Shown here: piece after piece, positions 1 to 22,417 of the stretch | How positions within the stretch are numbered: position 1 is the stretch's first letter | How the letters are laid out: each line of letters begins with the position of its first letter | Source of the DNA: a virus | Taxonomy: Duplodnaviria; Heunggongvirae; Uroviricota; Caudoviricetes | Virus record (IMG/VR): IMGVR_UViG_2609459831_000017 | Length of the DNA: 22,417 nt | Direction: 5' to 3' (one strand) | The notes under the pieces: model-generated | The model's input: only the letters and a program-made list of their open reading frames with translations | The model's database searches: none | What the model was told of the DNA's origin: nothing | Made by a program: the position numbers and the translations under genes

Positions 1-1284
1 TTACAGACTTCTGGAAGGTTGCGCAGCTCTTACAACACGCGGTTGATCTTCCGCAGCGTCTTCCAGCGCACTTAAATCACGGTCTTTCACCTCTGGCATT
101 TTCAGCGCAGAGATTAAACCAATCACTGAATATGCCATGATCATAATGGCGATCGGATACCAGGATTCCGTCATGGTGCAGAAAATACCCGCCAGGATAG
201 GACCAAAACCGGAAGCGATAAGACCACCAATTTCTTTAGAAATAGCCATCCGGGTAAAGCGGTTTTTACAGCCGAACATTTCTGCCATGGTAATGTTTTC
301 CAGAGCAAATAATCCCAGCACCGCACAGTTATGAATCACAATCAGTGCAACCATAATGGTGCTCGGGGCATAGCTTTTATCTACAATGATAGAAAGCATT
401 GGCCATGCCAGCACAATCGCGGAGGTATTCATAATAATATACGGGATCCGGCGACCAATTTTATCGGATAACCAACCAAGGAACGGAATGGTCATAAAGC
501 CGAGAATCGAACTGATCATCAATGCATCTGTTGGAATTGCTTTGTTAAACAATAACGTCTGCACTAAATAGCCTGCAAGGAAAGTCTGAATTAACTCGGA
601 GTTACCCGCCTGACCAAAACGCAGCCCTGTTGCCAGCCAGAAGGATTTGCTCTGGAACATGCTACCAGCAGGTGCAGGTTTTGCTGTCGGTTGGTTACTG
701 TCGTTAACCTTCTCAAAGACCGGGCTTTCTTTCAGATTCATACGCAACCAGATAGCAAAGACCATCACGACAACGCTCGCCAGGAACGGTATACGCCATC
801 CCCACGCCAGCAGTTCCTCTTTACTGAGAATGAAGAACATAAAGGCCCAGATTGCCGTTGCGCTCAAGGTTCCGCAGTTAGTTCCCATAGCCACAAATGA
901 GGAGATAATTCCGCGCTTACCTTTTGGCGCATATTCCGCCAGCATCGTACCGGCACCGGAAATTTCCGCACCTGCACCCAACCCCTGAATAATACGCAAC
1001 GTCACCAGCAAGATGGGTGCAAAAACACCAATCTGTGCATAGGTCGGTAACACACCAATTAAGGTGGTACAGATCCCCATCATGGTGATGGTAATAAAGA
1101 GCACTTTTTTACGCCCTATTCTGTCGCCCATTTTGCCGAAAATAAATGCTCCGACAATACGCGCCACATAACCTGCACCGTAGGTTCCCATTGCCAGAAT
1201 TAACGCCATTGCCGTTGATGATTCAGGAAAAAATATTTCATGAAACACTAACGCTGCGCCGAGCGAATATAACTGGAAATCCAT
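1..1284 (-). CDS. ydfJ: MFS transporter (metabolite:H+ symporter type), probably N-terminally truncated by the prophage insertion
   Basis: 427-aa ORF with ATG at 1282-1284 and TAA at 1-3. Multi-pass hydrophobic profile; the MFS loop 2-3 motif G-x-x-x-D-R-x-G-R-K (GKMGDRIGRKK) sits at residues ~50-60, leaving room for only one helix ahead of it. Confidence 0.85.
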   Translation of the reverse strand: MDFQLYSLGAALVFHEIFFPESSTAMALILAMGTYGAGYVARIVGAFIFGKMGDRIGRKKVLFITITMMGICTTLIGVLPTYAQIGVFAPILLVTLRIIQGLGAGAEISGAGTMLAEYAPKGKRGIISSFVAMGTNCGTLSATAIWAFMFFILSKEELLAWGWRIPFLASVVVMVFAIWLRMNLKESPVFEKVNDSNQPTAKPAPAGSMFQSKSFWLATGLRFGQAGNSELIQTFLAGYLVQTLLFNKAIPTDALMISSILGFMTIPFLGWLSDKIGRRIPYIIMNTSAIVLAWPMLSIIVDKSYAPSTIMVALIVIHNCAVLGLFALENITMAEMFGCKNRFTRMAISKEIGGLIASGFGPILAGIFCTMTESWYPIAIMIMAYSVIGLISALKMPEVKDRDLSALEDAAEDQPRVVRAAQPSRSL

Positions 1285-1886
1285 AATTCACAGGTGTTTT
1301 TTCCCATCCTGTGGTTTCCTTGGCGTTTTCTAGGTTTTTTCAGATAGTTGCATTTTTTAAAAAGCATCCTAAGTTCGATCTCAGTGTCTATCTGGGGCCT
1401 ATTTCTGTCCCATATATGCCCCAAAAAAACTCCCCAACAGATAAGTAGTTTTTTCATGGATTTATGCGTAAAATCAAGAACGGCTGGAAATCATTCAATA
1501 CTCACACTATCGAAAAATTTACCAGCCAACCGCAGCACGTTCTTGCATAAGGCGTGTCTGCGGTTTTTCAACTATTCAGATACATCACTCCCATCACATT
1601 CATTCCTCCGCATCAAAGGCATATAGGCTATATCACCTTGATATTTTTCTTTTTCAGATAAAAACTGTTATCTATGTATACTTTTAAACCCAATCCGTGT
1701 AGAGTCTCTGCATAAGATAGTTTGCAGTTGCCGCTTCAGCTTGCGCCATAACCGCCTGATTTTTGCTGCCACCTGTTAGCATTCCTGTATACCTGAAACG
1801 ACAATGTTTATCTACGAACTTTAAGAACACCCAAGATAAAAATTGTCAACTATATCATATATAACACATTACTAATTCGAGGCTAT

Positions 1887-2000
1887 ATGAACAGCATACT
1901 GATAATCACTTCTCTCCTTATCATATTCAGCATTTTTAGTCATGCCCTAATAAAATTAGGGATTGGCATATCCAATAACCCAGACAAAACCGATGTATAA
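1887..2000 (+). CDS. candidate small hydrophobic protein (37 aa, [37 protein letters not shown])
   Basis: ATG at 1887 preceded by GAGG at 1879-1882, TAA at 1998-2000. One predicted transmembrane helix plus a polar tail. Below the ORF-track cutoff; translated by hand. Confidence 0.3.
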
Positions 2001-2068
2001 GTCAACATATCCTGAATCAGACATACAATATCGCAATGAAAATCAATAATATTTTAAGGAATATCTTC

Positions 2069-2302
2069 ATGAAATCAAAAGACACCCTAAAGTGGTTCCC
2101 TGCGCAGCTTCCTGAAGTAAGAATTATCCTATGGGATGCTGTAGTGGAAGTAGCAAAACAGGGAAGACCTATCAATACCAGAACATTGCTTGATTACATT
2201 GAAGGAAACATAAAGAAAAAATCATGGCTGGATAACAAAGAATTATTACAAACAGCGATATCAGTTCTTAAAGACAACCAAAATTTAAATGGTAAAATGT
2301 AA
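2069..2302 (+). CDS. ydfK: YdfK/YnaE-family prophage protein (cold-shock-associated, function unknown)
   Basis: 77-aa product from ATG 2069 (MKSKDTLKWFPAQLPEV...) with AAGGA 9 nt upstream. Matches recalled K-12 YdfK/YnaE; the track ORF starts 11 codons earlier at 2036. Confidence 0.8.
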   Translation: MKSKDTLKWFPAQLPEVRIILWDAVVEVAKQGRPINTRTLLDYIEGNIKKKSWLDNKELLQTAISVLKDNQNLNGKM

Positions 2303-2618
2303 TATAATAAACTTACTTTTTTATCATTTTTCCACTTTAACAACATTTTGCTCCACTTTTCCACGACCAAACAACTTAAAATCTGGTTAAAATAACACGA
2401 AACACTATTCTTCTTCCTTGAGTCCGCCCGGAACTCGAAAAACAAACCGAGTTAAAGCCATTTTTCACAAAATCGATTTTGGGTCTCACCAAAATTACGG
2501 GGTTGCATACGCATTCGTTTATTTTCGAACGTGTACATACAAATATGCACAAAAATAATCAAAATTATTTTCTGCGATGCATTATGATATGAACACCAAT
2601 TTCGTATAGAGTCTCACT

Positions 2619-3209
2619 ATGTCTCGAATTTTTGCTTACTGTCGGATATCAACGCTGGATCAGACCACCGAAAATCAACGCCGGGAAATCGAAAGTGCAG
2701 GTTTTAAAATCAAACCTCAGCAAATAATCGAAGAACACATTAGCGGCTCAGCAGCAACCAGTGAGCGTCCTAGTTTTAACCGGTTGCTTGCTCGCCTGAA
2801 ATGTGGTGATCAATTGATTGTGACAAAACTGGATCGCCTTGGTTGTAATGCAATGGATATCAGGAAAACAGTGGAACAACTGACCGAAACAGGTATCAGA
2901 GTGCATTGCTTAGCATTGGGGGGCATTGACTTGACCAGTCCAACAGGAAAAATGATGATGCAAGTAATTTCAGCAGTTGCTGAATTTGAACGAGACCTTT
3001 TACTTGAACGCACTCATTCCGGGATAGTAAGAGCCCGCGGCGCAGGGAAACGTTTTGGTCGACCACCTGTGTTAAATGAAGAACAGAAACAGGTGGTATT
3101 CGAACGAATTAAGTCAGGTGTAAGTATAAGTGCCATTGCCCGGGAATTCAAAACCTCGCGGCAAACCATTTTAAGAGCCAAAGCAAAACTTCAGACACCT
3201 GACATATAA
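2619..3209 (+). CDS. pinQ: serine recombinase, DNA invertase (Pin/Gin/Hin family)
   Basis: 196 aa. N-terminal resolvase motif with catalytic Ser in YCRISTLDQ and a C-terminal helix-turn-helix; close match to recalled PinQ/PinE/Gin. Confidence 0.9.
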
Positions 3210-3306
3210 AAAATAATCTCGGTGTGAGATGCTTTACGTCTTCCAAGCCCCCTTCCTTGCCGTAAATGGAAAGATACATCTAATTAAAGAATTTATATGT
3301 TTTACC

Positions 3307-3882
3307 CTACGGCAGTGCTGGCCATTCAATATCCTGTGCAGTTGACGTATCAACACGGTTCAGCAATACCCGATACTTTTTCCATGCTTCCAGCAACGAG
3401 ATTTCTTCCTCCGTTGCAATTTCCAGATCTGCAGCATCCTGAAGCGGCGCAATATGCTCACTGGCTACCTGCATCAGGTTGTTTTTTGTTTCTTCCGCCT
3501 CCCGGATCCGGAACAGTTTTTCTGCTTCCGTATCCTTCACCCAGGCTGTGCCGTTCCACTTCTGAAACTCCCCTTCCGGCGATAACCAGGTAACATTTTT
3601 CGGTAACGGACCGAGTTCAGAAATAAATAACGCGTCGCCGGAAGCCACGTCATAAACCGTTTTACCCCGATGATCTTCAACGAGATGCCACGATGACTCA
3701 TCACTGTTGAAAACAGCCACGAAGCCAGCCGGAATATCTGGCGGTGCAATATCGGTACTGTTTGCTGGCAGACCTGTATGAGGCGGAATATATGCATCAC
3801 CTTCACCAATAAATTCATTAGTTCCGGCCAGCAGATTATAAATTGTTATGGTCCGTGGTTGTTCACTCATTCTGAATGCCAT
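3307..3882 (-). CDS. tfaQ: tail fiber assembly protein
   Basis: 191 aa; matches recalled TfaQ/lambda Tfa. Its start overlaps the stf stop (TAATG). Confidence 0.85.
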
Positions 3883-6800
3883 TATGCAAGCCTCACAATA
3901 TAGTTAAATGCGATGTTTTTGACGGTGTTTTCCGCGTTACCAGCAGCGTTAACGGTGATGGTGTGTCCATGTGAGCCAATCGCAACGGAGTGCGTATGAG
4001 CACCAATACCGACAGTATGTGCGTGTGCACCTGCGCTTGCAGCAGTACCCGATACAGAGTGCGTATGAGCGCCTGCAGAAGAAGTGTTAACACTGTATTT
4101 AGAATAATCAGGTGATCCACTTCCCGGAGCACCACTGGAACCACCTGAAACAAATGTCATCGAATGGGTATGTGCACCGGCTGAAGCAGCCGTACCGCTA
4201 ACACTATGGGTATGTGCACCAGTGTTATTCGTGGATTTAGTGCCGTAATCAAACGATGATGTGGTTTTCGTCCCCAAATCCGTACTGGATGCGCTGGCGC
4301 TGTGGGTGTGCGATTTAATGCCGTCCTGTTCCTGAGACAATACGGCACGACCACTGGCGGGCTTGCCCTTAATCGTCCAGCCACGCATATCAGGAATAAC
4401 GCCTGACGGATAAGCCACTGCAAGTTTCGGGTATGCAGATTTGTCAAAAGTCTGCCCCTGCATCAGGGCATAGCCAGACGGAACGGTATCTGATGGCCAC
4501 GGGATTGGTGCGCCGACTGGGTAGCTTTCTGGTGGAAGATTTTTCGAGGTATAAACTTCTGCCCAGTCATCCTCAAAACCATAACCGTCTCTTGAAGAAC
4601 GGTAGAACAGACCACCATTTCTGTAATGCGCCTTCATCTGCAAGGTCCGGCAACTTCCGACTCCGGTATAGAAGTTAACCAGAATATAGCTGTCGCCAGA
4701 GCGGGTGACATTGTAAGCACCTGATTCGGCATTCCAGGGAACGCCACCATCCGCATCGGCATATGTATCCGTTGCCCTTCTGGCAAAAGCAGCCACATGC
4801 GCGGCGGTTAAAGTAATATCTCTGGAACCATCAAACTCAACACCAGAAACCAGTCTTGGCGTTTGCAGCTTTGTTGCTGTTAATGCATTACCGTTCAGAC
4901 TTGCGGACAGTTTGGTTCCAATAACCAGTTCGCCGGTTGCGTTATAAATAGCAAACGGTCTTAATGTATTCCAGCCACCATAAACATCACCTTGATTGGT
5001 AAGCAGCAGGTAAGTTTTAGCGCCATCATTACGCCATAATGCACCATACTCCCCACCTATCATTCGAATCTGATTACCACCACGCGCTACAATTTCGTCT
5101 GTGGCAAAAAGTTTTTTGCACGACAAATTATCGTTAACGATTAACGAATGAGACTCATAAAAACCACGCCCACTCTTAAAATCAAGGATAACGTCCGCCG
5201 CGATACATTCAGTCGCTGGATTTGTTGCCCCAAACTTATAGGTCGTATCATTAACAACGAGATCAGCACCAGGTGCGGATATTGACAGGCCATCTTCGAT
5301 AAACGCAAAAACAGGGAAAGCAGCGCCATCAACATAGAACACAGAGCGCAAATCATCGCCCTTATTACTCATCATTATTGAGTGGATGGCTCGTTCATTG
5401 TTTTGATATTGCCAGAACATTCCATAAGCATAACGCCCCCTGTCAGTCCAGCCACCAGGCATAACAAATCCGTTAAACTCGCAGTTATTCATCGGATCGC
5501 CTGCGGTTCGCGTTGCCGTGGTGATAATGACCCTTGATGCCAGTTCGCTTACTGAGCCAGCAGAACGCATAACAACAACAGGGTAATATTTTCCAGATGT
5601 TGCACCTGCAGGAGCGTTAACCCGCACATAACGCATACCACGCTTATCAGCAAAGTCTGTTTTACTGACCGCGTTAATGTTGTTCAGGAAGCGTCCCTTA
5701 TCGGGTATATCAGTGCCGTTCTGGTCTTTCTGCAGACGTTTCTCTGCATTGTCATAGGCTGATTTTACTGCCTTTGGCGTTGCCGCCAGCGTTTCAGACG
5801 TACTGTTGGTCGCACTGCTGAGCTGTACTATCCCCTTTTTCGTCGTGCTCGCATCCTCAAGCGCCACGGCGGATGCAATATCCTCTGCCCGTTTTGCTGC
5901 TGTCTCGGCGCGCGTTGCCGCGGATTCCGCCGTACTTTTGCTCTGAGCTGCCGCCGTCGCACTGCCAGCTGCCTCTGTCGCCTTCGTGGATGCCGTCGTG
6001 GCGCTGCCCTTCGCTGCTGACGCCTGTCTGGTCGCCTCATCTTTTGAAGCAGACGCCGATGATGCCGATGACGCCGCCGAACTGGCTGACGATGCGGCAG
6101 CCGTTTTTGAGGATTCTGCGCTGGTTTCCGACGCTTTCGCGTTCGTTTCGGATGTCTTCGCTGCGGAAGCTGACCTCGCTGCTACCGTGGCCTGTTCAGT
6201 GGCTTCGCCAGCCTTCGTTGTGGCTGTTGAAGCGGATGATGCGGCGCTTTCTGCCGACTTTCCGGCAGCGGTGGCACTGGCTGAGGCCTGCCCGGCATTT
6301 GTTGACGCGGCGCTGGCAGATGAGGCAGCCGCTGTTTTTGAGTCTGCTGCTGCGGAGGCACTCTGTCCCGCTGCCGTCTCAGAAGACTTTGCGTTCGTCT
6401 CGGACGTTTTTGCCGCCTTCGCGGAAGTTCCTGCCGCTGTTGCCGAGGAGGCTGCACGACTGGCGCTCGAGGCTGCGCTCGTTTCTGATGATTTTGCCGC
6501 CTCTTTTGAAGCCGACGCATCCCTGGCTGAGGTGGCAGCTTCTGACGCTTTCGTGGTCGCGGTGGATGCAGAAGTGGCGGCTGATTGTTCTGACGCTGCC
6601 GCATTCGTTTCTGACGTTTTCGCCGCACCGGCACTGGTAGCCGCCGCGCTTTTTGAGGACTCTGCAGCGGCAGCACTTTTTGAGGCTTCAGTGGCCTTTG
6701 TTGATGCCGTTCCTGCGCTGGAAGACGCTGACTGAGCCGACGACGCGGCCTGTCCGGCTGACGTGCTGGCTGCACGTGCTGAATCTGCAGCATCAGTCGC

Positions 6801-7232
6801 ACGGGTTGCCGCCTCACTGGCAGATGTGCTGGCATCACTGGCTGACTTCTTTGCGGCTGCCGTGTTCTGTGCCACCACGGACGCGTTACGCGCCACCTCT
6901 TCCACCATCAGTTCAAAACGACGCAGTGCCTCCGGACGGGCATCATCCTCCGTCATGGCACCGAGAAAATCATTCAGCGTACCGGGTTGAGAATCTTCAT
7001 ACACGGTGATGGTCCCGGCATGTGACGGCGGGAATCCCTCCACCAACAGAATAACGCTGTACTGACCGTACTCAACGTCCATGCTGTAACGCCCGGCTTC
7101 ATCCGGATTTTCTGAGGCCAGCGTGTTCACCACCACAGTGGTACTGTTACGTTTTGCTTTCAGCTGGATTGTGCAGTTCTGTACCGGTTTTCCTGTGCCG
7201 TCTTTCAGTACACCTGAAATCTTTACTGCCAT
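3882..7232 (-). CDS. stfQ: side tail fiber protein, full length
   Basis: 1116 aa from ATG at 7230-7232 ([12 protein letters not shown]...) with GGGGTGA Shine-Dalgarno; the track ORF uses an upstream GTG at 7238. Conserved N-terminal baseplate-attachment region, long Ala/Ser/Thr-rich repeat block, and C-terminal His-rich GAHTHS repeats typical of lambda Stf/StfR. Confidence 0.85.
5885..6875 (-). repeat. imperfect tandem low-complexity coding repeats (Ala/Ser/Thr-rich) inside stf
   Basis: Reiterated motifs ([18 protein letters not shown]) in the Stf product. The GC-rich repeat DNA produces long artefactual ORFs in other frames on both strands of the track. Confidence 0.6.
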
Positions 7233-7234
7233 AT

Positions 7235-7381
7235 TCACCCCACAAAAAAGCCCGCCTGAACCGGCGGGCTGTCATAACACTGTGTTACCTGGCTAATGGC
7301 CATTGCGGCGGCACCGGGCACCGCCGTTTTGCTGATACGGCTGAGGTTTTCAACGGCCTGCTCAAGACCTTTTATGGCCAT
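7235..7381 (-). pseudogene. remnant of lambda tail gene Z (first ~29 codons only)
   Basis: Minus-strand ATG at 7379-7381, 12 nt downstream of the FII stop, translates MAIKGLEQAVENLSRISKTAVPGAAAMAI, matching the recalled lambda gpZ N-terminus, then diverges into unrelated sequence and stops at 7235-7237. Confidence 0.6.
7243..7270 (-). terminator. predicted intrinsic terminator immediately upstream of the stf ribosome-binding site
   Basis: 8-bp GC-rich stem (7249-7256 pairing 7263-7270) with a 6-nt loop, followed on the minus strand by TTTTTTG. Confidence 0.45.
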
Positions 7382-7392
7382 ACATCCCCCTT

Positions 7393-7746
7393 TCAGCGGC
7401 GACGGTTAACGGCAGGCGGTACGCCCCGTCCAAGCCAGAGATGACAACTTCCGCCATCATCCGGCGAAACCCGATCTACCCAGAAATTTTCCTCACCGAT
7501 GGTCAGCGTGTCTCCACGCCGCAGCTGCCGCACCTCATCAGTCCGGACAAACAGGGACGGGCTGGAGCCTTCAACGCGCACGCCCTGTCCGGCATAGCTG
7601 ATATTTTCAGGGTCATCAAAAACACCACGTATCACAGCACCGGACTGCTCACCGGATGTCATGGTGGCTGACGTTCCCATGTACCCGCGTATCGTTTCAT
7701 CGGCGCGGGCAATGGCAGCATCGAACAGGTTATCGAAATCAGCCAC
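7393..7746 (-). CDS. FII: head-tail joining protein FII
   Basis: 117 aa (MADFDNLFDAAIARADETIRGYMG...VNRRR), near-identical to recalled lambda gpFII. Confidence 0.9.
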   Translation of the reverse strand: MADFDNLFDAAIARADETIRGYMGTSATMTSGEQSGAVIRGVFDDPENISYAGQGVRVEGSSPSLFVRTDEVRQLRRGDTLTIGEENFWVDRVSPDDGGSCHLWLGRGVPPAVNRRR

Positions 7747-7757
7747 AGCGCCTCCCG

Positions 7758-8156
7758 TTATTGCATTCTGGCCAGGCCGCGCGCTGTCATTTCAGCTGAC
7801 ACACCGGCAGAGACACGAAACGCCGTTCCCGGCAGCACAAATGCCACAGGTTCATCCCGCGTGGCGTGAAGTGCATCAGTATGCAGCGTCACCAGTGCCA
7901 CGACCGTGACCAGTTCAGACGTATCCAGAATCACGGTATCCGGCTGCGCTGATCCCACCTCATTTTCATGTCCGGTCAGCACATTTTCCCGGCTGAGAGG
8001 GGTGTCCTGACCGGCAGTTTCATCCGTGTCATCAAGCTCCTCTTCCAGCTCTGCCACACGGAGCGCCAGTTCTTCTTTCGTCCCCGTCAGGCTGACATCA
8101 CGGTTCAGTTGTTCACCCAGCGAGCGGAGACGGGCAATCAGTTCATCTTTCGTCAT
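7758..8156 (-). CDS. FI: DNA packaging protein FI
   Basis: 132 aa from ATG at 8154-8156 (MTKDELIARLRSLGEQLN...), matching recalled lambda gpFI; the track ORF extends 13 codons upstream to a GTG. Confidence 0.85.
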   Translation of the reverse strand: MTKDELIARLRSLGEQLNRDVSLTGTKEELALRVAELEEELDDTDETAGQDTPLSRENVLTGHENEVGSAQPDTVILDTSELVTVVALVTLHTDALHATRDEPVAFVLPGTAFRVSAGVSAEMTARGLARMQ

Positions 8157-8197
8157 GGACTCCTCCACAGAGAGAAAATGGCCCCGAAGGGCCATGA

Positions 8198-8674
8198 TTA
8201 CGCCAGTTGAACGGCCACGAACTCATCAGGATCAGCCAGCAGCATCAGCGGTGCTGACTGAATCATGGTGAACTCTCGCGCCGGATCGCCGGATGTCTTC
8301 CAGTTTTTCGGATAACGGGGAGACGCATTAATACCCTCACTCAATGCATCCGCATCCTGAATACAGCCATAGGTGCGCAGACCGCGTGCATGAGTGTTAC
8401 CCAGCACCATCGTGTTGTCCGGCAGGAAGTTCTTTTTGACGCCGTTTTCCACGTACTGTCCGGAATACACGACGATGGCCACATCGCCATACATCCCCTT
8501 ATAGGACACCGCTTTACCCAGGTCTTTCACCGCTGTCTCCAGCTCGGAATGAGAGCCACGACGGGTATCCAGCTTCTCCCTGACGGCTTTGAAGGAACGG
8601 AACAGCGCCCAGCCTTTCGGATCGAACACGATGATATTCACCACACCGCTGGCGTTCAGCGCGTAGGCTTCGAT
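8198..8674 (-). pseudogene. C-terminal fragment of major capsid protein E (about 158 codons), no native start
   Basis: Translation IEAYALNASGVVNIIVFDPKGWALFRSF...VAVQLA matches the C-terminal portion of recalled lambda gpE. The frame continues upstream past 8674 into unrelated codons, offset by one from the A' frame. Confidence 0.8.
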
Positions 8675-9906
8675 ACGCGCATTTCGTAGCGGTCCAGCTG
8701 GGAGTCGATACCGGCGGTCAGGTAAGCCACACGGTCAGGAACGGGCGCTGAATAATGCTCTTTCCGCTCTGCCATCACTTCAGCATCCGGACGTTCACCG
8801 ATTTTCGCTTCCCACGTCTCACCGAGCGTGGTGTTCACGAAGGTTTTACGTTTTCCCGTATCCCCTTTCGTCTTCATCCAGTCTTTGACAATCTGCACCC
8901 AGGTGGTGAACGGACTGTACGCCGTCCAGATGTGAAAGGTCACACTGTCAGGCGGTTCAATCTCTTCACCGGATGACGAAAACCAGAGAATGCCATCACG
9001 GGTCCAGATCCCGGTCTTTTCGCAGATATAACGGGCATCAGTAAAGTCCAGCTCCTGCTGACGGATGACGCAGGCGTTATGCTCACAGAGATAAAACACG
9101 CTGGAGGGGTCATCCGGCATCCATTTGAGGCCAAACGGCGTCTCTTTGTCGCCAAATTTAAGGTACTGCTCCTTCCCGCAGTGCGGGCAGGCAACATGAA
9201 AACGCATAAAATGCGGGGATTCACTGGCTGCACGCTCAATCTGGCAGGTGCCTCTCACTTTGGGCGTGGAGCCACGGATGGACTTTGGCCAGACCGAGCC
9301 TTCAATACGTTTGTCGCCAAGGAACGTCGGAGAGCCTTCCTGTTCAATATCCTCATCAAAGGCAGCAAGTTCATCATAACCCGCCACATCCACCGACTTT
9401 TCACGGTAGTTTTTTGCCGCTTTACCGCCCAGGCACCAGAAGCCACGACCATTGGTGAAACGCTTCATAGTGAGCGTGTTATCCCGGTGCTTTTTGCCAT
9501 ACCACGGAGCCAGCGCCAGCAGCGACGGAATATCGCGGATGGTCGGCTCAACGTGGGTTTTCATAAAGTTCTCGGCATCACCATCCGTCGGCAACCAGAT
9601 AAGTGTGTTGCGCTGCTTATGCTCTATAAAGTAGGCATAAACACCCAGCAGCATTTTGGAATAACCGACACGGGCAGACTTCACCACATTCACCTCACGG
9701 ATGTAGTCGCTGCCCATCGCATTCATGATGGCCCGCTGAAAGGGCAGTGTTTCCCAGCGCCCTTCCTGGTATGCGGATTCTTTCGGGAGATAGTAATTAG
9801 CATCCGCCCATTCAACGGCGGTCTGTGGCTCCGGCCTGAACAGTGAGCGAAGCCCGGCGCGGACAAAATGCCGCAGCCTGTTAACCTGACTGTTCGATAT
9901 ATTCAC
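8656..9906 (-). pseudogene. terminase large subunit A, truncated after ~409 codons
   Basis: MNISNSQVNRLRHFVRAGL...DRYEMRV matches the N-terminal two-thirds of recalled lambda gpA (641 aa), then 5 unrelated codons (SKPTR) and TGA at 8656-8658. The C-terminal region is absent. Confidence 0.85.
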
Positions 9907-10426
9907 TCAGCAACCCCGGTATCAGTTCATCCAGCGCGGCTGCTTTGTTCATGGCTTTGATGATATCCCGTTTCAGGAAATCAACATGTCGGTTTTCCAG
10001 TTCCGGAAAACGCCGCTGCACCGACAGGGGGATCCCGTCGAGAATACTGGCAATTTCACCTGCGATCCGCGACAGCACGAAAGTACAGAATGCGGTTTCC
10101 ACCACTTCAGCGGAGTCTCTGGCATTTTTCAGCTCCTGTGCGTCGGCCTGCGCACGCGTAAGTCGATGGCGTTCGTACTCAATAGTCCCTGGCTGGAGAT
10201 CTGTCTCGCTGGCCCGCCGCAGTTCTTCAACTTCCCGGCGCAGCTTTTCGTTCTCAATTTCAGCATCCCTTTCGGCATACCATCTTATAACGGCGGCAGA
10301 GTCATAAAGCACCTCATTACCCTTGCCACCGCCTCGCAGAACGGGCATTCCCTGTTCCTGCCAGTTCTGAATGGTACGGATACTCGCACCGAAAATGTCA
10401 GCCAGCTGCTTTTTGTTGACTTCCAT
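9881..10426 (-). CDS. nohQ: terminase small subunit (Nu1 homolog)
   Basis: 181 aa (MEVNKKQLADIFGASIRTIQNWQEQGMPVLRGGGKGNEVLYD...), near-identical to recalled lambda Nu1, including the winged-helix DNA-binding N-terminus. Its 3' end overlaps the A' start. Confidence 0.9.
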   Translation of the reverse strand: MEVNKKQLADIFGASIRTIQNWQEQGMPVLRGGGKGNEVLYDSAAVIRWYAERDAEIENEKLRREVEELRRASETDLQPGTIEYERHRLTRAQADAQELKNARDSAEVVETAFCTFVLSRIAGEIASILDGIPLSVQRRFPELENRHVDFLKRDIIKAMNKAAALDELIPGLLSEYIEQSG

Positions 10427-10603
10427 TGTTCATTCCACGGCCAAAAACAGAGAAAGGAAACGACAGAGGCCCAAAAGTTCGTTTTCAGCACCTGTCGTTT
10501 CCTTTCTTTTTAGGGGGTATTTTAAATAAAAACATTAAGTTACGACGAAGAAGAACGGAAACGCCTTAAACCGGAAAATTTTCATAAATAGCGAAAACCC
10601 GCG
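10427..10603 (-). promoter_or_regulatory. cosB-like terminase binding region
   Basis: Lies between cosN and the Nu1 start. Perfect 16-bp inverted repeat AGAAAGGAAACGACAG (10441-10456) and CTGTCGTTTCCTTTCT (10482-10497), resembling lambda R elements. Confidence 0.6.
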
Positions 10604-10615
10604 AGGTCGCCGCCC
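10604..10615. other. cosN cohesive-end site
   Basis: Plus strand AGGTCGCCGCCC is the reverse complement of GGGCGGCGACCT, the recalled 12-nt lambda cohesive end, positioned ~190 nt upstream of Nu1 as in lambda. Confidence 0.75.
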
Positions 10616-10814
10616 CGTAACCTGTCGGATCACCGGAAAGGACCCGTAAAGTGATAATGATTATCATCTACATATCACAACGTGCGTGGAGGCCATCAAA
10701 CCACGTCAAATAATCAATTATGACGCAGGTATCGTATTAATTGATCTGCATCAACTTAACGTAAAAACAACTTCAGACAATACAAATCAGCGACACTGAA
10801 TACGGGGCAACCTC

Positions 10815-11048
10815 ATGTCAACGAAGAACAGAACCCGCAGAACAACAACCCGCAACATCCGCTTTCCTAACCAAATGATTGAACAAATTAACATCGCTCT
10901 TGAGCAAAAAGGGTCCGGGAATTTCTCAGCCTGGGTCATTGAAGCCTGCCGCCGGAGACTGTGCTCAGAAAAAAGAGTTTCTTCTGAAGCAAACAAAGAA
11001 AAGAGTGACATTACTGAATTGCTCAGAAAACAGGTCAGACCAGATTGA
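10815..11048 (+). CDS. ynfO: small prophage protein, YnfO/YlcI (DUF3950)-like
   Basis: 77 aa (MSTKNRTRRTTTRNIRFPNQMIEQINIALEQKGSGNFSAWVIEACRRRL...) next to cos, as recalled for K-12 Qin. Confidence 0.7.
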   Translation: MSTKNRTRRTTTRNIRFPNQMIEQINIALEQKGSGNFSAWVIEACRRRLCSEKRVSSEANKEKSDITELLRKQVRPD

Positions 11049-11105
11049 AGCAATTTAGATAATCGTGCAGACTACGCCCCCTCATATCACATGGACGGTT
11101 TATCT

Positions 11106-11516
11106 ATGGATCAGGTAGTCATTTTTAAACAAATATTTGATAAAGTTCGAAACGATTTAAACTATCAATGGTTTTATTCTGAGCTAAAACGTCACAATGT
11201 CTCACATTACATTTACTATTTAGCCACAGAGAATGTTCATATTGTATTAAAAAATGATAATACAGTGTTATTAAAGGGCCTAAAAAACATTGTGTCTGTC
11301 AAATTTTCAAAGGATAGGCATCTTATAGAAACGACCTCTAATAAGCTGAAATCCAGAGAGATCACATTTCAGGAATACAGAAGAAACCTTGCTAAAGCAG
11401 GAGTTTTTCGGTGGGTTACAAATATCCACGAACAAAAAAGATATTACTATACCTTTGATAATTCATTACTATTTACTGAAAGCATCCAGAAAACTACACA
11501 GATCTTACCACGCTAA
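11106..11516 (+). CDS. ydfO: YdfO-like protein (DUF1398)
   Basis: 136 aa from ATG 11106 ([28 protein letters not shown]...); the track ORF starts 5 codons earlier at 11091. Matches recalled K-12 YdfO. Confidence 0.75.
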
Positions 11517-11667
11517 ACCATAACGTCCGGCTTCTCTCACTCCTGAGCCGGACTGCATTGGTTTAATAAAAACCATCAACAATTGTGATTTAGATATTCG
11601 GAACCATTCAAATATAACAAAACCCCGTAAAAACGAGGTTTATGGATAAATTTTATTATTGAATACA

Positions 11668-11841
11668 TCAGATTAAATTAATCTTGACATCATAGCTTTC
11701 AAGACCCGTCATTTTTTCCCGTGCGGTAAACTGAATACTGGTAACTTCTTTCCCGGTCTTTTTCTTAAGTTCAATAATTTTTTTTGTTATATATTCAGAA
11801 ATATCTGCTTCTGCTTTTGTTTTTAAGTTTTCAATATTCAT
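11668..11841 (-). CDS. gnsB: GnsB-like small protein
   Basis: 57 aa (MNIENLKTKAEADISEYITKKIIELKKKTGKEVTSIQFTAREKMTGLESYDVKINLI) with AGAGGA 4-5 nt upstream; an in-frame ATG lies one codon earlier. Below the track cutoff; translated by hand. Confidence 0.7.
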   Translation of the reverse strand: MNIENLKTKAEADISEYITKKIIELKKKTGKEVTSIQFTAREKMTGLESYDVKINLI

Positions 11842-12012
11842 CATTTCCTCTTTTAGTCTGTTATGACTTTCCAGTTACACAGTAAGTCGATTATATGGTG
11901 CAAACGTGTAAAAGATAAGATGAAACATCGCAATAATCAACATACGATAGTCTAAATTTTACACAAACAGACAAAGAGAATTTTCCTGAATTATCAATGC
12001 AATAGCATCAAA

Positions 12013-12243
12013 TCAACTCAAGAGCCTTATTGCTGCTTCCAGAATTTCTTCTGAAGTAACATGTCGATCCGCGGCTACATAAATGACTTTATGATCTCCG
12101 GTCAGAGATGGAAACCCTGCGGCCATTACAGTAAGGTGTGTTTTTTCGCCATTTGGATATTCACGCATGATGGTGTTAACTCCAGTCATCGCTGGCACTA
12201 CCACTGCTGGTTCAGAGTTAAAAAAAACTATGATTTTTTTCAT
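12013..12243 (-). CDS. ynfN: small prophage protein, tentatively YnfN-like
   Basis: 76 aa from ATG at 12241-12243 (MKKIIVFFNSEPAVVVPAMTGVN...); the track ORF extends to a TTG at 12285. Assignment rests on position between gnsB and cspI; the sequence itself was not recognised. Confidence 0.45.
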   Translation of the reverse strand: MKKIIVFFNSEPAVVVPAMTGVNTIMREYPNGEKTHLTVMAAGFPSLTGDHKVIYVAADRHVTSEEILEAAIRLLS

Positions 12244-12284
12244 GATGTTACCGTAGTATGTGAGTATCCATCGAATAGACACCA

Positions 12285-12308
12285 AGCAAAAAAGCTCCCG
12301 AAGGAGCC
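12285..12308 (-). terminator. predicted intrinsic terminator with UUCG tetraloop
   Basis: Minus-strand GGCUCC-UUCG-GGAGCU stem-loop followed by UUUUUUGCUU, about 200 nt downstream of the cspI stop. Confidence 0.45.
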
Positions 12309-12514
12309 TTCATTTTCACTTTTTTAAATCCAACGACAGACGGCTGGCATTTAAGTATTGTGAAATATTATCAAATGTAATCATCATTGATTTACAAAAG
12401 ATACATTTTGCCCCGAAAGGATTCATGTCAGAAACATCAAAAGATGATGTTCTATACTGGGAACCATGACAACACGGGCATCTAAAGTGAATATGGTTTG
12501 TAATATTGTCTACC

Positions 12515-12727
12515 TCAAAGCGCCACTACATGAACAGCGGCAGGACCTTTAGGTCCGTTCTCAATACCAAATTCAACTTCCTGATTCTCAGTTAATGTTT
12601 TGAAATCGTTGCTCTGAATTGCTGAGAAATGGACAAACACATCTTTGCTGCCATCTTTCGGCGTGATGAAACCAAAACCTTTTTCAGGGTTAAACCATTT
12701 CACTAAACCAGTCATTTTGTTAGACAT
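12515..12727 (-). CDS. cspI: cold-shock protein, CspA family
   Basis: 70 aa ([38 protein letters not shown]...) with RNP1/RNP2 motifs (KGFGFI, VFVHF). Confidence 0.9.
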
Positions 12728-13089
12728 AATTATTACCTTTTGAAGAAATTAGCCCTTGGGCAGAATGGTCCGAAAAAAAATATCAGAGAGAAAAACCAAC
12801 AAGGAAATCTCAAGAGGTACAAATAATAAAATTATAACAATGACTGCTTCAGATAAATTTGTAACAAACCAGAACACCATTAACGCATGATTAACCACCC
12901 ATAGCAAGGATTACTTTTGTAAAGAAAAACACAGCAATGAAAGAATAGCTTTATTTATTAATAAAACGTGTCATTCTGATTAAGACCTTTTATCTTACCC
13001 TTAAGATTTCAGGAATTTTGGCTCATGGAAGAGTCCTTTTTATTTAAATTTTACATTCCGCGATGTAAATGTTCCGATTTAATATTACC

Positions 13090-14113
<1,024 letters not shown>

Positions 14114-14117
<4 letters not shown>

Positions 14118-14425
14118 AGATATTTATGATGAGGACGCTCGTGCTTATTGGCAGGATTTTCAATCTTAAAGGAGTACTGATGCTGCAGATAAGACTCAAC
14201 TTTTTCTGACAATTTTTCTGCTACTTCCAGGAAGACTTGCCGGACGCTCCTTCTGGCTGCTGCCTCATAAAACTCCAGCGCAGCTCCTTCAACACGGTCC
14301 ATGGCGACATCCAGGTCAAAAATTTCACCGTCAAAGCGTTCTTTGTCCTGTAAGGCTACAGTTACCGTAACTTTATTCTCAAAATTACGGACTCCTTTCA
14401 CAACCAGTTCATAGTCTTGAGTCAT
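14114..14425 (-). CDS. ydfR: YdfR-like protein (DUF1327), inserted between holin and endolysin
   Basis: 103 aa (MTQDYELVVKGVRNFENKVTVTVALQDKERFDGEIFD...), same length as recalled K-12 YdfR. Confidence 0.7.
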
Positions 14426-14429
14426 TGGA

Positions 14430-14645
14430 TTACTCTCCTCTCGCAGCCTTACGCCTGTCTTCTTTAATCTTGAAATAAAGATTTGTCAGATACGTCAGCA
14501 GGCCAAAAACCAGGCTACCCAGCACACCGATTGCAGCCCACTGTGACGGAGTTACTTTATCGAGTAACTGCAATGCCCAGAAACCAGCATTACCCGCCGA
14601 TGTGCCATAGGCAACACCTGTTGTTAACTTATCCATTGATTTCAT
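14430..14645 (-). CDS. essQ: class II holin (pinholin, S21-like) with dual start MKSMDK
   Basis: 71 aa from ATG at 14643-14645 ([53 protein letters not shown]...): two transmembrane domains and a charged C-terminus. The track ORF extends 25 codons upstream. Confidence 0.85.
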
Positions 14646-14864
14646 ATCCTCACCCCGATGTACACGGATGGTGCAATATGTTTGAAAAGATCGGAGTCTA
14701 CGGGGTAGTTTTGACAGCACACGTTGTTCTCAACGGCGCTAAAAAAACATACACATTAAAAATGTGGGTAATTATTTTGAAAGAAAGTCATATATAAAAT
14801 AATAATACGAGAAATGTTTTCATATTTAGTGTACTGTATACGGCCATTTATACAGGAAAAGCCT

Positions 14865-15035
14865 ATGTCAGAACGTAAAAACTCAAAATCACGCCGTAAT
14901 TATCTCGTTAAATGTTCCTGCCCAAACTGCACCCAAGAGTCAGAACACAGTTTTTCAAGAGTACAAAAAGGTGCCCTTTTGATCTGCCCTCATTGCAACA
15001 AAGTATTCCAGACAAATCTTAAAGCTGTAGCCTGA
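14865..15035 (+). CDS. small zinc-ribbon-like protein (56 aa)
   Basis: ATG at 14865 with AGGA 7 nt upstream. Cys clusters C-x-C-x2-C (CSCPNC) and C-x2-C (CPHC) in MSERKNSKSRRNYLVKCSCPNCTQESEHSFSRVQKGALLICPHCNKVFQTNLKAVA. Opposite strand to the late genes. Confidence 0.5.
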   Translation: MSERKNSKSRRNYLVKCSCPNCTQESEHSFSRVQKGALLICPHCNKVFQTNLKAVA

Positions 15036-15087
15036 TTGATTTTATTAGTAACAAGTATTTTTTATATTTTAATAATATATTTAAAGC

Positions 15088-15117
15088 AGATAATAAAAAA
15101 CCCGCCTGAGCGGGTTT
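15088..15117 (-). terminator. predicted intrinsic terminator (mainly minus strand)
   Basis: AAACCCGC-CTGA-GCGGGTTT hairpin; on the minus strand it is followed by TTTTTTATTATC. Confidence 0.5.
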
Positions 15118-15398
15118 GAGATTGTGGTGCTTTTTGTGGGAGTCATCCACTTACGCACTTTGTTTTGCCATGCCAGCAGTTAGCTTCTGCTGTAAAACTA
15201 TTCATGCAGCAAACCTGCACTTCACCACAATGGTTAGCATACTTTTCCTGATTAAGATTTTGCCAAATATGCTAGCCATTGTTTCATGTATTGGACCTCC
15301 TTACTTTTTATTAAAGAGATCCAATATTCACTACTCTGTCCGTATCTCTACTCAGGCATCAGCCTTCTTCGTTATCGTATACAGACGAGCGATGAATT

Positions 15399-15614
15399 TT
15401 AATCAGTAATGATGACATTTGCTGCTGCAGGACCTTTAGCACCACTCTCTATAGAGAAGGTAACCTTTTGACCTTCAAATAAGGTTCGATAATTATCATT
15501 CTGAATCGCAGAAAAATGCACAAACACATCTTTACTACCATCAACAGGAGAAATAAAGCCGAAACCTTTATCAGCGTTAAACCATTTTACTAAACCAGTC
15601 ATTTTATTTGACAT
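15399..15614 (-). CDS. cspB: cold-shock protein, CspA family
   Basis: 71 aa ([53 protein letters not shown]...). Confidence 0.9.
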
Positions 15615-15914
15615 TCTACATTCCTTAACTTGAGCCTTTCGGCATAAATGGTTTGCATAACAGAAACGACTTCGTACTTAATTGGAGAGACTCAAAGAAG
15701 GAATAAGTGAATAACACCTGAAATGAGAACTGCTTTAGTAAACTACTTCGTATATCGTCTGTTCTTCAAACCGACGCAATCATTAACGCATAGTTGAACA
15801 TATGAAGCAATGTTTATTTTAGACATCCAGCCATCTTCAACCCCATCAAAAAACTATAGCTTTCTTCAGGAACGTGTGTATAGTGCGCCAAGTTATCAGT
15901 ATTAAGGAATTTTT

Positions 15915-16127
15915 TTGTCCCGTAAAATGACAGGAATTGTCAAAACCTTTGACGGCAAAAGCGGCAAGGGTCTTATCACCCCATCCGATGGTCGTATCGA
16001 TGTCCAGCTTCATGTTTCAGCGCTCAATCTCCGCGATGCAGAAGAAATTACCACCGGATTACGCGTGGAATTTTGCCGGATAAATGGTCTGCGTGGCCCT
16101 TCAGCTGCCAATGTTTACCTTTCATGA
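15915..16127 (+). CDS. cspF: cold-shock-domain protein, divergent CspA-family paralog
   Basis: 70 aa ([39 protein letters not shown]...). TTG start at 15915 with AGGA 7 nt upstream; the first ATG is 4 codons in. Confidence 0.85.
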
Positions 16128-16181
16128 GCTATATTAAAGCTTTAATTTCAGGCCCCATCGGATCACACATGGAGAGTTTTT

Positions 16182-16271
16182 ATGAATAACCCCGTCTGTC
16201 TTGATGACTGGTTGATTGGCTTTAAAAGCTTATGCTGTACTTTGGCCGTAATAGCTCTGCTAATAATATAA
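16182..16271 (+). CDS. candidate small hydrophobic peptide (29 aa, [29 protein letters not shown])
   Basis: ATG at 16182 with GGAGAG 5 nt upstream, 55 nt after the cspF stop and before the terminator at 16419-16452. Translated by hand; could be fortuitous. Confidence 0.2.
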
Positions 16272-16418
16272 TAAGCAGACTCATTGTGTTTAGGGACATT
16301 GTACTGGAAGAAAACATTTTAAACATCAGGCAAATAACCAAGTCACCAGCTAAATAATAAGTTAACAGACATGAGTCCCGGGATGAGATTCAACATTACC
16401 ATTGCCCCATTTAAAGCA

Positions 16419-16452
16419 CAAAACCCGCTCATCAGCGGGTTTTCTACTTTTT
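16419..16452 (+). terminator. predicted intrinsic terminator downstream of cspF
   Basis: AAACCCGCT-CATC-AGCGGGTTT hairpin followed by TCTACTTTTTC. Confidence 0.55.
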
Positions 16453-16548
16453 CTTAACGTCGGGTATACAAAGCCCATCGTTGAAAAAATTTTATCCATA
16501 TTTTTTGAAAAATGCAAACATCATGTCGCCATCTTCAGCAAAAATCAT

Positions 16549-17301
16549 TTATCTCGTCACCTTCCTCAATTGCGCTTCCGCGTATGCTTCTTCCTGCCAG
16601 CACTTTGTTACCAGTTTACCAATGACGTCCGCATACCCCTTATACCACTGATAATCGGTCAGGTCTGGTACCAGCTTCTGGACATGACGTCGTGCCAGCG
16701 TGGTCGGTAAACGACTAAACCGGTTTCCATTACAACGCCCACAAATCTTATATACCGGTACGCCATGAAACCGGGTTCTTTTTTCATCCAGAACAATCCC
16801 TTTACCCTTACACCCTCTGCACGCTGTGCTGGCTTCGCCCTTACCATGGCAATGCTGACATAGTTCCTTCACCCATTCTTCCTTGATTACAGATTCCCCG
16901 CGTCTGTAGTGTTTCACCACTTCGCGCAATACATTATAAAATCCCGTACCTGAACAATGCTCACAGCGAGCCTTACTTGCCGCAGACCTGGAGTAATCAG
17001 CAAAGGCAAAACTCACGAGGTAAGGAATAATCTGTAACCGGATTTCTTCACTCAATTTGTTCAATGTCGGGTTATCCAGTGCCATCGCGTAATTTAGCAG
17101 GCCTTCAATCGCAAACTGAGGGTCCTGAACACCAACTTTTGCCAGAAATAAGGCCAACCCAAGTGGTGCTTTCGACTGCACCATCCCCTGCGCTGCCATT
17201 ACATCCGTAATTGTTAAACAACCGGTGCCTGTCGCTGGAGCGTCATCGCTCAATTTTGGAGATTTTGGGGAGTAATATTTTGGTAAGGCTTCAAGGTTCA
17301 T
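16549..17301 (-). CDS. quuQ: late-gene antiterminator Q (phage 21/82 type)
   Basis: 250 aa from ATG at 17299-17301 (MNLEALPKYYSPKSPKL...) with GGAG upstream. Cys/His-rich zinc-binding region (CEHCSGTG, CQHCHGKG, CRGCKGKG, CGRCNG). The track ORF extends 10 codons upstream. Confidence 0.85.
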   Translation of the reverse strand: MNLEALPKYYSPKSPKLSDDAPATGTGCLTITDVMAAQGMVQSKAPLGLALFLAKVGVQDPQFAIEGLLNYAMALDNPTLNKLSEEIRLQIIPYLVSFAFADYSRSAASKARCEHCSGTGFYNVLREVVKHYRRGESVIKEEWVKELCQHCHGKGEASTACRGCKGKGIVLDEKRTRFHGVPVYKICGRCNGNRFSRLPTTLARRHVQKLVPDLTDYQWYKGYADVIGKLVTKCWQEEAYAEAQLRKVTR

Positions 17302-17314
17302 GCTCGTTCTCCAC

Positions 17315-18364
17315 TTACGCCAGTACGCCAATTGCCAGCGCGCGATCGATAAAACGAAATATCAGCTCCAGTTGGGAGCCATACTTATCTTCAAATGCCA
17401 CTGTATCCGTATGCAGCTCGTTGTGATGCTTTCTGCACAAAGGCAACACAAAGAGATCATGTGCTTTTGTTCCCATTCCGCCCTGCCCGTGACCAATCAG
17501 ATGATGCGGATCGTCGGCTGGCATACCGCAGCAAGCACACGGCTGTGTCTTAACCCAACGTGTGTATTTCTCCTTAACCCAGCGGCGACGTTTAGGCAGC
17601 TTCATGAAAGATTCCGGAGACTCTGGATCAACGGTGATGCTTACCACCGTCTTTTCCTGTGGTGATTTTTGTTGCTGGTGGGCGTAAGGCAACGGTGCAA
17701 GATTTTTTGTGCGTTGTTTCAATATGCTGGTGGCGGTCTGCTCTCCCGGTACGATGTCGCTTTCGCGGTACACCGAGCAGATTTTTTCCGCTGGTAATCC
17801 CAGCGAACGACGCGATACAGCCTCAGGTAGTGCATCCACCACCTGATTGCAGACCGCCCACCAGGATAATTCAGCCAAAGATAATTCCCGCTCCTGCGTA
17901 CCGCTTATTGCGTGACGGATGACGTCAATCACCCATGCTGTCAGATTTTGTTGAGCAAGCAGCTCCAGTGATTCCGATGTCTGGTCACGCAGTTGGTTGT
18001 CGCAGTGCCAGCACAACACCATTGCGCCGGTACCATAACGGTGAATGACTGTTTCAGTGTGATGGTAATCGCCATTAGGCCACTGGCAGGATGTAACATG
18101 ACGTAATAGCCAGTCGGACAATGCGCCAACGCCGCCAGCAGCACGAATCACCCGTTCGTTACTAAAAAACGGCAGCAATGTTTTGTCTTCCGCCAGCGGC
18201 TGGCGAACGGCAGGAACGACTCCGGATGGCAGATTACGCATGCTTTTTGGTTCCGGTTCCACCAGCACTCGAGGATTATGAAATATCTGTATGGATTCAC
18301 GGCCCGGCTTAAGGACCACCAGCCCAAGCTCAGGCACCAGAACAGGTCTAAGTAATACCCGCAC
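17315..18364 (-). CDS. ydfU: YdfU-like protein (DUF968) with C-terminal HNH-like Cys/His motif
   Basis: 349 aa from GTG at 18362-18364, 1 nt below the rem stop; an in-frame extension reaches 18403 (362 aa). C-terminal motif QPCACCGMPADDPHHLIGHGQGG...CRKHHNELH. Ends 14 nt upstream of the Q start. Confidence 0.7.
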   Translation of the reverse strand: MRVLLRPVLVPELGLVVLKPGRESIQIFHNPRVLVEPEPKSMRNLPSGVVPAVRQPLAEDKTLLPFFSNERVIRAAGGVGALSDWLLRHVTSCQWPNGDYHHTETVIHRYGTGAMVLCWHCDNQLRDQTSESLELLAQQNLTAWVIDVIRHAISGTQERELSLAELSWWAVCNQVVDALPEAVSRRSLGLPAEKICSVYRESDIVPGEQTATSILKQRTKNLAPLPYAHQQQKSPQEKTVVSITVDPESPESFMKLPKRRRWVKEKYTRWVKTQPCACCGMPADDPHHLIGHGQGGMGTKAHDLFVLPLCRKHHNELHTDTVAFEDKYGSQLELIFRFIDRALAIGVLA

Positions 18365-18365
18365 G

Positions 18366-18644
18366 TTACCTCCAGATCCGTTGCTGGAAAGTGCGGGACG
18401 CACGTGGTGGGCGTTCGGAATAAGGCAGCCTGACAGAGATTATCCAGTGCCGATAGTCGAGACTGAGAGCTTTCTTAACCTCGAACCCGCGCCTGCGGTA
18501 AGAATGAATCAGCCATTCGGCCTGTTCTGCAGTGCATGGAGGGTGCTGGAACCATTCAGACTTGAATGCGTGAGAATACCGCCCGTGCGTGCAGGCAAGA
18601 ACGGGCGAATTATCAGAATTGTAATATTTTGCGTTGCGTGCCAT
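18366..18644 (-). CDS. rem: Rem-like small protein, function unknown
   Basis: 92 aa (MARNAKYYNSDNSPVLACTHGRYSHAFKSEWFQHPPCTAEQAEWLIHSYRRRGFEVKK...) with ATG at 18642-18644, immediately upstream of ydfU. Confidence 0.6.
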   Translation of the reverse strand: MARNAKYYNSDNSPVLACTHGRYSHAFKSEWFQHPPCTAEQAEWLIHSYRRRGFEVKKALSLDYRHWIISVRLPYSERPPRASRTFQQRIWR

Positions 18645-18710
18645 CGGTTTTCTCCGGTGGCACGGTGTTACTCAGCGGGAGTTCAGCCCCGCGCAAGATT
18701 GTAGATGAGT

Positions 18711-18962
18711 TTATTCTCCTGAAAAAGCAGAAAAGCCAGCTTTTATTCCGATCTCTTTCAATGCCTGTAATGAAGTGACAAACTCACCTTCGCGCAAGAT
18801 AAATCCGTCCGTGACCCGAGCATCCACAAAATTAATTAACGCAGCCCCATTCTTTCGCAAACACATAATGCGGTAATGACTAACAAGATTTCCATTTTCA
18901 ACGCACACAGCATAGAGGCCATCTTCACAAAAAATTTTACGCAGTTCTTCGATGTTCATCAT
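18711..18962 (-). CDS. hypothetical protein (83 aa), not recognised
   Basis: ATG at 18960-18962 with AAGGA 5 nt upstream. Candidate sigma-70 promoter (TTGAAG, 18 nt, TAGAAT) in 18963-19077, just downstream of the relBE-hokD terminator. Product MMNIEELRKIFCEDGLYAVCVENGNLVSHYRIMCLRKNGAALINFVDARVTDGFILREGEF... Confidence 0.55.
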   Translation of the reverse strand: MMNIEELRKIFCEDGLYAVCVENGNLVSHYRIMCLRKNGAALINFVDARVTDGFILREGEFVTSLQALKEIGIKAGFSAFSGE

Positions 18963-19077
18963 CAGAATCCTTCCGGATAATTAGCTCTCCCCTTTAAGGG
19001 ACCATCCCTCTTATCCCTGCGCTCTACTTAAGTATTTTTGATTCTATTCCGGCACCGTCCAGAACTTCAAACGCGTT

Positions 19078-19110
19078 GAAAATAAAAACAAAAACCCGCC
19101 GAAGCGGGTT
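19078..19110 (-). terminator. predicted intrinsic terminator of the relB-relE-hokD operon
   Basis: Minus-strand hairpin AACCCGC-UUCG-GCGGGUU followed by UUUUGUUUUUAUUUUC. Confidence 0.55.
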
Positions 19111-19178
19111 AAGTGCGGGTGCGTTGAGGATGCCTGCCACATCAGAGGTGGCGAGGGATTTCTCCCCCGCCGGGTCTC

Positions 19179-19334
19179 TTACTCCTCAGGTTCGTAAGCT
19201 GTGAAGACAGCGACCTCCGTCTGGCCGGTTCGGATTCGTACCTCGCAGAGGTCTTTCCTCGTTACCAGTGCCGTCACTATGACGGTTAAACAGATGACGA
19301 TCAGGGCGATTAACATCGCCTTTTGCTGCTTCAT
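19179..19334 (-). CDS. hokD: Hok-family membrane toxin
   Basis: 51 aa (MKQQKAMLIALIVICLTVIVTALVTRKDLCEVRIRTGQTEVAVFTAYEPEE), matching recalled HokD/RelF. Below the track cutoff; translated by hand. Confidence 0.85.
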   Translation of the reverse strand: MKQQKAMLIALIVICLTVIVTALVTRKDLCEVRIRTGQTEVAVFTAYEPEE

Positions 19335-19405
19335 AGCCTGCTTCTCCTGTCAACGCAAAGCAGAAGTGTCACCTTCGGTGCGAAACAGAGATGTCATGCT
19401 TTGGT

Positions 19406-19693
19406 TCAGAGAATGCGTTTGACCGCCTCGCTATATACTTCCGAGCGTTCTCTTTTCCCAACAGAAATCACGAAAACGACAACTTTCTCGTCTATAACCT
19501 GGTATACAAGGCGATAGCCTGAAGACCGGAGCTTAATCTTGTAACAATCAGGCATACCACGGAGCTTGTTTGCTTCAATCCGGGGTGACTCAAGTACTTC
19601 AACCAGCTTCTTTTTCAACTGTTCACGTACCGTCGAGCCCAGCTTTCGCCATTCCTTTAGTGCCCGCTCGTCAAAATCCAGAAAATACGCCAT
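19406..19693 (-). CDS. relE: RelE mRNA interferase toxin
   Basis: 95 aa (MAYFLDFDERALKEWRKLGSTVREQLKKKLVEVLESPRIEANKLRGMPDCYKIKLRSSGYRLVYQVIDEKVVVFVISVGKRERSEVY...), matching recalled K-12 RelE. Confidence 0.95.
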   Translation of the reverse strand: MAYFLDFDERALKEWRKLGSTVREQLKKKLVEVLESPRIEANKLRGMPDCYKIKLRSSGYRLVYQVIDEKVVVFVISVGKRERSEVYSEAVKRIL

Positions 19694-19932
19694 CAGAGTT
19701 CATCCAGCGTCACACGTACTGGCTTAGGATTACGAAGCCGTTCTTTCACTATCTCCACAAGTTCAGCATCTTCATCACTCAGGAGTGTCTGTTTGAACGG
19801 CAAGCGTTCATTGTCAGCGATATACTCGAGCATGAGACGAAGCGCTTCAGAAGGAGTTACACCCATTTTTTCAAGCGCGGCGTAAGAACGCGCTTTAAGT
19901 TCATCGTCAATACGCAGGTTAATGCTACCCAT
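19693..19932 (-). CDS. relB: RelB antitoxin
   Basis: 79 aa (MGSINLRIDDELKARSYAALEKMGVTPSEALRLMLEYIADNERLPF...), matching recalled K-12 RelB; overlaps the relE start by 1 nt. Confidence 0.95.
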   Translation of the reverse strand: MGSINLRIDDELKARSYAALEKMGVTPSEALRLMLEYIADNERLPFKQTLLSDEDAELVEIVKERLRNPKPVRVTLDEL

Positions 19933-19940
19933 GTCTTACA

Positions 19941-19969
19941 CCTCTTGTAATTACAAATGTCATTACAAG
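19941..19969 (-). promoter_or_regulatory. relO operator, overlapping the relBE promoter
   Basis: Minus strand reads CTTGTAATGACATTTGTAATTACAAGAGG, hexad inverted repeats TTGTAAT/ATTACAA as recalled for relO. Candidate -35/-10 (TTGCCC, 17 nt, GATACT) just upstream. Confidence 0.7.
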
Positions 19970-20262
19970 TATCGCACTACAACATGCTTAGGGCAAGTCA
20001 CGAAGGAAGTCAGAAAGTAGTCGTAAGAACGGTGATCACTGTCCGCTTTGTGCCAGGAGCAGCCATTGCTAAGTCCATCCTGTATTGTGCAGGTCAGCTC
20101 GTTTTTAAAGAGTCCGGCCATCATCTTACTGGTACAGACACCATATACTTTGTGACGGTCAGGCTACATATGCACAACTCAACTTATTCATCTATTTTTT
20201 GCTTTAGCATGTCAGTGTTGCTTTCTCGTCGGCGGGTGAGCGGTGACCTGACCTGTCGATAA
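19957..20262 (+). CDS. ydfV: YdfV-like ORF, possibly not a real gene
   Basis: 101-aa ORF matching the recalled K-12 ydfV annotation, but its ATG lies inside relO and no Shine-Dalgarno is evident. Product is Cys/His-containing and low-complexity. Confidence 0.35.
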   Translation: MSLQVSHYNMLRASHEGSQKVVVRTVITVRFVPGAAIAKSILYCAGQLVFKESGHHLTGTDTIYFVTVRLHMHNSTYSSIFCFSMSVLLSRRRVSGDLTCR

Positions 20263-20414
20263 AGGAACGTAACACGTTTTATGCAACACCCGCATGCGGC
20301 AGAAAATTATTGCCGAACGTTTACCCCTGTCAACAAGCTTTACTTTCTGAGGCGCGCCAGCCCGCGAGGAAAACAATCTGAACATCAAACAATTAATGAC
20401 ACAAGAAATACGAT

Positions 20415-20441
20415 TAAAGATTTTTTTGTGCATGCCGATAG
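20415..20441 (+). promoter_or_regulatory. sigma-28 (FliA) class 3 flagellar promoter for flxA
   Basis: TAAAGATT (20415-20422), 11-nt spacer, GCCGATAG (20434-20441), against consensus TAAAGTTT-N11-GCCGATAA; 23 nt upstream of the flxA ATG. Confidence 0.65.
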
Positions 20442-20464
20442 TGCTTTTTTAAAAGGAGAAATCT

Positions 20465-20797
20465 ATGTCTGTCACAATTCAGGGAAATACCTCAACCGTT
20501 ATTTCAAACAACTCCGCCCCGGAAGGAACATCAGAAATAGCCAAAATCACAAGACAAATTCAGGTGCTGACTGAAAAGCTTGGGAAAATCTCATCGGAAG
20601 AGGGGATGACGACACAGCAGAAAAAAGAAATGGCTGCATTGGTACAGAAGCAAATTGAAAGCCTCTGGGCTCAACTGGAGCAGTTGTTAAGGCAGCAGGC
20701 AGAGAAAAAGAATGAAGACGCGACAGTTCAGCCTGATAAAAAAGAAGAGAAAAAAGACGATACAAATACCGCTGGCACCATTGATATTTACGTCTAA
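20465..20797 (+). CDS. flxA: FlxA, FliA-regulated protein of unknown function
   Basis: 110 aa (MSVTIQGNTSTVISNNSAPEGTSEIAKITRQIQVLTEKLGKISSEEGMTTQQKKEMAALVQKQIESLWAQLEQL...) with AAGGAG Shine-Dalgarno. Confidence 0.85.
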   Translation: MSVTIQGNTSTVISNNSAPEGTSEIAKITRQIQVLTEKLGKISSEEGMTTQQKKEMAALVQKQIESLWAQLEQLLRQQAEKKNEDATVQPDKKEEKKDDTNTAGTIDIYV

Positions 20798-20811
20798 GTG
20801 ACAGCCGTATT

Positions 20812-20838
20812 GTGGCCCTCATCGGGCCACTTTTCGCC
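20812..20838 (+). terminator. predicted intrinsic terminator downstream of flxA
   Basis: GTGGCCC-TCATC-GGGCCAC hairpin followed by TTTTCGCC. Confidence 0.5.
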
Positions 20839-21254
20839 ATCAGCCTTTTCTTTAAAGACATATTATCTTTGTATCATTTCTGATAGTTAACATTACAAGA
20901 TATAAGTAATGGACGCACTCCCAATTAGTCTATTTAAATCGCCACGAGTTTAACTGACAACCCATGATCAATTATGAATTGCAACTATTTCTGTAGTCAC
21001 TTTTGTGGGGACAGTCCACAAAACTGCCAACTTCCGCTTCTTGCTCTTAGCGGACATTAGCATAGGCTATTTACCATAACGCCTCATTACGCGCACCGCC
21101 CAGACTGACTCAGCGCGTTTCTGGCATATCCCCGGTAAAACAAGTAACAAACCACCCGAAAATGAACACCAGAAACGCGACTTAAGAATTGATCTTACCC
21201 AGCAATAGTGGACACGCGGCTAAGTGAGTAAACTCTCAGTCAGAGGTGACTCAC

Positions 21255-21554
21255 ATGACAAAAACAGTATCAACCAGTAAAAAACCCCGTAAACAGCATT
21301 CGCCTGAATTTCGCAGTGAAGCCCTGAAGCTTGCTGAACGCATCGGTGTTACTGCCGCAGCCCGTGAACTCAGCCTGTATGAATCACTGCTCTACAACTG
21401 GCGCAGTAAACAGCAAAATCAGCAGACGTCTTCTGAACGTGAACTGGAGATGTCTACCGAGATTGCACGTCTCAAACGCCAGCTGGCAGAACGGGATGAA
21501 GAGCTGGCTATCCTCCAAAAGGCCGCGACATACTTCGCGAAGCGCCTGAAATGA
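21255..21554 (+). CDS. insE: IS3 OrfA (transposase N-terminal, helix-turn-helix)
   Basis: 99 aa ([43 protein letters not shown]...) from ATG 21255; the track ORF uses an upstream GTG at 21246. Confidence 0.9.
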
Positions 21555-22417
21555 AGTATGTCTTTATTGAAAAACATCAGGCTGAGTTCAGCATCAAAGC
21601 AATGTGCCGCGTGCTCCGGGTGGCCCGCAGCGGCTGGTATACGTGGTGTCAGCGGCGGACAAGGATAAGCACGCGTCAGCAGTTCCGCCAACACTGCGAC
21701 AGCGTTGTCCTCGCGGCTTTTACCCGGTCAAAACAGCGTTACGGTGCCCCACGCCTGACGGATGAACTGCGTGCTCAGGGTTACCCCTTTAACGTAAAAA
21801 CCGTGGCGGCAAGCCTGCGCCGTCAGGGACTGAGGGCAAAGGCCTCCCGGAAGTTCAGCCCGGTCAGCTACCGCGCACACGGCCTGCCTGTGTCAGAAAA
21901 TCTGTTGGAGCAGGATTTTTACGCCAGTGGCCCGAACCAGAAGTGGGCAGGAGACATCACGTACTTACGTACAGATGAAGGCTGGCTGTATCTGGCAGTG
22001 GTCATTGACCTGTGGTCACGTGCCGTTATTGGCTGGTCAATGTCGCCACGCATGACGGCGCAACTGGCCTGCGATGCCCTGCAGATGGCGCTGTGGCGGC
22101 GTAAGAGGCCCCGGAACGTTATCGTTCACACGGACCGTGGAGGCCAGTACTGTTCAGCAGATTATCAGGCGCAACTGAAGCGGCATAATCTGCGTGGAAG
22201 TATGAGCGCAAAAGGTTGCTGCTACGATAATGCCTGCGTGGAAAGCTTCTTTCATTCGCTGAAAGTGGAATGTATCCATGGAGAACACTTTATCAGCCGG
22301 GAAATAATGCGGGCAACGGTATTTAATTATATCGAATGTGATTACAATCGGTGGCGGCGGCACAGTTGGTGTGGCGGCCTCAGTCCGGAACAATTTGAAA
22401 ACCAGAACCTCGCTTAG
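21551..22417 (+). CDS. insF: IS3 OrfB (DDE transposase catalytic domain), made as an OrfAB fusion by -1 frameshift
   Basis: 288 aa with DDE/RNase-H-fold motifs ([28 protein letters not shown]). Frame is -1 relative to orfA; the overlap includes A-AAA-G at 21517-21521. Confidence 0.9.

Follow-up and report, generated by a model that had tools for sequence, protein, structure and literature searches.

The left junction of a Qin-type prophage within the transporter gene ydfJ of Escherichia coli strain 1303

The stretch of DNA that was analysed, hereafter the window (22,417 nucleotides), begins with the host gene ydfJ, and we are highly confident that a lambdoid phage of the Qin type integrated at an 11-bp core within this gene and split it, leaving in the window a 3' piece that is most likely a non-functional remnant. 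The window corresponds to positions 1787319-1809735 of NZ_CP009166.1, the genome of E. coli 1303, a bovine mastitis isolate, with three single-base differences in 22,417 bases. The ydfJ attL junction of Qin-type prophages is real, common, well documented and already known. It has been reported that integration of Qin at the 5' end of ydfJ led to the loss of the promoter and of 28 N-terminal codons (Ramisetty & Sudhakari 2019, PMC6379469), and genome papers give ydfJ as the site of Qin in strains W, K-12, B and Crooks and as the site of a lambda-like prophage in SE11. The features on which the analysis rests are collected in Table 1.

Table 1. Features of the ydfJ junction, with window positions unless another record is named
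Feature	Position	Strand	Sequence or remark
ydfJ 3' part, codons 29-455 + stop, MHS-family MFS transporter	1..1284	-	427-aa ORF beginning at native Met29
MFS loop 2-3 signature GKMGDRIGRKK	1105..1137	-	ORF residues 50-60; intact YdfJ residues 78-88; direct reading
att core, attL copy	1276..1286	.	GAAATCCATAA; four-way alignment of attP, attR, attL and attB; single occurrence in window
P' arm of attachment site	1287..1563	+	first prophage DNA, AT-rich; ~96.5% identity among otherwise different ydfJ prophages
In-frame TGA from phage DNA	1288..1290	-	two codons upstream of ATG (…CTG TGA ATT ATG GAT TTC…)
Two adjacent hairpins, second then T run (terminator-like)	1482..1565	+	fold z = -4.3
Excisionase xis, PF06806 (DUF1233)	L004:33200-33451		outside window, adjoining attR region
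Integrase, 426 aa, PF12167 (Arm-DNA-bind_2) + PF00589 (Phage_integrase)	L004:33486-34766		outside window, directly beside attR
attL, window			…ATATAACTG GAAATCCATAA TTCACAGGTGTT…
attR, strain 1303	L004:34804-34814		…TATGACTCTT GAAATCCATAA ATTCAAGCGCAG…
attB, XYEH3934			…ATATAACTG GAAATCCATAA ATTCAAGCGCAG…; single core copy
attP, free phage mEp460_ev081			…TATGACTCTT GAAATCCATAA TTCACAGGTGTT…; base-for-base alignment
attB junction sequence			…ACTGGAAATCCATAAATTCAAGCG…
attP junction sequence			…CTCTTGAAATCCATAATTCACAGG…

The initial annotation had described a ydfJ-like ORF that is intact to its stop, with GKMGDRIGRKK at about residues 50-60, and both were found as described, the motif being an instance of the MFS loop 2-3 consensus G-x-x-x-D-R-x-G-R-[KR]. 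The 427-aa product matched the MFS_1 profile with E = 3.5e-37 and TIGR00883 (metabolite/H+ symporter) with 452.7 bits, the curated cut-off being 443.45. It had also been claimed that the gene is truncated at its 5' end, and this was borne out by strain XYEH3934, which has no prophage at the locus and in which rspB, ydfJ (1368 bp, 455 aa) and ydfI follow one another in this order on the same strand, separated by 57 bp and 88 bp, respectively. When aligned with this allele, the ORF of the window was residues 29-455 of the 455-aa YdfJ with one substitution, and exactly 28 residues, MTIEKHERSTKDLVKAAVSGWLGTALEF, were absent. RefSeq/PGAP labels the ORF in strain 1303 'incomplete; missing N-terminus', and the same 'missing N-terminus' flag was on the short ydfJ in every non-K-12 record sampled, whereas K-12 keeps it as CDS b1543. 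Thus, the annotation of ydfJ is inconsistent between K-12 and other E. coli records. The listing of b1543 in the K-12 RefSeq record as a normal CDS would agree with a reading in which ydfJ is complete at 427 aa and the 455-aa form is an annotation extension or a gene fusion, and so would the 12 hydropathy peaks that the 427-aa form still shows. We regard this reading as extremely improbable, since the 455-aa allele (462.9 bits) fills positions 1-400 of TIGR00883 and about 25 additional N-terminal positions of the ShiA and ProP models, spanning ShiA positions 12-434, whereas with the 427-aa form the match to TIGR00883 sets in only at position 7, and that to the full-length ShiA and ProP models only at positions 37-40. 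Moreover, the upstream 84 bp is found beside rspB at the far prophage end, and the empty-site genomes refute 427 aa as the length of an intact ydfJ product.

What was lost from YdfJ is the cytoplasmic N-terminal tail and about the first half of TM1 and not the whole helix, so that the earlier statement that roughly one helix is missing stands as to the loss but not as to its extent. The truncation point lies inside the stretch GTALEFMDF, which we take to be the family stretch G-x-x-x-E-[FW]-x-D-F, judged from the ProP, ShiA and KgtP sequences; in the 427-aa form this stretch is broken and the Glu of E-F-x-D-F is gone. TM1 is expected at about residues 16-42 of intact YdfJ, which would place the truncation in mid-helix. 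A 12-helix topology of the 427-aa product had been proposed as the finding that would speak against truncation. In a 19-residue Kyte-Doolittle scan 12 hydrophobic peaks were indeed seen in the 427-aa form, but the 455-aa form gave the same number, because some hydrophobicity, though weak, is retained in the leftover half of TM1: in the 427-aa form the first peak starts from residue 1 and is a weak one with a mean of 1.08. The topology test does not discriminate between the two forms and the comparison of alleles does. Solved structures were of no use for placing the TM1 boundaries, as in a search by sequence no match had an E value under 1e-10 and the best, at about 3.5e-5, were distant MFS proteins.

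The initial annotation had placed AT-rich prophage DNA to the right of about 1285, and in agreement with this the GC content was 0.45-0.52 within ydfJ and 0.32-0.39 over 1200-2550, with the first prophage DNA from 1287. Comparison with an uninterrupted ydfJ, which had been suggested as the way to find the breakpoint and any att core, showed divergence exactly at an 11-bp core, of which a second copy stands at the far end of the prophage. Homology to the empty-site genomes ends at about window 1290, so that the uninterrupted upstream homology that had been named as evidence to the contrary was not seen, and the breakpoint is within or just after the core at 1276-1286. The host core spans ydfJ codons 28-31, and its minus-strand reading, TTATGGATTTC, contains the ATG of Met29 (TT ATG GAT TTC). 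The second copy of the core, attR, lies about 29 kb to the right of attL beyond the end of the window and was read from the matching public record NZ_CP009166.1. The similarity at the att sites is exact over 11 bp and extends to 15-16 bp when a one-base indel is allowed. Together, attL and attR rebuild attB exactly, with one core copy and no loss of host sequence, and a 611-bp sequence made by joining the two prophage ends at the core was found as one uninterrupted stretch, with 98.9-99.8% identity, in the free phages mEp460_ev081, PhiR42_1, Tritos and HannyBb. Stx2a phages have a related int and attP, with about 90% identity across 61% of the attP query. That the prophage integrated into the 5' end of the transporter gene, as had been proposed earlier, is thus what the attL and attR cores, the empty site and the attP of free phages agree on.

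Decay and the presence of IS elements (IS3 and an ISNCY remnant) in the prophage of strain 1303 might suggest that a deletion, an IS event or another illegitimate rearrangement near the prophage, and not site-specific integration, had truncated ydfJ. There is hardly any chance of this; the rearrangement reading is refuted by the exact rebuilding of attB and by prophage ends that rebuild the attP seen in four free phages. The junction is a textbook case of Campbell-type integration, with the strands exchanged inside the 11-bp core, and no finding spoke against integration. The mechanism we propose is that the tyrosine integrase of a Qin-type temperate phage carried out site-specific recombination into the ydfJ core GAAATCCATAA, leaving the promoter and codons 1-28 beside rspB at the integrase end (attR) and codons 29-455 at attL beside the tail-fibre end. 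The 3' piece is left with neither promoter nor ribosome-binding site of its own, with no N-terminal tail and with only half of TM1, and is most likely a non-functional remnant. From this we infer the loss of ydfJ expression and of its transport function and a polar effect on the downstream ydfI.

Several observations concern the core and the attP arms themselves. The host core is polymorphic at ydfJ codon 30, some alleles having GAAGTCCATAA (ATGGACTTC) instead of GAAATCCATAA, and this variant occurs in prophage-bearing genomes (L009, L010) and in one empty site (L018). In the attP region of mEp460 there is a near-copy (18 of 21 positions) of the core together with the first bases of the P' arm, 127 bp upstream and within the 3' end of int (L005:2673-2693 vs L005:2800-2820; TGAAAACAATAATGCACAGGT vs TGAAATCCATAATTCACAGGT), and it could be due to chance or be a secondary binding site. 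When the attP arms were searched for repeats that could be arm-type integrase sites, only short two-copy families were found and these may be chance.

In free phages the P' arm is contiguous with the integrase side. The two hairpins lie 196-280 nt past the core and on the int-sense strand of the free phage, and it is possible that they are a sib/tI-type element that is split from int in the lysogen. The hairpin region is 88.8% identical to a stretch of HK97 that adjoins the annotated sib retroregulation site and is about as far from the att core as that stretch, but the BLAST match overlaps the HK97 sib by 7 nt only, and for this reason the hairpins are called sib/tI-like by position only.

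The missing 5' piece of ydfJ was sought inside the window and gave no match there. The 5' 84 bp of ydfJ, together with the native upstream region, lies at attR beside rspB, and in strain 1303 this orphan 5' end forms an ORF of 42 codons (L004:34770-34898, minus strand), outside the window. Its equivalent in K-12 is ynfP, whose product of 36 aa, MTIEKHERSTKDLVKAAVSGWLGTALEFMDFKSHAC, consists of MTIEKHERSTKDLVKAAVSGWLGTALEFMDF followed by 5 phage-encoded residues. YnfP has been detected as a small protein (PMC6001520, Table 1), which shows that the native expression signals stayed with the 5' piece. Thus, YnfP is the N-terminal remnant of the split transporter gene fused to a few phage codons.

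The initial annotation had explained the remaining ORF by a fortuitous internal start, and this proved apt, as its ATG is that of the native internal Met29. With Met29 inside the core, the 3' piece retains an ATG at its head and therefore still appears as an ORF of 427 codons, and since phage DNA supplies an in-frame TGA upstream of this ATG, the prophage end gives no N-terminal extension. Whether read-through from the minus-strand tail-fibre operon or an unrecognised promoter at the phage end drives the truncated ydfJ, so that an active transporter would be made from Met29 and would have been rewired to the prophage, is a question for which the evidence has to be weighed. In the sample of 11 interrupted public alleles, seven intact alleles and the window's own, the 427-codon ORF was open in 10 of the 11 interrupted alleles and in the window, one being frameshifted. 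The N-terminal 19 residues of the remnant are, as given above, weakly hydrophobic, and changes of the ydfJ transcript have been reported in K-12, where an RNA-seq study found the gene differentially expressed after DicC induction, which indicates that some transcript exists. However, no Shine-Dalgarno-like sequence was read within 15 nt upstream of the Met29 ATG, and no promoter-like site was found on the minus strand within about 760 bp of the ORF. The promoter and terminator scan upstream of the ORF was set aside as evidence, as its counts were at chance, equal to those in shuffled sequence, and support neither side. The remnant is also without the half of TM1 that holds the conserved Glu, and its open ORF is explained by recent insertion. 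An expressed and active remnant is, on these sequence features, unlikely, and Met29 is only a putative translation start.

The comparison of alleles bears on how old the insertions are. Over its 1284 bp the allele deposited for strain 1303 did not differ by a single nucleotide from the intact alleles of XYEH3934 and 214-4, and identical alleles in both states mean that the insertions are young relative to the divergence of the alleles, or recurrent. The pN/pS values were 0.024 for interrupted and 0.023 for intact alleles; as a test of decay this ratio was rejected, as it is equal in both classes while identical alleles occur in both states, and it is uninformative on function. The private changes of the interrupted alleles affect the membrane core and are M60L, G78S (within the loop 2-3 motif), L186P, M237I, L289P and, in the window, G258E; those of the intact alleles, three in number, all fall in the C-terminal tail. 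This pattern hints at relaxed constraint on interrupted ydfJ, although the sample is small and the difference is not significant, and with the same reservation the membrane-core substitutions G78S, L186P, L289P and G258E and the one frameshift speak against an active remnant. The three bases in which the window differs from the deposited strain 1303 are 596 C>T, 2132 G>T and 19023 G>T. The first of these is the G258E change, which lies in a transmembrane segment of YdfJ and was absent from the 18 other alleles compared. No complete genome matched window 1-2400 at 100%.

The prophage of strain 1303 shows a mosaic pattern of decay (window 7286-9906 and 21255-22417; L004:26794-34766): its tail, major capsid and terminase genes are truncated, and full length is kept by the tail-fibre gene of 3.3 kb, the exonuclease, xis and int. 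The IS3 element occupies window 21255-22417 inside the prophage, the stop of its transposase being the end of the window, and the window has no annotated stx or effector genes. Three Rfam matches reached the gathering score, one to IS009 at 3341-3539 on the minus strand (220.9 bits), within the tail-fibre-assembly gene tfaQ, and two to cspA-type thermoregulator leaders at 12488-12873 and 15383-15775, both on the minus strand, upstream of cspI and cspB.

With int and xis at full length but the capsid, terminase and tail genes truncated, the question arises whether this prophage, defective for particles, acts as a reversible switch of the kind called active lysogeny, excising and restoring rspAB-ydfJ-ydfI. 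The exact core, from which precise excision would regenerate attB, and the identical ydfJ alleles that were found both interrupted and intact would be in keeping with such a switch. The identical alleles are, however, accounted for just as well if active phages such as mEp460 integrated recently and independently, and intQ of K-12 is a pseudogene, and we therefore think a switch very unlikely. If it were true, precise excision under certain conditions would give ydfJ its promoter back, and the cluster rspA-rspB-ydfJ-ydfI would be whole again. For the two exceptions put together, namely that the prophage of strain 1303 is a reversible switch of its host (comK-type active lysogeny) or that the 427-aa protein is made from Met29 and is active, the prospect is quite poor, and integration of a Qin-type phage with a most likely non-functional 3' remnant is the reading that we retain.

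With a 300-bp probe centred on attB, an unbroken attB was seen in 2009 of the 5426 complete E. coli genomes, and in most of the others the probe was split at the core. The Qin-type left end through window 2400 was present in 1986 of the 5426. In other genomes the shared sequence is confined to the P' arm and ends near 1563, 1549 or 1423, beyond which they diverge; O157 strains, for instance, have DinI-like genes there. In strain 214-4 (L014:1590-2900) ydfJ and attB are intact, but rspB itself is annotated as 'missing N-terminus' and lies beside a recombinase-family gene, which suggests a different insertion just upstream in this strain.

The closest known system is Qin of K-12, where the RefSeq feature 'cryptic prophage Qin' begins exactly on the left core copy and ends immediately ahead of the right one. 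It shares with the prophage of strain 1303 the host gene ydfJ, the 11-bp core and the 28-codon truncation (PMC6379469), as well as the end-proximal order ynfT, ydfK, pinQ, tfaQ, stf, nohA and onward, whereas the content of the early region differs. Qin of K-12 is 20.5 kb long compared to about 29 kb in strain 1303, which unlike K-12 has retained the tail-fibre gene at full length, remnants of the head, terminase and tail genes, the exonuclease and intact xis and int. Strain 1303 carries IS3 and the ISNCY remnant and K-12 has IS2 and the pseudogenised intQ, whereas dicA, dicC and ydfABC are present in K-12 and none of them is annotated in strain 1303. The four phages mEp460_ev081, PhiR42_1, Tritos and HannyBb, the attP of which is nearly identical as described above, have the same layout int-xis-attP-ydfK-pinQ-tfa, but they are complete phages of 45-49 kb and not a decayed lysogen. 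The PPydfJ prophages of STEC and EPEC, among which are Stx2a and effector-carrying phages, have the same integration locus, ydfJ, but differ in cargo and backbone; for ydfJ prophages att sequences of 18 or 19 bp have been reported from PCR-derived attP and prophage-free attB (Nakamura et al. 2021, PMC8112680, S7 Fig), compared to 11 bp exact here. Insertion by a tyrosine integrase into a host coding sequence with a short duplicated core is also known for e14 in icd and Rac in ttcA (PMC6379469). In the case of e14, however, the 3' end of icd is duplicated and icd stays whole, and in the case of Rac the N-terminus of TtcA is replaced, whereas in ydfJ the phage end gives a stop and no replacement, and the result is a plain truncation.

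The value of these findings is limited to annotation and current understanding is unchanged by them. The 427-aa 'YdfJ' found in K-12 and in many other strains is what remains of a 455-aa transporter on the 3' side, as YnfP is on the 5' side, and the two belong together. A literature search for a substrate or pathway (RspA, RspB, gulonate) gave nothing relevant. Through the insertion ydfJ is cut off from rspA-rspB, which lie upstream, and so, probably, is the dehydrogenase gene ydfI, which follows ydfJ in the same orientation. About 62% of the 5,426 complete genomes are without a contiguous ydfJ-rspB junction, and therefore the phenotypes of this cluster in K-12 may not represent the species.

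Follow-up and report, generated by a model that had tools for sequence, protein, structure and literature searches.

At the edge of a Qin-type prophage, a 37-codon open reading frame (ORF) lies just upstream of ydfK, and the question is whether it is a gene and, if so, what kind of protein it encodes. A sequence-only reading had taken it for an unannotated ORF with a GAGG ribosome-binding site, encoding one hydrophobic helix with a polar tail, and had likened the product both to small membrane proteins and to type I toxin peptides. Here 'the window' refers to the whole 22,417-nucleotide stretch of viral DNA that was analyzed (IMG/VR record IMGVR_UViG_2609459831_000017), and positions are counted on it unless stated otherwise.

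ORF and its location in the window

The window begins with ydfJ′ (1–1284, minus strand), followed by a 784-bp gap, ydfK, pinQ (2619–3209), tfaQ (3307–3882, minus strand) and a tail-fiber gene. The gap, measured from the ydfJ′ start codon (1284) to ydfK, is close to the intergenic length of ~750 bp first given. Placement at the prophage edge also holds, as the K-12 record sets the Qin boundary 8 nt inside ydfJ and the K-12 copy of the ORF lies ~600 bp inside this annotated boundary.

In the ORF listing of the window, the frame has an ATG start, a TAA stop at 1998–2000 and 37 amino acids, with coordinates, start and sequence being the same as in the first reading, and the GAGG site is read directly in front of it (Table 1). 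The single hydrophobic helix and the polar tail are also borne out by prediction. The 19-residue Kyte-Doolittle maximum is 2.52, at residues 4–22. The AlphaFold2 (AF2) model, for which the input was an alignment of 15 natural variants, is a single helix of residues 2–29 followed by a disordered tail, and its pLDDT is 93–94 for the first 20 residues.

The length of the ORF by itself is not beyond chance: when the intergenic region is shuffled by mononucleotides, 96% of the shuffles have an ORF of at least 37 amino acids, and the real region has five. If the 19-residue Kyte-Doolittle maximum of the ORF must also reach 2.52, such an ORF is found in only 0.8% of the shuffles. A perfect 7-bp inverted repeat, CCCTAAT-AAA-ATTAGGG, is located inside the ORF (1918–1936, plus strand, codons 21–25), but it is probably incidental because the Salmonella copy lacks it.

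Table 1 Features at and around the small ORF, in window coordinates
Feature	Position	Strand	Description
Promoter-like TTCAGA-18-TATACT	1653..1682	+	From consensus scan; overlaps repeat copy 1
Block AGATAAAAATTGTCAACTAT	1834..1853	+	Sole upstream DNA common to the Salmonella cassette
Shine-Dalgarno (SD) GAGG	1879..1882	+	Read directly; 4 nt (CTAT) before the ATG of ynfT
ynfT CDS	1887..2000	+	37 codons and TAA; YnaM/YnfT family
Predicted transmembrane helix, ynfT codons 4–28	1896..1970	+	Kyte-Doolittle and AF2
Polar tail SNNPDKTDV, ynfT codons 29–37	1971..1997	+	Conserved across variants; disordered in the AF2 model
ynfT-ydfK spacer	2001..2068	+	68 nt; conserved blocks AACATATCCTGAATCA and AAAATCAATAATATTTTAAGGAA
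ydfK	2069..2302	+	77 aa; PF27475 YnaE family; linked gene downstream of ynfT

The ORF is the catalogued gene ynfT

The ORF is the already catalogued ynfT (b4748), which is the Qin-prophage copy of ynaM. When positions 1285–2620 were compared by megablast with 5426 complete E. coli genomes, the ORF was found labeled as 'ynfT: YnaM/YnfT family protein'. The CDS WP_120795384.1 of strain 1303 (ynfT; L001 2103–2216) maps exactly to the window ORF, and K-12 MG1655 has ynfT at 1632890–1633003 in its Qin prophage. The protein from ynaM (b4744) in the Rac prophage is identical to YnfT, and both K-12 genes occupy the same site as the window copy, namely the prophage end, with ydfK/ynaE and pin downstream. 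The coordinates correspond one to one, and there is no substantive difference between the K-12 and window copies.

Family models agree with this identity. YnfT scores 96.2 bits with Pfam PF23676 (cut-off 27), covering residues 1–37 of 37, and 63.9 bits with NCBIfam NF041477 (cut-off 35). The sequence equals UniProt YNAM_ECOLI, and according to a cluster look-up at least 999 contigs carry exactly this sequence. Of 40 spread-sampled genomes, 39 have the ORF called by PGAP, which annotates the gene in thousands of E. coli genomes. Calling the ORF unannotated was therefore wrong, as it is ynfT both in the K-12 reference and in PGAP; gene, translation and family models were all on record before.

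As for the name, the Qin copy was called 'ynfQ' in an earlier study (PMC6001520), but ynfQ now designates another Qin gene and ynfT is current. A 2024 survey still counted ynfT among uncharacterized genes (PMC11551758), and PHROGs places YnfT in phrog_35882 with 'unknown function'. PADLOC gave no match to YnfT. A literature search under b4744 and b4748 found nothing relevant, and mentions of ydfK in papers on phage resistance and on single cells contained no functional information.

Conservation and selection

Family members were sought by HMMER across all 1.84 billion cluster representatives, by an exact-sequence look-up in clusters, and by means of ydfK homologues as anchors. Against phages, tblastn masked the hydrophobic part and matched residues 23–37 only, and a DNA search was used instead. 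The YnaM/YnfT family turned out to be very narrow, with four clusters among the 1.84 billion representatives; the 90% clusters have 164 members for the E. coli type and 41 for the Salmonella type.

Three diverged lineages were found, in which the ORF is 37, 37 and 39 amino acids long. First, the E. coli type occurs in Qin, in Rac and in intact lambdoid phages including mEp460, 2H10, Tritos and HannyBb. Second, the Salmonella type occurs in phage 118970_sal3 and in Salmonella genomes, beside Mu/P2-like baseplate and tail genes, in a prophage of myovirus type, and without pin. Third, a metagenomic contig (L018) carries the 39-residue form, which is followed after 27 nt by a YdfK of 71% identity.

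The differences between these lineages clearly point to purifying selection. Between the E. coli and Salmonella types, third codon positions account for 14 of the 22 differences (binomial p = 0.003), and dN/dS is 0.092 with dS of 1.08, as compared with dN/dS of 0.091 and dS of 0.90 for ydfK. Between the E. coli type and the metagenomic type, dN/dS is 0.119 and the third-position bias has p = 0.01. In the tail, S29, N30, N31, P32, K34 and D36 are invariant across 15 full-length variants, and the third lineage, too, has the motif GIGISNNPD(K/R)TD. GAGG is kept at the same spacing in the Salmonella cassette, and the metagenomic contig has AAGGA at a similar spacing.

Thus, ynfT is a genuine protein-coding gene, and purifying selection on the encoded peptide is strong. 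Conservation of the ORF itself, beyond that of the DNA, had been proposed as a check, and the retention of frame, SD and tail in three lineages favors the genuine gene.

Evidence for translation in K-12

An epitope-tag reporter had been proposed as another check, and the tagged product was in fact detected in earlier work, which also favors a genuine gene. In 2018, VanOrsdel et al. SPA-tagged 80 small ORFs on the chromosome (PMC6001520), and their Table 1 of 'SPs detected' includes NC_000913.3:1632890-1633003, with the same sequence as ynfT. According to the same study, both copies were also positive when ribosomes were profiled with tetracycline. For YnaM-SPA in LB, Weaver et al. (bioRxiv 10.1101/511675) report a level above most newly found small proteins, and no initiation peak for YnaM with Onc112 or retapamulin.

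Between the Rac and Qin copies of K-12, the only differences are three synonymous ones, at +23, +26 and +59, and the stretch from −53 to +22, which includes the start, is the same in both. The missing initiation peak is probably accounted for by these identical starts, because footprints from them would map to both places.

Linkage to ydfK and phage context

Of the 5426 complete genomes of E. coli, 2804 have the ynfT segment (at 3384 places) and 2803 have the ydfK segment (at 3371 places), so that the cassette of the two occurs in ~52% of the genomes with one to three copies each. The two conserved blocks of the intervening spacer are shared with Salmonella, and one of them contains the ydfK SD and an AT-rich element published as a predicted Fur box. 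Chen et al. (PMC2189734) predicted in 2007 a 17.1-bit Fur cluster centered at +8 of the ydfK start annotated at that time; this former start is the ATG at 2036, and therefore the cluster center is at about 2044 in the window. No terminator-like site was found in the spacer, which makes co-transcription of ynfT and ydfK probable.

In lambdoid phages, mEp460 and 2H10 among them, the gene order is int/attP, ynfT, ydfK, pin, tfa and stf. Being located between int/attP and the tail-fiber genes of intact lambdoid phages, the cassette behaves like a two-gene moron: it lies in a non-essential phage region, it is mobile between phage types, and its expression from a prophage was reported (PMC6001520).

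The cassette shares its non-essential lambdoid region, from the tail-fiber genes to attP/int, and its expression from a prophage with HK97 gp15 and the lambda morons lom and bor, but YnfT has no homology to them. HK97 gp15 acts in superinfection exclusion, and lambda lom and bor are lysogenic-conversion genes.

The Salmonella cassette (L020/L021 2143–3234) consists of a 70-aa YnaE-family paralogue, a 137-aa protein without Pfam match, YnaM, and a 77-aa YnaE/YdfK. It is flanked by umuDC-like genes and by Mu/P2-like tail genes.

More distant YdfK homologues at 54–63% identity (L007–L014; from Enterobacter, E. coli elements and Limnobaculum) are not preceded by a YnaM-like ORF, and the coupling of ynfT to ydfK is therefore not obligatory. 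These homologues adjoin a divergently transcribed, small zinc-ribbon-like gene of the YnfU family (PF23499), which suggests that the YnaE/YdfK family has alternative small-protein partners.

YdfK itself is modeled by AF2 as a helical bundle with pLDDT of 69.5. Its best match in the PDB is E. coli YmgB/AriR (2OXL), with a query-normalized TM-score of 0.69, rmsd of 1.7 Å over 59 columns and E = 0.13. As the model is only moderately confident, the match is a lead rather than a result, and a low-confidence one, for the annotated 'cold shock protein' YdfK being a small regulator like AriR or Hha.

Upstream DNA and candidate promoters

Homology between the E. coli and Salmonella cassettes begins at 1834 with the block AGATAAAAATTGTCAACTAT, and a related motif is found in the metagenomic contig. 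This block is a candidate part of a weak proximal promoter. A scan of the conserved 55 bp upstream of ynfT for a sigma-70 promoter gave only poor combinations of −35 and −10 elements.

The same block is the second copy of a direct repeat on the plus strand, matching AGATAAAAACTGTTATCTAT (1656–1675) at 17 of 20 positions from 178 bp away, a level of marginal significance that was reached in 4 of 100 shuffles. Of the two copies, the first forms an AGATAA-N6-TTATCT palindrome within the promoter-like TTCAGA-18-TATACT site, and the repeat may represent a duplicated promoter or operator. Rac-type, 2H10 and mEp460 copies all retain the TTCAGA-18-TATACT site and Salmonella lacks it, and the site is a possible distal promoter in E. 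coli-type cassettes. Promoter-like sites as a whole are at the shuffle level (7 vs 5.5 ± 2.8). Published gSELEX motifs for ydfK and ynaE were considered as a shared promoter and rejected, since they map outside the cassette (in ydfJ at 882–909, and beyond ttcC).

About 360 bp of upstream non-coding DNA is conserved among E. coli-type copies. The Salmonella cassette lacks this stretch together with the distal repeat copy and a hairpin described below, and has its 137-aa gene ending 47 nt upstream.

Farther upstream is an element of ~100 bp (1467–1567, plus strand) that has the hairpin at ~1531–1567 and terminates in CCGCAGCACG...CGTGTCTGCGG followed by TTTTT. Copies with 84–92% identity are present in nearly all E. 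coli genomes, for example unannotated beside ybhB, and it is mostly through this element that 5377 of the 5426 genomes match 1285–2620. Phage records with the element number 211; lambda, which has it between the homologues of ea31 and ea47, is one of them, as are Stx phages, phiP27 and HK106.

On the minus strand, the hairpin resembles the 3′ end of CssrB in Rfam, with 25 bits against a threshold of 76, and a literature search on CssrB found nothing relevant. The element is probably a conserved terminator module of the lambdoid b-region. Its identification as a sib/tI retroregulator was rejected, as the lambda homologue lies between the ea31 and ea47 homologues and not beside attP.

A probable small membrane protein with a conserved tail

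That the product is a small membrane protein is supported by the predicted hydrophobic helix, by purifying selection and by detection of the tagged protein (PMC6001520). We consider it very probable, taking the parts jointly, that ynfT is a genuine gene encoding a non-toxic single-pass modulator in the inner membrane, which is expressed from the prophage and carried with ydfK as a phage accessory.

The ynfT-ydfK cassette travels in the accessory region of a phage, which integration turns into the prophage edge. According to the literature, the tagged product accumulates in uninduced K-12, so that ynfT is expressed from the resident cryptic prophage. YnfT is predicted to insert into the inner membrane as a bitopic protein. 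An N-out/C-in topology is predicted because the only K/R residues (K23 and K34) are C-terminal to the hydrophobic core, but this positive-inside call is weak since the tail is net negative. By analogy with other small membrane proteins, the helix and the conserved cytoplasmic tail would most likely bind a larger protein and modulate it, conferring a benefit on the lysogen or serving as an accessory (moron) function of the phage. Action as a pore-forming type I toxin is improbable. The conserved tail is compatible with a specific protein contact.

The class of proteins to which YnfT would be compared includes AcrZ, MgtS, MgrB, SgrT and KdpF. Like them, YnfT is shorter than 50 amino acids, has one predicted transmembrane helix, was detected with the same tagging method and, judging from the tagged form, is non-toxic at its native level. 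AcrZ, MgtS, MgrB, SgrT and KdpF are encoded in the core genome, whereas YnfT is phage-borne and confined to prophages of the E. coli and Salmonella types. The resemblance to the AcrZ/MgtS class is one of functional analogy, not of homology.

A more specific proposal is that YnaM/YnfT serves as the membrane anchor of a two-protein module, in which the conserved cytoplasmic tail would recruit or control YdfK and thereby alter envelope or stress physiology of the host or exclude superinfecting phages. We regard this as unlikely. If true, the module would be a previously uncharacterized lysogenic-conversion function in about half of E. coli genomes. Purifying selection on the cassette is clear, and 52% of complete E. 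coli genomes carry it, often in two or three copies, as do intact temperate phages. Conservation in three lineages, linkage to ydfK, the lack of the small ORF beside distant ydfK homologues and the lack of toxin hallmarks narrow the hypotheses worth testing. A genetic test in K-12 must remove both paralogues, ynaM and ynfT.

Alternative explanations

YnfT could instead be a type I toxin, that is, a membrane-depolarizing peptide held in check by an antisense or divergent small RNA (sRNA). It is alike in size, hydrophobic helix and prophage intergenic location to Hok, Ldr, Ibs, TisB, ShoB, ZorO and DinQ, and it gives a weak, composition-driven match to the PepG1 model (E = 0.055). However, this match has 13.1 bits where the cut-off is 70, and it is the only one to a toxin family, the Pfam assignment being to YnaM only. 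The acidic tail also differs from the basic one of such toxins; C-termini of Ldr/Fst-type toxins are typically basic or aromatic.

An antitoxin RNA was sought on either side of the gene, including a divergent sRNA like IstR, OhsC or OrzO. A promoter-like site on the minus strand (2078→2051) is located in the spacer downstream of ynfT, and the conserved upstream DNA with its CssrB-like hairpin and 17/20 repeat makes complementarity between an sRNA and the leader possible in principle. Against this, the promoter-like sites and the repeat stand at or near the shuffle levels given above, and the sRNA-capable upstream DNA is missing from the Salmonella cassette. No terminator-like site was found on the minus strand near ynfT, no segment of at least 12 nt complementary to the ynfT ORF region was found nearby, and no Rfam family covers the ORF; the computational scans showed no candidate antitoxin sRNA. 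The suggested antisense RNA on the opposite strand was thus not found by Rfam, by promoter and terminator scans or by folding, where the antisense z-score is −0.40.

The sense strand lacks the leader of these toxins as well. In the minimum-free-energy fold of the E. coli sequence, GAGG is unpaired, so that the SD is not occluded. Sense folding z-scores are −0.83 for E. coli and −0.76 for Salmonella, and the folds are not conserved between the lineages. A structured RNA overlapping the ORF would depress its synonymous divergence, but dS of ynfT is not depressed relative to that of ydfK.

YnaM-SPA accumulates in unstressed cells (bioRxiv 10.1101/511675), which is not expected of a toxin, although the tag could inactivate a toxic peptide, so that accumulation of the tagged form is compatible with toxicity of the native one. 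Taken together, families, folding, sRNA scans, dS, the Salmonella context and tagged-protein accumulation do not support the type I toxin interpretation, and we judge it quite unlikely.

According to another explanation, which we judge highly unlikely, ynfT is a cis-acting upstream ORF or leader that tunes cold-induced ydfK, the peptide being dispensable. ynfT precedes ydfK closely on the same strand with no terminator between them, the two are linked near-perfectly in E. coli, blocks of the spacer are conserved across lineages, and the RefSeq/PGAP name for ydfK is cold shock protein. Purifying selection, on the other hand, acts on the whole peptide including the conserved tail (dN/dS 0.09–0.12), and a stable tagged product accumulates. 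Moreover, the spacer varies among the lineages (68, 74 and 27 nt) without a conserved alternative RNA structure. The leader role is unlikely because the peptide is under selection and because the YdfK homologues at 54–63% identity have no such small ORF.

That ynfT is a chance frame in AT-rich prophage DNA with no functional product is effectively refuted, for although frames of this length are common in shuffles and AT-rich DNA favors Ile, Leu and Phe codons, third-position bias and omega of ~0.1 in two independent comparisons, retention of frame and SD in three lineages and experimental detection of the protein all speak against it.

Other features of the window

With the reading as a phage-borne small membrane protein preferred for ynfT, several features elsewhere in the window are recorded here. 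The best match of the whole region is E. coli strain 1303 (99.9%), not K-12, so that the window derives from an E. coli other than K-12 with a Qin-type prophage at ydfJ. Differing from K-12, the Qin-type prophage of the window has a full-length tail-fiber gene (3882–7238, minus strand), an ORF of 1118 amino acids with long Ala/Ser-rich repeats.

Rfam IS009 (RF02111) matches 3341–3539 on the minus strand, within the tfaQ coding region, with 220.9 bits, which exceeds the gathering score. By Rfam search, neither a cspA-like cold-shock leader nor any sRNA lies over the ynfT ORF, and ynfT and ydfK have no leader of the RF01766 type. Two full-length cspA-type thermoregulator 5′ UTRs (RF01766) are found at 12488–12873 and 15383–15775, both on the minus strand, with 112.8 and 158.8 bits, respectively; they are presumably those of cspI and cspB, the cold-shock genes of Qin.

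Follow-up and report, generated by a model that had tools for sequence, protein, structure and literature searches.

The Qin prophage of E. coli carries, beside its tail-fibre genes, a recombinase gene that is named as an invertase, and the question raised by this locus is what that recombinase acts on. The window analysed here, a stretch of 22,417 nt, is the ydfJ-proximal part of this cryptic lambdoid prophage and matches E. coli 1303 (NZ_CP009166.1 1787319-1809735) with 3 mismatches in 22,417 nt. The interval 2303-3306 consists of pinQ and both its intergenic flanks. A preliminary description of this interval had read it as the remains of a tail-fibre switch of the Mu/P1/e14 type, with an intact invertase and with ydfK in the position of the alternative fibre cassette.

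The features referred to below are collected in Table 1. Between pin and the prophage end lie ynfT and ydfK. The former opens a conserved ynfT-ydfK-pin accessory module, which has the same layout in phages HannyBb and Kati. The latter, whose homologue in the mosaic copy L036 matches Pfam YnaE, accompanies pin in live phages too, so that the pairing is a conserved one. On the other side of pinQ lies tfaQ, convergent with it, and then a single stf; beyond stf follow remnants of head and terminase genes, a lysis cassette, cold-shock genes, relBE-hokD and, at the end, IS3. The placing of ydfK in a cassette position was therefore a misreading, as ydfK and the fibre genes are on opposite sides of pin, and pin converges on tfa. 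The presence of a single tfa-stf set, by contrast, is borne out by the ORFs and Pfam matches: with one stf and one tfa, there is no alternative tail-fibre C-terminus or tfa cassette in the window. The gix/pix dyad scan described below found no crossover site within stf, nor does stf have an inverted-repeat partner, and tfaQ is outside any switch. The intergenic regions gave no match in an Rfam scan of 1285-3400, and no clear promoter or terminator for pinQ was obtained in a consensus promoter and terminator scan.

Table 1. Coordinates of genes, residues and candidate sites around pinQ in the 22,417-nt window
Feature	Position	Strand	Evidence or remark
ydfJ, truncated	1-1284	-	first in the window gene order
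ynfT, small ORF	1887-2000	+	RefSeq annotation in E. coli 1303, a near-identical record
ydfK, cold-shock protein of the YdfK/YnaE family	2069-2302	+	annotation; 5' of pin
pix-like half-site AACTCGAAAAAC	2432-2443		beside AAACCGAG
8-mer match to the gix core, AAACCGAG	2444-2451	+	sequence
possible displaced res site I left half, TCACCAAAATT	2486-2496	+	PWM 4.3
res site I right-half remnant, CGTTCGAAAAT	2521-2531	-	PWM 6.6
degenerate res site II	2544-2579		12-10-12 geometry kept, half-sites decayed; collinear with the -75 site of homologues
putative -10 element, TATGAT	2583-2588	+	aligns with TATAAT of homologues
res site III remnant	2589-2609		right half TATACGAAATT (2598-2608, -), PWM 13.4
pinQ, 196-aa small serine recombinase	2619-3209	+	Pfam Resolvase 1.1e-35, HTH_7 3.7e-11
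Ser11 codon TCA, catalytic nucleophile, present	2649-2651	+	alignment to Gin and gamma-delta resolvase
Cys76 codon TGT	2844-2846	+	at the conserved catalytic Arg position (Tn3/gamma-delta R71)
end of nucleotide homology with Tn3-family tnpR copies	3210-3254		about 45 bp beyond the stop codon
tfaQ, tail-fibre assembly gene	3307-3882	-	Pfam Caudo_TAP 6.9e-43; annotation
stf, side tail-fibre gene, 1118 aa, single copy	3882-7238	-	Pfam phage_tail_N, Gp34_trimer, Collar

Genuine crossover sites were read from Mu (gix, TTATCCAAAACCTCGGTTTACAGGAA) and from K-12 e14 (pixL and pixR) and made into a half-site matrix, with which the whole window was scanned for 12-2-12 dyads. A 26-bp site of the gix/pix type is absent throughout the window, and no inverted pair emerged: the best dyad scores 12.0, as against 28-32 for genuine sites, and the maxima of 100 shuffles have a median of 10.6 and a 95th percentile of 14.3. 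The full pix consensus has 0 matches in the window at up to 3 mismatches. A search for inverted repeats over 1300-8000 yielded as its longest pair 27 nt at 74% complementarity, in agreement with the earlier statement that no convincing pair is present; the low-identity pairs in this interval were rejected as typical of chance, several of them lying within the Ala/Ser-rich repeats of stf. The 8-mer AAACCGAG, which had been put forward as a weak match to the gix core, does occur at its reported place, but about 0.7 exact occurrences of an 8-mer are expected in 22.4 kb, both strands counted, which puts the match at chance level. The pix-like half-site next to it, AACTCGAAAAAC, has no partner half. 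A perfect 14-bp palindrome at 2468-2481 was also considered as a crossover core and rejected, since 1.5 such palindromes are expected per window by chance and a second copy is absent. Finally, comparisons of E. coli genomes gave no sign of orientation polymorphism. The earlier suspicion of an orphaned recombinase that lacks an invertible segment in cis thus holds, and it is also the published view (PMC12529663).

The relatives of PinQ point away from the tail-fibre invertases. In tblastn searches of the phage collection, the 'invertases' of live lambdoid phages (2H10, mEp460, HannyBb, Tritos, Kati and others) are 98.5-99.5% identical to PinQ, the proteins of 2H10, mEp460, HannyBb and Tritos reaching 99.5%. 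The next phage match after this group is at 61% (Erwinia phage LS-2018a, where an invertible segment was looked for and none was evident), and phage invertases of the Gin type are at 37-38%. In an all-against-all comparison, identity is 35% between PinQ and Gin and 38% between PinQ and PinE, as against 77% for the pair of Gin and PinE. Given these values, PinQ lies outside the Hin/Gin/Cin/Pin subfamily; its distance to Gin and PinE is about that to gamma-delta resolvase. The clade of PinQ has 59-99% internal identity, 32-39% identity to Gin/PinE and 32-37% to gamma-delta resolvase; a PDB comparison agrees in rank with the last value. The best-scoring solved structure for PinQ is Gin (1.9e-28), and NCBIfam leaves the protein unclassified, with sub-threshold matches alone (Mpi, XisF, Ccr).

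Members of the clade occur on E. coli plasmids and in Shewanella, Erwinia, Photorhabdus, Burkholderiales and alpha-proteobacteria, and 1,858 plasmid records carry relatives. On plasmid pRM10386-2 (L009), an 84%-identical homologue is divergent from an ORF of 914 aa that has the domains DUF4158 and DDE_Tnp_Tn3; on a pAA-ST131 plasmid (L040), a 79%-identical homologue is divergent from an annotated Tn3-family transposase. A divergent tnpA-res-tnpR arrangement is the layout of Tn3-family transposons. Other relatives adjoin a ParE/RelE toxin-antitoxin pair, or chromate and arsenic cargo.

The DNA upstream of these genes tells a similar story. In six diverse homologues, dyad-symmetric sites stand at constant distances upstream of the gene start: site I, of 26 bp, at -115 (e.g. 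TGTCCGAAACCG AG CGATTTCGGACA); site II, of 32 bp and 11-10-11 form, at -75; and a third one, which lies beyond the -10 region and ahead of the start codon. The half-sites of the family have the consensus TGTCCGAAACC. Three differently spaced subsites immediately 5' of the gene constitute the architecture of a resolvase res. A half-site position weight matrix (PWM) was derived from PinQ-family homologues, with training scores of 9.3-17.1, and the homologues L039, L040 and L041, which lay outside its training, have the same five strong half-sites at -114/-99, -74/-53, and -35 or -23. The Erwinia phage LS-2018a gene is preceded by dyads of the same architecture, but their half-site, TGTACTAAA, has diverged.

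In alignments, the sequence 5' of pinQ follows this array collinearly, beginning at roughly the site I right half, and blastn homology to the Tn-type plasmid copies extends over window positions 2539-3254 against L009 and over 2539-3248 against L008 and L041. The array is incomplete at pinQ, where the half-sites of sites I and II score 4.3-6.6 versus the 9.3-17.1 of the training set. The remnant of the site I right half, CGTTCGAAAAT, aligns with GGTTTCGGACA of the plasmid and other homologues, and similarity to the Tn-type res begins at about this point. The candidate left half, TCACCAAAATT, lies 24 nt from the right half, versus 4 normally; one MAFFT alignment puts it opposite the left half of the plasmid site I with a 20-nt gap, and two alignments disagree as to whether the left half was displaced by about 20 nt or replaced. 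The best half-site of site II is its left one, TGCACAAAAAT (2546-2556), with a score of 4.6. The -10 element between sites II and III is putative, because the consensus promoter scan gave no full promoter there. The right half of site III, TATACGAAATT, is the top match of the matrix in the whole 22.4-kb window and the only well-preserved family half-site; over the window as a whole the half-sites are not enriched (27 seen versus 25 expected). A Tn3-type transposase ORF and transposon ends are both absent from the window, and pinQ thus does not reside in a transposon. Capture probably occurred at or near the centre of site I, and the left half of that site may have been lost either through an insertion or through recombination at its centre.

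The preliminary description had taken the recombinase to be catalytically intact, and this is only partly so. The ORF is complete in length, and Tyr7, Arg9, Ser11 and Arg73 are all retained; of the essential set known from Tn3 resolvase (Y6, R8, S10, D36, R68, R71), however, the R71 position is occupied by Cys76. The motif reads LDRLGC in PinQ but LDRLGR in Gin, in PinE, in gamma-delta resolvase and in 112 of the 120 nearest 90%-cluster representatives, and the codon TGT is one transition from CGT. The D36 position is Glu across the whole PinQ clade. Cys76 is present in every prophage or phage copy examined, namely those of the window, 2H10, HannyBb, Kati, E. ruysiae, Shigella, and both Rac and Qin of a K-12-like genome, as well as that of a second prophage lineage that is just 84% identical. 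In Tn3 resolvase, the substitutions R71A and R71K abolish recombination, and R71 is one of six residues whose mutation stops recombination and lowers cleavage about 1000-fold (PMC2794168). By analogy, Cys76 would be expected to cripple catalysis by PinQ, which probably has greatly diminished strand-exchange activity. Site decay of the same kind is seen in L037, the second of the Cys-bearing prophage lineages. In L036, a mosaic copy, a Tn-type gene body encoding Arg76 has been regained, and the right half of site II and site III are likewise of the Tn type. Hence, the loss of the crossover site and the loss of the arginine go together.

In the live phages 2H10, HannyBb and Kati, the ynfT-ydfK-pin module is conserved at about 99%, both intergenic regions included, and HannyBb has the same module upstream of different tail-fibre genes. 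The interval 2303-3306 is held (at least 80%) by 2,675 of the 5,426 complete E. coli genomes, and 1285-3900 is held collinearly, by the same threshold, in 2,543. The module is evidently stable and no local accident. Between the two Cys-bearing prophage lineages dN/dS is 0.34, versus 0.13-0.14 in comparisons with Tn-type copies, which suggests that constraint on pinQ is relaxed but ongoing. Given this continuing constraint, the PinQ protein probably still has some role; an ORF that is intact in thousands of genomes with dN/dS below 1 argues for some retained function and against a mere fossil. Four derived substitutions in the HTH region (R178K, T180S, V187A and R188K) are common to both prophage lineages. 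Because of them, the DNA specificity of PinQ may have shifted, in which case the sites that we call degenerate might be real sites for the changed protein.

A substrate in trans has been proposed for PinQ. Kirigo et al. (NAR 2025, PMC12529663) describe PinQ as lacking an adjacent segment, and their BLAST survey of database genomes found no inversions inside Qin or Rac. They report that PinQ production shifts the 1797-bp P segment of e14 from about 30% to 88% inverted by qPCR, that this inversion creates StfE2 and thereby blocks T2 adsorption, and that deletion of pinQ lowers P-segment inversion. T2 survivors carry the inverted P segment, and the effect of PinQ is lost in stfP, stfE and e14 deletion strains. 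Deletion of pinE by itself locks the P segment with pinQ and pinR intact. As precedents for trans-acting invertases, the authors cite Fin on hix and PinE on the G segment. Taken at face value, the reported P-segment inversion means that PinQ is catalytically active, and it counts against a fossil. Since both the lack of an adjacent segment and the trans target are stated in that paper, the orphan status of PinQ and its action elsewhere are already in the literature. The strain list of the paper includes neither a strain with PinQ and without PinE nor a catalytic-dead PinQ, and its in vivo data on PinQ are indirect, coming from a pinE+ background; active-site residues, resolvases and Tn3 are not discussed in it. 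A preprint ascribes to PinR a role in repressing transcription (10.1101/2022.03.29.486199). In the searchable literature we found no account of a transposon-resolvase ancestry, a vestigial res or a substituted catalytic arginine for these proteins. The gene, its orphan state and the proposed trans target are known, then, and the reading of its ancestry is possibly new.

What, then, accounts for the locus? That it is a decayed tail-fibre switch of the Mu/P1/e14 type, whose cassette and crossover sites were deleted with ydfK now in their place, is suggested by a recombinase gene adjoining tfa-stf, by the name 'pin' and by the single half-site AACTCGAAAAAC. Against this stand the identity of just 35-38% to Gin and PinE, the convergence of pin with tfa, unlike the invertase genes of Mu and e14, whose 5' ends abut the segment, and the absence of any gix/pix-type dyad from the window. 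Moreover, the identical arrangement is kept in live phages beside unrelated fibre genes, and the DNA 5' of pinQ has its homology with a transposon res array and not with a fibre gene, the nearest non-prophage relatives being Tn3-family resolvases with such an array. The premise of the preliminary description is therefore already contradicted by the evidence, and we regard it as highly improbable. Somewhat less remote, though still improbable, is that PinQ is a retargeted resolvase of shifted specificity that uses one site 5' of its gene, which would be the remnant array or else the dyad formed by TTCACAAAATC and GATTTTGGGTC at 2464-2485, and that resolves phage or prophage dimers or recombines one copy with another, for instance Rac with Qin. 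For a resolvase, a single site in each genome copy suffices; the derived HTH changes are common to both lineages, several half-sites resembling CNNAAAAT lie within 2430-2580, and the palindrome at 2468-2481 is kept despite changes in both arms in 2H10 and L036. Perfect 14-bp palindromes, on the other hand, number 2 in the window versus the expected 1.5, and A-tract motifs are common here because the region is AT-rich. The site has no second copy in the window, Cys76 poses the same problem for a resolvase, and neither the genome comparisons nor the BLAST survey of Kirigo et al. show rearrangement at the candidate sites.

That PinQ may act on sites elsewhere, as the preliminary description also allowed, has an experimental claim behind it in the e14 P segment, but one made without a catalytic-dead control and for a segment that deletion of pinE locks (PMC12529663). 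In its strong form, PinQ would be a fully active trans invertase that flips the P segment, or similar segments flanked by pix, gix or cix in other prophages. The rise to 88% inversion on PinQ production, the inverted T2 survivors, the dependence on stfP, stfE and e14, and the precedents of Fin and PinE all speak for it. Besides the missing controls, it has to contend with the replacement of the R71-equivalent arginine by Cys and with the pix half-sites themselves, which are poor on the PinQ-family matrix (6.2, 2.2 and -0.7) and are spaced 2 bp shorter than in the family site I. It also has to contend with the distribution of the supposed substrate: K-12-type e14 P/pinE DNA at 99% identity or more occurs in about 280 records and collinearly in 170 genomes, as against 2,675 of 5,426 for the pinQ locus. 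With e14 so scarce, it cannot be what maintains pinQ in most strains or in live phages. On balance, we think a fully active trans invertase unlikely. A tentative case can be made that PinQ and PinR are exapted, catalytically compromised resolvases of the Tn3 family that lambdoid phages keep as DNA-binding proteins. They might then regulate their own genes or other ones, or modulate PinE without catalysis; the reported inversion of e14 by PinQ would be indirect; and the best-matched targets would be the res sites of related Tn3-family transposons on plasmids, and not tail-fibre switch sites.

Taken together, we consider it likely that pinQ is a fossil or exapted tnpR of the Tn3 family, not a descendant of a tail-fibre invertase of the Mu/P1/e14 type, and that it was left stranded, with a vestigial res and no substrate in cis, in an accessory module of lambdoid phages. 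The accessory 'b-region' module ynfT-ydfK-pin of lambdoid phages of the Rac/Qin/2H10 type contains a segment (about 2520-3254 of the window) that begins at roughly the site I right half and extends through tnpR, without its transposase partner. Site I, the crossover subsite, is degenerate, as is site II, and Cys stands in the place of one essential active-site arginine. With the transposase gone, sites I and II degenerate and the arginine replaced, there is no cognate site pair in cis, and hence nothing at the pinQ locus to invert or resolve; the missing segment is what one would expect. PinQ probably still binds the retained site III and promoter region and so represses its own transcription. 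Rearrangement elsewhere, as of the e14 P segment, may reflect weak heterologous activity or an indirect effect through PinE.

The issue matters because pinQ or pinR is found in about half of complete E. coli genomes as well as in live lambdoid phages, is routinely annotated as a DNA invertase, and has lately been described as the first anti-phage system to be activated by a recombinase. If the protein is a stranded resolvase lacking a key arginine and a crossover site, then the 'invertase' label is misleading and the published mechanism needs direct controls. The ancestry, the vestigial res and the arginine substitution matter mainly as a check on that mechanism.

Compared with known systems, PinQ shares with the Fis-dependent invertases Hin, Gin, Cin and PinE the small serine recombinase fold with a C-terminal HTH, a position adjoining tail-fibre genes and a reported effect on the substrate of PinE (PMC12529663). 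It differs from them in that its locus has neither 26-bp (12-2-12) inverted sites nor an invertible segment, in that its recognition helix reads RQTILR in place of STLYK or STLYR, and in that pinQ is oriented opposite to their layout with respect to the fibre genes; the invertase genes of Mu and e14 come after the invertible segment and abut it with their 5' ends. Members of the Hin/Gin/Cin/Pin group share roughly 60-77% identity with one another.

The resemblance to TnpR of the Tn3 family, with Tn3 and gamma-delta as prototypes, is closer. The plasmid TnpR copies are 79-84% identical to PinQ at the amino acid level, have the same HTH recognition helix, (S/T)RQTILR, and have upstream a three-subsite res array and promoter with which the DNA upstream of pinQ is collinear; the relatives on L009 and L040 are, as expected of a TnpR gene, divergent from a Tn3-family transposase. 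Unlike these, pinQ has no transposase or transposon ends, its sites I and II are degenerate, it encodes Cys76, and it is embedded in a lambdoid phage accessory module; to gamma-delta resolvase itself, PinQ is only 32-37% identical. PinR of Rac and the 'invertases' of 2H10, mEp460, Tritos and HannyBb are essentially the pinQ gene and module again, at 98-99.5% identity, with Cys76 and the same upstream region, and differ from pinQ solely in the prophage that carries them and in its insertion site.

A mosaic pin gene occurs at L036, a locus in E. coli GCA_910593615 where the gene lies in the same prophage context, in the order dinI-ynaE-pin-tfa. Its upstream DNA is of the type found in the live lambdoid phage 2H10, followed by transposon-type sequence that takes in the right half of site II, all of site III and the body of the gene, where residue 76 is Arg; the C-terminus is again of PinQ type. 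Such a patchwork points to gene conversion in which prophage and transposon copies exchanged sequence. The copies at 3001-3590 in Shigella flexneri (L029) and E. coli ECGI0523 (L030) are pseudogenes with multiple in-frame stops; decay of pin does occur in some genomes. Erwinia oleae (L023, 1299-2650) carries a back-to-back pair of divergent PinQ-clade recombinase paralogues, with a separate set of dyad sites upstream of each.

Short contigs assigned to MAGs of Alistipes, Draconibacterium and Caldithrix (L011, L014 and L015) also carry copies 98-99% identical to E. coli pinQ, for which contamination by E. coli DNA or mis-binning is the most likely explanation. The trematode 'PinQ' among those listed by Kirigo et al. 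(PMC12529663) is probably an artefact of the same kind.

Features of the window and of the L036 locus
Feature	Location	Strand	Remarks
Perfect 14-bp palindrome CAAAATCGATTTTG	window 2468-2481		5' of res remnant
Rfam IS009 (RF02111)	window 3341-3539	-	full-length match; 220.9 bits vs gathering score 117
stf central region (side tail fibre)	window 5850-6840	-	long, Ala/Ser/Thr-rich, internal repeats
Fragmentary head and tail genes	window 7286-9906		between stf and nohA
cspA-type thermoregulator 5' UTR (RF01766)	window 12488-12873	-
cspA-type thermoregulator 5' UTR (RF01766)	window 15383-15775	-
Mosaic pin gene	L036 3800-4600		E. coli GCA_910593615

At the position of the palindrome, both 2H10 and L036 have AAAAATCGATTTTT, with changes in each arm that leave the symmetry intact. 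By chance, ~1.5 perfect 14-bp palindromes are expected per window.

Among the RNA-family matches, IS009 falls within the tfaQ coding sequence, towards its 3' end; those to RF01766 are the 5' UTRs of cspB and cspI in the Qin cold-shock gene cluster. A cold-shock annotation is also carried by ydfK, the neighbour of pinQ.

Several of the repeat pairs of low identity stem from the repetitive centre of stf, as do long spurious ORFs on the opposite strand. Beyond stf, the remnants comprise a tail protein gene fragment and truncated versions of the major capsid protein and the gpA terminase. The Qin copy in the window is defective, although its stf is full length, unlike that of K-12.

Follow-up and report, generated by a model that had tools for sequence, protein, structure and literature searches.

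A recurrent breakpoint at a TA dinucleotide of tail gene Z in lambdoid prophages, and the Z'-stf deletion scar of the Qin prophage in Escherichia coli 1303

Decay by deletion is a well-known feature of prophages, as are the persistence of the stf-tfa-pin segment in the cryptic elements Qin, Rac and e14 and the terminator that belongs to lom. In Int-promoted deletions of lambda, and in recombination by Cin and Gin at quasi-sites, one fixed specific site is joined to variable secondary sites; recombinases that need only 2 bp of identity include the serine recombinases, IntDOT of CTnDOT (with its GC rule) and the IS607-type serine transposases. The locus described here is a deletion scar in Qin at which a truncated tail gene Z (Z') meets the upstream region of the side tail fibre gene stf. 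That Z' is a pseudogene is already flagged by RefSeq; the unexpected feature is that its breakpoint recurs.

The window analysed, by which we mean the whole 22,417-nucleotide stretch of IMG/VR record IMGVR_UViG_2609459831_000017, is 100% identical, as the reverse complement, to the chromosome of the bovine mastitis isolate E. coli 1303 (NZ_CP009166.1). RefSeq annotates it as the Qin cryptic prophage inserted in ydfJ, and the expected site is indeed recognizable, with ydfJ truncated (window 1..1284), ydfK/ynfT on one flank and the dicB-side region on the other. The typical Qin gene set, i.e. dicB, relBE, hokD, cspB/F/I, ydfO, nohA, tfaQ and pinQ, is likewise annotated in NZ_CP009166.1 at 1774318-1815118. 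Along the minus strand the window reads quuQ/ydfT, cspF, cspB, essD, ydfR, rrrQ, rzpQ, cspI, gnsB, ydfO and ynfO, and continues with nohA, an A' pseudogene, an E' pseudogene, FI, FII, a 96-nt "phage tail protein" pseudogene, stf and tfaQ, beyond which RefSeq places pinQ, ydfK and the truncated ydfJ. The same Qin gene order is seen in VG888-46E9 and SCZE5. The 1303 copy presumably keeps more than the Qin of K-12, namely nohA, A', E', FI, FII, Z' and a full-length stf. The features of the window considered below are:

2619..3209, plus strand: pinQ, serine DNA invertase (ORF list, RefSeq, Pfam Resolvase and HTH_7)
3307..3882, minus strand: tfaQ, tail fibre assembly gene (ORF list, RefSeq)
3882..7232, minus strand: stf, an intact gene for the side tail fibre, encoding 1116 aa when read from the ATG at 7232 (ORF list, RefSeq; 99.96% identity to the IS1-interrupted stf of VG888-46E9)
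7233..7293, minus strand: spacer between lom and stf in its native form (lambda 19589-19649), with the terminator of lom and the ribosome-binding site of stf (aligned base by base with lambda and intact prophages, identical outside the hairpin)
7243..7270, minus strand: predicted intrinsic-terminator hairpin AGCCCGCC-GGTTCA-GGCGGGCT followed by TTTTTT, with the stem-loop at 7270..7249 (terminator scan)
7235..7381, minus strand: 48-aa chimeric ORF, Z(1-29) plus 19 residues from the lom-stf spacer, with its stop TGA at 7237-7235, 2 nt before the stf ATG (ORF list)
7294..7381, minus strand: Z' remnant, comprising codons 1-29 and one further nt of Z, the gene for tail completion (lambda 7977-8064; aligned with lambda Z and undeleted Qin; RefSeq pseudogene "missing C-terminus")
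7294..7297, minus strand: junction microhomology ATTA, single copy here and present at both parental endpoints (Z codons 29/30; lom stop TGA plus TTA)
7295-7294, minus strand: hotspot dinucleotide TA, equivalent to lambda 8063-8064, Z codons 29/30
7393..7746, minus strand: FII, head-tail joining, intact, 117 aa (ORF list; RefSeq WP_000753007.1; 98.8% identity to lambda FII)
8198..8674, minus strand: E', C-terminal remnant of the major capsid protein (RefSeq pseudogene, alignment to undeleted Qin)
8656..9906, minus strand: terminase A' (N-terminal ~411 aa), cut by a second deletion (RefSeq pseudogene, alignment to undeleted Qin)
9881..10426, minus strand: nohA, Nu1-like small terminase, intact (ORF list, RefSeq)

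A sequence-only reading of the window had taken the stretch downstream of FII for a deletion junction, at which the first ~29 codons of Z are followed on the minus strand by unrelated sequence carrying a terminator hairpin and the stf ribosome-binding site. Base-by-base alignment to lambda agrees: Z codons 1-29 are kept and are succeeded by the lom-stf spacer. Translation from the Z start ATG at 7381 yields MAIKGLEQAVENLSRISKTAVPGAAAMAI and then 19 further residues. A BLAST search against phages recovered lambda 7560-8064 at 98.8%, with the match ending exactly at the A of ATTA at window 7294, and a column-by-column comparison carries the Z identity through ..GGCCATTA (lambda 8064). From window 7293 downward the sequence is that of lambda 19589 onward, namely GCCAGGTAACACAGTGTTATGAC, the hairpin, TTTTTT, GTGGGGTGAAT and the stf ATG at 7232, with changes only in the hairpin. 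The right-hand parent in lambda reads ..TTCTGATTAGCC, in which TGA is the lom stop. The alignment places the breakpoint at window 7294, with a 4-bp microhomology, ATTA, that occurs in Z and again at the lom stop plus 3 nt and is left as one copy in the product, such that the last base of the lom stop codon may be the sole lom residue at the junction. The match to Z is no coincidence, given that these 96 nt are listed by RefSeq as a pseudogene, an incomplete copy of a "phage tail protein", and that Pfam Minor_tail_Z matches the ORF. As only residues 1-29 of a protein of ~190 aa are present, it is a remnant of gpZ rather than a member of that family, and the 48-aa ORF is probably a by-product without a function of its own.

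In lambda coordinates the segment lost is 8065-19588 (11,524 bp). An actual undeleted reference is provided by VG888-46E9 (NZ_CP128581.1), in which Qin sits in the same place and has the full complement of genes from Nu1 to J together with lom and stf. Aligned to this copy, the window falls into four segments:

Window 21189..8673: 99.95% identity, after which ~4.7 kb is missing in 1303
Window 8675..7294: 99.86% identity, after which 11,579 bp is missing in 1303 (L008 25745..37323)
Window 7297..4904: 99.96% identity, after which there is an IS1 insertion, in VG888 only
Window 4916..1: 99.65% identity, to the end of the window

Relative to this copy, 1303 has lost Z from codon 30 on, U, V, G, T, H, M, L, K, I, J and lom, and comparison with this 99.9%-identical undeleted Qin thus bears out the earlier proposal that the tail genes U through J and lom of lambda are missing. 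The near-identity on both flanks marks the deletion in 1303 as clean and evolutionarily recent, and this comparison of genome sequences shows the scar to be a real, single deletion of 11,579 bp in the Qin of E. coli 1303. In itself the scar is ordinary and documents a further decay step of a cryptic prophage that is already well known. The stf gene is full-length (1116 aa) in the more decayed Qin of 1303 and interrupted by IS1 in the structurally complete Qin of VG888-46E9 (L008 39714-40477); neither copy is a fully intact prophage. At the other end of the window similarity to the undeleted Qin stops at 21189 (window ~21190-22417 being dissimilar), and in this part RefSeq has an IS3 transposase that begins near 21255 and extends as far as the window does; together these indicate an IS3 inserted in the Qin early region of 1303 that is absent from VG888-46E9.

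The ~4.7-kb gap represents a second deletion, by which W, B, C, Nu3 and D were lost along with the 5' end of the E gene. Its junction, A'::E', lies at 8673-8675 with the microhomology TAT and joins A' to the C-terminal 159 codons of E (ORF 8198..8644). The inability to build a tail despite the persistence of fibre genes, as previously proposed, is supported by the retention of stf, tfa and pin and by the RefSeq annotation of this prophage, which contains no tail-shaft or tail-tip gene elsewhere; given both deletions, the element can build neither heads nor tails.

The terminator had been described as lying directly against the stf start. Its position stands, but it is the native terminator of lom rather than a product of the deletion. 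It is a G+C-rich hairpin followed by a U-run, with a stem of 8 pairs, 7 of them G-C, in the terminator scan; its RNA folds at -28 kcal/mol (z = -2.65) and the lambda counterpart folds equivalently. The central 6 nt read GGTTCA in 1303 vs GGAACC in lambda, and the 3' arm reads GGCGGGC vs GGTGGGC, giving a G-C pair here where lambda has G-T. Since lambda (whose stf is orf-401) and intact prophages have this hairpin at an identical distance from stf, it does not owe its place to the deletion; it is the terminator of the lom gene unit, a moron, and was retained. Every element of the sequence-only reading is supported, with refinements on the terminator, the head defect and the breakpoint.

The 1303 junction is present in one of 5,426 complete E. 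coli genomes, and the exact 48-aa ORF (P0001) occurs on 101 contigs of the protein collection and, by the look-up index, in 157 blocks of that collection; all six contexts that were read (6/6) are Qin in ydfJ. An artefact of assembly from the multiple lambdoid prophages of strain 1303 could be imagined, since 4-5 places in its genome match the query, but the 4-bp shared join is far too short for repeat collapse and the contigs bearing the identical ORF come from independent assemblies, which makes this explanation negligible. Judged from these sequence records, the junction is real and a lineage marker. Two draft genomes (L257, L259) combine the same Z'-stf junction with further leftward deletions, which leave either A' running to the FII stop position or ydfO almost directly before Z'. 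Such deletions beside a retained 1303 junction imply stepwise decay after the loss of the tail genes.

The same base of Z is also the end point of other deletions. In SCZE5 and its relatives (5 complete genomes) it is joined to the interior of lom, giving ..GGCCATTA|TCTTCAG, and intact lom at this point reads ..CGGGTA|TCTTCAG, so that the shared sequence is TA. The flanks of the SCZE5 type are 93.7% (left) and 89% (right) identical to those of the VG888/1303 type and its head-gene deletions differ, which indicates that it is an independent event and not the ancestor of the 1303 junction. A two-step origin of the latter, in which an ancestral Z'-lom' deletion of the SCZE5 type later lost its lom remnant between ATTA/TA repeats, could draw on the common Z breakpoint and on the ..ATTA and ..GATTA that flank the SCZE5 lom'. 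Against it, the 1303 flanks are 99.9% identical to the undeleted Qin rather than resembling those of SCZE5, with its divergent flanks and other head-gene deletions, and none of the 5,426 genomes was found to carry 1303-type flanks with a lom' remnant; we consider it very improbable.

The TA of Z codons 29/30 emerged as a recurrent, two-sided breakpoint. As in site-specific recombination, the crossover point is identical, at lambda 8063-8064, in at least 25 junction types (loci L002, L013, L029-L037, L040-L043 and L164), whose partners lie in Nu1, A, KilA-N, U, V, G, H, L, J, lom, stf and ash. The site can be written CGCAATGGCCAT-TA-ACCGCGTTGCTT, with the TA bordering a perfect 10-bp palindrome, AATGGCCATT. 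A search with the 48-aa ORF against 5.8 billion proteins, a survey that sees only junctions leaving an ORF of ~39 aa or more, returned 70 short Z-derived ORFs. About 26 of these are contig-end partials (13 stopping at codons 26-28) and ~10 are frameshifted Z. Among the ~27-30 true Z' chimeras, 19-20 diverge exactly after codon 29, with ~17 distinct partners, and every other break position in Z codons 1-84 was seen once or twice. The partners mapped from this survey lie in U, V, G, H, J, lom and stf, and four more types were read from contigs; partner contexts were read from related alleles rather than from the true parents.

Pattern scans, which required an exact 19-nt flank, added further cases. 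In IMG/VR they gave 4 rightward and 4 leftward hotspot junctions among at least 120 intact copies. On the rightward side the partners are L (lambda 13438), the reverse strand of stf, an ash-like early gene and a fourth, unmapped sequence. In the leftward joins the right flank of Z (TAACCGCGTTGC..) follows a non-native base, with partners in Nu1 (..GAACTGA-TA), in terminase A (..GATGAGGA-TA), in KilA-N and in the other half of ash; the KilA-N case (L042 11331-12395) is an in-frame KilA-N'::'Z fusion that retains Z residues 28-190 and reflects a ~12-kb leftward deletion ending at the hotspot TA. Most matches of the metagenome and GTDB scans were chance hits in unrelated GC-rich genomes, only L011 and L013 being real; the search for copies of the Z left flank with a non-native base after it showed the metagenome contig L013 to join Z' to the 3' part of stf, again with TA shared. 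Small changes inside or beside the palindrome were also observed (P0058/P0061, P0018). In one of them an insertion of 2 nt (ATGG-TG-CC) throws Z out of frame; another is a tandem duplication in which Z codon 32 is linked back to CCGTTAACCG at the end of FII, a sequence similar to the CCATTAACCG of the hotspot.

Both products of an exchange at this point are preserved in the complete genome of TW14425 (L164, NZ_CP127265.1 1357950-1375420), in a prophage between prfC and yjjG. Here the Z'|ash join and the ash-'Z join occur 17.4 kb apart, the segment between them being inverted, with the result that head and tail genes are divergently oriented. Intact ash reads ..GAGCACG-TA-GTGCAG.. and the junctions read Z-left-TA-GTGCAG and GAGCACG-TA-Z-right, i.e. 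the inversion is perfectly reciprocal, with no base gained or lost. This is the one case in which reciprocal products, as expected of site-specific recombination, are documented at both ends. In a second inversion (L034) Z' is succeeded, in reverse order, by stf, lom, J, H-K and V-U. The TW14425 junctions also bear on the idea that a TA-target insertion sequence entered Z repeatedly and was later lost with flanking DNA, by excision of the IS-excision-enhancer type or by transposase-mediated adjacent deletion, leaving a clean TA. On this view the endpoint would be fixed, the partners to its left and right would vary and one TA would be left where they meet, and IS629 with IEE is an established case of IS-linked deletion in which one end is fixed. 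Yet no IS sequence is present in any of the more than 25 junction types, and both TW14425 junctions contain only Z and ash DNA, which implies that the intact Z site itself recombined; we therefore hold a lost insertion sequence to be improbable.

A more serious alternative is ordinary microhomology-mediated illegitimate recombination, by replication slippage or end-joining between the ATTA copies, with the recurrence stemming from a fragile or pause-prone site, namely the AT island adjoining the palindrome AATGGCCATT in GC-rich DNA. The presence of ATTA at both parental endpoints and once in the product is what it predicts, and for the 1303 junction taken alone the 4-bp ATTA fits such a deletion equally well. 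It is also favored by the other decay junctions of the same prophages (TAT, CAG, TCAGC, TT, a 12-nt imperfect repeat, T and C), which show ordinary, variable microhomology of 1-12 nt, by the three to four types that depart from the strict TA rule (P0036, P0046, P0049 and perhaps L031) and by a few breaks scattered 3-9 nt downstream of the Z TA.

The collective properties of the hotspot nevertheless argue against this alternative. Of the 15 rightward types for which an intact reference exists, 12 have TA in the partner exactly at the join, as do the two leftward types that have such a reference (Nu1 and A). Most events thus share only 2 nt, always the same, and longer homology is not enriched: homology beyond TA is confined to the 1303 junction (ATTA) and one other (TAAC), which is no more than chance. 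An apparent Z allele ATTAGCC, which would have given 7 bp of homology, was dismissed, as the BLAST extension to query position 510 had included a mismatch and Z alleles read ATTAACC. The Z site is used from both sides, and a base-perfect reciprocal inversion would be rare from template switching or end-joining. Single-strand folding at the hotspot (z = +0.36) was nothing special, and the lack of a stable DNA structure at the Z site speaks against a fragile-site origin. Finally, three other TA sites nearby gave no junctions in left-anchored scans of the same kind over the same collection: the TA of Z codon 15/16 (0 junctions), that of Z codon 37 (0 junctions) and the FII-end GTTAACCG (0 junctions in 113 native copies), which has the same right half as the hotspot and so excludes the right half-site TAACCG as sufficient. 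A further control, the M/L GGATATCC site, gave 1 junction among at least 120 intact copies, with a 5-nt GGATA homology. We thus judge microhomology-mediated deletion, inclusive of its fragile-site form, rather unlikely as the overall explanation.

The partners themselves show a weak dyad preference, GGN-TA-NCC(G). G occurs at -2 in 11 of 14 partners vs 36% of 746 structural-region TA sites (p ~0.0015, uncorrected for multiple tests), and at +5 in 9 of 14 vs 28% of structural-region TA sites (p likewise uncorrected).

Our overall interpretation, which we regard as reasonably probable, is that the 1303 scar is a single Qin deletion at a recurrent Z TA hotspot, likely produced by break-and-rejoin with a 2-bp TA overlap. 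The 1303 deletion would then have come from the same process that makes the Z TA hot. Our best guess is that this process is most likely a conservative break-and-rejoin reaction carried out by a recombinase or transposase-type enzyme, which would favor the Z site and accept almost any TA as partner; replication slippage appears less likely than such an enzyme-catalysed exchange. More tentatively, and as a possibility that we would not call probable, the Z TA may be the preferred substrate of an unrecognised conservative recombination activity of E. coli or of lambdoid prophages, with a 2-bp TA crossover and a promiscuous choice of partner, by which morphogenesis genes would be deleted or inverted time and again, the 1303 junction being one product. 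Enzymes that we presume would fit the hotspot are a serine recombinase, a heterology-tolerant tyrosine recombinase whose first exchange needs ~2 bp of identity, or a TA-specific transposase.

Several specific candidates were considered and set aside. By inspection the Z site appears to be unlike the sites of Xer, lambda Int or resolvases, and a Xer/dif-like or lambda-Int-like core showed, by eye, poor arm similarity and wrong predicted cleavage positions. A transposon-end model found no inverted copy of the Z end within the window. Subunit exchange by gyrase, with its 4-bp stagger, would by our reasoning predict CCA plus NTAN or TTAA, which mismatches the SCZE5 type CCATTATC. The Z site also lacks the 26-bp dyad of Pin/Hin/Gin sites (..AAACC-NN-GGTTT.., with an AA or GA core). 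The crossover site pix of the Pin invertase is CCTTCTCCCAAACCAA, with the core AA (PMC12529663), and compared by eye with CGCAATGGCCAT-TA-ACCGCGTTGCTT it shows no match and a different core.

Prophage inactivation is usually pictured as random mutational erosion, and a sequence-directed, possibly enzyme-catalysed hotspot would change this picture. If the hotspot is directed, it would cut off the tail (or head) module and explain why many lambdoid remnants end at Z', and it would offer a directed route for disarming and domesticating lambda-like prophages. A single TA in a lambda lysogen would be a simple assay target. The literature searched, which comprised open-access texts and hence gives weak evidence of absence, yielded no description of a Z-gene hotspot.

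Set against the described systems, the Z events appear to resemble those of recombinases with a 2-bp identity requirement in their reciprocal conservative exchange, 2-bp identity and tolerance of heterology beyond it; no such recombinase is known to act on lambda Z or to be general in E. coli. Like the Int-promoted deletions and the Cin/Gin quasi-site events, the hotspot combines a fixed crossover with many partners, yields deletions as well as inversions and has a short obligatory identity. Unlike them, the Z point is neither an att nor a pix/cix site, and its 2-bp TA differs from the 7-bp overlap of lambda and from the AA core of pix; no cognate recombinase is known. The sequence before stf matches the lom moron of lambda in its hairpin, T-run and distance to the stf ATG, but in 1303 lom itself is gone and the terminator now follows the 48-aa chimeric ORF. 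With respect to the decay deletions of the cryptic lambdoid prophages of E. coli (Qin, Rac, DLP12), the 1303 element is Qin itself, and it conforms to their pattern in that morphogenesis genes are lost, stf-tfa-pin is kept and decay proceeds stepwise across strains. It differs in that its breakpoint in Z coincides to the base with those of many independent events.

Follow-up and report, generated by a model that had tools for sequence, protein, structure and literature searches.

Lambda recombines with homologous remnants of the defective prophages of Escherichia coli K-12, Qin among them, and the nu1 gene of DLP12 works in lambda (PMC3945230). DLP12 is a defective lambdoid prophage of K-12 that, like the locus studied here, holds cos, a Nu1 homologue (nohD) and part of the terminase gene A, but it is another prophage at another locus, with breakpoints that are probably different. 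Its truncated A remnant is presumably the gene named aaaD. In the lambda literature, the N-terminus of gpA, the large terminase subunit, is its Nu1-binding end and the C-terminus its prohead-binding end.

Here we analyse a stretch of 22,417 bases (the window; IMG/VR record IMGVR_UViG_2609459831_000017) in which a Qin allele retains fragments of two lambda-type head genes: A', which has lost the 3' part of A, and 'E, which has lost the 5' part of the major capsid gene E. The genome paper of E. coli 1303, a strain that carries this element, says no more of it than 'prophage 2 without noticeable features' (PMC5422975). A literature search found no paper that describes the A'-'E joint. An earlier reading of the same DNA, made from its letters alone (the sequence-only reading), had proposed an out-of-frame fusion at this place, and its claims are taken up below with the results that bear on them.

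The window is the Qin cryptic prophage

Qin, a cryptic prophage integrated in ydfJ, makes up the window, which differs from the bovine mastitis strain E. coli 1303 by 3 mismatches in 22,417 bases (positions 596, 2132 and 19023). The RefSeq annotation of that strain gives the order ydfJ', ynfT, ydfK, pinQ, tfaQ, a full-length tail-fibre gene, Z', FII, FI, 'E, A', nohA, ynfO, ydfO, gnsB, cspI, lysis genes, cspB/F, ydfT, ydfU, rem, hokD, relBE and flxA, and then IS3. The Qin gene set is present in the 1303 annotation (pinQ, tfaQ, nohA, ydfO, gnsB, cspI/B/F, rrrQ, ydfT, relBE, hokD and flxA). The terminase fragment is labelled there as 'terminase gpA endonuclease subunit, incomplete, missing C-terminus' and the capsid fragment as 'major capsid protein, incomplete, missing N-terminus'. 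The scar is thus already flagged in RefSeq as two incomplete pseudogenes; it is a textbook decay deletion in a known cryptic prophage.

The same element occupies the same ydfJ site in K-12, where its late operon has also been gutted by deletion. The window is collinear with K-12 Qin at 99.2-99.9% identity, and the 11.3 kb from nohA to flxA are 99.93% identical. K-12 Qin differs in lacking window positions of about 4556-9897, with a break that runs from codon 3 of A into stf, and A', E', FI, FII and Z' are gone. By contrast, the window allele retains 5.3 kb beyond K-12 Qin and carries two separate smaller joints, A'-'E and Z'-stf (Table 1). The stfQ gene of K-12 encodes only 320 aa and has a divergent segment with 90% identity over window 4171-4555. 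The K-12 junction was considered as a possible derivative of the window allele; as it breaks at A codon 3 and enters the divergent stf, it is uninformative as to an earlier A'-'E joint in the ancestor of K-12. The K-12-type junction, from which A has been lost, occurs in about 370 complete genomes.

Table 1. Positions of the late-region remnants and neighbouring genes in the window.
Feature	Position	Strand	Remarks
pinQ	2619-3209	+	
tfaQ	3307-3882		downstream of stf
Side tail fibre gene stf, full length	3882-7232	-	1,116-1,118 aa; ATG 7232, or from 7238
Second joint, Z'-stf	7294-7297	-	Z codon 30 (lambda 8064) to lom stop/stf leader (lambda 19589); shared ATTA
FII, intact	7393-7746	-	
FI, intact	7758-8156	-	downstream of 'E
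'E, 3' remnant of major capsid gene E	8198-8674	-	codons 184-341 and stop
A'-'E deletion joint	8673-8675	-	TAT common to lambda A 1942-1944 and lambda E 6683-6685
A', terminase large-subunit gene	8656-9906	-	GTG start; 411 native codons, SKPTR, TGA (8658-8656)
nohA, Nu1-type small terminase subunit, intact	9881-10426	-	overlaps A' start as in lambda
cos region	10516-10615	-	first 100 bases of lambda left end, 1 mismatch

A' and 'E meet at a clean joint

The breakpoint was placed by ungapped comparison of the window with lambda (NC_001416), and the flanks of the Qin prophage of EC102, described below, served as a second reference. On the A side, the window agrees with lambda as far as base 1944 (window 8673) and first departs from it at base 1945 (window 8672). 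On the E side, agreement with lambda starts at base 6683 (window 8675), and base 6682 (window 8676) is the nearest mismatch. Unambiguous A sequence ends at window 8676 and unambiguous E sequence begins at window 8672. The 3-nt TAT overlap that the sequence-only reading had deduced from the codons was recovered in this ungapped comparison, with mismatches directly on both sides of it. The A-side sequence entering the joint is GAAATGCGCGTAT, which continues as GGGGATGG in intact A and as CGAAGCC at the A'-'E joint; the E-side sequence downstream of the joint is CGAAGCCTACGCG.

In lambda coordinates, the joint leads from base 1944, the first base of A codon 412, to base 6686, the third base of E codon 184. 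The missing interval, 1945-6685, takes in all of W, B, C/Nu3 and D, preceded by the 3' third of A and followed by E codons 1-183. Its length is 4,741 bp, and since 4741 mod 3 = 1, the A'/'E fusion is out of frame. The joint contains no filler bases, and no insertion sequence or long repeat was found there or in the EC102 flanks. The nohA-A' flank is 97.7% identical to lambda over 1,768 bases and the E'-FI-FII-Z' flank 97.3% identical over 1,383 bases, both ungapped, so that the resemblance to lambda is not due to chance.

The A'-'E joint is a clean deletion scar, in which the front two-thirds of A is joined out of frame to the back half of E. The A-like and E-like segments had been described as contiguous in lambda coordinates, and indeed both run collinear with lambda until they meet at a single clean joint, where no base is inserted. 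The removal of 3'-A, W, B, C, Nu3, D and 5'-E by a single deletion had also been proposed: the list of lost parts agrees with the lambda coordinates and with the EC102 gene order, and a single event is the most parsimonious account, albeit unproven.

Both head-gene remnants are truncated

The A' product starts with MNISNSQVNRL…, follows lambda gpA through …AGIDSQLDRYEMRV (…DSQLDRYEMRV) and ends with S-K-P-T-R, giving 416 aa; gpA residues 412-641 are missing. The sequence-only reading had followed gpA as far as DRYEMRV, which is correct, and had placed its end at about residue 409, which is not: these seven residues are 405-411, and 411 is the last native one. Its five foreign codons and the stop at 8656-8658 are what the translated minus strand reads.

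In a Pfam domain search that included full-length lambda proteins as controls, A' matched GpA_ATPase (PF05876) over residues 47-285 (model positions 3-237 of 247, E = 5e-51), which is also how far the match extends in lambda gpA. The match to GpA_nuclease (PF20454) covered only model positions 2-95 of 294, positions 96-294 being lost, and the breakpoint falls inside this domain (model position 95 of 294), away from a domain boundary. Because the endonuclease domain and the C-terminal end are incomplete, A' is classed as a truncated pseudogene of the lambda-type gpA family rather than a functional member. The absence of the C-terminal region from the retained fragment had been noted before, and the Pfam result specifies that the loss includes the greater part of the nuclease domain as well as the entire C-terminus.

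The 'E frame begins with ATC at 8674-8672, which is E codon 184, and stays open to a stop at 8200-8198, encoding 158 residues (IEAYALNASGVVNIIVFDPKGW…FVAVQLA) that match positions 183-328 of 329 of the Pfam Phage_cap_E model. This accords with the earlier description of a different frame, from about 8674, encoding the C-terminal ~158 residues of E. The gene is not full length: it lacks codons 1-183, and the joint supplies no start codon for it. The first in-frame start-type codon is GTG 8644, 11 nt past the A' stop, with no obvious Shine-Dalgarno sequence upstream of it. Re-initiation at this codon, which would yield a 148-aa E fragment, was considered unlikely, as no Shine-Dalgarno-like sequence was seen and half a capsid protein was judged unlikely to fold or assemble. 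A programmed frameshift from A' into 'E, the frame of which is -1 relative to A', was also rejected, no slippery heptamer being present in the 18 nt TCG AAG CCT ACG CGC TGA. An open reading frame of 99 aa on the plus strand over the joint (8390-8689) is regarded as spurious; it is antisense to E and A and matches no family.

Compared with lambda, the codon differences in A' are 28 synonymous and 3 non-synonymous; substitutions that occur in the window alone number 16 synonymous and 2 non-synonymous. Mostly synonymous change of this kind is the mark of phages that diverged while still functional, ahead of the deletion. Neither stops nor indels were found in the retained pieces. With no measurable pseudogene decay in the remnants, the scar is young relative to the divergence that preceded the deletion. 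The intact look of the remnants fits a young pseudogene, and would also be compatible with a retained function of A'.

A related Qin allele retains the deleted interval

A Qin prophage without this deletion is found in EC102. It lies at the same ydfJ site, its proteins from cspB to ynfO (left of cos) share accession numbers with those of strain 1303, and its right end, tfaQ-pinQ-ydfK-ynfT-ydfJ', is the same as in the window lineage; the agreement of these accessions and of the right end identifies it as Qin at the same site. It differs in its late region, which is nearly complete and of lambda type and reads nohA, A, W, B, C (frameshifted), D, E, FI, FII, Z, U, V, G, T, H, M, L, K, I, J', 'lom, stf. 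EC102 thus carries A through E in lambda order between both breakpoints. Its breakpoint sequences match the flanks kept in the window and are those of lambda, …GCGCGTAT followed by GGGGATGG on the A side and …GACGATAT followed by CGAAGCC on the E side, so that the TAT overlap holds in a Qin-type relative as well.

EC102 and the window differ at 41 of 1,768 bases in nohA/A' (about 2.3%) and at 24 of 1,383 bases in E'-FI-FII-Z'. Given the difference in the nohA/A allele, EC102 is a sister allele and not the direct parent. Since A' differs by ~2.3% from both EC102 and lambda, the parental sequence across the deleted interval is represented only by relatives. The EC102 prophage is itself defective: besides the frameshift in C (protease/scaffold), a small deletion fuses J' to 'lom (locus L006, 9737-11055 and 20824-24110).

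The joint is inherited on a scaffold that is still decaying

Among 5,426 complete E. coli genomes, two had the exact junction: 1303, isolated from bovine mastitis, and EC26, from bovine milk. The exact 416-aa product that spans it was found on 179 public contigs, and is annotated as a CDS in the original 1303 record (AJF56394.1). In the ten distinct contexts of the A' product that were shown, the Qin/ydfJ locus was found every time (10/10) and tail genes never (0/10). The commonest context is the strain 1303 arrangement. Others show tfaQ close behind A' (L009), an EC26-like stf stump (L010), an insertion after FI (L012), interruptions in nohA and stf (L015) or an FI-stf fusion (L016). In these draft genomes, the scaffold has undergone further, independent steps of decay.

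The window contains a second joint, Z'-stf, through which 11,524 bp of lambda sequence (8065-19588), from Z' through lom, are missing; the first 29-30 codons of Z are kept (window 7286-7381). Among complete genomes, this exact joint was seen in strain 1303 only. A third deletion, in EC26, leads from FI codon 39 into stf with the overlap GAAG, window 8045-8042 being joined to 4635-4632 (L005, 18790-18900). In the genomes and contigs compared, neither the A-E nor the Z-lom deletion was seen alone, save where a later deletion has erased the second. The A'-'E joint is an inherited lineage marker on a scaffold that is still decaying.

Origin of the deletion

The A'-'E joint combines the features of a microhomology deletion: it is clean, without filler and without a long repeat or mobile element at its ends, and has an overlap of a few bases. 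In this lineage, the overlaps at the three joints measure 3 (TAT), 4 (ATTA) and 4 nt (GAAG), with zero filler. At a per-base match probability of 0.25, the chance of an overlap of at least 3 nt is about 0.05 and that of at least 4 nt about 0.016 each, or jointly about 1.3e-5 if the joints are independent. Microhomology use at the A'-'E joint alone is suggestive, and it is mainly the three joints together that argue for it. RecA-dependent homologous recombination would presumably need more than 3 nt of overlap, which points to a RecA-independent pathway.

We propose that the joint is very probably a deletion scar in the Qin late operon, left by microhomology-associated illegitimate deletion during prophage decay. 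A Qin ancestor would have possessed a lambda-type head module, cos-Nu1-A-W-B-C/Nu3-D-E-FI-FII. RecA-independent illegitimate end joining or replication slippage at TAT would then have removed 4,741 bp, from A codon 412 to E codon 183, probably in one event. The out-of-frame joint would end A' five codons later, leaving 416 aa with the ATPase domain intact and two-thirds of the nuclease domain lost, and the remaining 158 codons of E would lack a start signal. Deprived of portal, protease/scaffold, decoration protein, capsid protein and a working terminase, the prophage would be fixed in place. Both remnants are accordingly best regarded as probable non-functional pseudogenes.

The same final joint would also result from successive overlapping deletions, for instance from a smaller one between A codon 519 and E codon 136 that was later enlarged. 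A deletion of this kind is known from the defective lambdoid prophage of W137 (also in OXA-181 and CUPS03), which has independently lost the DNA between A and E and kept A', 'E and FI, with a TA overlap and no filler; as it breaks at A codon 519 and keeps the last 205 codons of E, its retained parts include all those retained in the window. Nested stepwise decay is evident on the Qin scaffold. However, the W137-type element is a different prophage, adjoining avs2 (L003, 6470-6590). At the Qin locus, neither the five junction-bearing genomes nor the 10 contexts shown contained an intermediate, and one event is more parsimonious; we consider the nested route unlikely. An error of assembly or sequencing, or a chimera between two defective prophages, is conceivable because an E. 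coli genome has several lambdoid head modules of nearly the same sequence (the median number of matching places is 2), by which assemblers can be misled. The probability that the joint arose in this way is close to nil: it is identical in independent complete assemblies of 2015 and 2025, its product occurs on 179 contigs from NCBI, ENA and Logan, draft and metagenome assemblies included, and both flanks are contiguous with Qin-specific DNA. The recurrence of the same joint in two independent complete genomes, and in numerous draft and metagenome assemblies, shows that assembly did not create it. W137 also shares the downstream pattern A'-'E-FI-FII'-'stf-tfa, indicating some parallelism in late-gene loss.

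Possible roles of the remnants

The simplest reading of the locus is that of two dead gene fragments. A domesticated A' has to be weighed against it: together with NohA and cos, the fragment could poison the terminase assembly of superinfecting lambdoid phages or act at cos. In keeping with such a role, nohA, cos and the ATPase domain of A' are intact, and A' is identical on 179 contigs and was kept while the DNA downstream decayed repeatedly. Nevertheless, recent common descent explains the identity of A' among its carriers, and its mostly synonymous divergence predates the deletion. Furthermore, K-12 and at least 370 other complete genomes have a Qin without A altogether, and the A' breakpoint lies off any domain boundary, cutting the nuclease domain at 95 of 294. 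Domestication seems extremely improbable on these grounds. A wider version, in which cos-nohA-A' would be retained for function, either as a nuclease-less, prohead-blind gpA fragment that blocks cos cleavage or packaging or through cos and the A'/'E-FI-FII patches as a hotspot of head-gene exchange, we judge very improbable.

If the remnants have any biological role, it would probably be as patches of homology for recombination with incoming lambdoid phages. The Qin remnants are 97-100% identical to live lambdoid phages. Among the roles considered, that of a homology reservoir alone is backed by evidence from elsewhere, because recombination of lambda with such remnants has been shown in K-12.

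The deletion scar explains why this Qin allele cannot form particles. Base-exact coordinates are now available for two decay deletions, or three with EC26, and the window, EC102 and K-12 alleles together trace the stepwise decay of a single prophage at a single locus, with overlaps of 3-4 nt throughout. This may serve as a worked example for prophage domestication, and the joint as a lineage marker for E. coli with this Qin allele. Beyond such bookkeeping its significance is small; it is an ordinary decay scar and opens no new question.

Other features of the window

The essentially intact cos adjoins the intact nohA, a place where the chromosome might in principle be cleaved by a helper lambdoid phage. 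Three Rfam matches in the window exceeded the gathering score: IS009 (220.9 bits; 3341-3539, minus strand), which lies inside tfaQ, and two cspA-type thermoregulator leaders (12488-12873 and 15383-15775, minus strand), upstream of cspI and cspB. The middle of stf is very long, rich in Ala, Ser and Thr, and repetitive, and this region yields several long spurious open reading frames in other frames and on the plus strand (e.g. 5873-6640 and 5986-6735). At the far end, homology to K-12 stops at window 21189; in strain 1303 an IS3-family element sits between flxA and ydfW (window 21190-22417). After ydfW, strain 1303 has a truncated ISNCY transposase, whereas K-12 has ydfX-dicC-dicA-dicB.

Follow-up and report, generated by a model that had tools for sequence, protein, structure and literature searches.

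Introduction

The cos-nohA remnants of the cryptic prophages Qin and DLP12 have long been known from Escherichia coli K-12. Purified lambda terminase reportedly cuts the K-12 chromosome at the noh loci (nohA/nohB), in work attributed to Kotani et al. 1992 (Nucleic Acids Res 20:3357). Unexcised lambda prophages also reportedly give rise to doc particles (Little and Gottesman 1971; Sternberg and Weisberg 1975).

In lambda-type phages, cosN is defined as 16 bp (PMC9026076) and cosQ is a conserved 7-bp site (PMC4669245). Initiation of packaging depends on the length and sequence of the I2 spacer (PMC4856287), in which deletions as small as 3 bp are harmful (PMC9026076, PMC4856287). To terminate, lambda-type terminases require a downstream cosQ-cosN (PMC4669245, PMC9026076, PMC4856287, PMC6687093). 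Cos phages depend on this second cut, and a tail cannot join a head from which DNA protrudes (PMC6687093); packaging without cosQ-directed termination is a lethal failure (PMC4856287).

Chromosomal cos sites can be served by a terminase supplied in trans. Repressed chromosomal sites are used in this way at about 1-2 virions per induced cell, and helper phages package repressed chromosomal cos-to-cos segments (PMC4669245). The cos/nohD segment of DLP12 is functional in lambda, and 10 of 19 recombinant junctions adjoin cos (PMC3945230). In contrast to K-12 strains, E. coli C lacks a lambda-type cosN and contains hardly any DNA of defective lambda-like prophages (PMC4669245).

Here we describe the cos site of a Qin prophage in a 22,417-nt stretch of DNA (IMG/VR virus record IMGVR_UViG_2609459831_000017), referred to below at its full length as the window.

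Results

The window is 100% identical to positions 1787319-1809735 of the chromosome of E. coli strain 1303 (NZ_CP009166.1), and the RefSeq annotation of 1303 around it is the Qin gene set. Compared with K-12, this annotation places the prophage in Qin: it is inserted in ydfJ, adjoins rspB, and has the matching gene order (ydfK-pinQ-tfaQ ... nohA-ynfO-ydfO-gnsB-cspI-rzpQ-rrrQ ... relBE-flxA). The layout of K-12 Qin is the same and includes an annotated nohA; Qin nohA and its cos are not new, both being already within the K-12 reference annotation and literature. From the ydfJ' junction to int, the 1303 element measures ~29.3 kb, or ~60% of the lambda genome.

A first-pass annotation had proposed an apparently intact cos site beside an intact Nu1 gene and a defective large terminase gene. 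The elements of the cos site are as follows.

10639-10645, minus strand: cosQ (GGGTCCT on the minus strand), 7 bp, packaging termination; lambda-identical
10602-10617, minus strand: cosN, 16 bp, with the 12-nt cohesive-end sequence GGGCGGCGACCT (10604-10615) flanked by 2 bp on either side
10566-10598, minus strand: I2 spacer (lambda bp 18-50) between cosN and cosB; lambda-identical in sequence and length
10551-10566, minus strand: R3 (lambda bp 50-65), critical Nu1-binding site; lambda-identical
10553-10561, minus strand: contact bases 55-63 of R3 (coordinates from PMC9026076)
10508-10550, minus strand: R3-R2 interval including the IHF site I1; 3 substitutions (lambda 73, 102, 105)
10492-10507, minus strand: R2 (lambda 109-124), Nu1-binding site, inverted relative to R3 and R1; 16-mer lambda-identical
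10451-10466, minus strand: R1 (lambda 151-166), accessory Nu1-binding site; 16-mer lambda-identical

The cohesive-end sequence had been placed at 10604-10615, and this is indeed its single exact match in the window, on the minus strand (chance expectation 0.05). The 22-mer TTACGGGGCGGCGACCTCGCGG likewise occurs once (10599-10620; chance expectation 0), and the flanks of cosN equal those of lambda base for base. The cosQ-to-cosN distance is also that of lambda, as is the cosN-to-R3 spacing, lambda 1-72 being identical with zero indels. The lambda counterpart of this cosQ is lambda 48473-48479 (coordinates attributed to Wieczorek and Feiss 2001). No variation in cosQ was seen across 7 of 7 aligned cos regions, and an R4-like repeat copy overlaps it.

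The perfect 16-bp inverted repeat reported for the cosB-like region proved to be R1 and R2, namely AGAAAGGAAACGACAG (R1, 10451-10466) and CTGTCGTTTCCTTTCT (R2, 10492-10507), and lambda carries the same two 16-mers. R3, I1, R2 and R1 stand in this order, with R2 inverted and with repeats identical to those of lambda. By sequence criteria, this is a lambda-type cos site with a complex cosB, and it is the genuine cosQ-cosN-I2-R3-I1-R2-R1 of a Qin-family lambda-like prophage at the ydfJ'/rspB locus. The span originally drawn for the feature (9881-10620) does contain cosN, cosB and nohA, but it stops just short of cosQ (10639-10645).

A base-by-base comparison with lambda cos, which had been suggested as a check, left cosQ, cosN, R3, R2 and R1 unaltered and confined all changes to the cosB spacers. 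Over lambda 48167-48502 and 1-72, the window shows zero differences. The 7 differences all fall within lambda 73-190 (73 A>G, 102 T>C, 105 G>A, 134 G>A, 138/139 GG>A, 145 T>G, 176 T>G), and 6 of them are also present in PhiR42_1, PhiR49_1, Kati or DLP12; the PhiR phage records are of a provenance unconfirmed by literature, no source publication having been found for them. A73G and T102C are common to DLP12 and phage records. G105A, in the I1-R2 spacer, occurred in none of the deposited phage records compared and was found in full-length prophages. This substitution could weaken IHF-assisted binding; lambda without IHF still gives a yield of about 30% (PMC4856287). The best IHF-consensus core (lambda 79-91), predicted from the consensus, corresponds to 10525-10537, and this 13-bp core is unchanged, with substitutions 73, 102 and 105 all falling outside it.

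Over 254 bp, the cos region is 97.2% identical to lambda, which falls inside the spread of lambda-like phage records (95-97%). An identical 254-bp cos, together with an identical NohA, is also found in a prophage whose lambda-type head and tail module is complete. In the K-12 Qin and DLP12 remnants, cosQ, cosN, I2, R2 and R1 are unchanged while the spacers vary; R3 carries G54A in K-12 Qin and C53T in DLP12, each a single base outside the contact segment 55-63. The Nu1 start codon is at bp 190 in 1303 and at bp 191 in lambda.

The head and tail genes on the nohA side of cos are listed below.

9881-10426, minus strand: nohA, intact gene for the terminase small subunit, a Nu1 homologue of 181 aa (177/181 identities with lambda Nu1, 98%)
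8656-9906, minus strand: gpA', truncated terminase large subunit, residues 1-411 of 641 followed by 5 unrelated codons
8198-8675, minus strand: C-terminal fragment of the major capsid gene E, fused to gpA' (Pfam Phage_cap_E, 191-328 of 329)
7758-8156, minus strand: FI, head-completion gene, intact (annotation and Pfam Packaging_FI)
7393-7746, minus strand: FII, head-completion gene, intact (annotation and Pfam Phage_attach)
7293-7381, minus strand: N-terminal stub of tail gene Z (from alignment to VG888-46E9)

The small terminase gene is intact, as first described, and its product gives a full-length Pfam Phage_Nu1 match (335 bits). The changes that separate NohA from lambda Nu1 (K48R, Q71R, A75T and L132I) spare the recognition helix (17-24), the wing (31-39) and the C-terminal 40 residues, and the protein accession is shared with a full-length prophage. 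The Nu1/A overlap is 26 bp in 1303, as in lambda.

The large terminase, in turn, is truncated and lacks residues 412-641. The retained part is identical to lambda gpA 1-411 at 408 of 411 positions (99%) and bears no further lesions. In Pfam, GpA_ATPase is complete and GpA_nuclease is matched only at profile positions 2-95 of 294; RefSeq lists the gene as a pseudogene. Lost with these residues are the portal-binding tail and most of the nuclease domain, and the element has no complete TerL (ATPase, nuclease, coiled-coil and portal-binding C-terminus) in cis.

A full-length sister prophage in strain VG888-46E9 is 99.9% identical, and 1303 differs from it by two simple deletions, whose junctions we mapped by small alignments against that prophage. 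The A'/E' deletion removed ~4.7 kb (junction ~8673-8675, microhomology ATA), and the second removed ~11.6 kb from Z to lom (junction ~7293-7297, microhomology TAAT). The 1303 Qin prophage has thereby lost W, B, C/Nu3, D, the N-terminus of E and all tail-shaft genes. The two deletions together took away the part of gpA for nuclease activity and portal binding, the portal, protease/scaffold and decoration genes, part of the capsid gene and the tail genes from Z to lom, which leaves the element incapable of cutting cos or building particles. The element can therefore neither cut its own cos, as had been claimed, nor package its own DNA. It represents an early stage of decay.

Among 5,426 complete E. 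coli genomes, the cos region was present in 4,595, with a median of two per genome. The exact A'/E' junction was found in 2 of these genomes, both bovine isolates; the idea that gpA' is a selected dominant-negative terminase fragment was rejected as unsupported, the junction being so rare (2/5,426). In species-representative genomes, the cosN 22-mer gave only 11 matches, which offers no ground for a conservation statistic.

We defined a packageable unit by a second cosQ-cosN in the same orientation 38-51 kb downstream (about 78-105% of lambda length). No second cosN (22-mer, <=3 mismatches) was detected elsewhere in the window (positions 1-10598) or in 50 kb of sequence on either side, downstream and upstream, and the Qin cos of 1303 does not bound a cos-to-cos packageable unit. 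The proposal that makes the neighbouring chromosome a candidate for packaging by a helper is thus unsupported as stated, since there is no second cosN within 50-60 kb. A second cos-like copy exists in the 1303 chromosome outside 50-60 kb on either side of the Qin cos, and it is probably the DLP12 remnant. No second match to the tested gpA/E segment was found in 1303 at megablast sensitivity; without a second copy of the gpA segment, any helper must be external. The first correctly oriented Chi lies 3.1 kb from the cosQ-side end.

Packaging of the whole excised element was also considered and rejected: neither one unit (~60% of lambda length) nor two (~121%) would fall in the packageable range, and no sign of a replication module was noticed.

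Two regulatory sites lie beyond cosQ.

10653-10668, no strand assigned: Fur box GATAATGATTATCATC, just past cosQ on the side away from cosN
10737-10760, minus strand: FNR site TTAAGTTGATGCAGATCAATTAAT, exact match to the reported K-12 FNR target

The Fur box is at -233 from nohA, the position of the K-12 Fur site cluster, and its sequence is identical in K-12 Qin and lambda. In K-12, the Fur site cluster upstream of nohA has been confirmed by gel shift (PMC2189734). The FNR site is also present in lambda, and the K-12 target upstream of nohA/nohB was identified by ChIP-chip and EMSA; transcription changed only marginally when fnr was deleted, and the promoter showed low activity (PMC1802558).

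Discussion

Recognition and cutting of the Qin cos by a terminase of lambda specificity acting in trans is very plausible. Recognition in trans is well supported, as 1303 and lambda agree in each of the defined contact elements. From these elements and from trans use elsewhere (PMC4669245, PMC3945230), we infer that a phage of lambda specificity would recognize the site, in agreement with the first-pass annotation.

What we consider likely is that this intact lambda-type cos, when cut in trans by a helper, would lead to dead-end packaging and break-stimulated recombination, not to efficient transduction. Terminase of lambda specificity from an infecting or induced lambdoid phage (possibly also of N15 type) would bind R3/R2 via Nu1 and IHF and then nick cosN. 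It would be retained on the nohA-side end and would thread DNA leftwards into a prohead, through nohA, A', stf, pinQ and ydfJ', and then ydfI ... marRAB ... lsr ... hipBA. Such a run could not terminate, because no second cosQ-cosN lies within capsid length, and the filled head would be left with protruding DNA, unable to take a tail. The realistic outcome would be a double-strand break made by terminase, followed by recombination, with the cosQ-side end open to RecBCD and Chi 3.1 kb off. The Qin cos would then serve as a reservoir and hotspot for cos-Nu1 exchange with infecting lambdoid phages, and transduction by doc-like particles would be at most very rare. For 1303 Qin, the break-and-recombination consequence is extrapolated from DLP12 in K-12.

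One-sided, helper-dependent packaging with a productive outcome appears unlikely. Heads would be filled with ~48 kb to the left of cos (the remnant, ydfI-dcp, marRAB, lsr, to hipBA), and some would mature once the protruding DNA was broken or trimmed, giving gene flow from a fixed origin that resembles lateral transduction. There is a precedent in docL particles, which Sternberg and Weisberg reportedly obtained from unexcised lambda prophages in 1975; these are said to contain one cohesive end with adjacent host DNA and to be completable after DNase trimming. In 1303, all elements for initiation are intact, marRAB, lsr and hipBA do lie on the path that such a run would take, and chromosomal cos sites are usable in trans (PMC4669245), but no terminating cos lies within 60 kb downstream. 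The requirement for a second cut and the block to tail joining by protruding DNA (PMC6687093), together with the lethal failure without cosQ-directed termination (PMC4856287), also oppose maturation of these heads. Moreover, when lambda virion DNA was sequenced from a lysogen of K-12, a host that carries the Qin and DLP12 cos sites, nearly all of it mapped to lambda and to flanks of ~25 kb, with no reported signal at Qin or DLP12 (PMC7667829).

The broader proposition is that single cryptic-prophage cos sites are fixed launch points for one-directional helper packaging of host genes, a cos-phage form of lateral transduction that would run to the marRAB-lsr-hipBA side at Qin and would rely on breakage or trimming for maturation, with no second cut; we regard this as very doubtful. 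If such rare maturation did occur, near-universal cryptic cos sites would make the surroundings of Qin and DLP12, including the mar locus, hotspots of directional transfer.

It is similarly improbable that the site is an inert relic, a cos that, the deletions being very recent, has not had time to decay and that affects neither host nor phage. The deletions do look recent, given an A'/E' junction restricted to those two bovine isolates, a gpA' still 99% identical to lambda with no added lesions, and a sister strain that keeps the full prophage at 99.9% identity. Yet the much older remnants in K-12 Qin and DLP12 keep cosQ, cosN, I2, R2 and R1 while their spacers vary, and the cos region is retained in 4,595 of the 5,426 genomes. 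The DLP12 cos, in addition, measurably shapes recombination with lambda (PMC3945230). This effect and the conservation of cos make inertness unlikely whenever a lambda-type phage infects. When a helper is absent, the inert reading and the one we prefer overlap.

It is hardly credible that this DNA has been kept mainly as a Fur/FNR regulatory region for nohA and/or ynfO-ydfO and not as a packaging signal, for although the Fur box and FNR site match experimentally validated K-12 sites, both lie outside cosQ-cosB and are equally present in lambda, the effect of fnr deletion on transcription is marginal and promoter activity low (PMC1802558), and such a role would not account for the fact that cosN, I2 and the R sites are conserved.

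As it stands, our finding adds one more decay state of a well-known cryptic prophage, whose packaging signal has long been recognized in K-12. For helper cutting followed by recombination, the reading we prefer, the practical meaning is that a lambda-type phage propagated on strains of this kind encounters a perfect chromosomal cos as well as a Nu1 allele of 98% identity. These would favour break-stimulated recombination and mosaic phages, as with DLP12. This is also the reason why work on packaging genetics favours hosts that lack cos, such as E. coli C.

Comparison with known systems

Gram-negative cos-type PICIs, such as EcCICFT073, resemble the 1303 element in being chromosomal, in having a lambda-like cosN and in depending on the terminase and capsids of a helper. 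PICIs, however, carry a cosB of their own, retarget TerS by means of an Rpp protein, undergo excision and replication, and are packaging-sized. The 1303 Qin prophage has a true Nu1, lysis genes, structural-gene remnants and no rpp, and does not fit the description of a PICI, which would lack lysis and structural genes and carry an Rpp-type protein in place of TerS by cos.

In the dilysogen helper packaging of the Feiss laboratory, a repressed chromosomal cos is cut by a helper terminase of matching cosB specificity. There, a second cos stands one genome length downstream, whereas 1303 has none within 50-60 kb. Lambda doc particles reportedly arise when a single chromosomal cos launches one-sided packaging into the host DNA beside it, and they have only one cohesive end. 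They are reported for an induced complete lambda prophage, and the 1303 case, a cryptic-prophage cos with a heterologous helper, would be comparable by analogy.

Phage lambda itself has cosQ, cosN, I2, R3, R2 and R1 of the same sequence, order, orientation and spacing, and its Nu1 and gpA(1-411) are 98% and 99% identical to the 1303 proteins. In contrast to lambda, 1303 has a single chromosomal cos that is not in a concatemer, 7 cosB spacer substitutions, a gpA without 412-641, and deletions of most morphogenetic genes.

K-12 Qin shares the chromosomal locus and flanking genes with 1303 and has a nearly identical cos. The 1303 copy is less decayed: its nohA encodes the full 181 aa, while the K-12 annotation gives nohA as an ORF of 189 aa that overlaps stfQ. 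Compared with K-12 Qin and DLP12, 1303 also retains gpA(1-411), E', FI, FII, Z' and a full-length stf, and its R3 is identical to that of lambda, unlike R3 in K-12 Qin (G54A) and DLP12 (C53T).

Source locus

The window matched the chromosome of E. coli 1303, a bovine mastitis isolate, at 100% identity over all 22,417 bp (NZ_CP009166.1, 1787319-1809735). Its RefSeq annotation contains the gene set of the Qin cryptic prophage: in the left part a truncated ydfJ, ydfK, pinQ, tfaQ, a tail-fibre gene, capsid and terminase pseudogenes and nohA; then ynfO, ydfO, gnsB, cspI, rzpQ, rrrQ, essD, cspB, cspF, ydfT (Q) and ydfU; and at the right end rem, hokD, relBE, flxA and IS3. The K-12 reference labels the equivalent locus 'cryptic prophage Qin' and nohA 'putative prophage DNA-packaging protein'. 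By location and gene order, the element (~29.3 kb) belongs to the Qin prophage family. In 1303, IS3 lies between flxA and ydfW (window 21255-22417) and is absent from the sister prophage of strain VG888-46E9. The tail-fibre ORF (window 3882-7238; 1118 aa) is uninterrupted in 1303, and its VG888-46E9 counterpart is split by IS1 (L011, the sister prophage sequence, 7968-8665).

An intact lambda-type cos

We aligned the window minus strand with the ends of lambda NC_001416 and with the DE3 prophage, in which these ends are joined. The features were as follows.

8656-9906, minus strand: gpA' ORF, matching gpA residues 1-411 at 408/411, with a stop 5 codons on
9881-10426, minus strand: nohA, 181 aa, 177/181 identical to lambda Nu1
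10451-10466, minus strand: R1, 16-mer unchanged from lambda
10492-10507, minus strand: R2, 16-mer unchanged from lambda
10551-10566, minus strand: R3, inside a lambda-identical stretch
10604-10615, minus strand: 12-nt cohesive end of cosN
10639-10645, minus strand: cosQ, GGGTCCT, inside a lambda-identical stretch
10653-10668: Fur box, GATAATGATTATCATC
10737-10760: FNR site, TTAAGTTGATGCAGATCAATTAAT

The exact lambda cohesive end noted by the first-pass annotation was confirmed as a single match, and a 22-mer across cosN also occurred once in the window, against 0 expected by chance. The perfect 16-bp inverted repeat described in cosB corresponds to lambda R1 and R2. An R4-like repeat copy overlapping cosQ was also detected. 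The window was identical to lambda bp 48167-48502 and bp 1-72, covering cosQ, cosN, the I2 spacer and R3. The rest of cosB differed at seven positions (73 A>G, 102 T>C, 105 G>A, 134 G>A, 138/139 GG>A, 145 T>G and 176 T>G), all between R elements; the strongest match to the IHF core consensus in the R3-R2 interval (lambda 79-91) was unchanged. Disabling changes in the cosN flanks or R elements were looked for in this alignment and none was present: cosQ, cosN, I2, R3, R2 and R1 were unaltered, with changes in cosB spacers alone. Judged by its sequence, the site is a lambda-type cos with a complex cosB.

What looks like the loss of 1 bp at 138/139 reflects an oddity of NC_001416, which has the longer form; DE3 and the other aligned lambda-like phages and prophages have the shorter one, and two other 'phage Lambda' records gave gap-free 254-bp BLAST matches, implying the shorter form there too. 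The extra G, located between R2 and R1, is explained either by variation among stocks or by an early sequencing error.

Within R3 (bp 50-65), TerS contacts bp 55-63, mutations at 56, 58 and 59 alter packaging, and the spacing between cosN and cosB is critical (Murialdo & Feiss 2022, PMC9026076). No R3 position, TerS contact base or cosN-cosB spacing was altered in the window, and IHF is merely stimulatory, lambda yield being ~30% without it (PMC4856287). Six of the seven changes recur in K-12 DLP12 or in database genomes of lambda-like phages (PhiR42_1, PhiR49_1, Kati). The cos-nohD segment of DLP12 works once recombined into lambda (PMC3945230). G105A alone is confined to this lineage. Ten genomes carry the 254-bp cos at 100% identity, and hence G105A; among them is VG888-46E9, in which the prophage occupying this locus carries the head and tail genes of a lambda-type phage in full. 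Because lambda-like phage records diverge from the window cos by 2.8-4.7% over 254 bp (the nearest being lambda, at 97.2%), the site lies inside the natural range. The cos region is almost ubiquitous in E. coli: 4,595 of 5,426 complete genomes have it, with a median of 2 copies.

In the alignment of seven sequences, the spacers varied and cosQ, cosN, I2, R2 and R1 did not. The R3 of 1303 equals that of lambda, unlike the K-12 remnants, each of which has one change at the R3 5' edge (Qin G54A, also in phage PhiR42_1; DLP12 C53T). Window 10616-10952 contains 336 bp identical to the lambda right end, ending within ynfO (10815-11048, plus strand), which indicates that lambda keeps a 5' remnant of a ynfO/ylcI-like (DUF3950) gene beside cos. 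The textbook Fur box lies just beyond cosQ, its K-12 counterpart having been validated upstream of nohA/nohB (PMC2189734), and the FNR site is an exact copy of the K-12 site validated there (PMC1802558); both also occur in the lambda right end. The exact cosN 22-mer with a lambda-identical cosB was also found in assemblies of Raphidiopsis brookii D9, Aeromicrobium sp. PE09-221, Archangium violaceum Cb vi76 and an Alicyclobacillus fastidiosus plasmid. The cosQ side is lambda-identical in three of these four non-enteric assemblies and diverges in the Archangium contig. Such matches most likely reflect contamination by lambda or cosmid vectors.

Intact nohA and a truncated large terminase

As first annotated, the small terminase gene is intact: Pfam Phage_Nu1 covers NohA full length, and its changes from lambda Nu1 (K48R, Q71R, A75T and L132I) all lie outside the recognition helix (17-24), the wing (31-39) and the C-terminal TerL-binding region. 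Truncation of the large terminase was likewise verified, the gpA match stopping after residue 411. gpA' retains the TerS-binding N-terminus, the entire ATPase domain and the first third only of the nuclease domain; the coiled-coil and portal-binding C-terminus are missing.

In alignment, two clean deletions separate 1303 from the full-length VG888-46E9 prophage. One joins gpA codon 411 to the last 158 codons of E (junction ~8673-8675, microhomology ATA), and the other leaves ~28 codons from the start of Z joined to a point just upstream of stf (junction ~7293-7297, microhomology TAAT). Of 5,426 complete genomes, only 2 carried the A'/E' junction, each from a bovine isolate, indicating that the deletion is recent and clonal. 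Given the gpA' truncation and the deletions, the element cannot make its own cos cut, as had been proposed, or particles.

Probable outcomes with a helper phage

In lambda, TerS on cosB places TerL for cosN nicking; terminase then remains at the cosB-side end and moves DNA in the direction of Nu1, nucleases have access to the end on the cosQ side, and a downstream cosQ-cosN is needed to end packaging (PMC4669245, PMC9026076, PMC4856287). Repressed prophage DNA between two chromosomal cos sites is helper-packaged at ~1-2 virions per induced cell, provided that helper and upstream cosB agree in specificity; lambda cos is accepted by N15-type terminase as well (PMC4669245). At megablast sensitivity, the tested gpA segment had no second copy in 1303, so a helper must come from outside.

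A lambda-specificity helper would cut the window cos and start to package toward lower window coordinates, exiting the prophage after 9.3 kb and then running through ydfI, dcp, marRAB and lsr to hipBA. The 50 kb that such a run would thread into a head (NZ_CP009166.1, 1737400-1787350) holds hipBA, marRAB, eamA and the lsr autoinducer-2 operon; farther on is an island with an integrase and IS2 that the simple K-12 layout lacks. A 22-mer search allowing up to 3 mismatches found no second cosN in the rest of the window, 50 kb downstream or 50 kb upstream. With no second cosN nearby and an element of this length, the usual path to a mature particle is blocked, and the element is not a packageable cos-to-cos unit. 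Because cos terminases require a second site and protruding DNA blocks tail attachment, cos phages are assumed not to do generalised transduction (Chiang, Penadés & Chen 2019, PMC6687093). In a K-12 lysogen, with both Qin and DLP12 cos present, the DNA packaged in lambda virions was nearly all lambda plus ~25-kb flanks (PMC7667829), consistent with no productive packaging from these sites.

The first-pass interpretation was half right. Given the intact cos elements, and by analogy with helper packaging (PMC4669245), the site is very plausibly cuttable in trans, and the element is defective in cis. The adjacent chromosome had also been proposed as a candidate for helper-dependent packaging, but productive packaging is not expected with no second cosN within 50 kb on either side. 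It appears very improbable that isolated cos sites of this kind give rise to infrequent, directional mobilisation of neighbouring host genes.

Stimulation of recombination by a terminase-made break at cos would be a better-supported consequence than packaging. In DLP12, half of the lambda-prophage recombinant junctions adjoined cos (PMC3945230). On the exposed (cosQ) side, the first actively oriented Chi lies 3.1 kb off, in rrrQ. The 22.4 kb contains five Chi octamers against 0.71 expected from shuffles (window 13692-13699, 17674-17733 and 18259-18323), the nearest being correctly oriented for RecBCD entry at the cosQ-side end of a cut cos. Lambda, the model relative of the Qin prophage, is not known to carry Chi.

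Comparison with known systems

The element is not a PICI-type satellite: those have Rpp, whereas this one has a true Nu1 together with lysis and structural genes. One-sided packaging from a lone prophage cos is reported to yield doc particles. Kotani et al. in 1992 reportedly cut the K-12 chromosome at noh loci with lambda terminase. The DLP12 copy was studied by De Paepe et al. (PMC3945230), and the Feiss laboratory prefers E. coli C over K-12 because E. coli C is without a lambda-type cosN (PMC4669245). The cos-noh remnants of Qin and DLP12 have long been known and the feature is not new; the cos-nohA of 1303 is merely a less decayed allele of it.

Follow-up and report, generated by a model that had tools for sequence, protein, structure and literature searches.

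The small zinc-ribbon gene between the holin gene and cspB in the viral DNA that we analyzed (a single stretch of 22,417 nucleotides, hereafter the window) is ynfU, which is already known and annotated in RefSeq, Pfam and NCBIfam. The gene is translated and strongly constrained, is probably an independently transcribed cargo gene of the Qin prophage, and is not specific to phages. It is part of a small ynfU-cspB-cspF block, sometimes accompanied by a YmcF-like gene, whose locations include the core chromosome in several Enterobacterales and, as cargo, the interval between Q and holin in some lambdoid phages. The conserved neighbor of ynfU is a cold-shock-domain (CSD) gene, not a phage gene, and ynfU looks like host-type cargo travelling with cold-shock genes, not like a phage regulator. 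What our analysis adds to the published description is the conservation pattern across the family, the purifying selection acting on the gene, its mostly non-prophage distribution, and its linkage to csp genes.

Identity and boundaries of the gene

A 501-bp query around the open reading frame matched 1653 of 5426 complete E. coli genomes (30%), in which the frame is annotated as "ynfU: putative zinc-binding protein YnfU". The preliminary description of this DNA had suspected that a small-protein annotation already existed here, and ynfU (identifier b4776, Qin prophage of E. coli K-12) is that annotation. The query was 100% identical in DNA sequence to K-12 strain MG1655, and the gene in the window does not differ from its K-12 form: it encodes an identical 56-aa product and likewise lies between essQ and cspB. 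The window proteins are likewise identical to their MG1655 Qin counterparts. Gene order in MG1655 is rzpQ, rrrQ, ydfR and essQ (all on the minus strand), ynfU (plus), cspB (minus), cspF (plus) and quuQ/ydfT (minus); essQ carries the name essD in the MG1655 RefSeq record that we used. The gene had been placed between the holin gene and cspB, on the strand opposite the late genes, and that is where it lies, opposite the Q-dependent late and lysis genes, with essQ and cspB on the minus strand and ynfU on the plus strand.

The reading frame runs from an ATG at 14865-14867 to a TGA stop at 15033-15035 and encodes, as described earlier, 56 amino acids with two cysteine clusters, CSCPNC (residues 17-22) and CPHC (residues 41-44). 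The E. coli protein, MSERKNSKSRRNYLVKCSCPNCTQESEHSFSRVQKGALLICPHCNKVFQTNLKAVA, has a mass of 6.4 kDa and a pI of 9.6. The span first given for the gene, 14814-15117, holds a real reading frame and can be made more precise at both ends: 14814 is an unused upstream ATG, and 15117 is the 3' end of a hairpin. We rejected the 73-aa reading that would begin at this in-frame ATG (14814..15035). RefSeq and the discoverers of the gene use the 56-aa form, the stretch upstream of 14865 is unconserved in other genera, and the start codon of the 56-aa form is kept in all 80 species loci that we compared (78 ATG, 2 GTG), with a Shine-Dalgarno GGA core before it in the 23-25 upstream regions aligned.

Table 1. 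Positions in the window of ynfU, its neighboring genes and the signals around it.
Feature	Position	Strand	Remarks
essQ holin	14430-14645	-	First gene of the Qin lysis cassette; divergent from ynfU; context, outside the module
Candidate sigma-70 promoter	14777..14806	+	TTGAAA, 18 nt, AATAAT; 10/12 matches; consensus scan
Conserved block GTGTAnnGT	14829..14837	+	28-36 nt before the ATG; alternative -10 region or leader element
Shine-Dalgarno core AGGA	14854..14857	+	7 nt before the ynfU ATG; read from the sequence
ynfU CDS	14865..15035	+	56 codons plus TGA; basic zinc-ribbon small protein
G+C-rich hairpin AAACCCGCCTGAGCGGGTTT	15098..15117		Between convergent ynfU and cspB
cspB	15399..15614	-	Convergent cold-shock-domain neighbor; part of the conserved ynfU-cspB-cspF block
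cspF	15915..16127	+	Third gene of the ynfU-cspB-cspF block

Translation of ynfU

The gene came to light in ribosome profiling that used stalled initiation complexes (Weaver et al. 2019, bioRxiv 10.1101/511675). In the same work, immunoblotting of a chromosomal SPA-tag fusion confirmed the protein in uninduced K-12 grown in LB at 37°C. None of the other newly found small proteins was as abundant as YnfU, and none of them had a recognizable motif, which in YnfU is "a pair of zinc knuckles"; modelling gave it a moderate match to PA0128 (bioRxiv 10.1101/511675). PIRT-seq, a transposon-reporter screen, detected ynfU independently. Translation, which had been proposed as a check on the reading frame, is therefore borne out by published Ribo-seq, SPA-tag immunoblotting and PIRT-seq. 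We found no functional study of ynfU in the literature, where it is mentioned in the discovery paper, in benchmarks, in connection with an intergenic SNP of an evolution experiment, and in one list from a transcriptome study.

Signals around the gene

The ribosome-binding site had been called good from the sequence of the window, and it is also conserved: the GGA of the AGGA core 7 nt before the ATG is kept at the same position in 23-25 aligned upstream regions (23 genera or species). Promoter-like sites occurred in the region upstream of ynfU at about the rate seen in shuffled sequence (4 found, 3.4 expected), so the sigma-70 promoter in Table 1 is only a candidate; its AATAA block aligns with a partly conserved column of the upstream alignment. 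The TGTA and GT columns of the GTGTAnnGT block are kept in at least 90% of the 23 aligned upstream regions. RpoE- and RpoH-holoenzyme SELEX peaks at MG1655 positions 1638930 and 1639072 fall, taking what we presume to be the coordinates of cspB as the reference, at about 14966 and 15108 of the window, inside and just downstream of ynfU and away from the candidate promoter. These peaks, in the spacer given as "essQ < < cspB", were attributed to essQ in the genomic SELEX study of 2017, when ynfU was unannotated (PMC5493296).

In E. coli, the leader of ynfU has the potential for a perfect hairpin of 7 bp (14834-14855, plus strand; CUGUAUA-N8-UAUACAG), specific to Escherichia, in which the 3' arm reaches into the first bases of the Shine-Dalgarno sequence. 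We considered and rejected an RNA thermometer or a hairpin that sequesters the Shine-Dalgarno sequence, the folding energy of the leader being unremarkable (z = -0.97). RNAalifold returned 0 conserved pairs for the leader over 23 sequences.

Downstream of ynfU, the hairpin in Table 1 scores as an intrinsic terminator on the minus strand, with the tail TTTATTATCT, and the T tract on the plus strand is weak. It is therefore probably the terminator of cspB, and it may serve ynfU too. About 280 nt separate this hairpin from the cspB stop codon (15118-15398), which is long for a 3' region; the entire gap between ynfU and cspB is only 93-410 nt in other genera. The interval 15118-15398 gave no Rfam match at the gathering threshold, and a weak second terminator-like site lies at 15204-15220 on the minus strand. 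In at least four E. coli genomes (H1-H4), an IS200C element (tnpA) occupies the ynfU-cspB intergenic region with both genes intact; in E. coli EH01-18-04-A, the interval from the ynfU stop to cspB that holds the insertion corresponds to about 15036-15398 of the window.

Conservation and range of the family

We retrieved one locus per species from 80 species of Enterobacterales. Conservation of the cysteines, the second check on the zinc-ribbon reading, was complete for the four in the CPxC motifs, with C19, P20, C22, C41, P42 and C44 identical in all 80 species. R4, K5, N12, L14, S26-E27-H28-S29, R32, K35, G36 and L39 were also invariant, so that the segment SEHS..R..KG between the knuckles is 100% conserved in this set. 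C17 was kept in 96% of the species and lost in three (Atlantibacter, one Citrobacter) and in all distant members; it is predicted to be dispensable, which leaves CPxC...CPxC as the putative ligand set of YnfU. The median pairwise dN/dS was 0.13 (5th-95th percentile 0.04-0.30, 878 pairs). The net charge (K+R-D-E) ranged only from +6 to +8 across the 80 species, and the median pI was 9.5. Since the frame is translated and its cysteines are conserved, the reading as a protein-coding zinc-ribbon gene stands.

The protein scored 107.3 bits against Pfam PF23499 (YnfU; cut-off 27) and 79.4 bits against NCBIfam NF038384 (cut-off 36), matching both over its full length, and it has the entire signature of these families (about 55 aa, CPxC...CPxC, SEHS between). 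Every other zinc-ribbon family among the Pfam and NCBIfam profiles scored below its own threshold. A profile search against zinc-ribbon families, also suggested at the outset, thus places the protein far above the cut-offs of a family of its own.

A word-indexed search returned 49 YnfU homologs; every one carried PF23499, and nearly all were named from Enterobacteriaceae. When 1.84 billion cluster representatives were searched exhaustively with a profile, only 43 matched, all of them Enterobacterales small proteins or repetitive Cys-rich proteins. The most distant genuine homologs came from Cronobacter, Hafnia, Erwinia, Mangrovibacter and Jejubacter, and the four cysteines and an (S/A)-E-H-S core persist in the distant members from the first four of these genera. 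Long "cluster members" of 382 and 417 aa, which we considered as possible YnfU domain fusions, proved to be unrelated enzymes. Matches so few, and from Enterobacterales, indicate that the family is restricted to this order, and with only 43 matches in 1.84 billion there is no remote family from which to borrow a function.

Linkage to cold-shock genes

A CSD gene lay within 1.2 kb of ynfU in 58 of the 80 species loci, compared with about 0.5% expected for a random position; the species are related, so that these counts do not represent independent events. In half of the loci (40/80), a convergent cspB-like gene is immediately downstream of ynfU. The arrangements comprised a convergent cspB-like gene followed by a cspF-like gene (26 loci), a cspB-like gene alone (14) and a cspF-like gene alone (9), with an upstream csp gene in others. 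The whole ynfU-cspB-cspF block occupies 14865-16127 of the window and, among the retrieved loci, 5676-7204 of L090/L091 and 6001-7288 of L092/L093.

Several of these contexts are plainly chromosomal. In Kluyvera, the order YmcF-like, YnfU, CSD, CSD lies between thrS and yniD in the core chromosome, with no phage genes near. The neighbors of ynfU are tautomerase, GST and transport genes in Enterobacter, amino-acid metabolism and PTS genes in Klebsiella, and regulators and dehydrogenases in Franconibacter.

Each of the linked genes is transcribed as a unit of its own: terminators separate ynfU from cspB in E. coli and from cspF in K. oxytoca. An operon of ynfU and cspF, considered for Klebsiella and Raoultella where the two genes share an orientation, was rejected because K. 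oxytoca has terminators and a separate promoter-like site between them. Rfam cspA-type thermoregulator leaders were found upstream of cspB (15383-15775, minus strand, 158.8 bits) and of cspI (12488-12873, minus strand, 112.8 bits); the window thus contains two csp units inducible by cold.

Predicted fold and possible RNA binding

A first AF2 model (pLDDT 59.6) gave uninformative fold searches and was set aside. The second, with distant members added, had a mean pLDDT of 74.6 (79-85 across residues 11-50) and the element order strand (14-18), knuckle (19-22), strand (25-29), short helix (30-35), strand (38-40), knuckle (41-44), strand (47-49), with both termini disordered. YnfU is thus predicted to be a single zinc ribbon with its knuckles at the turns of two beta-hairpins. 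From motif and model together, the knuckles C19-P-x-C22 and C41-P-x-C44 presumably hold one zinc ion through their four cysteines, and the N-terminal tail (R4, K5, R11, N12) is predicted to be basic, disordered and conserved.

Structure searches with the second model returned small generic zinc ribbons as neighbors, none of them significant. The top Foldseek matches were archaeal 30S aS21 (Methanosarcina) and its relatives, including HVO_2753 (probability 0.91-0.96, E 0.13-0.2, TM ~0.46-0.5), in a match list that is biased by the over-representation of ribosomal proteins among small zinc ribbons in the PDB. Chain 9o17_AZ is aS21 (PMC12605026). A sequence-profile search of the PDB gave Tim15 (E 0.01), L44e (0.03), aS21 (0.19) and PA0128 (2akl; 0.48), all weak, and there was a weak match to the NCBIfam family "Zn-ribbon RNA-binding protein". 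Like aS21 and HVO_2753, YnfU is a free-standing zinc ribbon of about 50-60 aa with CPxC knuckles, and it shares 26-34% identity with them over 35 columns; unlike YnfU, which has two knuckles and occurs only in Enterobacterales, those proteins are archaeal and carry four C(P)XCG motifs, and the match is not significant. With two knuckles only, YnfU scored 13.1 bits against the profile for aS21/HVO_2753-like proteins (NF011481, cut-off 61) and falls outside it. It also falls outside the PhnA/YjdM N-terminal zinc ribbons (PF08274), to which the PA0128 match of the discoverers belongs, with 22.4 bits against a cut-off of 30.8; the Foldseek E-value for 2akl, obtained with the first model, was 0.2. 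The similarities to aS21, Tim15, L44e and PA0128 are weak, and we take them as leads, not as family membership.

The constant positive charge, the strong csp linkage, and the weak sequence and structure pointers to rRNA-binding zinc ribbons lead us to propose, tentatively, that YnfU is an RNA-binding, possibly ribosome-binding, protein that works alongside the neighboring cold-shock-domain proteins in one network of RNA handling or stress response, a reading that we hold to be plausible if somewhat short of probable. The contact would be made by the basic tail and the invariant surface between the knuckles. Against RNA binding, zinc ribbons contact proteins as often as nucleic acids. Against a place in the Csp network, the good expression of YnfU in LB at 37°C means that it is not obviously cold-specific, no csp gene lies near ynfU in 22 of the 80 loci, ynfU and the csp genes are transcribed separately, and the species counts are not independent.

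A rather doubtful alternative, though one to be taken seriously, is that YnfU, like many small proteins of bacteria, binds and modulates one larger protein and has no nucleic-acid ligand, the csp neighborhood being only a shared AT-rich island of small accessory genes. It draws on the alignment with Tim15/Zim17/Hep1 (PF05180), the best PDB profile match, in which the aligned segment reads C-x-x-C-x-x-x-S-x-H-x-x-S ... K-G-x-x-L-I-x-C-P-H-C, and on a LysW neighbor. The similarity nevertheless lies below threshold, at 13.5 bits for zf-DNL against a cut-off of 27, and the residues after C44, the last of the second knuckle, are variable, with no conserved D-N-L, which leaves YnfU outside that family. 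A polyanionic ligand would also explain more simply than a protein partner why the charge is +6 to +8 throughout and why 58 of the 80 loci have a csp gene close by.

ynfU in phages and prophages

The antisense placement of ynfU had initially suggested a role in maintenance or regulation of the prophage, and this part of the preliminary description is not supported. Homologs of the Qin lysis genes occurred within 5 kb of ynfU in only 10 of the 80 species loci, the remaining contexts include chromosomal ones, and the protein had no convincing match in PHROGs (the best, E 0.0023, covered part of a 120-position profile of a function-unknown family) and hit 0 families at E <= 1 among the PADLOC-DB defence models. 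YnfU was encoded by only 8 of 50,697 phage records.

Where ynfU does occur in lambdoid phages, its position is often the same. In Escherichia, Citrobacter and Superficieibacter (pro)phages, the ynfU-csp block lies between Q and holin. The viable lambdoid phages HannyBb, Tritos, 2H10 and PhiR42_1 have ynfU divergent from holin and antisense to the late genes, two Superficieibacter prophages repeat the order Q, cspF, cspB, ynfU, holin, and a Klebsiella phage has a homolog of 59% identity, again divergent from holin. In phage PHB10, ynfU is beside cspB/cspF near the integrase and far from the lysis genes.

In the HannyBb record (4085-6846 of the retrieved locus), some 2 kb from the Q-like gene to cspF are filled with about 20 hypothetical ORFs of about 30 aa on one strand, which looks over-called; the record gives ynfU in its 73-aa form and omits cspB and cspF, both of which tblastn finds. 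Elsewhere in the window, at 3341-3539 on the minus strand, there is a full-length Rfam match to the small RNA gene IS009 (RF02111, 220.9 bits).

That ynfU serves the prophage, its protein or its head-on transcript regulating the lysis or late genes, maintenance or phage exclusion, thus seems quite improbable to us. The gene is always just upstream of and divergent from holin in Qin, in HannyBb, Tritos, 2H10 and PhiR42_1, in the Superficieibacter prophages and in the Klebsiella phage, this Q-to-holin slot is a classic cargo site, and 30% of E. coli genomes carry the gene. However, 70 of the 80 species loci lack adjoining Qin lysis homologs and several are plain chromosomal, phage records with ynfU are few, the protein has no convincing PHROG match and no PADLOC match, and there is no overlap between the ynfU transcript and the holin coding sequence. 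The strong purifying selection in chromosomal, non-prophage contexts argues for a function independent of the phage. The opposite orientation to late transcription would then be simply that of an independently expressed cargo gene, with no regulatory device in it.

The closest parallel in phage biology is with the lambda bor-type cargo genes ("morons"), which are independently expressed from the opposite strand within the late region. Like these, ynfU is small, brings a ribosome-binding site with it, is flanked by a hairpin terminator, lies on the opposite strand in a lambdoid late region, and is expressed from a resident prophage without induction, its promoter being a consensus candidate of a kind found at background rate. 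Unlike bor, it encodes a basic zinc ribbon of cytoplasmic type and not a lipoprotein, and it arrives in a three-gene csp block that is also found outside phages.

A role in the homeostasis of zinc or iron, as a metal-handling protein (zinc buffer, chaperone or sensor), we consider most improbable: the database name "putative zinc-binding protein", one preprint in which ynfU is grouped with the suf genes as up-regulated together, and the fifth, nearly conserved cysteine C17 favor it, but a Cys4 ribbon site that stands alone usually has a structural role, Atlantibacter and all distant members lack C17, no metal transporter or Zur-regulon gene recurred in the neighborhoods examined, and Zur regulation was rejected since, by comparison with the Zur-box consensus, the partial left half-site of E. 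coli, GAAATGTT (14811-14818), has no palindromic right half and is unconserved in other genera.

Meaning of the csp block

The tentative reading of YnfU as an RNA-binding protein of the Csp network has a more specific form, which we think unlikely but worth stating. YnfU would be the zinc-knuckle partner in a mobile "cold-shock island" (ynfU-cspB-cspF, sometimes ymcF), binding RNA or the 30S subunit and cooperating with CspB/CspF-type proteins, a split counterpart of the eukaryotic proteins that combine a CSD with zinc knuckles, spread by lambdoid phages. In Lin28, a eukaryotic CSD and a Cys-rich zinc module act together on RNA (PMC3424542). The knuckles of Lin28 are of the retroviral CCHC type and are fused to the CSD, whereas YnfU is a Cys4 ribbon that is separately encoded and transcribed, and the likeness, which lies in the conserved gene neighborhood of CSD and zinc knuckle, is offered as an analogy only.

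The gene has been known since 2019, when its translation and zinc-knuckle motif were also published, and recovering it here matters little as a finding. The by-product is a testable lead: ynfU sits in a block of csp genes that moves between chromosomes and lambdoid phages, and its product, a uniformly basic Cys4 ribbon under strong constraint, is encoded beside cspB/cspF-type genes across Enterobacterales, both inside and outside prophages. Should YnfU prove to be an RNA- or ribosome-binding partner of the Csp proteins, a function would have been found for an orphan small protein that ranks among the better-expressed ones of E. coli, a component would be added to the Csp network, and lambdoid phages would be carrying a host stress module as cargo.

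Follow-up and report, generated by a model that had tools for sequence, protein, structure and literature searches.

YdfU of the Qin prophage of Escherichia coli K-12: a two-domain protein with a C-terminal HNH / His-Me finger domain, encoded immediately before the late antiterminator gene

Introduction

The 2017 classification of the His-Me finger superfamily placed the DUF968 and DUF1364 families together in group 7, naming YdfU of the Qin prophage and YbcO (PMC5714182). The same work remarked on the RusA and Q neighbours of this group and proposed for it a role in recombination like that of NinG and Ref (PMC5714182). A zinc-finger HNH motif had been described in DUF968 proteins in 2014 (PMC4118853). 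In RefSeq, the homologues from phages SfV, mEp390, 2H10 and P1 are labelled HNH endonuclease, and PHROGs uses the same label. The HNH prediction for YdfU is already known, and the present one goes no further than Pfam, PHROGs, RefSeq and the 2017 paper. A sequence-only reading of this DNA had considered ydfU to be without an assigned function. This is true experimentally: the y-ome survey still lists the gene as uncharacterised, and we found no experimental work or nuclease assay on any member of the family in the searchable literature. The HNH assignment, however, has been published with YdfU named, and its homologues carry the label of HNH endonuclease. The small new points of this work are an N-terminal domain without a PDB relative, a PdcB-like branch without the catalytic histidines, and a 66-aa core, encoded upstream of ydfU, that is under purifying selection.

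YbcO (DLP12/phage 82; PDB 3g27; DUF1364, PF07102) shares His-Me finger group 7 with YdfU (DUF968, PF06147), but it is a single domain of 96 aa, whereas YdfU has in addition an N-terminal domain of 225 residues and a conserved basic lead-in. Ref of phage P1, a RecA-dependent HNH nuclease (PDB 3plw), has a long helical finger in its core helix, and a disordered basic N-terminus where YdfU has a folded domain (PMC5714182). NinG (Rap) of phage lambda, a branched-DNA-specific HNH endonuclease, belongs to the same superfamily as YdfU and is encoded in the same nin-region neighbourhood before Q. The two proteins are assigned to different PHROGs (YdfU to 96, NinG to 171) and have unlike domain layouts; BLASTP of YdfU against lambda NinG gave E-values of 0.15 or worse, and YdfU did not match Pfam NinG (PF05766).

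Phage P1 also encodes a full-length homologue of YdfU, PdcB, with 26% identity over 91% of the query. PdcB and YdfU share their matches to PHROG 96 and, in the N-domain, to PHROG 11007, but the catalytic-type histidines of YdfU are substituted in PdcB (H288 to Y, H314 to Q and H318 to E). The pdcB gene (L012:3405-4448) follows phd-doc instead of preceding Q, and it is dispensable for P1 growth. RefSeq calls PdcB an HNH endonuclease despite the missing histidines. Fusions of Orf with an HNH domain in Gram-positive phages were reportedly described by Curtis et al. in 2014. The HNH part of these fusions (HNHc_6, PF16784), which have been grouped under DUF968 (PMC4118853), is a near-threshold match to YdfU.

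Genomic location and gene order

The window, that is, the whole stretch of 22,417 nucleotides that was analysed, matches K-12 strains of E. coli with 100% identity and is located in the Qin cryptic prophage, according to the RefSeq annotation of C600 and MG1655. On the minus strand the genes follow the order relB, relE, hokD, rem, an unnamed ORF of 92 aa, ydfU and ydfT (quuQ). The four genes considered here are:

18711..18962, minus strand: rem, 83 aa (WP_000980994.1 / b1561; RefSeq C600 and MG1655), 66 nt upstream of the 92-aa ORF
18366..18644, minus strand: unnamed 92-aa ORF, with a conserved 66-aa core and a variable 25-aa N-terminal extension; TAA stop at 18366-18368
17315..18364, minus strand: ydfU CDS, 349 aa, GTG start at 18362-18364 and TAA stop at 17315-17317 (ORF list and translation; RefSeq C600, MG1655 b1560)
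16549..17301, minus strand: ydfT (quuQ), Q-type antiterminator (Pfam Antiterm PF03589, E 3.6e-54; RefSeq annotation), beginning 13 nt past the ydfU stop

The ORF that abuts ydfU had been taken for rem in the sequence-only reading. RefSeq places rem further upstream, and the abutting ORF encodes a different, unnamed protein. The product of rem matches PHROG 340, a family of unknown function. The GTG start that gives YdfU its 349 aa is supported by the homologues, which start at the same alignment column. The product of ydfT also exceeds the Pfam cut-off for the DnaJ CXXCXGXG zinc-finger domain (35.4 against 32.7 bits, residues 148-193).

A strong Rho-dependent terminator has been mapped upstream of ydfU in K-12 (PMC9160355), and ydfU may be silent in this strain. 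The stretch concerned is at about 18365-19100 of the window, on the minus strand; upstream of rem there are also a promoter-like site at 19070-19041 and, following hokD, a hairpin with a T-run at 19110-19093. A 1.6-kb region of this locus is matched in 4918 of 5426 complete E. coli genomes, frequently in several copies.

Genomic context of YdfU homologues

A 14-sequence YdfU alignment was used to collect 80 loci from different species. The gene downstream of the YdfU homologue encodes a Q antiterminator in 67 of 78 loci, and these belong to PF06530 (31), PF03589 (15), PF06323 (11) and DUF1133 (10). The remaining downstream genes include seven from one unassigned cluster and two that encode RusA. 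A RusA gene is found within 3 kb of the YdfU homologue in 55 of the 80 loci, mainly upstream, and rusA is absent from the Qin copy of the locus. Searches by tblastn, with the lambda proteins as sole queries, revealed NinG and NinB near the YdfU homologue in none of the 80 loci, which is consistent, as regards NinG, with the two proteins being alternatives to each other.

Individual phages present variations of this arrangement. Stx-type prophages of E. coli have the genes in the order hok, ORF92, DUF968, RusA and Q; in mEp390 it is RusA, HNH and Q; and in phage 82 orf96 (YbcO), a relative with a single domain, lies directly before rus. Homologues of YdfU are present in Stx-converting phages. 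The sequence-only reading had placed ydfU in the slot of the nin region where recombination and nuclease genes are carried, and the survey agrees with this placement, immediately before Q and with recombination genes adjoining. From this slot and the RusA neighbours we infer a role for YdfU, in place of Rap, on intermediates of recombination or replication.

Prophage loci of the enterobacterial type, with YdfU proteins 50-99% identical to that of Qin, were also found on five contigs (L014, L023, L029, L065 and L073) labelled as a Veillonella parvula MAG, a Geobacteraceae MAG, Chryseobacterium, Vagococcus and an Actinomycetes MAG. These off-taxon contigs are likely to represent contamination or mis-binning.

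The C-terminal domain of YdfU

YdfU ends in an HNH / His-Me finger domain, which a predicted linker separates from the rest of the protein:

17642..17686, minus strand: predicted disordered linker, residues 227-241 (pLDDT below 50 in the full-length model; length varies in the alignment)
17318..17632, minus strand: C-terminal HNH / His-Me finger domain, residues 245-349
17411..17539, minus strand: HNH core motif C276-x-x-C279 ... D285-P-H287-H288 ... D303 ... C310-x-x-H313-H314-x-x-x-H318 (sequence, conservation and pairwise alignment)

Read directly from the sequence, the motif is C276-A-C278-C279, D285-P-H287-H288 and C310-R-K-H313-H314-N-E-L-H318, with the letters exactly as first reported. 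Pfam DUF968 (PF06147) matches residues 160-346 with 256.8 bits (E 1.4e-76), far over the cut-off of 27.8, so the motif is not a chance match. PHROG 96, annotated as "HNH endonuclease", covers the full-length protein (E 2.8e-171). Two further HNH profiles stayed below their thresholds: HNHc_6 scored 26.3 bits against a gathering threshold of 26.6, over residues 271-328 only, and the Ref-type RecA_dep_nuc (PF16786) gave a weak match of 17.8 against 26.9 bits.

A structure model of YdfU was built from the alignment of 32 full-length homologues, with identity down to 26%. The model has a mean pLDDT of 86.2 and comprises an N-terminal domain, a disordered stretch and a C-terminal domain. In the C-terminal domain, a strand at 285-288, a strand at 306-309 and a helix at 311-319 form the antiparallel beta-beta-alpha core by which His-Me fingers are recognised. 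Foldseek with the full model against the PDB returned nothing significant (best E 1.4), though the top matches were HNH proteins. Comparisons of YdfU with PDB sequences by phmmer and by profile hmmsearch gave no meaningful match. By structure comparison, Ref is the closest solved structure; the HNH hits stem from the C-terminal domain, because a search with the N-terminal domain alone loses them.

Pairwise BLASTP of residues 245-349 gave E-values of 4e-5 to Ref and 7e-5 to YbcO. In these alignments the CxxC, HH, GTK, D and C-x-x-[C/H]-H positions coincide, and H288, C310, H313 and H314 of YdfU fall on matching residues of both proteins. The likeness of the C-terminus to HNH nucleases, as advanced by the sequence-only reading, is borne out by the two family profiles, the fold of the model, the structure comparison and the alignments with Ref and YbcO.

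Conservation along the domain follows the same residues. The 14 sequences whose motif is intact show no variation at C276, C279, D284, D285, H287, H288, D303, C310, R311, H314 and H318, and the catalytic-type motif is intact in all of the 80 Enterobacterales loci. H288, which lies at the end of the first strand and pairs in the alignments with the His in 'LHHI' of Ref and in 'AHIR' of YbcO, is at least 90% conserved in the 32 sequences. One element of the motif as it was first described is not conserved, namely the Asn of H-H-N-E-L-H. This residue, N315, varies in the family (N/D/R/Q/G), so that the apparent H-N-H spelling of 'HHNELH' is partly coincidental; what is conserved is H288, the invariant D303 between the strands, the HxxxH formed by H314 and H318, and the Cys ligands.

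General knowledge of colicin-type HNH sites suggests roles for these residues. A structural zinc would be held by C276, C279, C310 and H313, and H288 would act as the general base. The catalytic metal would be bound by H287, H314 and H318, in a colicin-like HH...HxxxH arrangement, and D303 may replace the canonical Asn. The C-terminal ~100 residues of YdfU would then be a zinc-stabilised His-Me finger nuclease domain of the DUF968/DUF1364 group. PdcB and three distant full-length homologues (P0319, P0331 and P0386) lack H288, H314 and H318 and retain the zinc cysteines and the cysteines of the N-terminal domain; catalysis is therefore not universal in the family.

The N-terminal domain of YdfU

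The remainder of the protein contains the following features:

17690..18364, minus strand: N-terminal domain, residues 1-225, a separate domain in the model
17996..18088, minus strand: Cys/His cluster C93-Q94 ... H101-H102 ... C118-W119-H120-C121-D122-N123 (conservation and model)

Residues 1-225 presented no Pfam match, and a structure search with this domain found no relative in the PDB. For this reason, the Orf-like N-terminus that has been proposed for Gram-positive DUF968 proteins does not apply to YdfU. A domain like Orf or NinB of lambda was considered and rejected, as neither the Orf (RAGNYA) fold nor a NinB sequence match was found.

The cluster is placed by the model on a hairpin (strands 105-110 and 113-118) followed by a helix (119-125). 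In the alignment of 32 sequences, which reaches down to 26% identity, C93 and C118 never vary, and conservation is 90% or higher at Q94, W119 and D122. A comparison of the N-domain and C-domain profiles in hhalign was co-linear but weak (P = 0.045), and the cluster is possibly a degenerate second HNH finger.

Eight database entries (P0245, P0265, P0276, P0293, P0307, P0309, P0310 and P0376) join the N-terminus of YdfU to domains of tail fibre, J, portal or capsid proteins. They resemble chimeric contigs put together from different prophages and are uninformative on function.

The 92-aa ORF upstream of ydfU

The 92-aa ORF is annotated as a hypothetical protein in C600 (WP_012304870.1; RefSeq/PGAP) and is unannotated in MG1655 (NC_000913.3), where it falls in the gap between ydfU (b1560) and rem (b1561), at 1644306-1644584. 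The 66-residue profile of PHROG 1212 matches its residues 27-92 (E 1.7e-35). A word-based search found 129 relatives, exclusively in Escherichia and Shigella; homologues of 66-67 aa were encountered in Klebsiella, Enterobacter, Citrobacter, Kluyvera and others, where the next gene is either the YdfU homologue itself or a RusA-like gene situated before it. The dN/dS ratio of the core (the C-terminal 66 codons) is 0.11-0.21, similar to that of ydfU (0.12-0.17), and the first 25 codons, at 0.39-0.85, are nearly neutral. The 92-aa ORF is a genuine gene. The annotation can be corrected accordingly: what adjoins ydfU is not rem; it is a conserved ORF, subject to purifying selection, which PGAP calls in other strains but which is missing from the MG1655 reference.

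The family of this small protein had no match in Pfam, NCBIfam, PADLOC or the PDB. The conserved start of the protein, 'WFQH..LTeEQAeELV.RY' (residues 31-50), recalls the N-terminal motif of SH2 domains, and the family profile searched against the PDB and Pfam gave only a non-significant SH2-like likeness at 'WFxH..AEeL' (E 1.6-1.9). PdcA of P1 and NinG of lambda were compared as possible relatives and showed no similarity. A weak match to PHROG 4916 (E 5.5e-4), a family that also spans the NinG C-terminus, was not upheld by pairwise comparison.

An antisense ORF of 137 aa lies over the 92-aa ORF, at 18291-18704 of the window on the plus strand; in phage PhiR42_1 it carries the label of hypothetical protein (L002:3607-4020). 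Purifying selection acts in the minus-strand frame, which suggests that the plus-strand call is spurious.

The junction with ydfU

The end of the 92-aa ORF and the start of ydfU form a compact junction:

18362..18373, minus strand: GGAGG, TAA, C and the GTG of ydfU (direct reading); GGAGG, at 18369-18373, lies within the last Trp-Arg codons of the 92-aa ORF

A single base (C, 18365) separates the TAA from the GTG. The sequence-only reading had located this stop and start correctly, but the stop belongs to the 92-aa ORF and not to rem. The arrangement TGGAGG-TAA-C-GTG is kept wherever the 92-aa ORF directly precedes ydfU in E. coli-type prophages, and 'TGGAGG TAA C GTGCGGGTA' is identical in six loci whose 92-aa ORFs are just 63-70% identical. 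In more distant homologues there is an overlap of 4 nt or 1 nt. The final codons of most of the small ORFs encode Trp-Arg or Trp-Gly (TGGAGG or TGGGGG), and the stop adjoins or overlaps the next start.

The close stop and start, with a ribosome-binding site inside the upstream ORF, have the geometry of a coupled pair. The surroundings of the other homologues must be considered as well. Relatives of the 92-aa ORF are found in only 15 of the 80 species-level loci, and in six a RusA-like gene intervenes before the YdfU homologue. An upstream ORF of any kind ends between -25 and +15 nt from the start of the YdfU homologue in 76 of 80 loci, in 48 of them by a 4-nt overlap, and the genes joined in this way include unrelated ones that encode Rha/ANT antirepressors, KilA-N proteins, RusA and methylases. 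Since whatever gene lies upstream is joined tightly, such junctions are no mark of a specific pair. The suggestion that ydfU and its neighbour form a functional pair gains a little from the preserved junction, but it has to be set against the 15 loci and the equally tight joining of unrelated genes. Translational coupling into ydfU is plausible as a property of the operon, and as such it does not point to a dedicated pair.

Databases also hold fused forms, in which the 92-aa ORF is in frame with YdfU (P0002), YdfU with YdfT (P0003), or YdfU with RusA (P0055); P0001, P0007 and P0107 belong to the same set, which includes internal duplications. These entries are probably frameshifts, small deletions or assembly errors of single genomes.

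Alternative explanations

YdfU could be a protein that does not cut DNA, in which the HNH module would serve as a zinc-stabilised unit for binding DNA or protein, and the N-terminal domain would carry the real role, for example a structural or regulatory one in the early-to-late switch beside Q. The near-universal placement before Q, whatever the Q family, would agree with such a role, as would the lack of a PDB relative for the N-terminal domain and the existence of PdcB and its distant companions, which have no catalytic-type histidines yet keep the zinc cysteines as well as C93 and C118. We nevertheless consider it unlikely, since every one of the Enterobacterales loci, like Qin itself, has the full motif intact, a sign of selection on its residues, and the closest structures are those of active nucleases such as Ref.

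There is even less reason to favour a toxic or defensive nuclease, acting in superinfection exclusion or abortive infection, with the 92-aa protein as its inhibitor or immunity partner. The sole hint of toxicity is the terminator upstream of ydfU, which is among the strongest Rho-dependent ones of E. coli, and such terminators have been discussed as silencing toxic prophage genes (PMC9160355). The neighbourhood, with relBE and hokD in Qin and with pdcB just past phd-doc in P1, and the junction that is kept wherever the small ORF occurs, could also be read in this way. On the other hand, the PADLOC defence models match none of the three proteins, and the supposed partner is missing from 65 of the 80 loci and separated from the YdfU homologue by a RusA-like gene in six. 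In P1, PdcA is unrelated to the 92-aa protein, and the YdfU homologue is without the catalytic residues. Finally, ydfU lies in an early lytic operon before Q and not in a slot for lysogenic conversion. Taken together, we judge this explanation quite improbable.

Homing endonucleases of the HNH type abound in phages, and the nin region has a mosaic structure, so that YdfU might be thought a free-standing homing endonuclease, a selfish element moving among phage genomes. This is very unlikely: the gene keeps one slot, directly ahead of Q, in about 80 species and with several Q families, it does not show the sporadic insertion that homing genes typically display, and strong purifying selection extends over all 349 aa, the large non-nuclease domain included.

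It is hardly conceivable that YdfU is a terminase-associated HNH protein aiding cos cleavage, like gp74 of HK97, for although small HNH proteins of this type occur in many lambdoid phages, their genes adjoin the terminase at the genome end and ydfU lies upstream of Q and the lysis genes, and SfV has a separate HNH gene there (orf53) besides its YdfU homologue, orf45.

Proposed function

We propose that YdfU is a two-domain protein whose C-terminal HNH domain makes it most likely a metal-dependent DNA endonuclease with intermediates of phage recombination or replication as its substrates, and we give this explanation as a whole a probability of roughly 0.6. The ydfU gene closes the early-right (nin) operon of a lambdoid prophage and directly precedes the late antiterminator gene Q. 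The separate N-terminal domain of 225 residues, with its own Cys/His cluster, would most likely select the substrate, and YdfU would work alongside RusA in the slot that NinG/Rap fills in lambda. The 92-aa ORF is a separate small conserved gene whose last codons supply the Shine-Dalgarno sequence of ydfU. With this sequence inside the upstream ORF and its stop one base before the GTG, ribosomes probably re-initiate on ydfU.

A more detailed version of this scheme can be offered, tentatively and with the odds well against it. In this version the N-terminal domain would bind zinc, possibly as a degenerate HNH copy, and would target the nuclease to intermediates of recombination or replication, where together with RusA it would replace Rap/NinG; the protein with the 66-aa core would be a translationally coupled partner, produced in stoichiometric amounts, or an inhibitor.

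Knowledge of what YdfU does would close a gap in the picture of the lambdoid recombination toolkit of RusA, Rap, Orf and YbcO. It might also explain the strong Rho block on transcription into ydfU in K-12.

Follow-up and report, generated by a model that had tools for sequence, protein, structure and literature searches.

Salmonella Gifsy prophages are induced by small, LexA-controlled antirepressors that bind short, non-cleavable repressors (Lemire, Figueroa-Bossi and Bossi 2011, PLoS Genet 7:e1002149; PMC3121763). These proteins, GfoA, GfhA and GftA, as well as FsoA of Fels-1, are about 80 amino acids long, and their genes lie not in the immunity region but immediately before the nin/Q genes. 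Once bound by a Gifsy antirepressor, a repressor comes off its DNA, and the action extends in trans to the repressors of other prophages (PMC3121763); expression of an antirepressor by itself is enough to derepress a prophage. Direct control by LexA is found for the Gifsy members but not for FsoA. The target repressors form the GfoR/GtgR class of short, antirepressor-regulated repressors, in which DicA and RacR were also placed (PMC3121763).

Starting from GfoA and FsoA, and building on the work of Lemire et al. 2011, a transitive PSI-BLAST search led to Rem of Escherichia coli, which was then characterised by Ragunathan et al. 2023 (J Bacteriol 205:e00129-23; PMC10448788) as a protein that switches off the prophage repressor DicA. 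When rem was placed under Ptet, expression of a dicBp-lacZ fusion in its own locus went up 165-fold, and the native ribosome-binding site and Plac worked too; thus for Rem, as for the Gifsy antirepressors, expression alone was reported to cause derepression (PMC10448788). Expression of rem also led to filamentation and growth arrest, both of which were abolished by deletion of qin or by the dicB dicF double deletion (PMC10448788). It is from the derepression of dicBp, together with this dependence on Qin, dicB and dicF, that Rem is taken to be an antirepressor of DicA, like those of the Gifsy prophages. Deletion of rem, for its part, left unchanged the accumulation of DicF, the spontaneous switching of dicBp, and induction by urea and by high temperature (PMC10448788). 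A survey published in 2024 still counts rem among the poorly characterised genes of K-12 (PMC11551758).

The window analysed here, i.e. the whole stretch of 22,417 nucleotides, matches without a single difference the sequence of E. coli 1303, a strain isolated from bovine mastitis, and takes in the greater part of Qin, a cryptic lambdoid prophage. The 83-codon ORF at 18711..18962 (minus strand, ATG start, stop included) is rem (b1561) of this prophage, a gene already named and with a published function: its product is 100% identical to ‘protein Rem’ (WP_000980994.1) of K-12 MG1655 and E. coli 1303. The initial annotation, made from the letters alone, had presented this ORF as an independent gene of unknown function, without a recognizable family, and followed by rem. 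That it is an independent gene is borne out by the ORF itself and by the selection acting on it (see below). The remainder of the description has to be replaced, since the ORF is rem itself, the next ORF downstream (18366..18644, minus strand) codes for a 92-aa hypothetical protein, WP_012304870.1, and the protein has both a family, PF27490, and a clear match to a characterised DicA antirepressor (PMC10448788). An ORF that a reader limited to the sequence could not place was thus resolved by annotation and literature search. As a gene, rem was already known; what is new here is the comparison of control regions, which gives a modest lead on the inducer of Rem.

Rem is the founding member of Pfam PF27490 (‘Rem’), an assignment that is precomputed for all of the 120 Rem homologues listed from a large protein collection; the copy of Pfam searched with Rem has no model for PF27490 and returned 0 families. 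A match to phrog_340, a family of unknown function in PHROGs, was found with an E-value of 4e-21, and the protein had no match in PADLOC and none among the sequences of the PDB. Comparison of six diverged copies gave dN/dS values of 0.11-0.41 in all 15 pairs, and this signature of purifying selection argues that rem is a real gene. The family is a small one: a HMMER search of 1.84 billion representative proteins yielded 55 members at E <= 0.001, many of which are fragments, and a scan of one genome per species placed it in Escherichia, Shigella, Citrobacter, Pluralibacter and Buttiauxella and nowhere else, except for one hit in a bin labelled Veillonella, which has the look of E. coli DNA. In one variant of 127 amino acids (P0003), present on 8 contigs, residues 1-51 of DicC are fused in frame to residues 8-83 of Rem, the junction being at a Glu-Leu that both proteins share, so that some E. 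coli genomes must have lost about 3.5 kb from between dicC and rem; a second protein of the same length (P0005) gives the same two Pfam hits. As to the structure, an AlphaFold model based on a narrow alignment was poor (pLDDT 55), and a second one, for which the short relatives described below were added to the alignment, reached moderate confidence (pLDDT 72.6, pTM 0.43). The fold predicted by this second model consists of a helix, a four-strand meander and another helix, and its comparison with known folds brought up no informative relative.

The surroundings of the gene are those of rem in K-12 Qin as studied by Ragunathan et al. 2023, with an identical protein and the same flanks: relB-relE-hokD upstream, and the 92-aa ORF, ydfU and quuQ/ydfT downstream. 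From 18300 to 19400 the window and K-12 MG1655 differ at one base only, 19023, which borders on its 5′ side the conserved leader of rem discussed below; it is T in the window and G in K-12 (plus strand). The 92-aa protein directly downstream matches phrog_1212 (E = 2e-35) and had no match in Pfam, NCBIfam or PADLOC; in PPompW, too, a 279-nt ORF lies between rem and ydfU (5331..5609 of locus L003). Next comes YdfU (17315..18364, minus strand), a DUF968 protein according to its domain matches, the C-terminus of which shows weak matches to models of HNH/His-Me finger proteins and of Ref-like (RecA-dependent) nucleases. Ref-like or DUF968 genes are also located downstream of several of the short Rem relatives. 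Between the stop codon of rem and the 92-aa ORF there is a hairpin (GCGGGG-CTGAAC-TCCCGC; 18675..18692, minus strand) that is not followed by a T run, and a promoter-like TTTTCA-16-TACAAT overlaps the end of rem (18698..18725, minus strand). A strong Rho-dependent terminator has been reported upstream of ydfU (PMC9160355). Elsewhere in the window, Rfam matches above the gathering score were obtained for IS009 RNA and for two cspA-type thermoregulator leaders (3341..3539, 12488..12873 and 15383..15775, all on the minus strand), the latter two overlapping the annotated positions of cspI and cspB, which are expected features of Qin.

The HMMER search also revealed a set of shorter proteins, of 56-99 amino acids, that have in common a C-terminal motif, GFxLRxDEFVTSL..L.EA..KAG. 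Alignment of the profile of the long, Qin-type proteins with that of the short ones (hhalign) gave a probability of 99.3% and an E-value of 7e-21, and the short relatives are thus genuine homologues of Rem. Loci were gathered from collections of genomes and viral contigs and reduced to distinct sequences, i.e. 33 of the Qin type and 66 with a short relative. A LexA box, defined as CTGT-N8-ACAG within 1200 nt upstream, was present in 49 of the 66 short-type loci, for which the remaining sequence of these loci predicts about 0.02 per locus, and in none of the 33 Qin-type ones, and dinI, looked for within 1 kb upstream, followed the same pattern (31/66 versus 0/33). The opposite distribution was found for hok within 1 kb upstream (9/66 short, 32/33 Qin-type) and for a conserved leader motif, which occurs in all the Qin-type loci and in none of the short ones. 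A homologue of irsA (DUF1367) was located within 1 kb downstream of 24 short relatives and of 2 Qin-type genes. Genes resembling dicA and dicC, which sit 3-6 kb upstream of the gene, were counted only where a flank of at least 6.5 kb was available (27 Qin-type and 52 short-type loci): DicA-like genes were found in 17 and 38 of these, respectively, and DicC-like genes in 18 and 41.

In several respects, both groups resemble the Gifsy antirepressors. The slot occupied by rem, from hokD to ydfU-quuQ, is that of the GfoA homologues of mEp237 and SEN34, in which the order is LexA box, dinI, gfoA, irsA/NinB, and rem is found just upstream of the Q antiterminator gene, in the early-right/nin region, in the functional phages mEp460, HannyBb and PhiR42_1 as well as in the PPompW prophages. 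A record named ‘Rac’ from strain 442/2 goes from dicA and dicC, further upstream, to hok, rem, irsA (DUF1367), ybcO and Q, and its depositors call rem a ‘prophage antirepressor’. The short relatives share with the Gifsy antirepressors the arrangement LexA box-dinI-X-irsA. In five of their loci (L022, L023, L024, L025 and L012, from Citrobacter, Pluralibacter, Buttiauxella and a metagenome contig) a LexA box with a perfect core lies 57-446 nt upstream of the gene. The Citrobacter locus L022 (7558..8589) has, in this order, a LexA box, dinI, the short Rem relative and a Ref-like HNH gene, and about 96% identity is shared by its DinI and the DinI of mEp237, where a GfoA-type gene is found in the same place; this is an exchange of cassettes at a single slot. 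There is, therefore, good contextual support for the view that PF27490 proteins are functional counterparts of the Gifsy antirepressors. Qin-type rem departs from the Gifsy pattern in that it comes after hok instead of dinI, is preceded by another conserved leader and lacks a LexA box. Judging from these sequences, Qin-type rem appears to have lost LexA control, which fits the published lack of induction by mitomycin C. Two further systems may be compared. Tum of phage 186 and AntC of N15 obey the same logic as Rem, in that a small protein inactivates a non-cleavable repressor, but they are different proteins (Tum has 146 amino acids and a DinI-like half) and are SOS-controlled. The IsrK-orf45-AnrP module of Gifsy-1 (Hershko-Shalev et al. 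2016) resembles the rem locus in having an antirepressor-like gene downstream of a terminated small transcript; AnrP, however, is a different and larger protein and is encoded downstream of Q.

By analogy with the Gifsy antirepressors, we consider it probable, at roughly 85%, that Rem is a small antirepressor that acts on DicA by direct binding and operator release. Once made, Rem would inactivate DicA, a short, non-cleavable, CI-like repressor, by binding to it and freeing it from its operators, as GfoA, GfhA and GftA do with their own targets; the early promoters dicBp and dicCp would then fire. The consequence in K-12 is the production of the division inhibitors DicB and DicF, and filamentation of the cells; in intact relatives such as phage mEp460 this same derepression should start lytic development. 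Formation of a complex with the repressor and its release from DNA are features of the Gifsy proteins, which are carried over to Rem by this analogy. Relief from DicA could also be indirect, through degradation of DicA, activation of dicC, competition for the operators by Rem acting as a DNA-binding protein, or a host factor. Room for such routes is left by the evidence on Rem, which is purely genetic, by a preprint of 2024 that calls the mechanism unknown (PMC11430063), and by the comparisons with the biochemically studied GfoA, which do not establish homology: BLASTP E-values were 4-8 and hhalign probabilities 29% (E = 5.7e-4), 11% and 1.7%, in the same register each time and at the edge of detection. 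But Rem has only 83 amino acids, searches of Pfam, NCBIfam and PADLOC assigned it neither a DNA-binding nor a protease domain, its short relatives occupy the exact slot of Gifsy antirepressors that do bind their repressors, and the family co-occurs with DicA-like repressors; we therefore regard an indirect action as improbable.

A different kind of explanation comes from the neighbourhood of the gene, rich in toxins and nucleases, from which the initial annotation had drawn a candidate regulator, immunity or toxin-associated factor. The first of these proposals agrees with the role of Rem as DicA antirepressor. A function in toxicity, immunity or defence, linked to relBE-hokD or to the nuclease YdfU, could find an argument in the hok gene that lies directly upstream in all but one of the distinct Qin-type loci, and in the DUF968/HNH gene often present downstream. 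Yet relBE does not accompany rem in mEp460, PPompW or ‘Rac’ 442/2; one divergent locus (L009) has rem and its leader without hok; and the short relatives mostly follow dinI rather than hok. The lack of a PADLOC match points in the same direction, and the one toxin family that came up for Rem in NCBIfam, SocB_toxin, scored 14.9 bits for a cutoff of 210 and was dismissed as a chance match. Moreover, the toxicity of rem disappears in a dicB dicF double deletion even though hokD and relE are still there (PMC10448788). Such a function appears to us highly improbable. For E. coli 1303 itself, one may ask whether rem does anything at all. Whereas the Qin prophage of K-12 has both dicA and dicC, neither is present in the Qin remnant of 1303: no sequence resembling either was found within the 46-kb locus around the window (L008), where an IS3 element (inside the window, 21255..22417) and a pseudogene for an ISNCY transposase take the place of the ydfX-dicC-dicA-ydfABC segment of K-12. 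Thus, with no dicA or dicC within 46 kb, rem is without its cognate target in this remnant, in which dicB and ydfD are retained. The gene could then be a functionless leftover of a prophage that has lost its immunity region, a reading that we hold to be possible but doubtful, as 1303 rem is intact, with a product identical to that of K-12, and as the trans action of Gifsy antirepressors reaches repressors encoded by other prophages (PMC3121763). In 1303, rem may either be idle or, like the Gifsy antirepressors, inactivate in trans the repressors of other prophages.

Under the preferred reading, that Rem is a direct antirepressor of DicA, attention shifts to the way in which its own expression is controlled. 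The promoter region lies, as the initial annotation had it, directly after the terminator of the relBE-hokD transcript (19083..19110, minus strand), in which a 7-pair stem with 5 G-C pairs (19110..19093) is followed by a T tail (TTTGTTTTTA), and which sets the upstream boundary of the rem unit. A match of the Rfam family isrK (RF01394) to the 3′ end of hokD and this terminator (19089..19170, minus strand) scored 25.1 bits, below the gathering score of 50, and involves two generic hairpins; it was rejected as a chance match. The promoter already proposed, TTGAAG (19065..19070) and TAGAAT (19041..19046) separated by 18 nt on the minus strand, was recovered in a scan of 1.8 kb as one of 3 promoter-like sites, for 1.6 expected by chance, so that the hexamers alone prove nothing. 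Comparison of variants is more telling: of 19 distinct Qin-type leader variants, only two lack TAGAAT, and in three divergent ones checked by eye (L004, L009 and L019) a TTGNNN is found 16 nt upstream of TAGAAT despite a different spacer sequence. This conservation supports the existence of a real promoter of rem, probably of the sigma-70 type, right after the hokD terminator. The ribosome-binding site that had been noticed, a Shine-Dalgarno-like GGAAGGA (18968..18974, minus strand) 5 nt before the ATG, was read again in the sequence and is present in most Qin-type variants, those of L004 and L009 being exceptions.

Between the -10 hexamer and the ribosome-binding site there is a conserved block of 35 nt (GCGCAGGGATAAGAGGGATGGTCCCTTAAAGGGGA; 18988..19022, minus strand), in which two AGGGAK repeats are followed by a C run and a G run able to form a small hairpin. 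It is this block, for the most part (from the CAGGGA repeat to the G run), that is covered by the expression distinguishing Qin-type loci from those of the short relatives. Its 23-nt core shows 1-2 differences per variant among five divergent variants, although the synonymous sites of rem differ at 41-75%, so that the block is far better conserved than neutral divergence would lead one to expect. The leader belongs to rem and not to the hok module, because it is kept in L009, where there is no hok upstream and where the identity of Rem is down to 44%. Several roles for it were considered. A coding function is ruled out by an in-frame TAA in the common Qin variant; the alignment gave no support to a conserved RNA fold (RNAalifold covariation term of +0.46, single-sequence z-score of -0.83); and no Rfam family matches the leader. 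No operator of the DicA/DicC type (TTAG...CTAA) was seen in the promoter or leader when compared by eye with the dicA-dicC intergenic region of K-12. Two ideas taken from other systems were also dropped, CsrA-type GGA sites because the second GGA is not conserved, and a hairpin resembling lambda boxB because the sequence of its loop is not.

This leader is the obvious candidate for the missing regulatory input of rem. As the Qin-type genes have no LexA box and have instead a conserved leader, their trigger is probably not the SOS response. At this point we may only suggest, tentatively and at well under even odds, that they have exchanged an ancestral control by LexA box and dinI for a promoter of their own followed by the 35-nt leader, which some factor might recognise, either as an operator or as an element of the RNA. 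Rem is the only known means of switching off DicA completely, and the contrast between short relatives under LexA control and Qin-type genes that have a leader and no LexA box provides a concrete place to look for what triggers it. If this exchange did take place, a specific signal other than SOS, read via the leader, would induce the DicA-type prophages found in E. coli and Shigella, functional phages such as mEp460 among them, and that signal would be the answer to the question of what induces Rem.

Follow-up and report, generated by a model that had tools for sequence, protein, structure and literature searches.

The flxA locus of Escherichia coli 1303, a bovine mastitis isolate, raises the question of why a decayed prophage should hold a gene under a flagellar promoter, and whether this promoter arose within the phage or arrived together with the gene. 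The window, i.e. the whole stretch of 22,417 nucleotides analysed here, matched the chromosome of strain 1303 at 100% (NZ_CP009166.1, 1787319-1809735) and covered most of a Qin-type lambdoid prophage. It contains a tail fibre gene, capsid and terminase genes that are truncated, genes for lysis, csp genes, ydfT (the Q antiterminator gene), rem, hokD, relBE, ydfV and flxA; an IS3 element comes next. Within it, the segment 20415-20838 is almost certainly a self-contained monocistronic class 3 flagellar unit that is carried as moron cargo of the prophage; this degree of confidence applies to the mechanism of promoter and transcription unit and does not extend to the role of the FlxA protein. The comparison with relatives adds a family-wide sigma-28 promoter and chromosomal homologues, which would recast flxA as captured host cargo.

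The class 3 promoter and its transcription unit

The -35 element TAAAGATT is located at 20415-20422 and the -10 element GCCGATAG at 20434-20441, both on the plus strand and each agreeing with its consensus octamer, TAAAGTTT and GCCGATAA respectively, at seven of eight positions. The 11-nt spacer TTTTTGTGCAT (20423-20433, +) lies between them; in relatives of the gene it drifts in sequence and keeps a length of 11-12 nt. The full string TAAAGATTTTTTTGTGCATGCCGATAG (20415-20441, +) occurred once in the window and in none of 100 shuffles. Compared to the class 3 consensus TAAAGTTT-N11-GCCGATAA it has two mismatches, so that 14 of 16 positions agree. When both strands were scanned, the flxA promoter was the sole site in the window with at most two mismatches, against 0.02 sites expected by chance per window and 2 of 100 shuffled windows holding one. 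With up to three mismatches allowed it was still the only site, with 0.22 expected. The near-consensus sigma-28 promoter that the initial annotation had placed before flxA was thereby confirmed. Both elements, the 11-nt spacing, an agreement above chance and a position before a gene, the hallmarks of a class 3 promoter, were all found at this site.

The canonical class 3 promoters of tar, flgMN (P3), fliC, motAB and fliD have the two octamers and the 11-nt spacer in common with flxA. With 14 of 16 positions, flxA equals fliC, motAB and fliD in the quality of its match, and it shares the class 3 -35 element of flgMN (Table 2 in Fitzgerald et al. 2014, PMC4183435). The flxA promoter differs from the canonical set in the last base of the -10 element, which is G instead of A, and in serving a mobile-element gene without a known flagellar role.

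The region 20200-20900 was 100% identical to flxA (b1566) and its upstream DNA in E. coli K-12 MG1655, and therefore the published flxA experiments, all of which were conducted in K-12, apply directly. Promoter, leader, coding sequence and terminator as well as the neighbouring ydfV-relBE-hokD genes are present in K-12 as in the window; the host strain is a different one, but the cassette itself is unaltered. The original report of flxA describes the gene in its title as FliA-dependent and dispensable for motility (Ide and Kutsukake 1997, Gene 199:19). In microarrays, flxA expression changed by -28.4-fold in a fliA deletion and by +8.2-fold five minutes after induction of sigma-F (Zhao et al. 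2007, PMC1935009). The FliA ChIP-seq motif for flxA was exactly TAAAGATTTTTTTGTGCATGCCGATAGT, and normalised flxA RNA amounted to 280 in the wild type versus 2 in the fliA deletion (Fitzgerald et al. 2014, PMC4183435). In genomic SELEX, reconstituted sigma-28 holoenzyme alone bound the ydfV-flxA spacer in vitro (Shimada et al. 2017, PMC5493296). Furthermore, flxA was 35-fold up-regulated in strains carrying insertions upstream of flhDC that activate motility (PMC11237407) and was co-regulated with flagellar genes in knockouts of LysR regulators (PMC9068703). A FliA-dependent flxA promoter has thus been known since 1997, with genome-wide confirmation in 2007, 2014 and 2017. A lack of FliA dependence, which the initial annotation had named as the outcome that would speak against it, is contradicted by both fliA deletion data sets from K-12.

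These data also bear on the alternative of a coincidental motif, with flxA transcribed by read-through from ydfV or from a sigma-70 promoter. A match with three mismatches is indeed easily obtained, as 20 of 100 shuffled windows contained one somewhere. At the two mismatches observed, the expectation is the 0.02 sites given above, and the placement before the ATG is kept in 46 of 47 diverged loci. A promoter scan of the plus strand upstream of flxA detected no sigma-70-like site. The FliA ChIP-seq peak on the motif, the 140-fold loss of RNA in the fliA deletion (PMC4183435) and the binding of sigma-28 holoenzyme in vitro (PMC5493296) refute the chance match, which retains practically no probability.

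The sigma-28 promoter is followed by a short leader (20442-20464, +) that includes the Shine-Dalgarno sequence AAGGAG at 20453-20458, and 23 nt separate the end of the -10 element from the ATG at 20465. The coding sequence (20465-20797, +) specifies 110 amino acids. Downstream, folding revealed an intrinsic-terminator-like hairpin, GUGGCCC-UCAUC-GGGCCAC followed by UUUU (20812-20834, +), with a 7-bp stem containing six G-C pairs, a 5-nt loop and a folding energy of -17.3 kcal/mol (z = -3.1 versus shuffles). A simple terminator scan did not include the hairpin among its listed sites because its T tract consists of only four T, and the short U tract makes the efficiency of termination uncertain. 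A similar hairpin is present 3' of a 65%-identical homologue (locus L007); the hairpin was accepted as a terminator on the folding result together with this recurrence after a diverged homologue.

Judged from the usual geometry of sigma-28 promoters, transcription probably starts at about 20448-20450. FliA-RNA polymerase reads TAAAGATT as -35 and GCCGATAG as -10 element, 11 nt apart, and would begin transcription approximately 15 nt before the flxA ATG. The resulting mRNA of about 390 nt would carry a strong Shine-Dalgarno sequence and end at the hairpin. FlgM keeps FliA inactive until the hook-basal body is complete, upon which flxA is switched on with the flagellin, motor and chemotaxis genes, as shown in K-12 with identical DNA, and the unit requires no regulator of the phage.

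FlxA-like genes in other Enterobacterales

Besides flxA, the FliA regulon of E. coli includes further non-structural genes, namely modA, ynjH, ves, yjcZ, ycgR and pdeH/yhjH (PMC4183435, PMC1935009). Like flxA, these genes are FliA-dependent and not needed for building a flagellum. They are core chromosomal genes in E. coli, whereas flxA is prophage-borne there and was present at ≥99% identity in 1204 of 5426 complete E. coli genomes.

Homologues of flxA were gathered by a sequence search of protein representatives, a profile search, contig look-ups, a genome scan, which returned at least four loci, and a metagenome scan. The comparison set comprised 47 loci (nine non-redundant homologue loci and 38 metagenomic loci) with 40 distinct upstream sequences; these loci are not phylogenetically independent of each other. 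Named members originate from Pantoea, Erwinia, Enterobacter roggenkampii and the E. cloacae complex, and Pseudocitrobacter; in Erwinia amylovora the annotated flxA is EAM_2383. The Pantoea-type loci share a conserved chromosomal neighbourhood, in which gltX is followed by the FlxA-like gene, a convergent LysR regulator, a yfeH-like transporter and ligA, and this neighbourhood is free of phage genes. Next to a 62%-identical relative from an Enterobacteriaceae metagenome-assembled genome lie an MFS transporter and, convergently oriented, a LysR regulator. A copy from Enterobacter, with 85% identity, resides in an integrase-bearing element next to icd.

A sigma-28-type motif of the form T(A/C/G)AAG...-N11/12-(G/A/T)(C/T)CGATA(A/C/T/G) was found in all loci, ending 23-32 nt before the start codon, and the spacer measured 11 or 12 nt in 47 of 47. 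The hexamer CCGATA ended 24-36 nt before the ATG in 46 of the 47 diverged loci, where the background, estimated from masked controls, predicts 0.0025 per locus; the single exception carries TAAAGTTA-N11-GTCGATAA. Across the 116 kb of the nine non-redundant loci, sites with at least 13 of 16 matches numbered twelve, nine of which were those before the FlxA-like gene. In an alignment of ten upstream sequences the invariant positions were CCGATA, one A of the -35 element and the ATG, and the spacer drifted.

This conservation is most simply read as a long-standing membership of FlxA-like genes in the sigma-28 regulon of Enterobacterales. Since chromosomal relatives possess the same promoter, the phage most likely picked up a host gene together with it: a lambdoid phage would have captured a member of the host sigma-28 regulon with promoter and terminator, rather than the unit having evolved in the prophage. 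The direction of transfer, from chromosome to phage, is suggested by distribution and genomic context and not by a rooted tree. The initial annotation had regarded flxA as a prophage gene wired into the host flagellar regulon. The regulatory connection is supported by the published FliA dependence; a rewiring of a phage gene is not, as the promoter is family-wide and hence most likely inherited. An alternative-sigma promoter shared across Erwiniaceae and Enterobacteriaceae would mark FlxA as an ancient member of the flagellar programme and not as an accident of the prophage, and flxA would then be an example of a phage moving a host regulon member along with its regulatory wiring.

Candidate roles of the FlxA protein

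FlxA of strain 1303 is WP_001301033.1, the same accession as FlxA of K-12. It matched the Pfam family PF14282 (FlxA-like) with 53.8 bits against a cut-off of 26.3, residues 7-101 aligning to positions 2-96 of the 101-position profile. In PHROGs it affiliated with phrog_11044 and phrog_33555, two unannotated families, and a search of NCBIfam yielded no real match. The protein had been described as rich in Gln and Lys and probably coiled-coil. Gln and Lys indeed account for 12 of the 110 residues each, but Glu and Thr are equally enriched with 12 residues each, and the protein is slightly acidic (17 D+E versus 14 K+R). An AlphaFold2 model based on a 17-sequence alignment had a mean pLDDT of 65; it contained helices at residues 24-42 and 50-86, arranged as a helical hairpin with pLDDT values mostly of 76-89, and residues 1-19 and 86-110 remained below 50. 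The helical character proposed before is retained in this model, which speaks for a hairpin of two helices between disordered ends rather than for a coiled coil. No hydrophobic segment, Sec signal or membrane span was detected, the maximum hydropathy over 19 residues being 0.34. FlxA is thus predicted to be a small soluble two-helix hairpin with disordered termini.

The typical family member opens with a short conserved M-x-x-I, continues through a linker rich in Ser, Thr and Gly into two amphipathic helices that surround an invariant Lys, and closes, after a charged tail of variable sequence, with a conserved hydrophobic C-terminus, IDIYV/I (IDIYV in FlxA itself). A Foldseek search of the model against the PDB gave nothing at E ≤ 0.001 and returned generic helical hairpins only, and a profile search of PDB sequences returned designed coiled coils only. 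Two very large proteins, P0131 (3361 aa) and P0147 (2729 aa), matched FlxA residues 8-50 in 17 and 7 stretches, respectively, in phmmer searches; they are surface proteins with Ig/cadherin repeats and were rejected as relatives, the match being most likely compositional or due to linkers. The gene was still listed as uncharacterised in 2024 (PMC11551758), and fold and sequence searches revealed no characterised relative, in agreement with the function having been called unknown in the initial annotation.

One plausible role, which we hold with some reserve, is that of a cytoplasmic helical-hairpin or coiled-coil accessory which binds a component of the flagellar, chemotaxis or c-di-GMP machinery and is non-essential in laboratory motility. 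The predicted amphipathic hairpin would suit such a function, as would the dispensability for motility stated in the title of Ide and Kutsukake (1997) and the existence of other non-structural members in the FliA regulon (PMC4183435, PMC1935009). The family is conserved in motile Enterobacterales, and the C-terminal IDIYV-type motif suggests a binding partner. The searches of Pfam, NCBIfam and the PDB disclosed no homology to a characterised protein. By itself, a cytoplasmic role also leaves two published observations unexplained, the detection of FlxA in culture supernatant and a discordance of protein and mRNA at 42 °C.

Both of these observations could be accommodated if FlxA were exported, as a dispensable late-class substrate, by the flagellar type III secretion apparatus, an explanation that we consider possible but doubtful. 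FlxA would be made after completion of the hook-basal body, be threaded out via its disordered N-terminus and either act outside the cell or be discarded. Export in this manner is compatible with the explanation given for the promoter. It is favoured by the strictly class 3 expression (PMC4183435, PMC1935009), by the small size and the predicted disorder of the N-terminal 19 residues in a protein without Sec signal or hydrophobic segment, and by an N-terminus that is polar and rich in Ser, Thr and Gly throughout the family. In the supernatant proteome of E. coli grown together with Histomonas, FlxA (five confident peptides) was increased alongside the exported proteins FlgK, FliD, FliC, FlgL, FlgM and FlgE (PMC6391000). 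The same exoproteome table includes the cytoplasmic proteins CheY, isocitrate lyase and glucan phosphorylase, and therefore lysis could explain the presence of FlxA. At 42 °C, when flagellar export is impaired, flxA was singled out for opposite regulation of protein and mRNA, yet the main text of that study does not give the direction of the discordance; it shows a destabilised export apparatus and a fall in FlgM secretion with an unchanged cellular level of FlgM, which is thus retained (PMC6551532). The authors of the two papers leave the FlxA observations uninterpreted (PMC6391000, PMC6551532).

Several properties of late export substrates were thus found in FlxA, namely class 3 expression, pLDDT below 50 at residues 1-19 and the low hydropathy maximum; they are necessary and far from sufficient. 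Homology to an axial protein or a dedicated chaperone was not detected in comparisons with FliD, FliC, FliS and FliT of K-12, in Pfam, NCBIfam and the PDB, or among the neighbouring genes, none of which is evidently chaperone-like. BLASTP of 18 family members against these four K-12 proteins produced short noisy matches without meaningful similarity, in a search with composition correction switched off and a database of four sequences, and the structural comparison gave no match either. A resemblance of the FlxA N-terminus to that of FliD (MASISS...) was considered and rejected as too short to count.

Export of non-flagellar proteins via the flagellum is exemplified by the FlaC and Fed proteins of Campylobacter and by YplA of Yersinia. 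These proteins have in common with FlxA the sigma-28 or flagellar co-expression, the lack of a Sec signal and the extracellular detection; the likeness is a functional analogy only. Broader, and in our estimation rather unlikely, is the view that the small proteins of the FlxA family, controlled by sigma-28 at practically all enterobacterial loci of the comparison, constitute a hitherto unrecognised late type III, non-structural flagellar "effector", which a lambdoid phage has captured and distributed among roughly one in five E. coli genomes. If FlxA were exported, a non-structural, phage-borne secreted substrate would be added to the best-studied flagellar system. A cytoplasmic accessory role, tentative as it is, appears at least as likely as export.

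Phage-borne copies and the prophage setting

In the prophage, flxA is situated between the replication and immunity genes and the Q antiterminator gene, and it is oriented against the early-right operon (cro-O-...-Q). Its location between phage operons, together with its own promoter and hairpin, is that of a prophage moron; the GC content of 43% differs only mildly from the 47% of the window. Lambdoid morons such as bor and lom of phage lambda are extra genes with their own promoter and terminator. Like flxA, they lie between phage operons, and their expression in the prophage state does not depend on phage regulators. Morons of the bor/lom type are constitutive, whereas flxA has a promoter for an alternative sigma factor of the host and its expression follows flagellar assembly.

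Phage PhiR42_1 (from ECOR13), whose complete genome has been deposited, contains an identical flxA cassette, again between replication genes and Q and opposite to the direction of the operon. The cassette was also present in 42 IMG/VR contigs; both promoter hexamers were exact in 40 of these, and variation was found mostly in the spacer. Such conservation in viral contigs, and the occurrence in a complete phage genome, might indicate that the cassette serves the prophage: FlxA could shield flagellated lysogens, for example from flagellotropic phages, or head-on transcription from the sigma-28 promoter into the early-right operon could damp read-through toward Q in motile cells. The orientation of flxA against the cro-to-Q operon and its vicinity to other cargo of benefit to lysogens (relBE, hokD and the csp genes) would fit with a service to the phage. 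A PADLOC search, on the other hand, matched no defence-system model; in other genera, family members with this promoter are chromosomal, which argues against a phage-specific ancestral role, and a short, terminated unit such as flxA has limited scope for interference. A benefit to the phage is very improbable.

In one IMG/VR contig (L045, about 2951-2977) the -10 element is mutated to GTCGATAG, a change of C to T in the CCGATA core, which makes it the sole -10 mutant among the 42. In E. coli ECGI0523 (locus L011, 2934-3020) the sigma-28 promoter is exact, but GAGAATCTTATATCTGTC takes the place of GAGAAATCTATGTCTGTC in the start region. This copy has lost the ATG and aligns with FlxA from residue 7 onward. 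In this strain flxA may be decaying behind an intact promoter.

The surroundings of flxA in strain 1303 offered some further observations. Its upstream neighbour on the same strand is the putative gene ydfV (19957-20262, +; 101 amino acids), which had no match in Pfam, NCBIfam, PHROGs or PADLOC. The spacer between ydfV and flxA contains a sigma-70-type site, TTGACA-16-AATAAT (20306-20333, -; 11 of 12 positions), that points in the direction of relB, antisense to ydfV and opposite to flxA. Its -10 part is absent in the 85%-identical Enterobacter locus, and the number of sigma-70-type sites around it was no higher than expected by chance. The toxin-antitoxin cluster relB-relE-hokD (19179-19932, -) is located immediately upstream of ydfV and flxA on the opposite strand, and this block accompanies flxA in phage PhiR42_1 too.

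Farther away, the structural module of the prophage is decayed (about 7286-9906, -): in strain 1303, RefSeq annotates the genes for the major capsid protein, the large terminase subunit and a tail protein as truncated pseudogenes. Other strains possess this prophage in a full form of 38 kb. Rfam models identified cspA-type thermoregulator leaders at 12488-12873 and 15383-15775 (both -), in front of cspI and cspB, as well as an IS009 RNA match in the tfaQ region (3341-3539, -). The identity with K-12 runs to position 21189, and IS3 begins at 21190, 355 bp past the flxA terminator. The element (21190-22417) consists of insE/insF with a programmed frameshift. K-12 is devoid of IS3 at this site and continues to ydfW; in strain 1303, ydfW comes after IS3 and is followed by an ISNCY transposase fragment.
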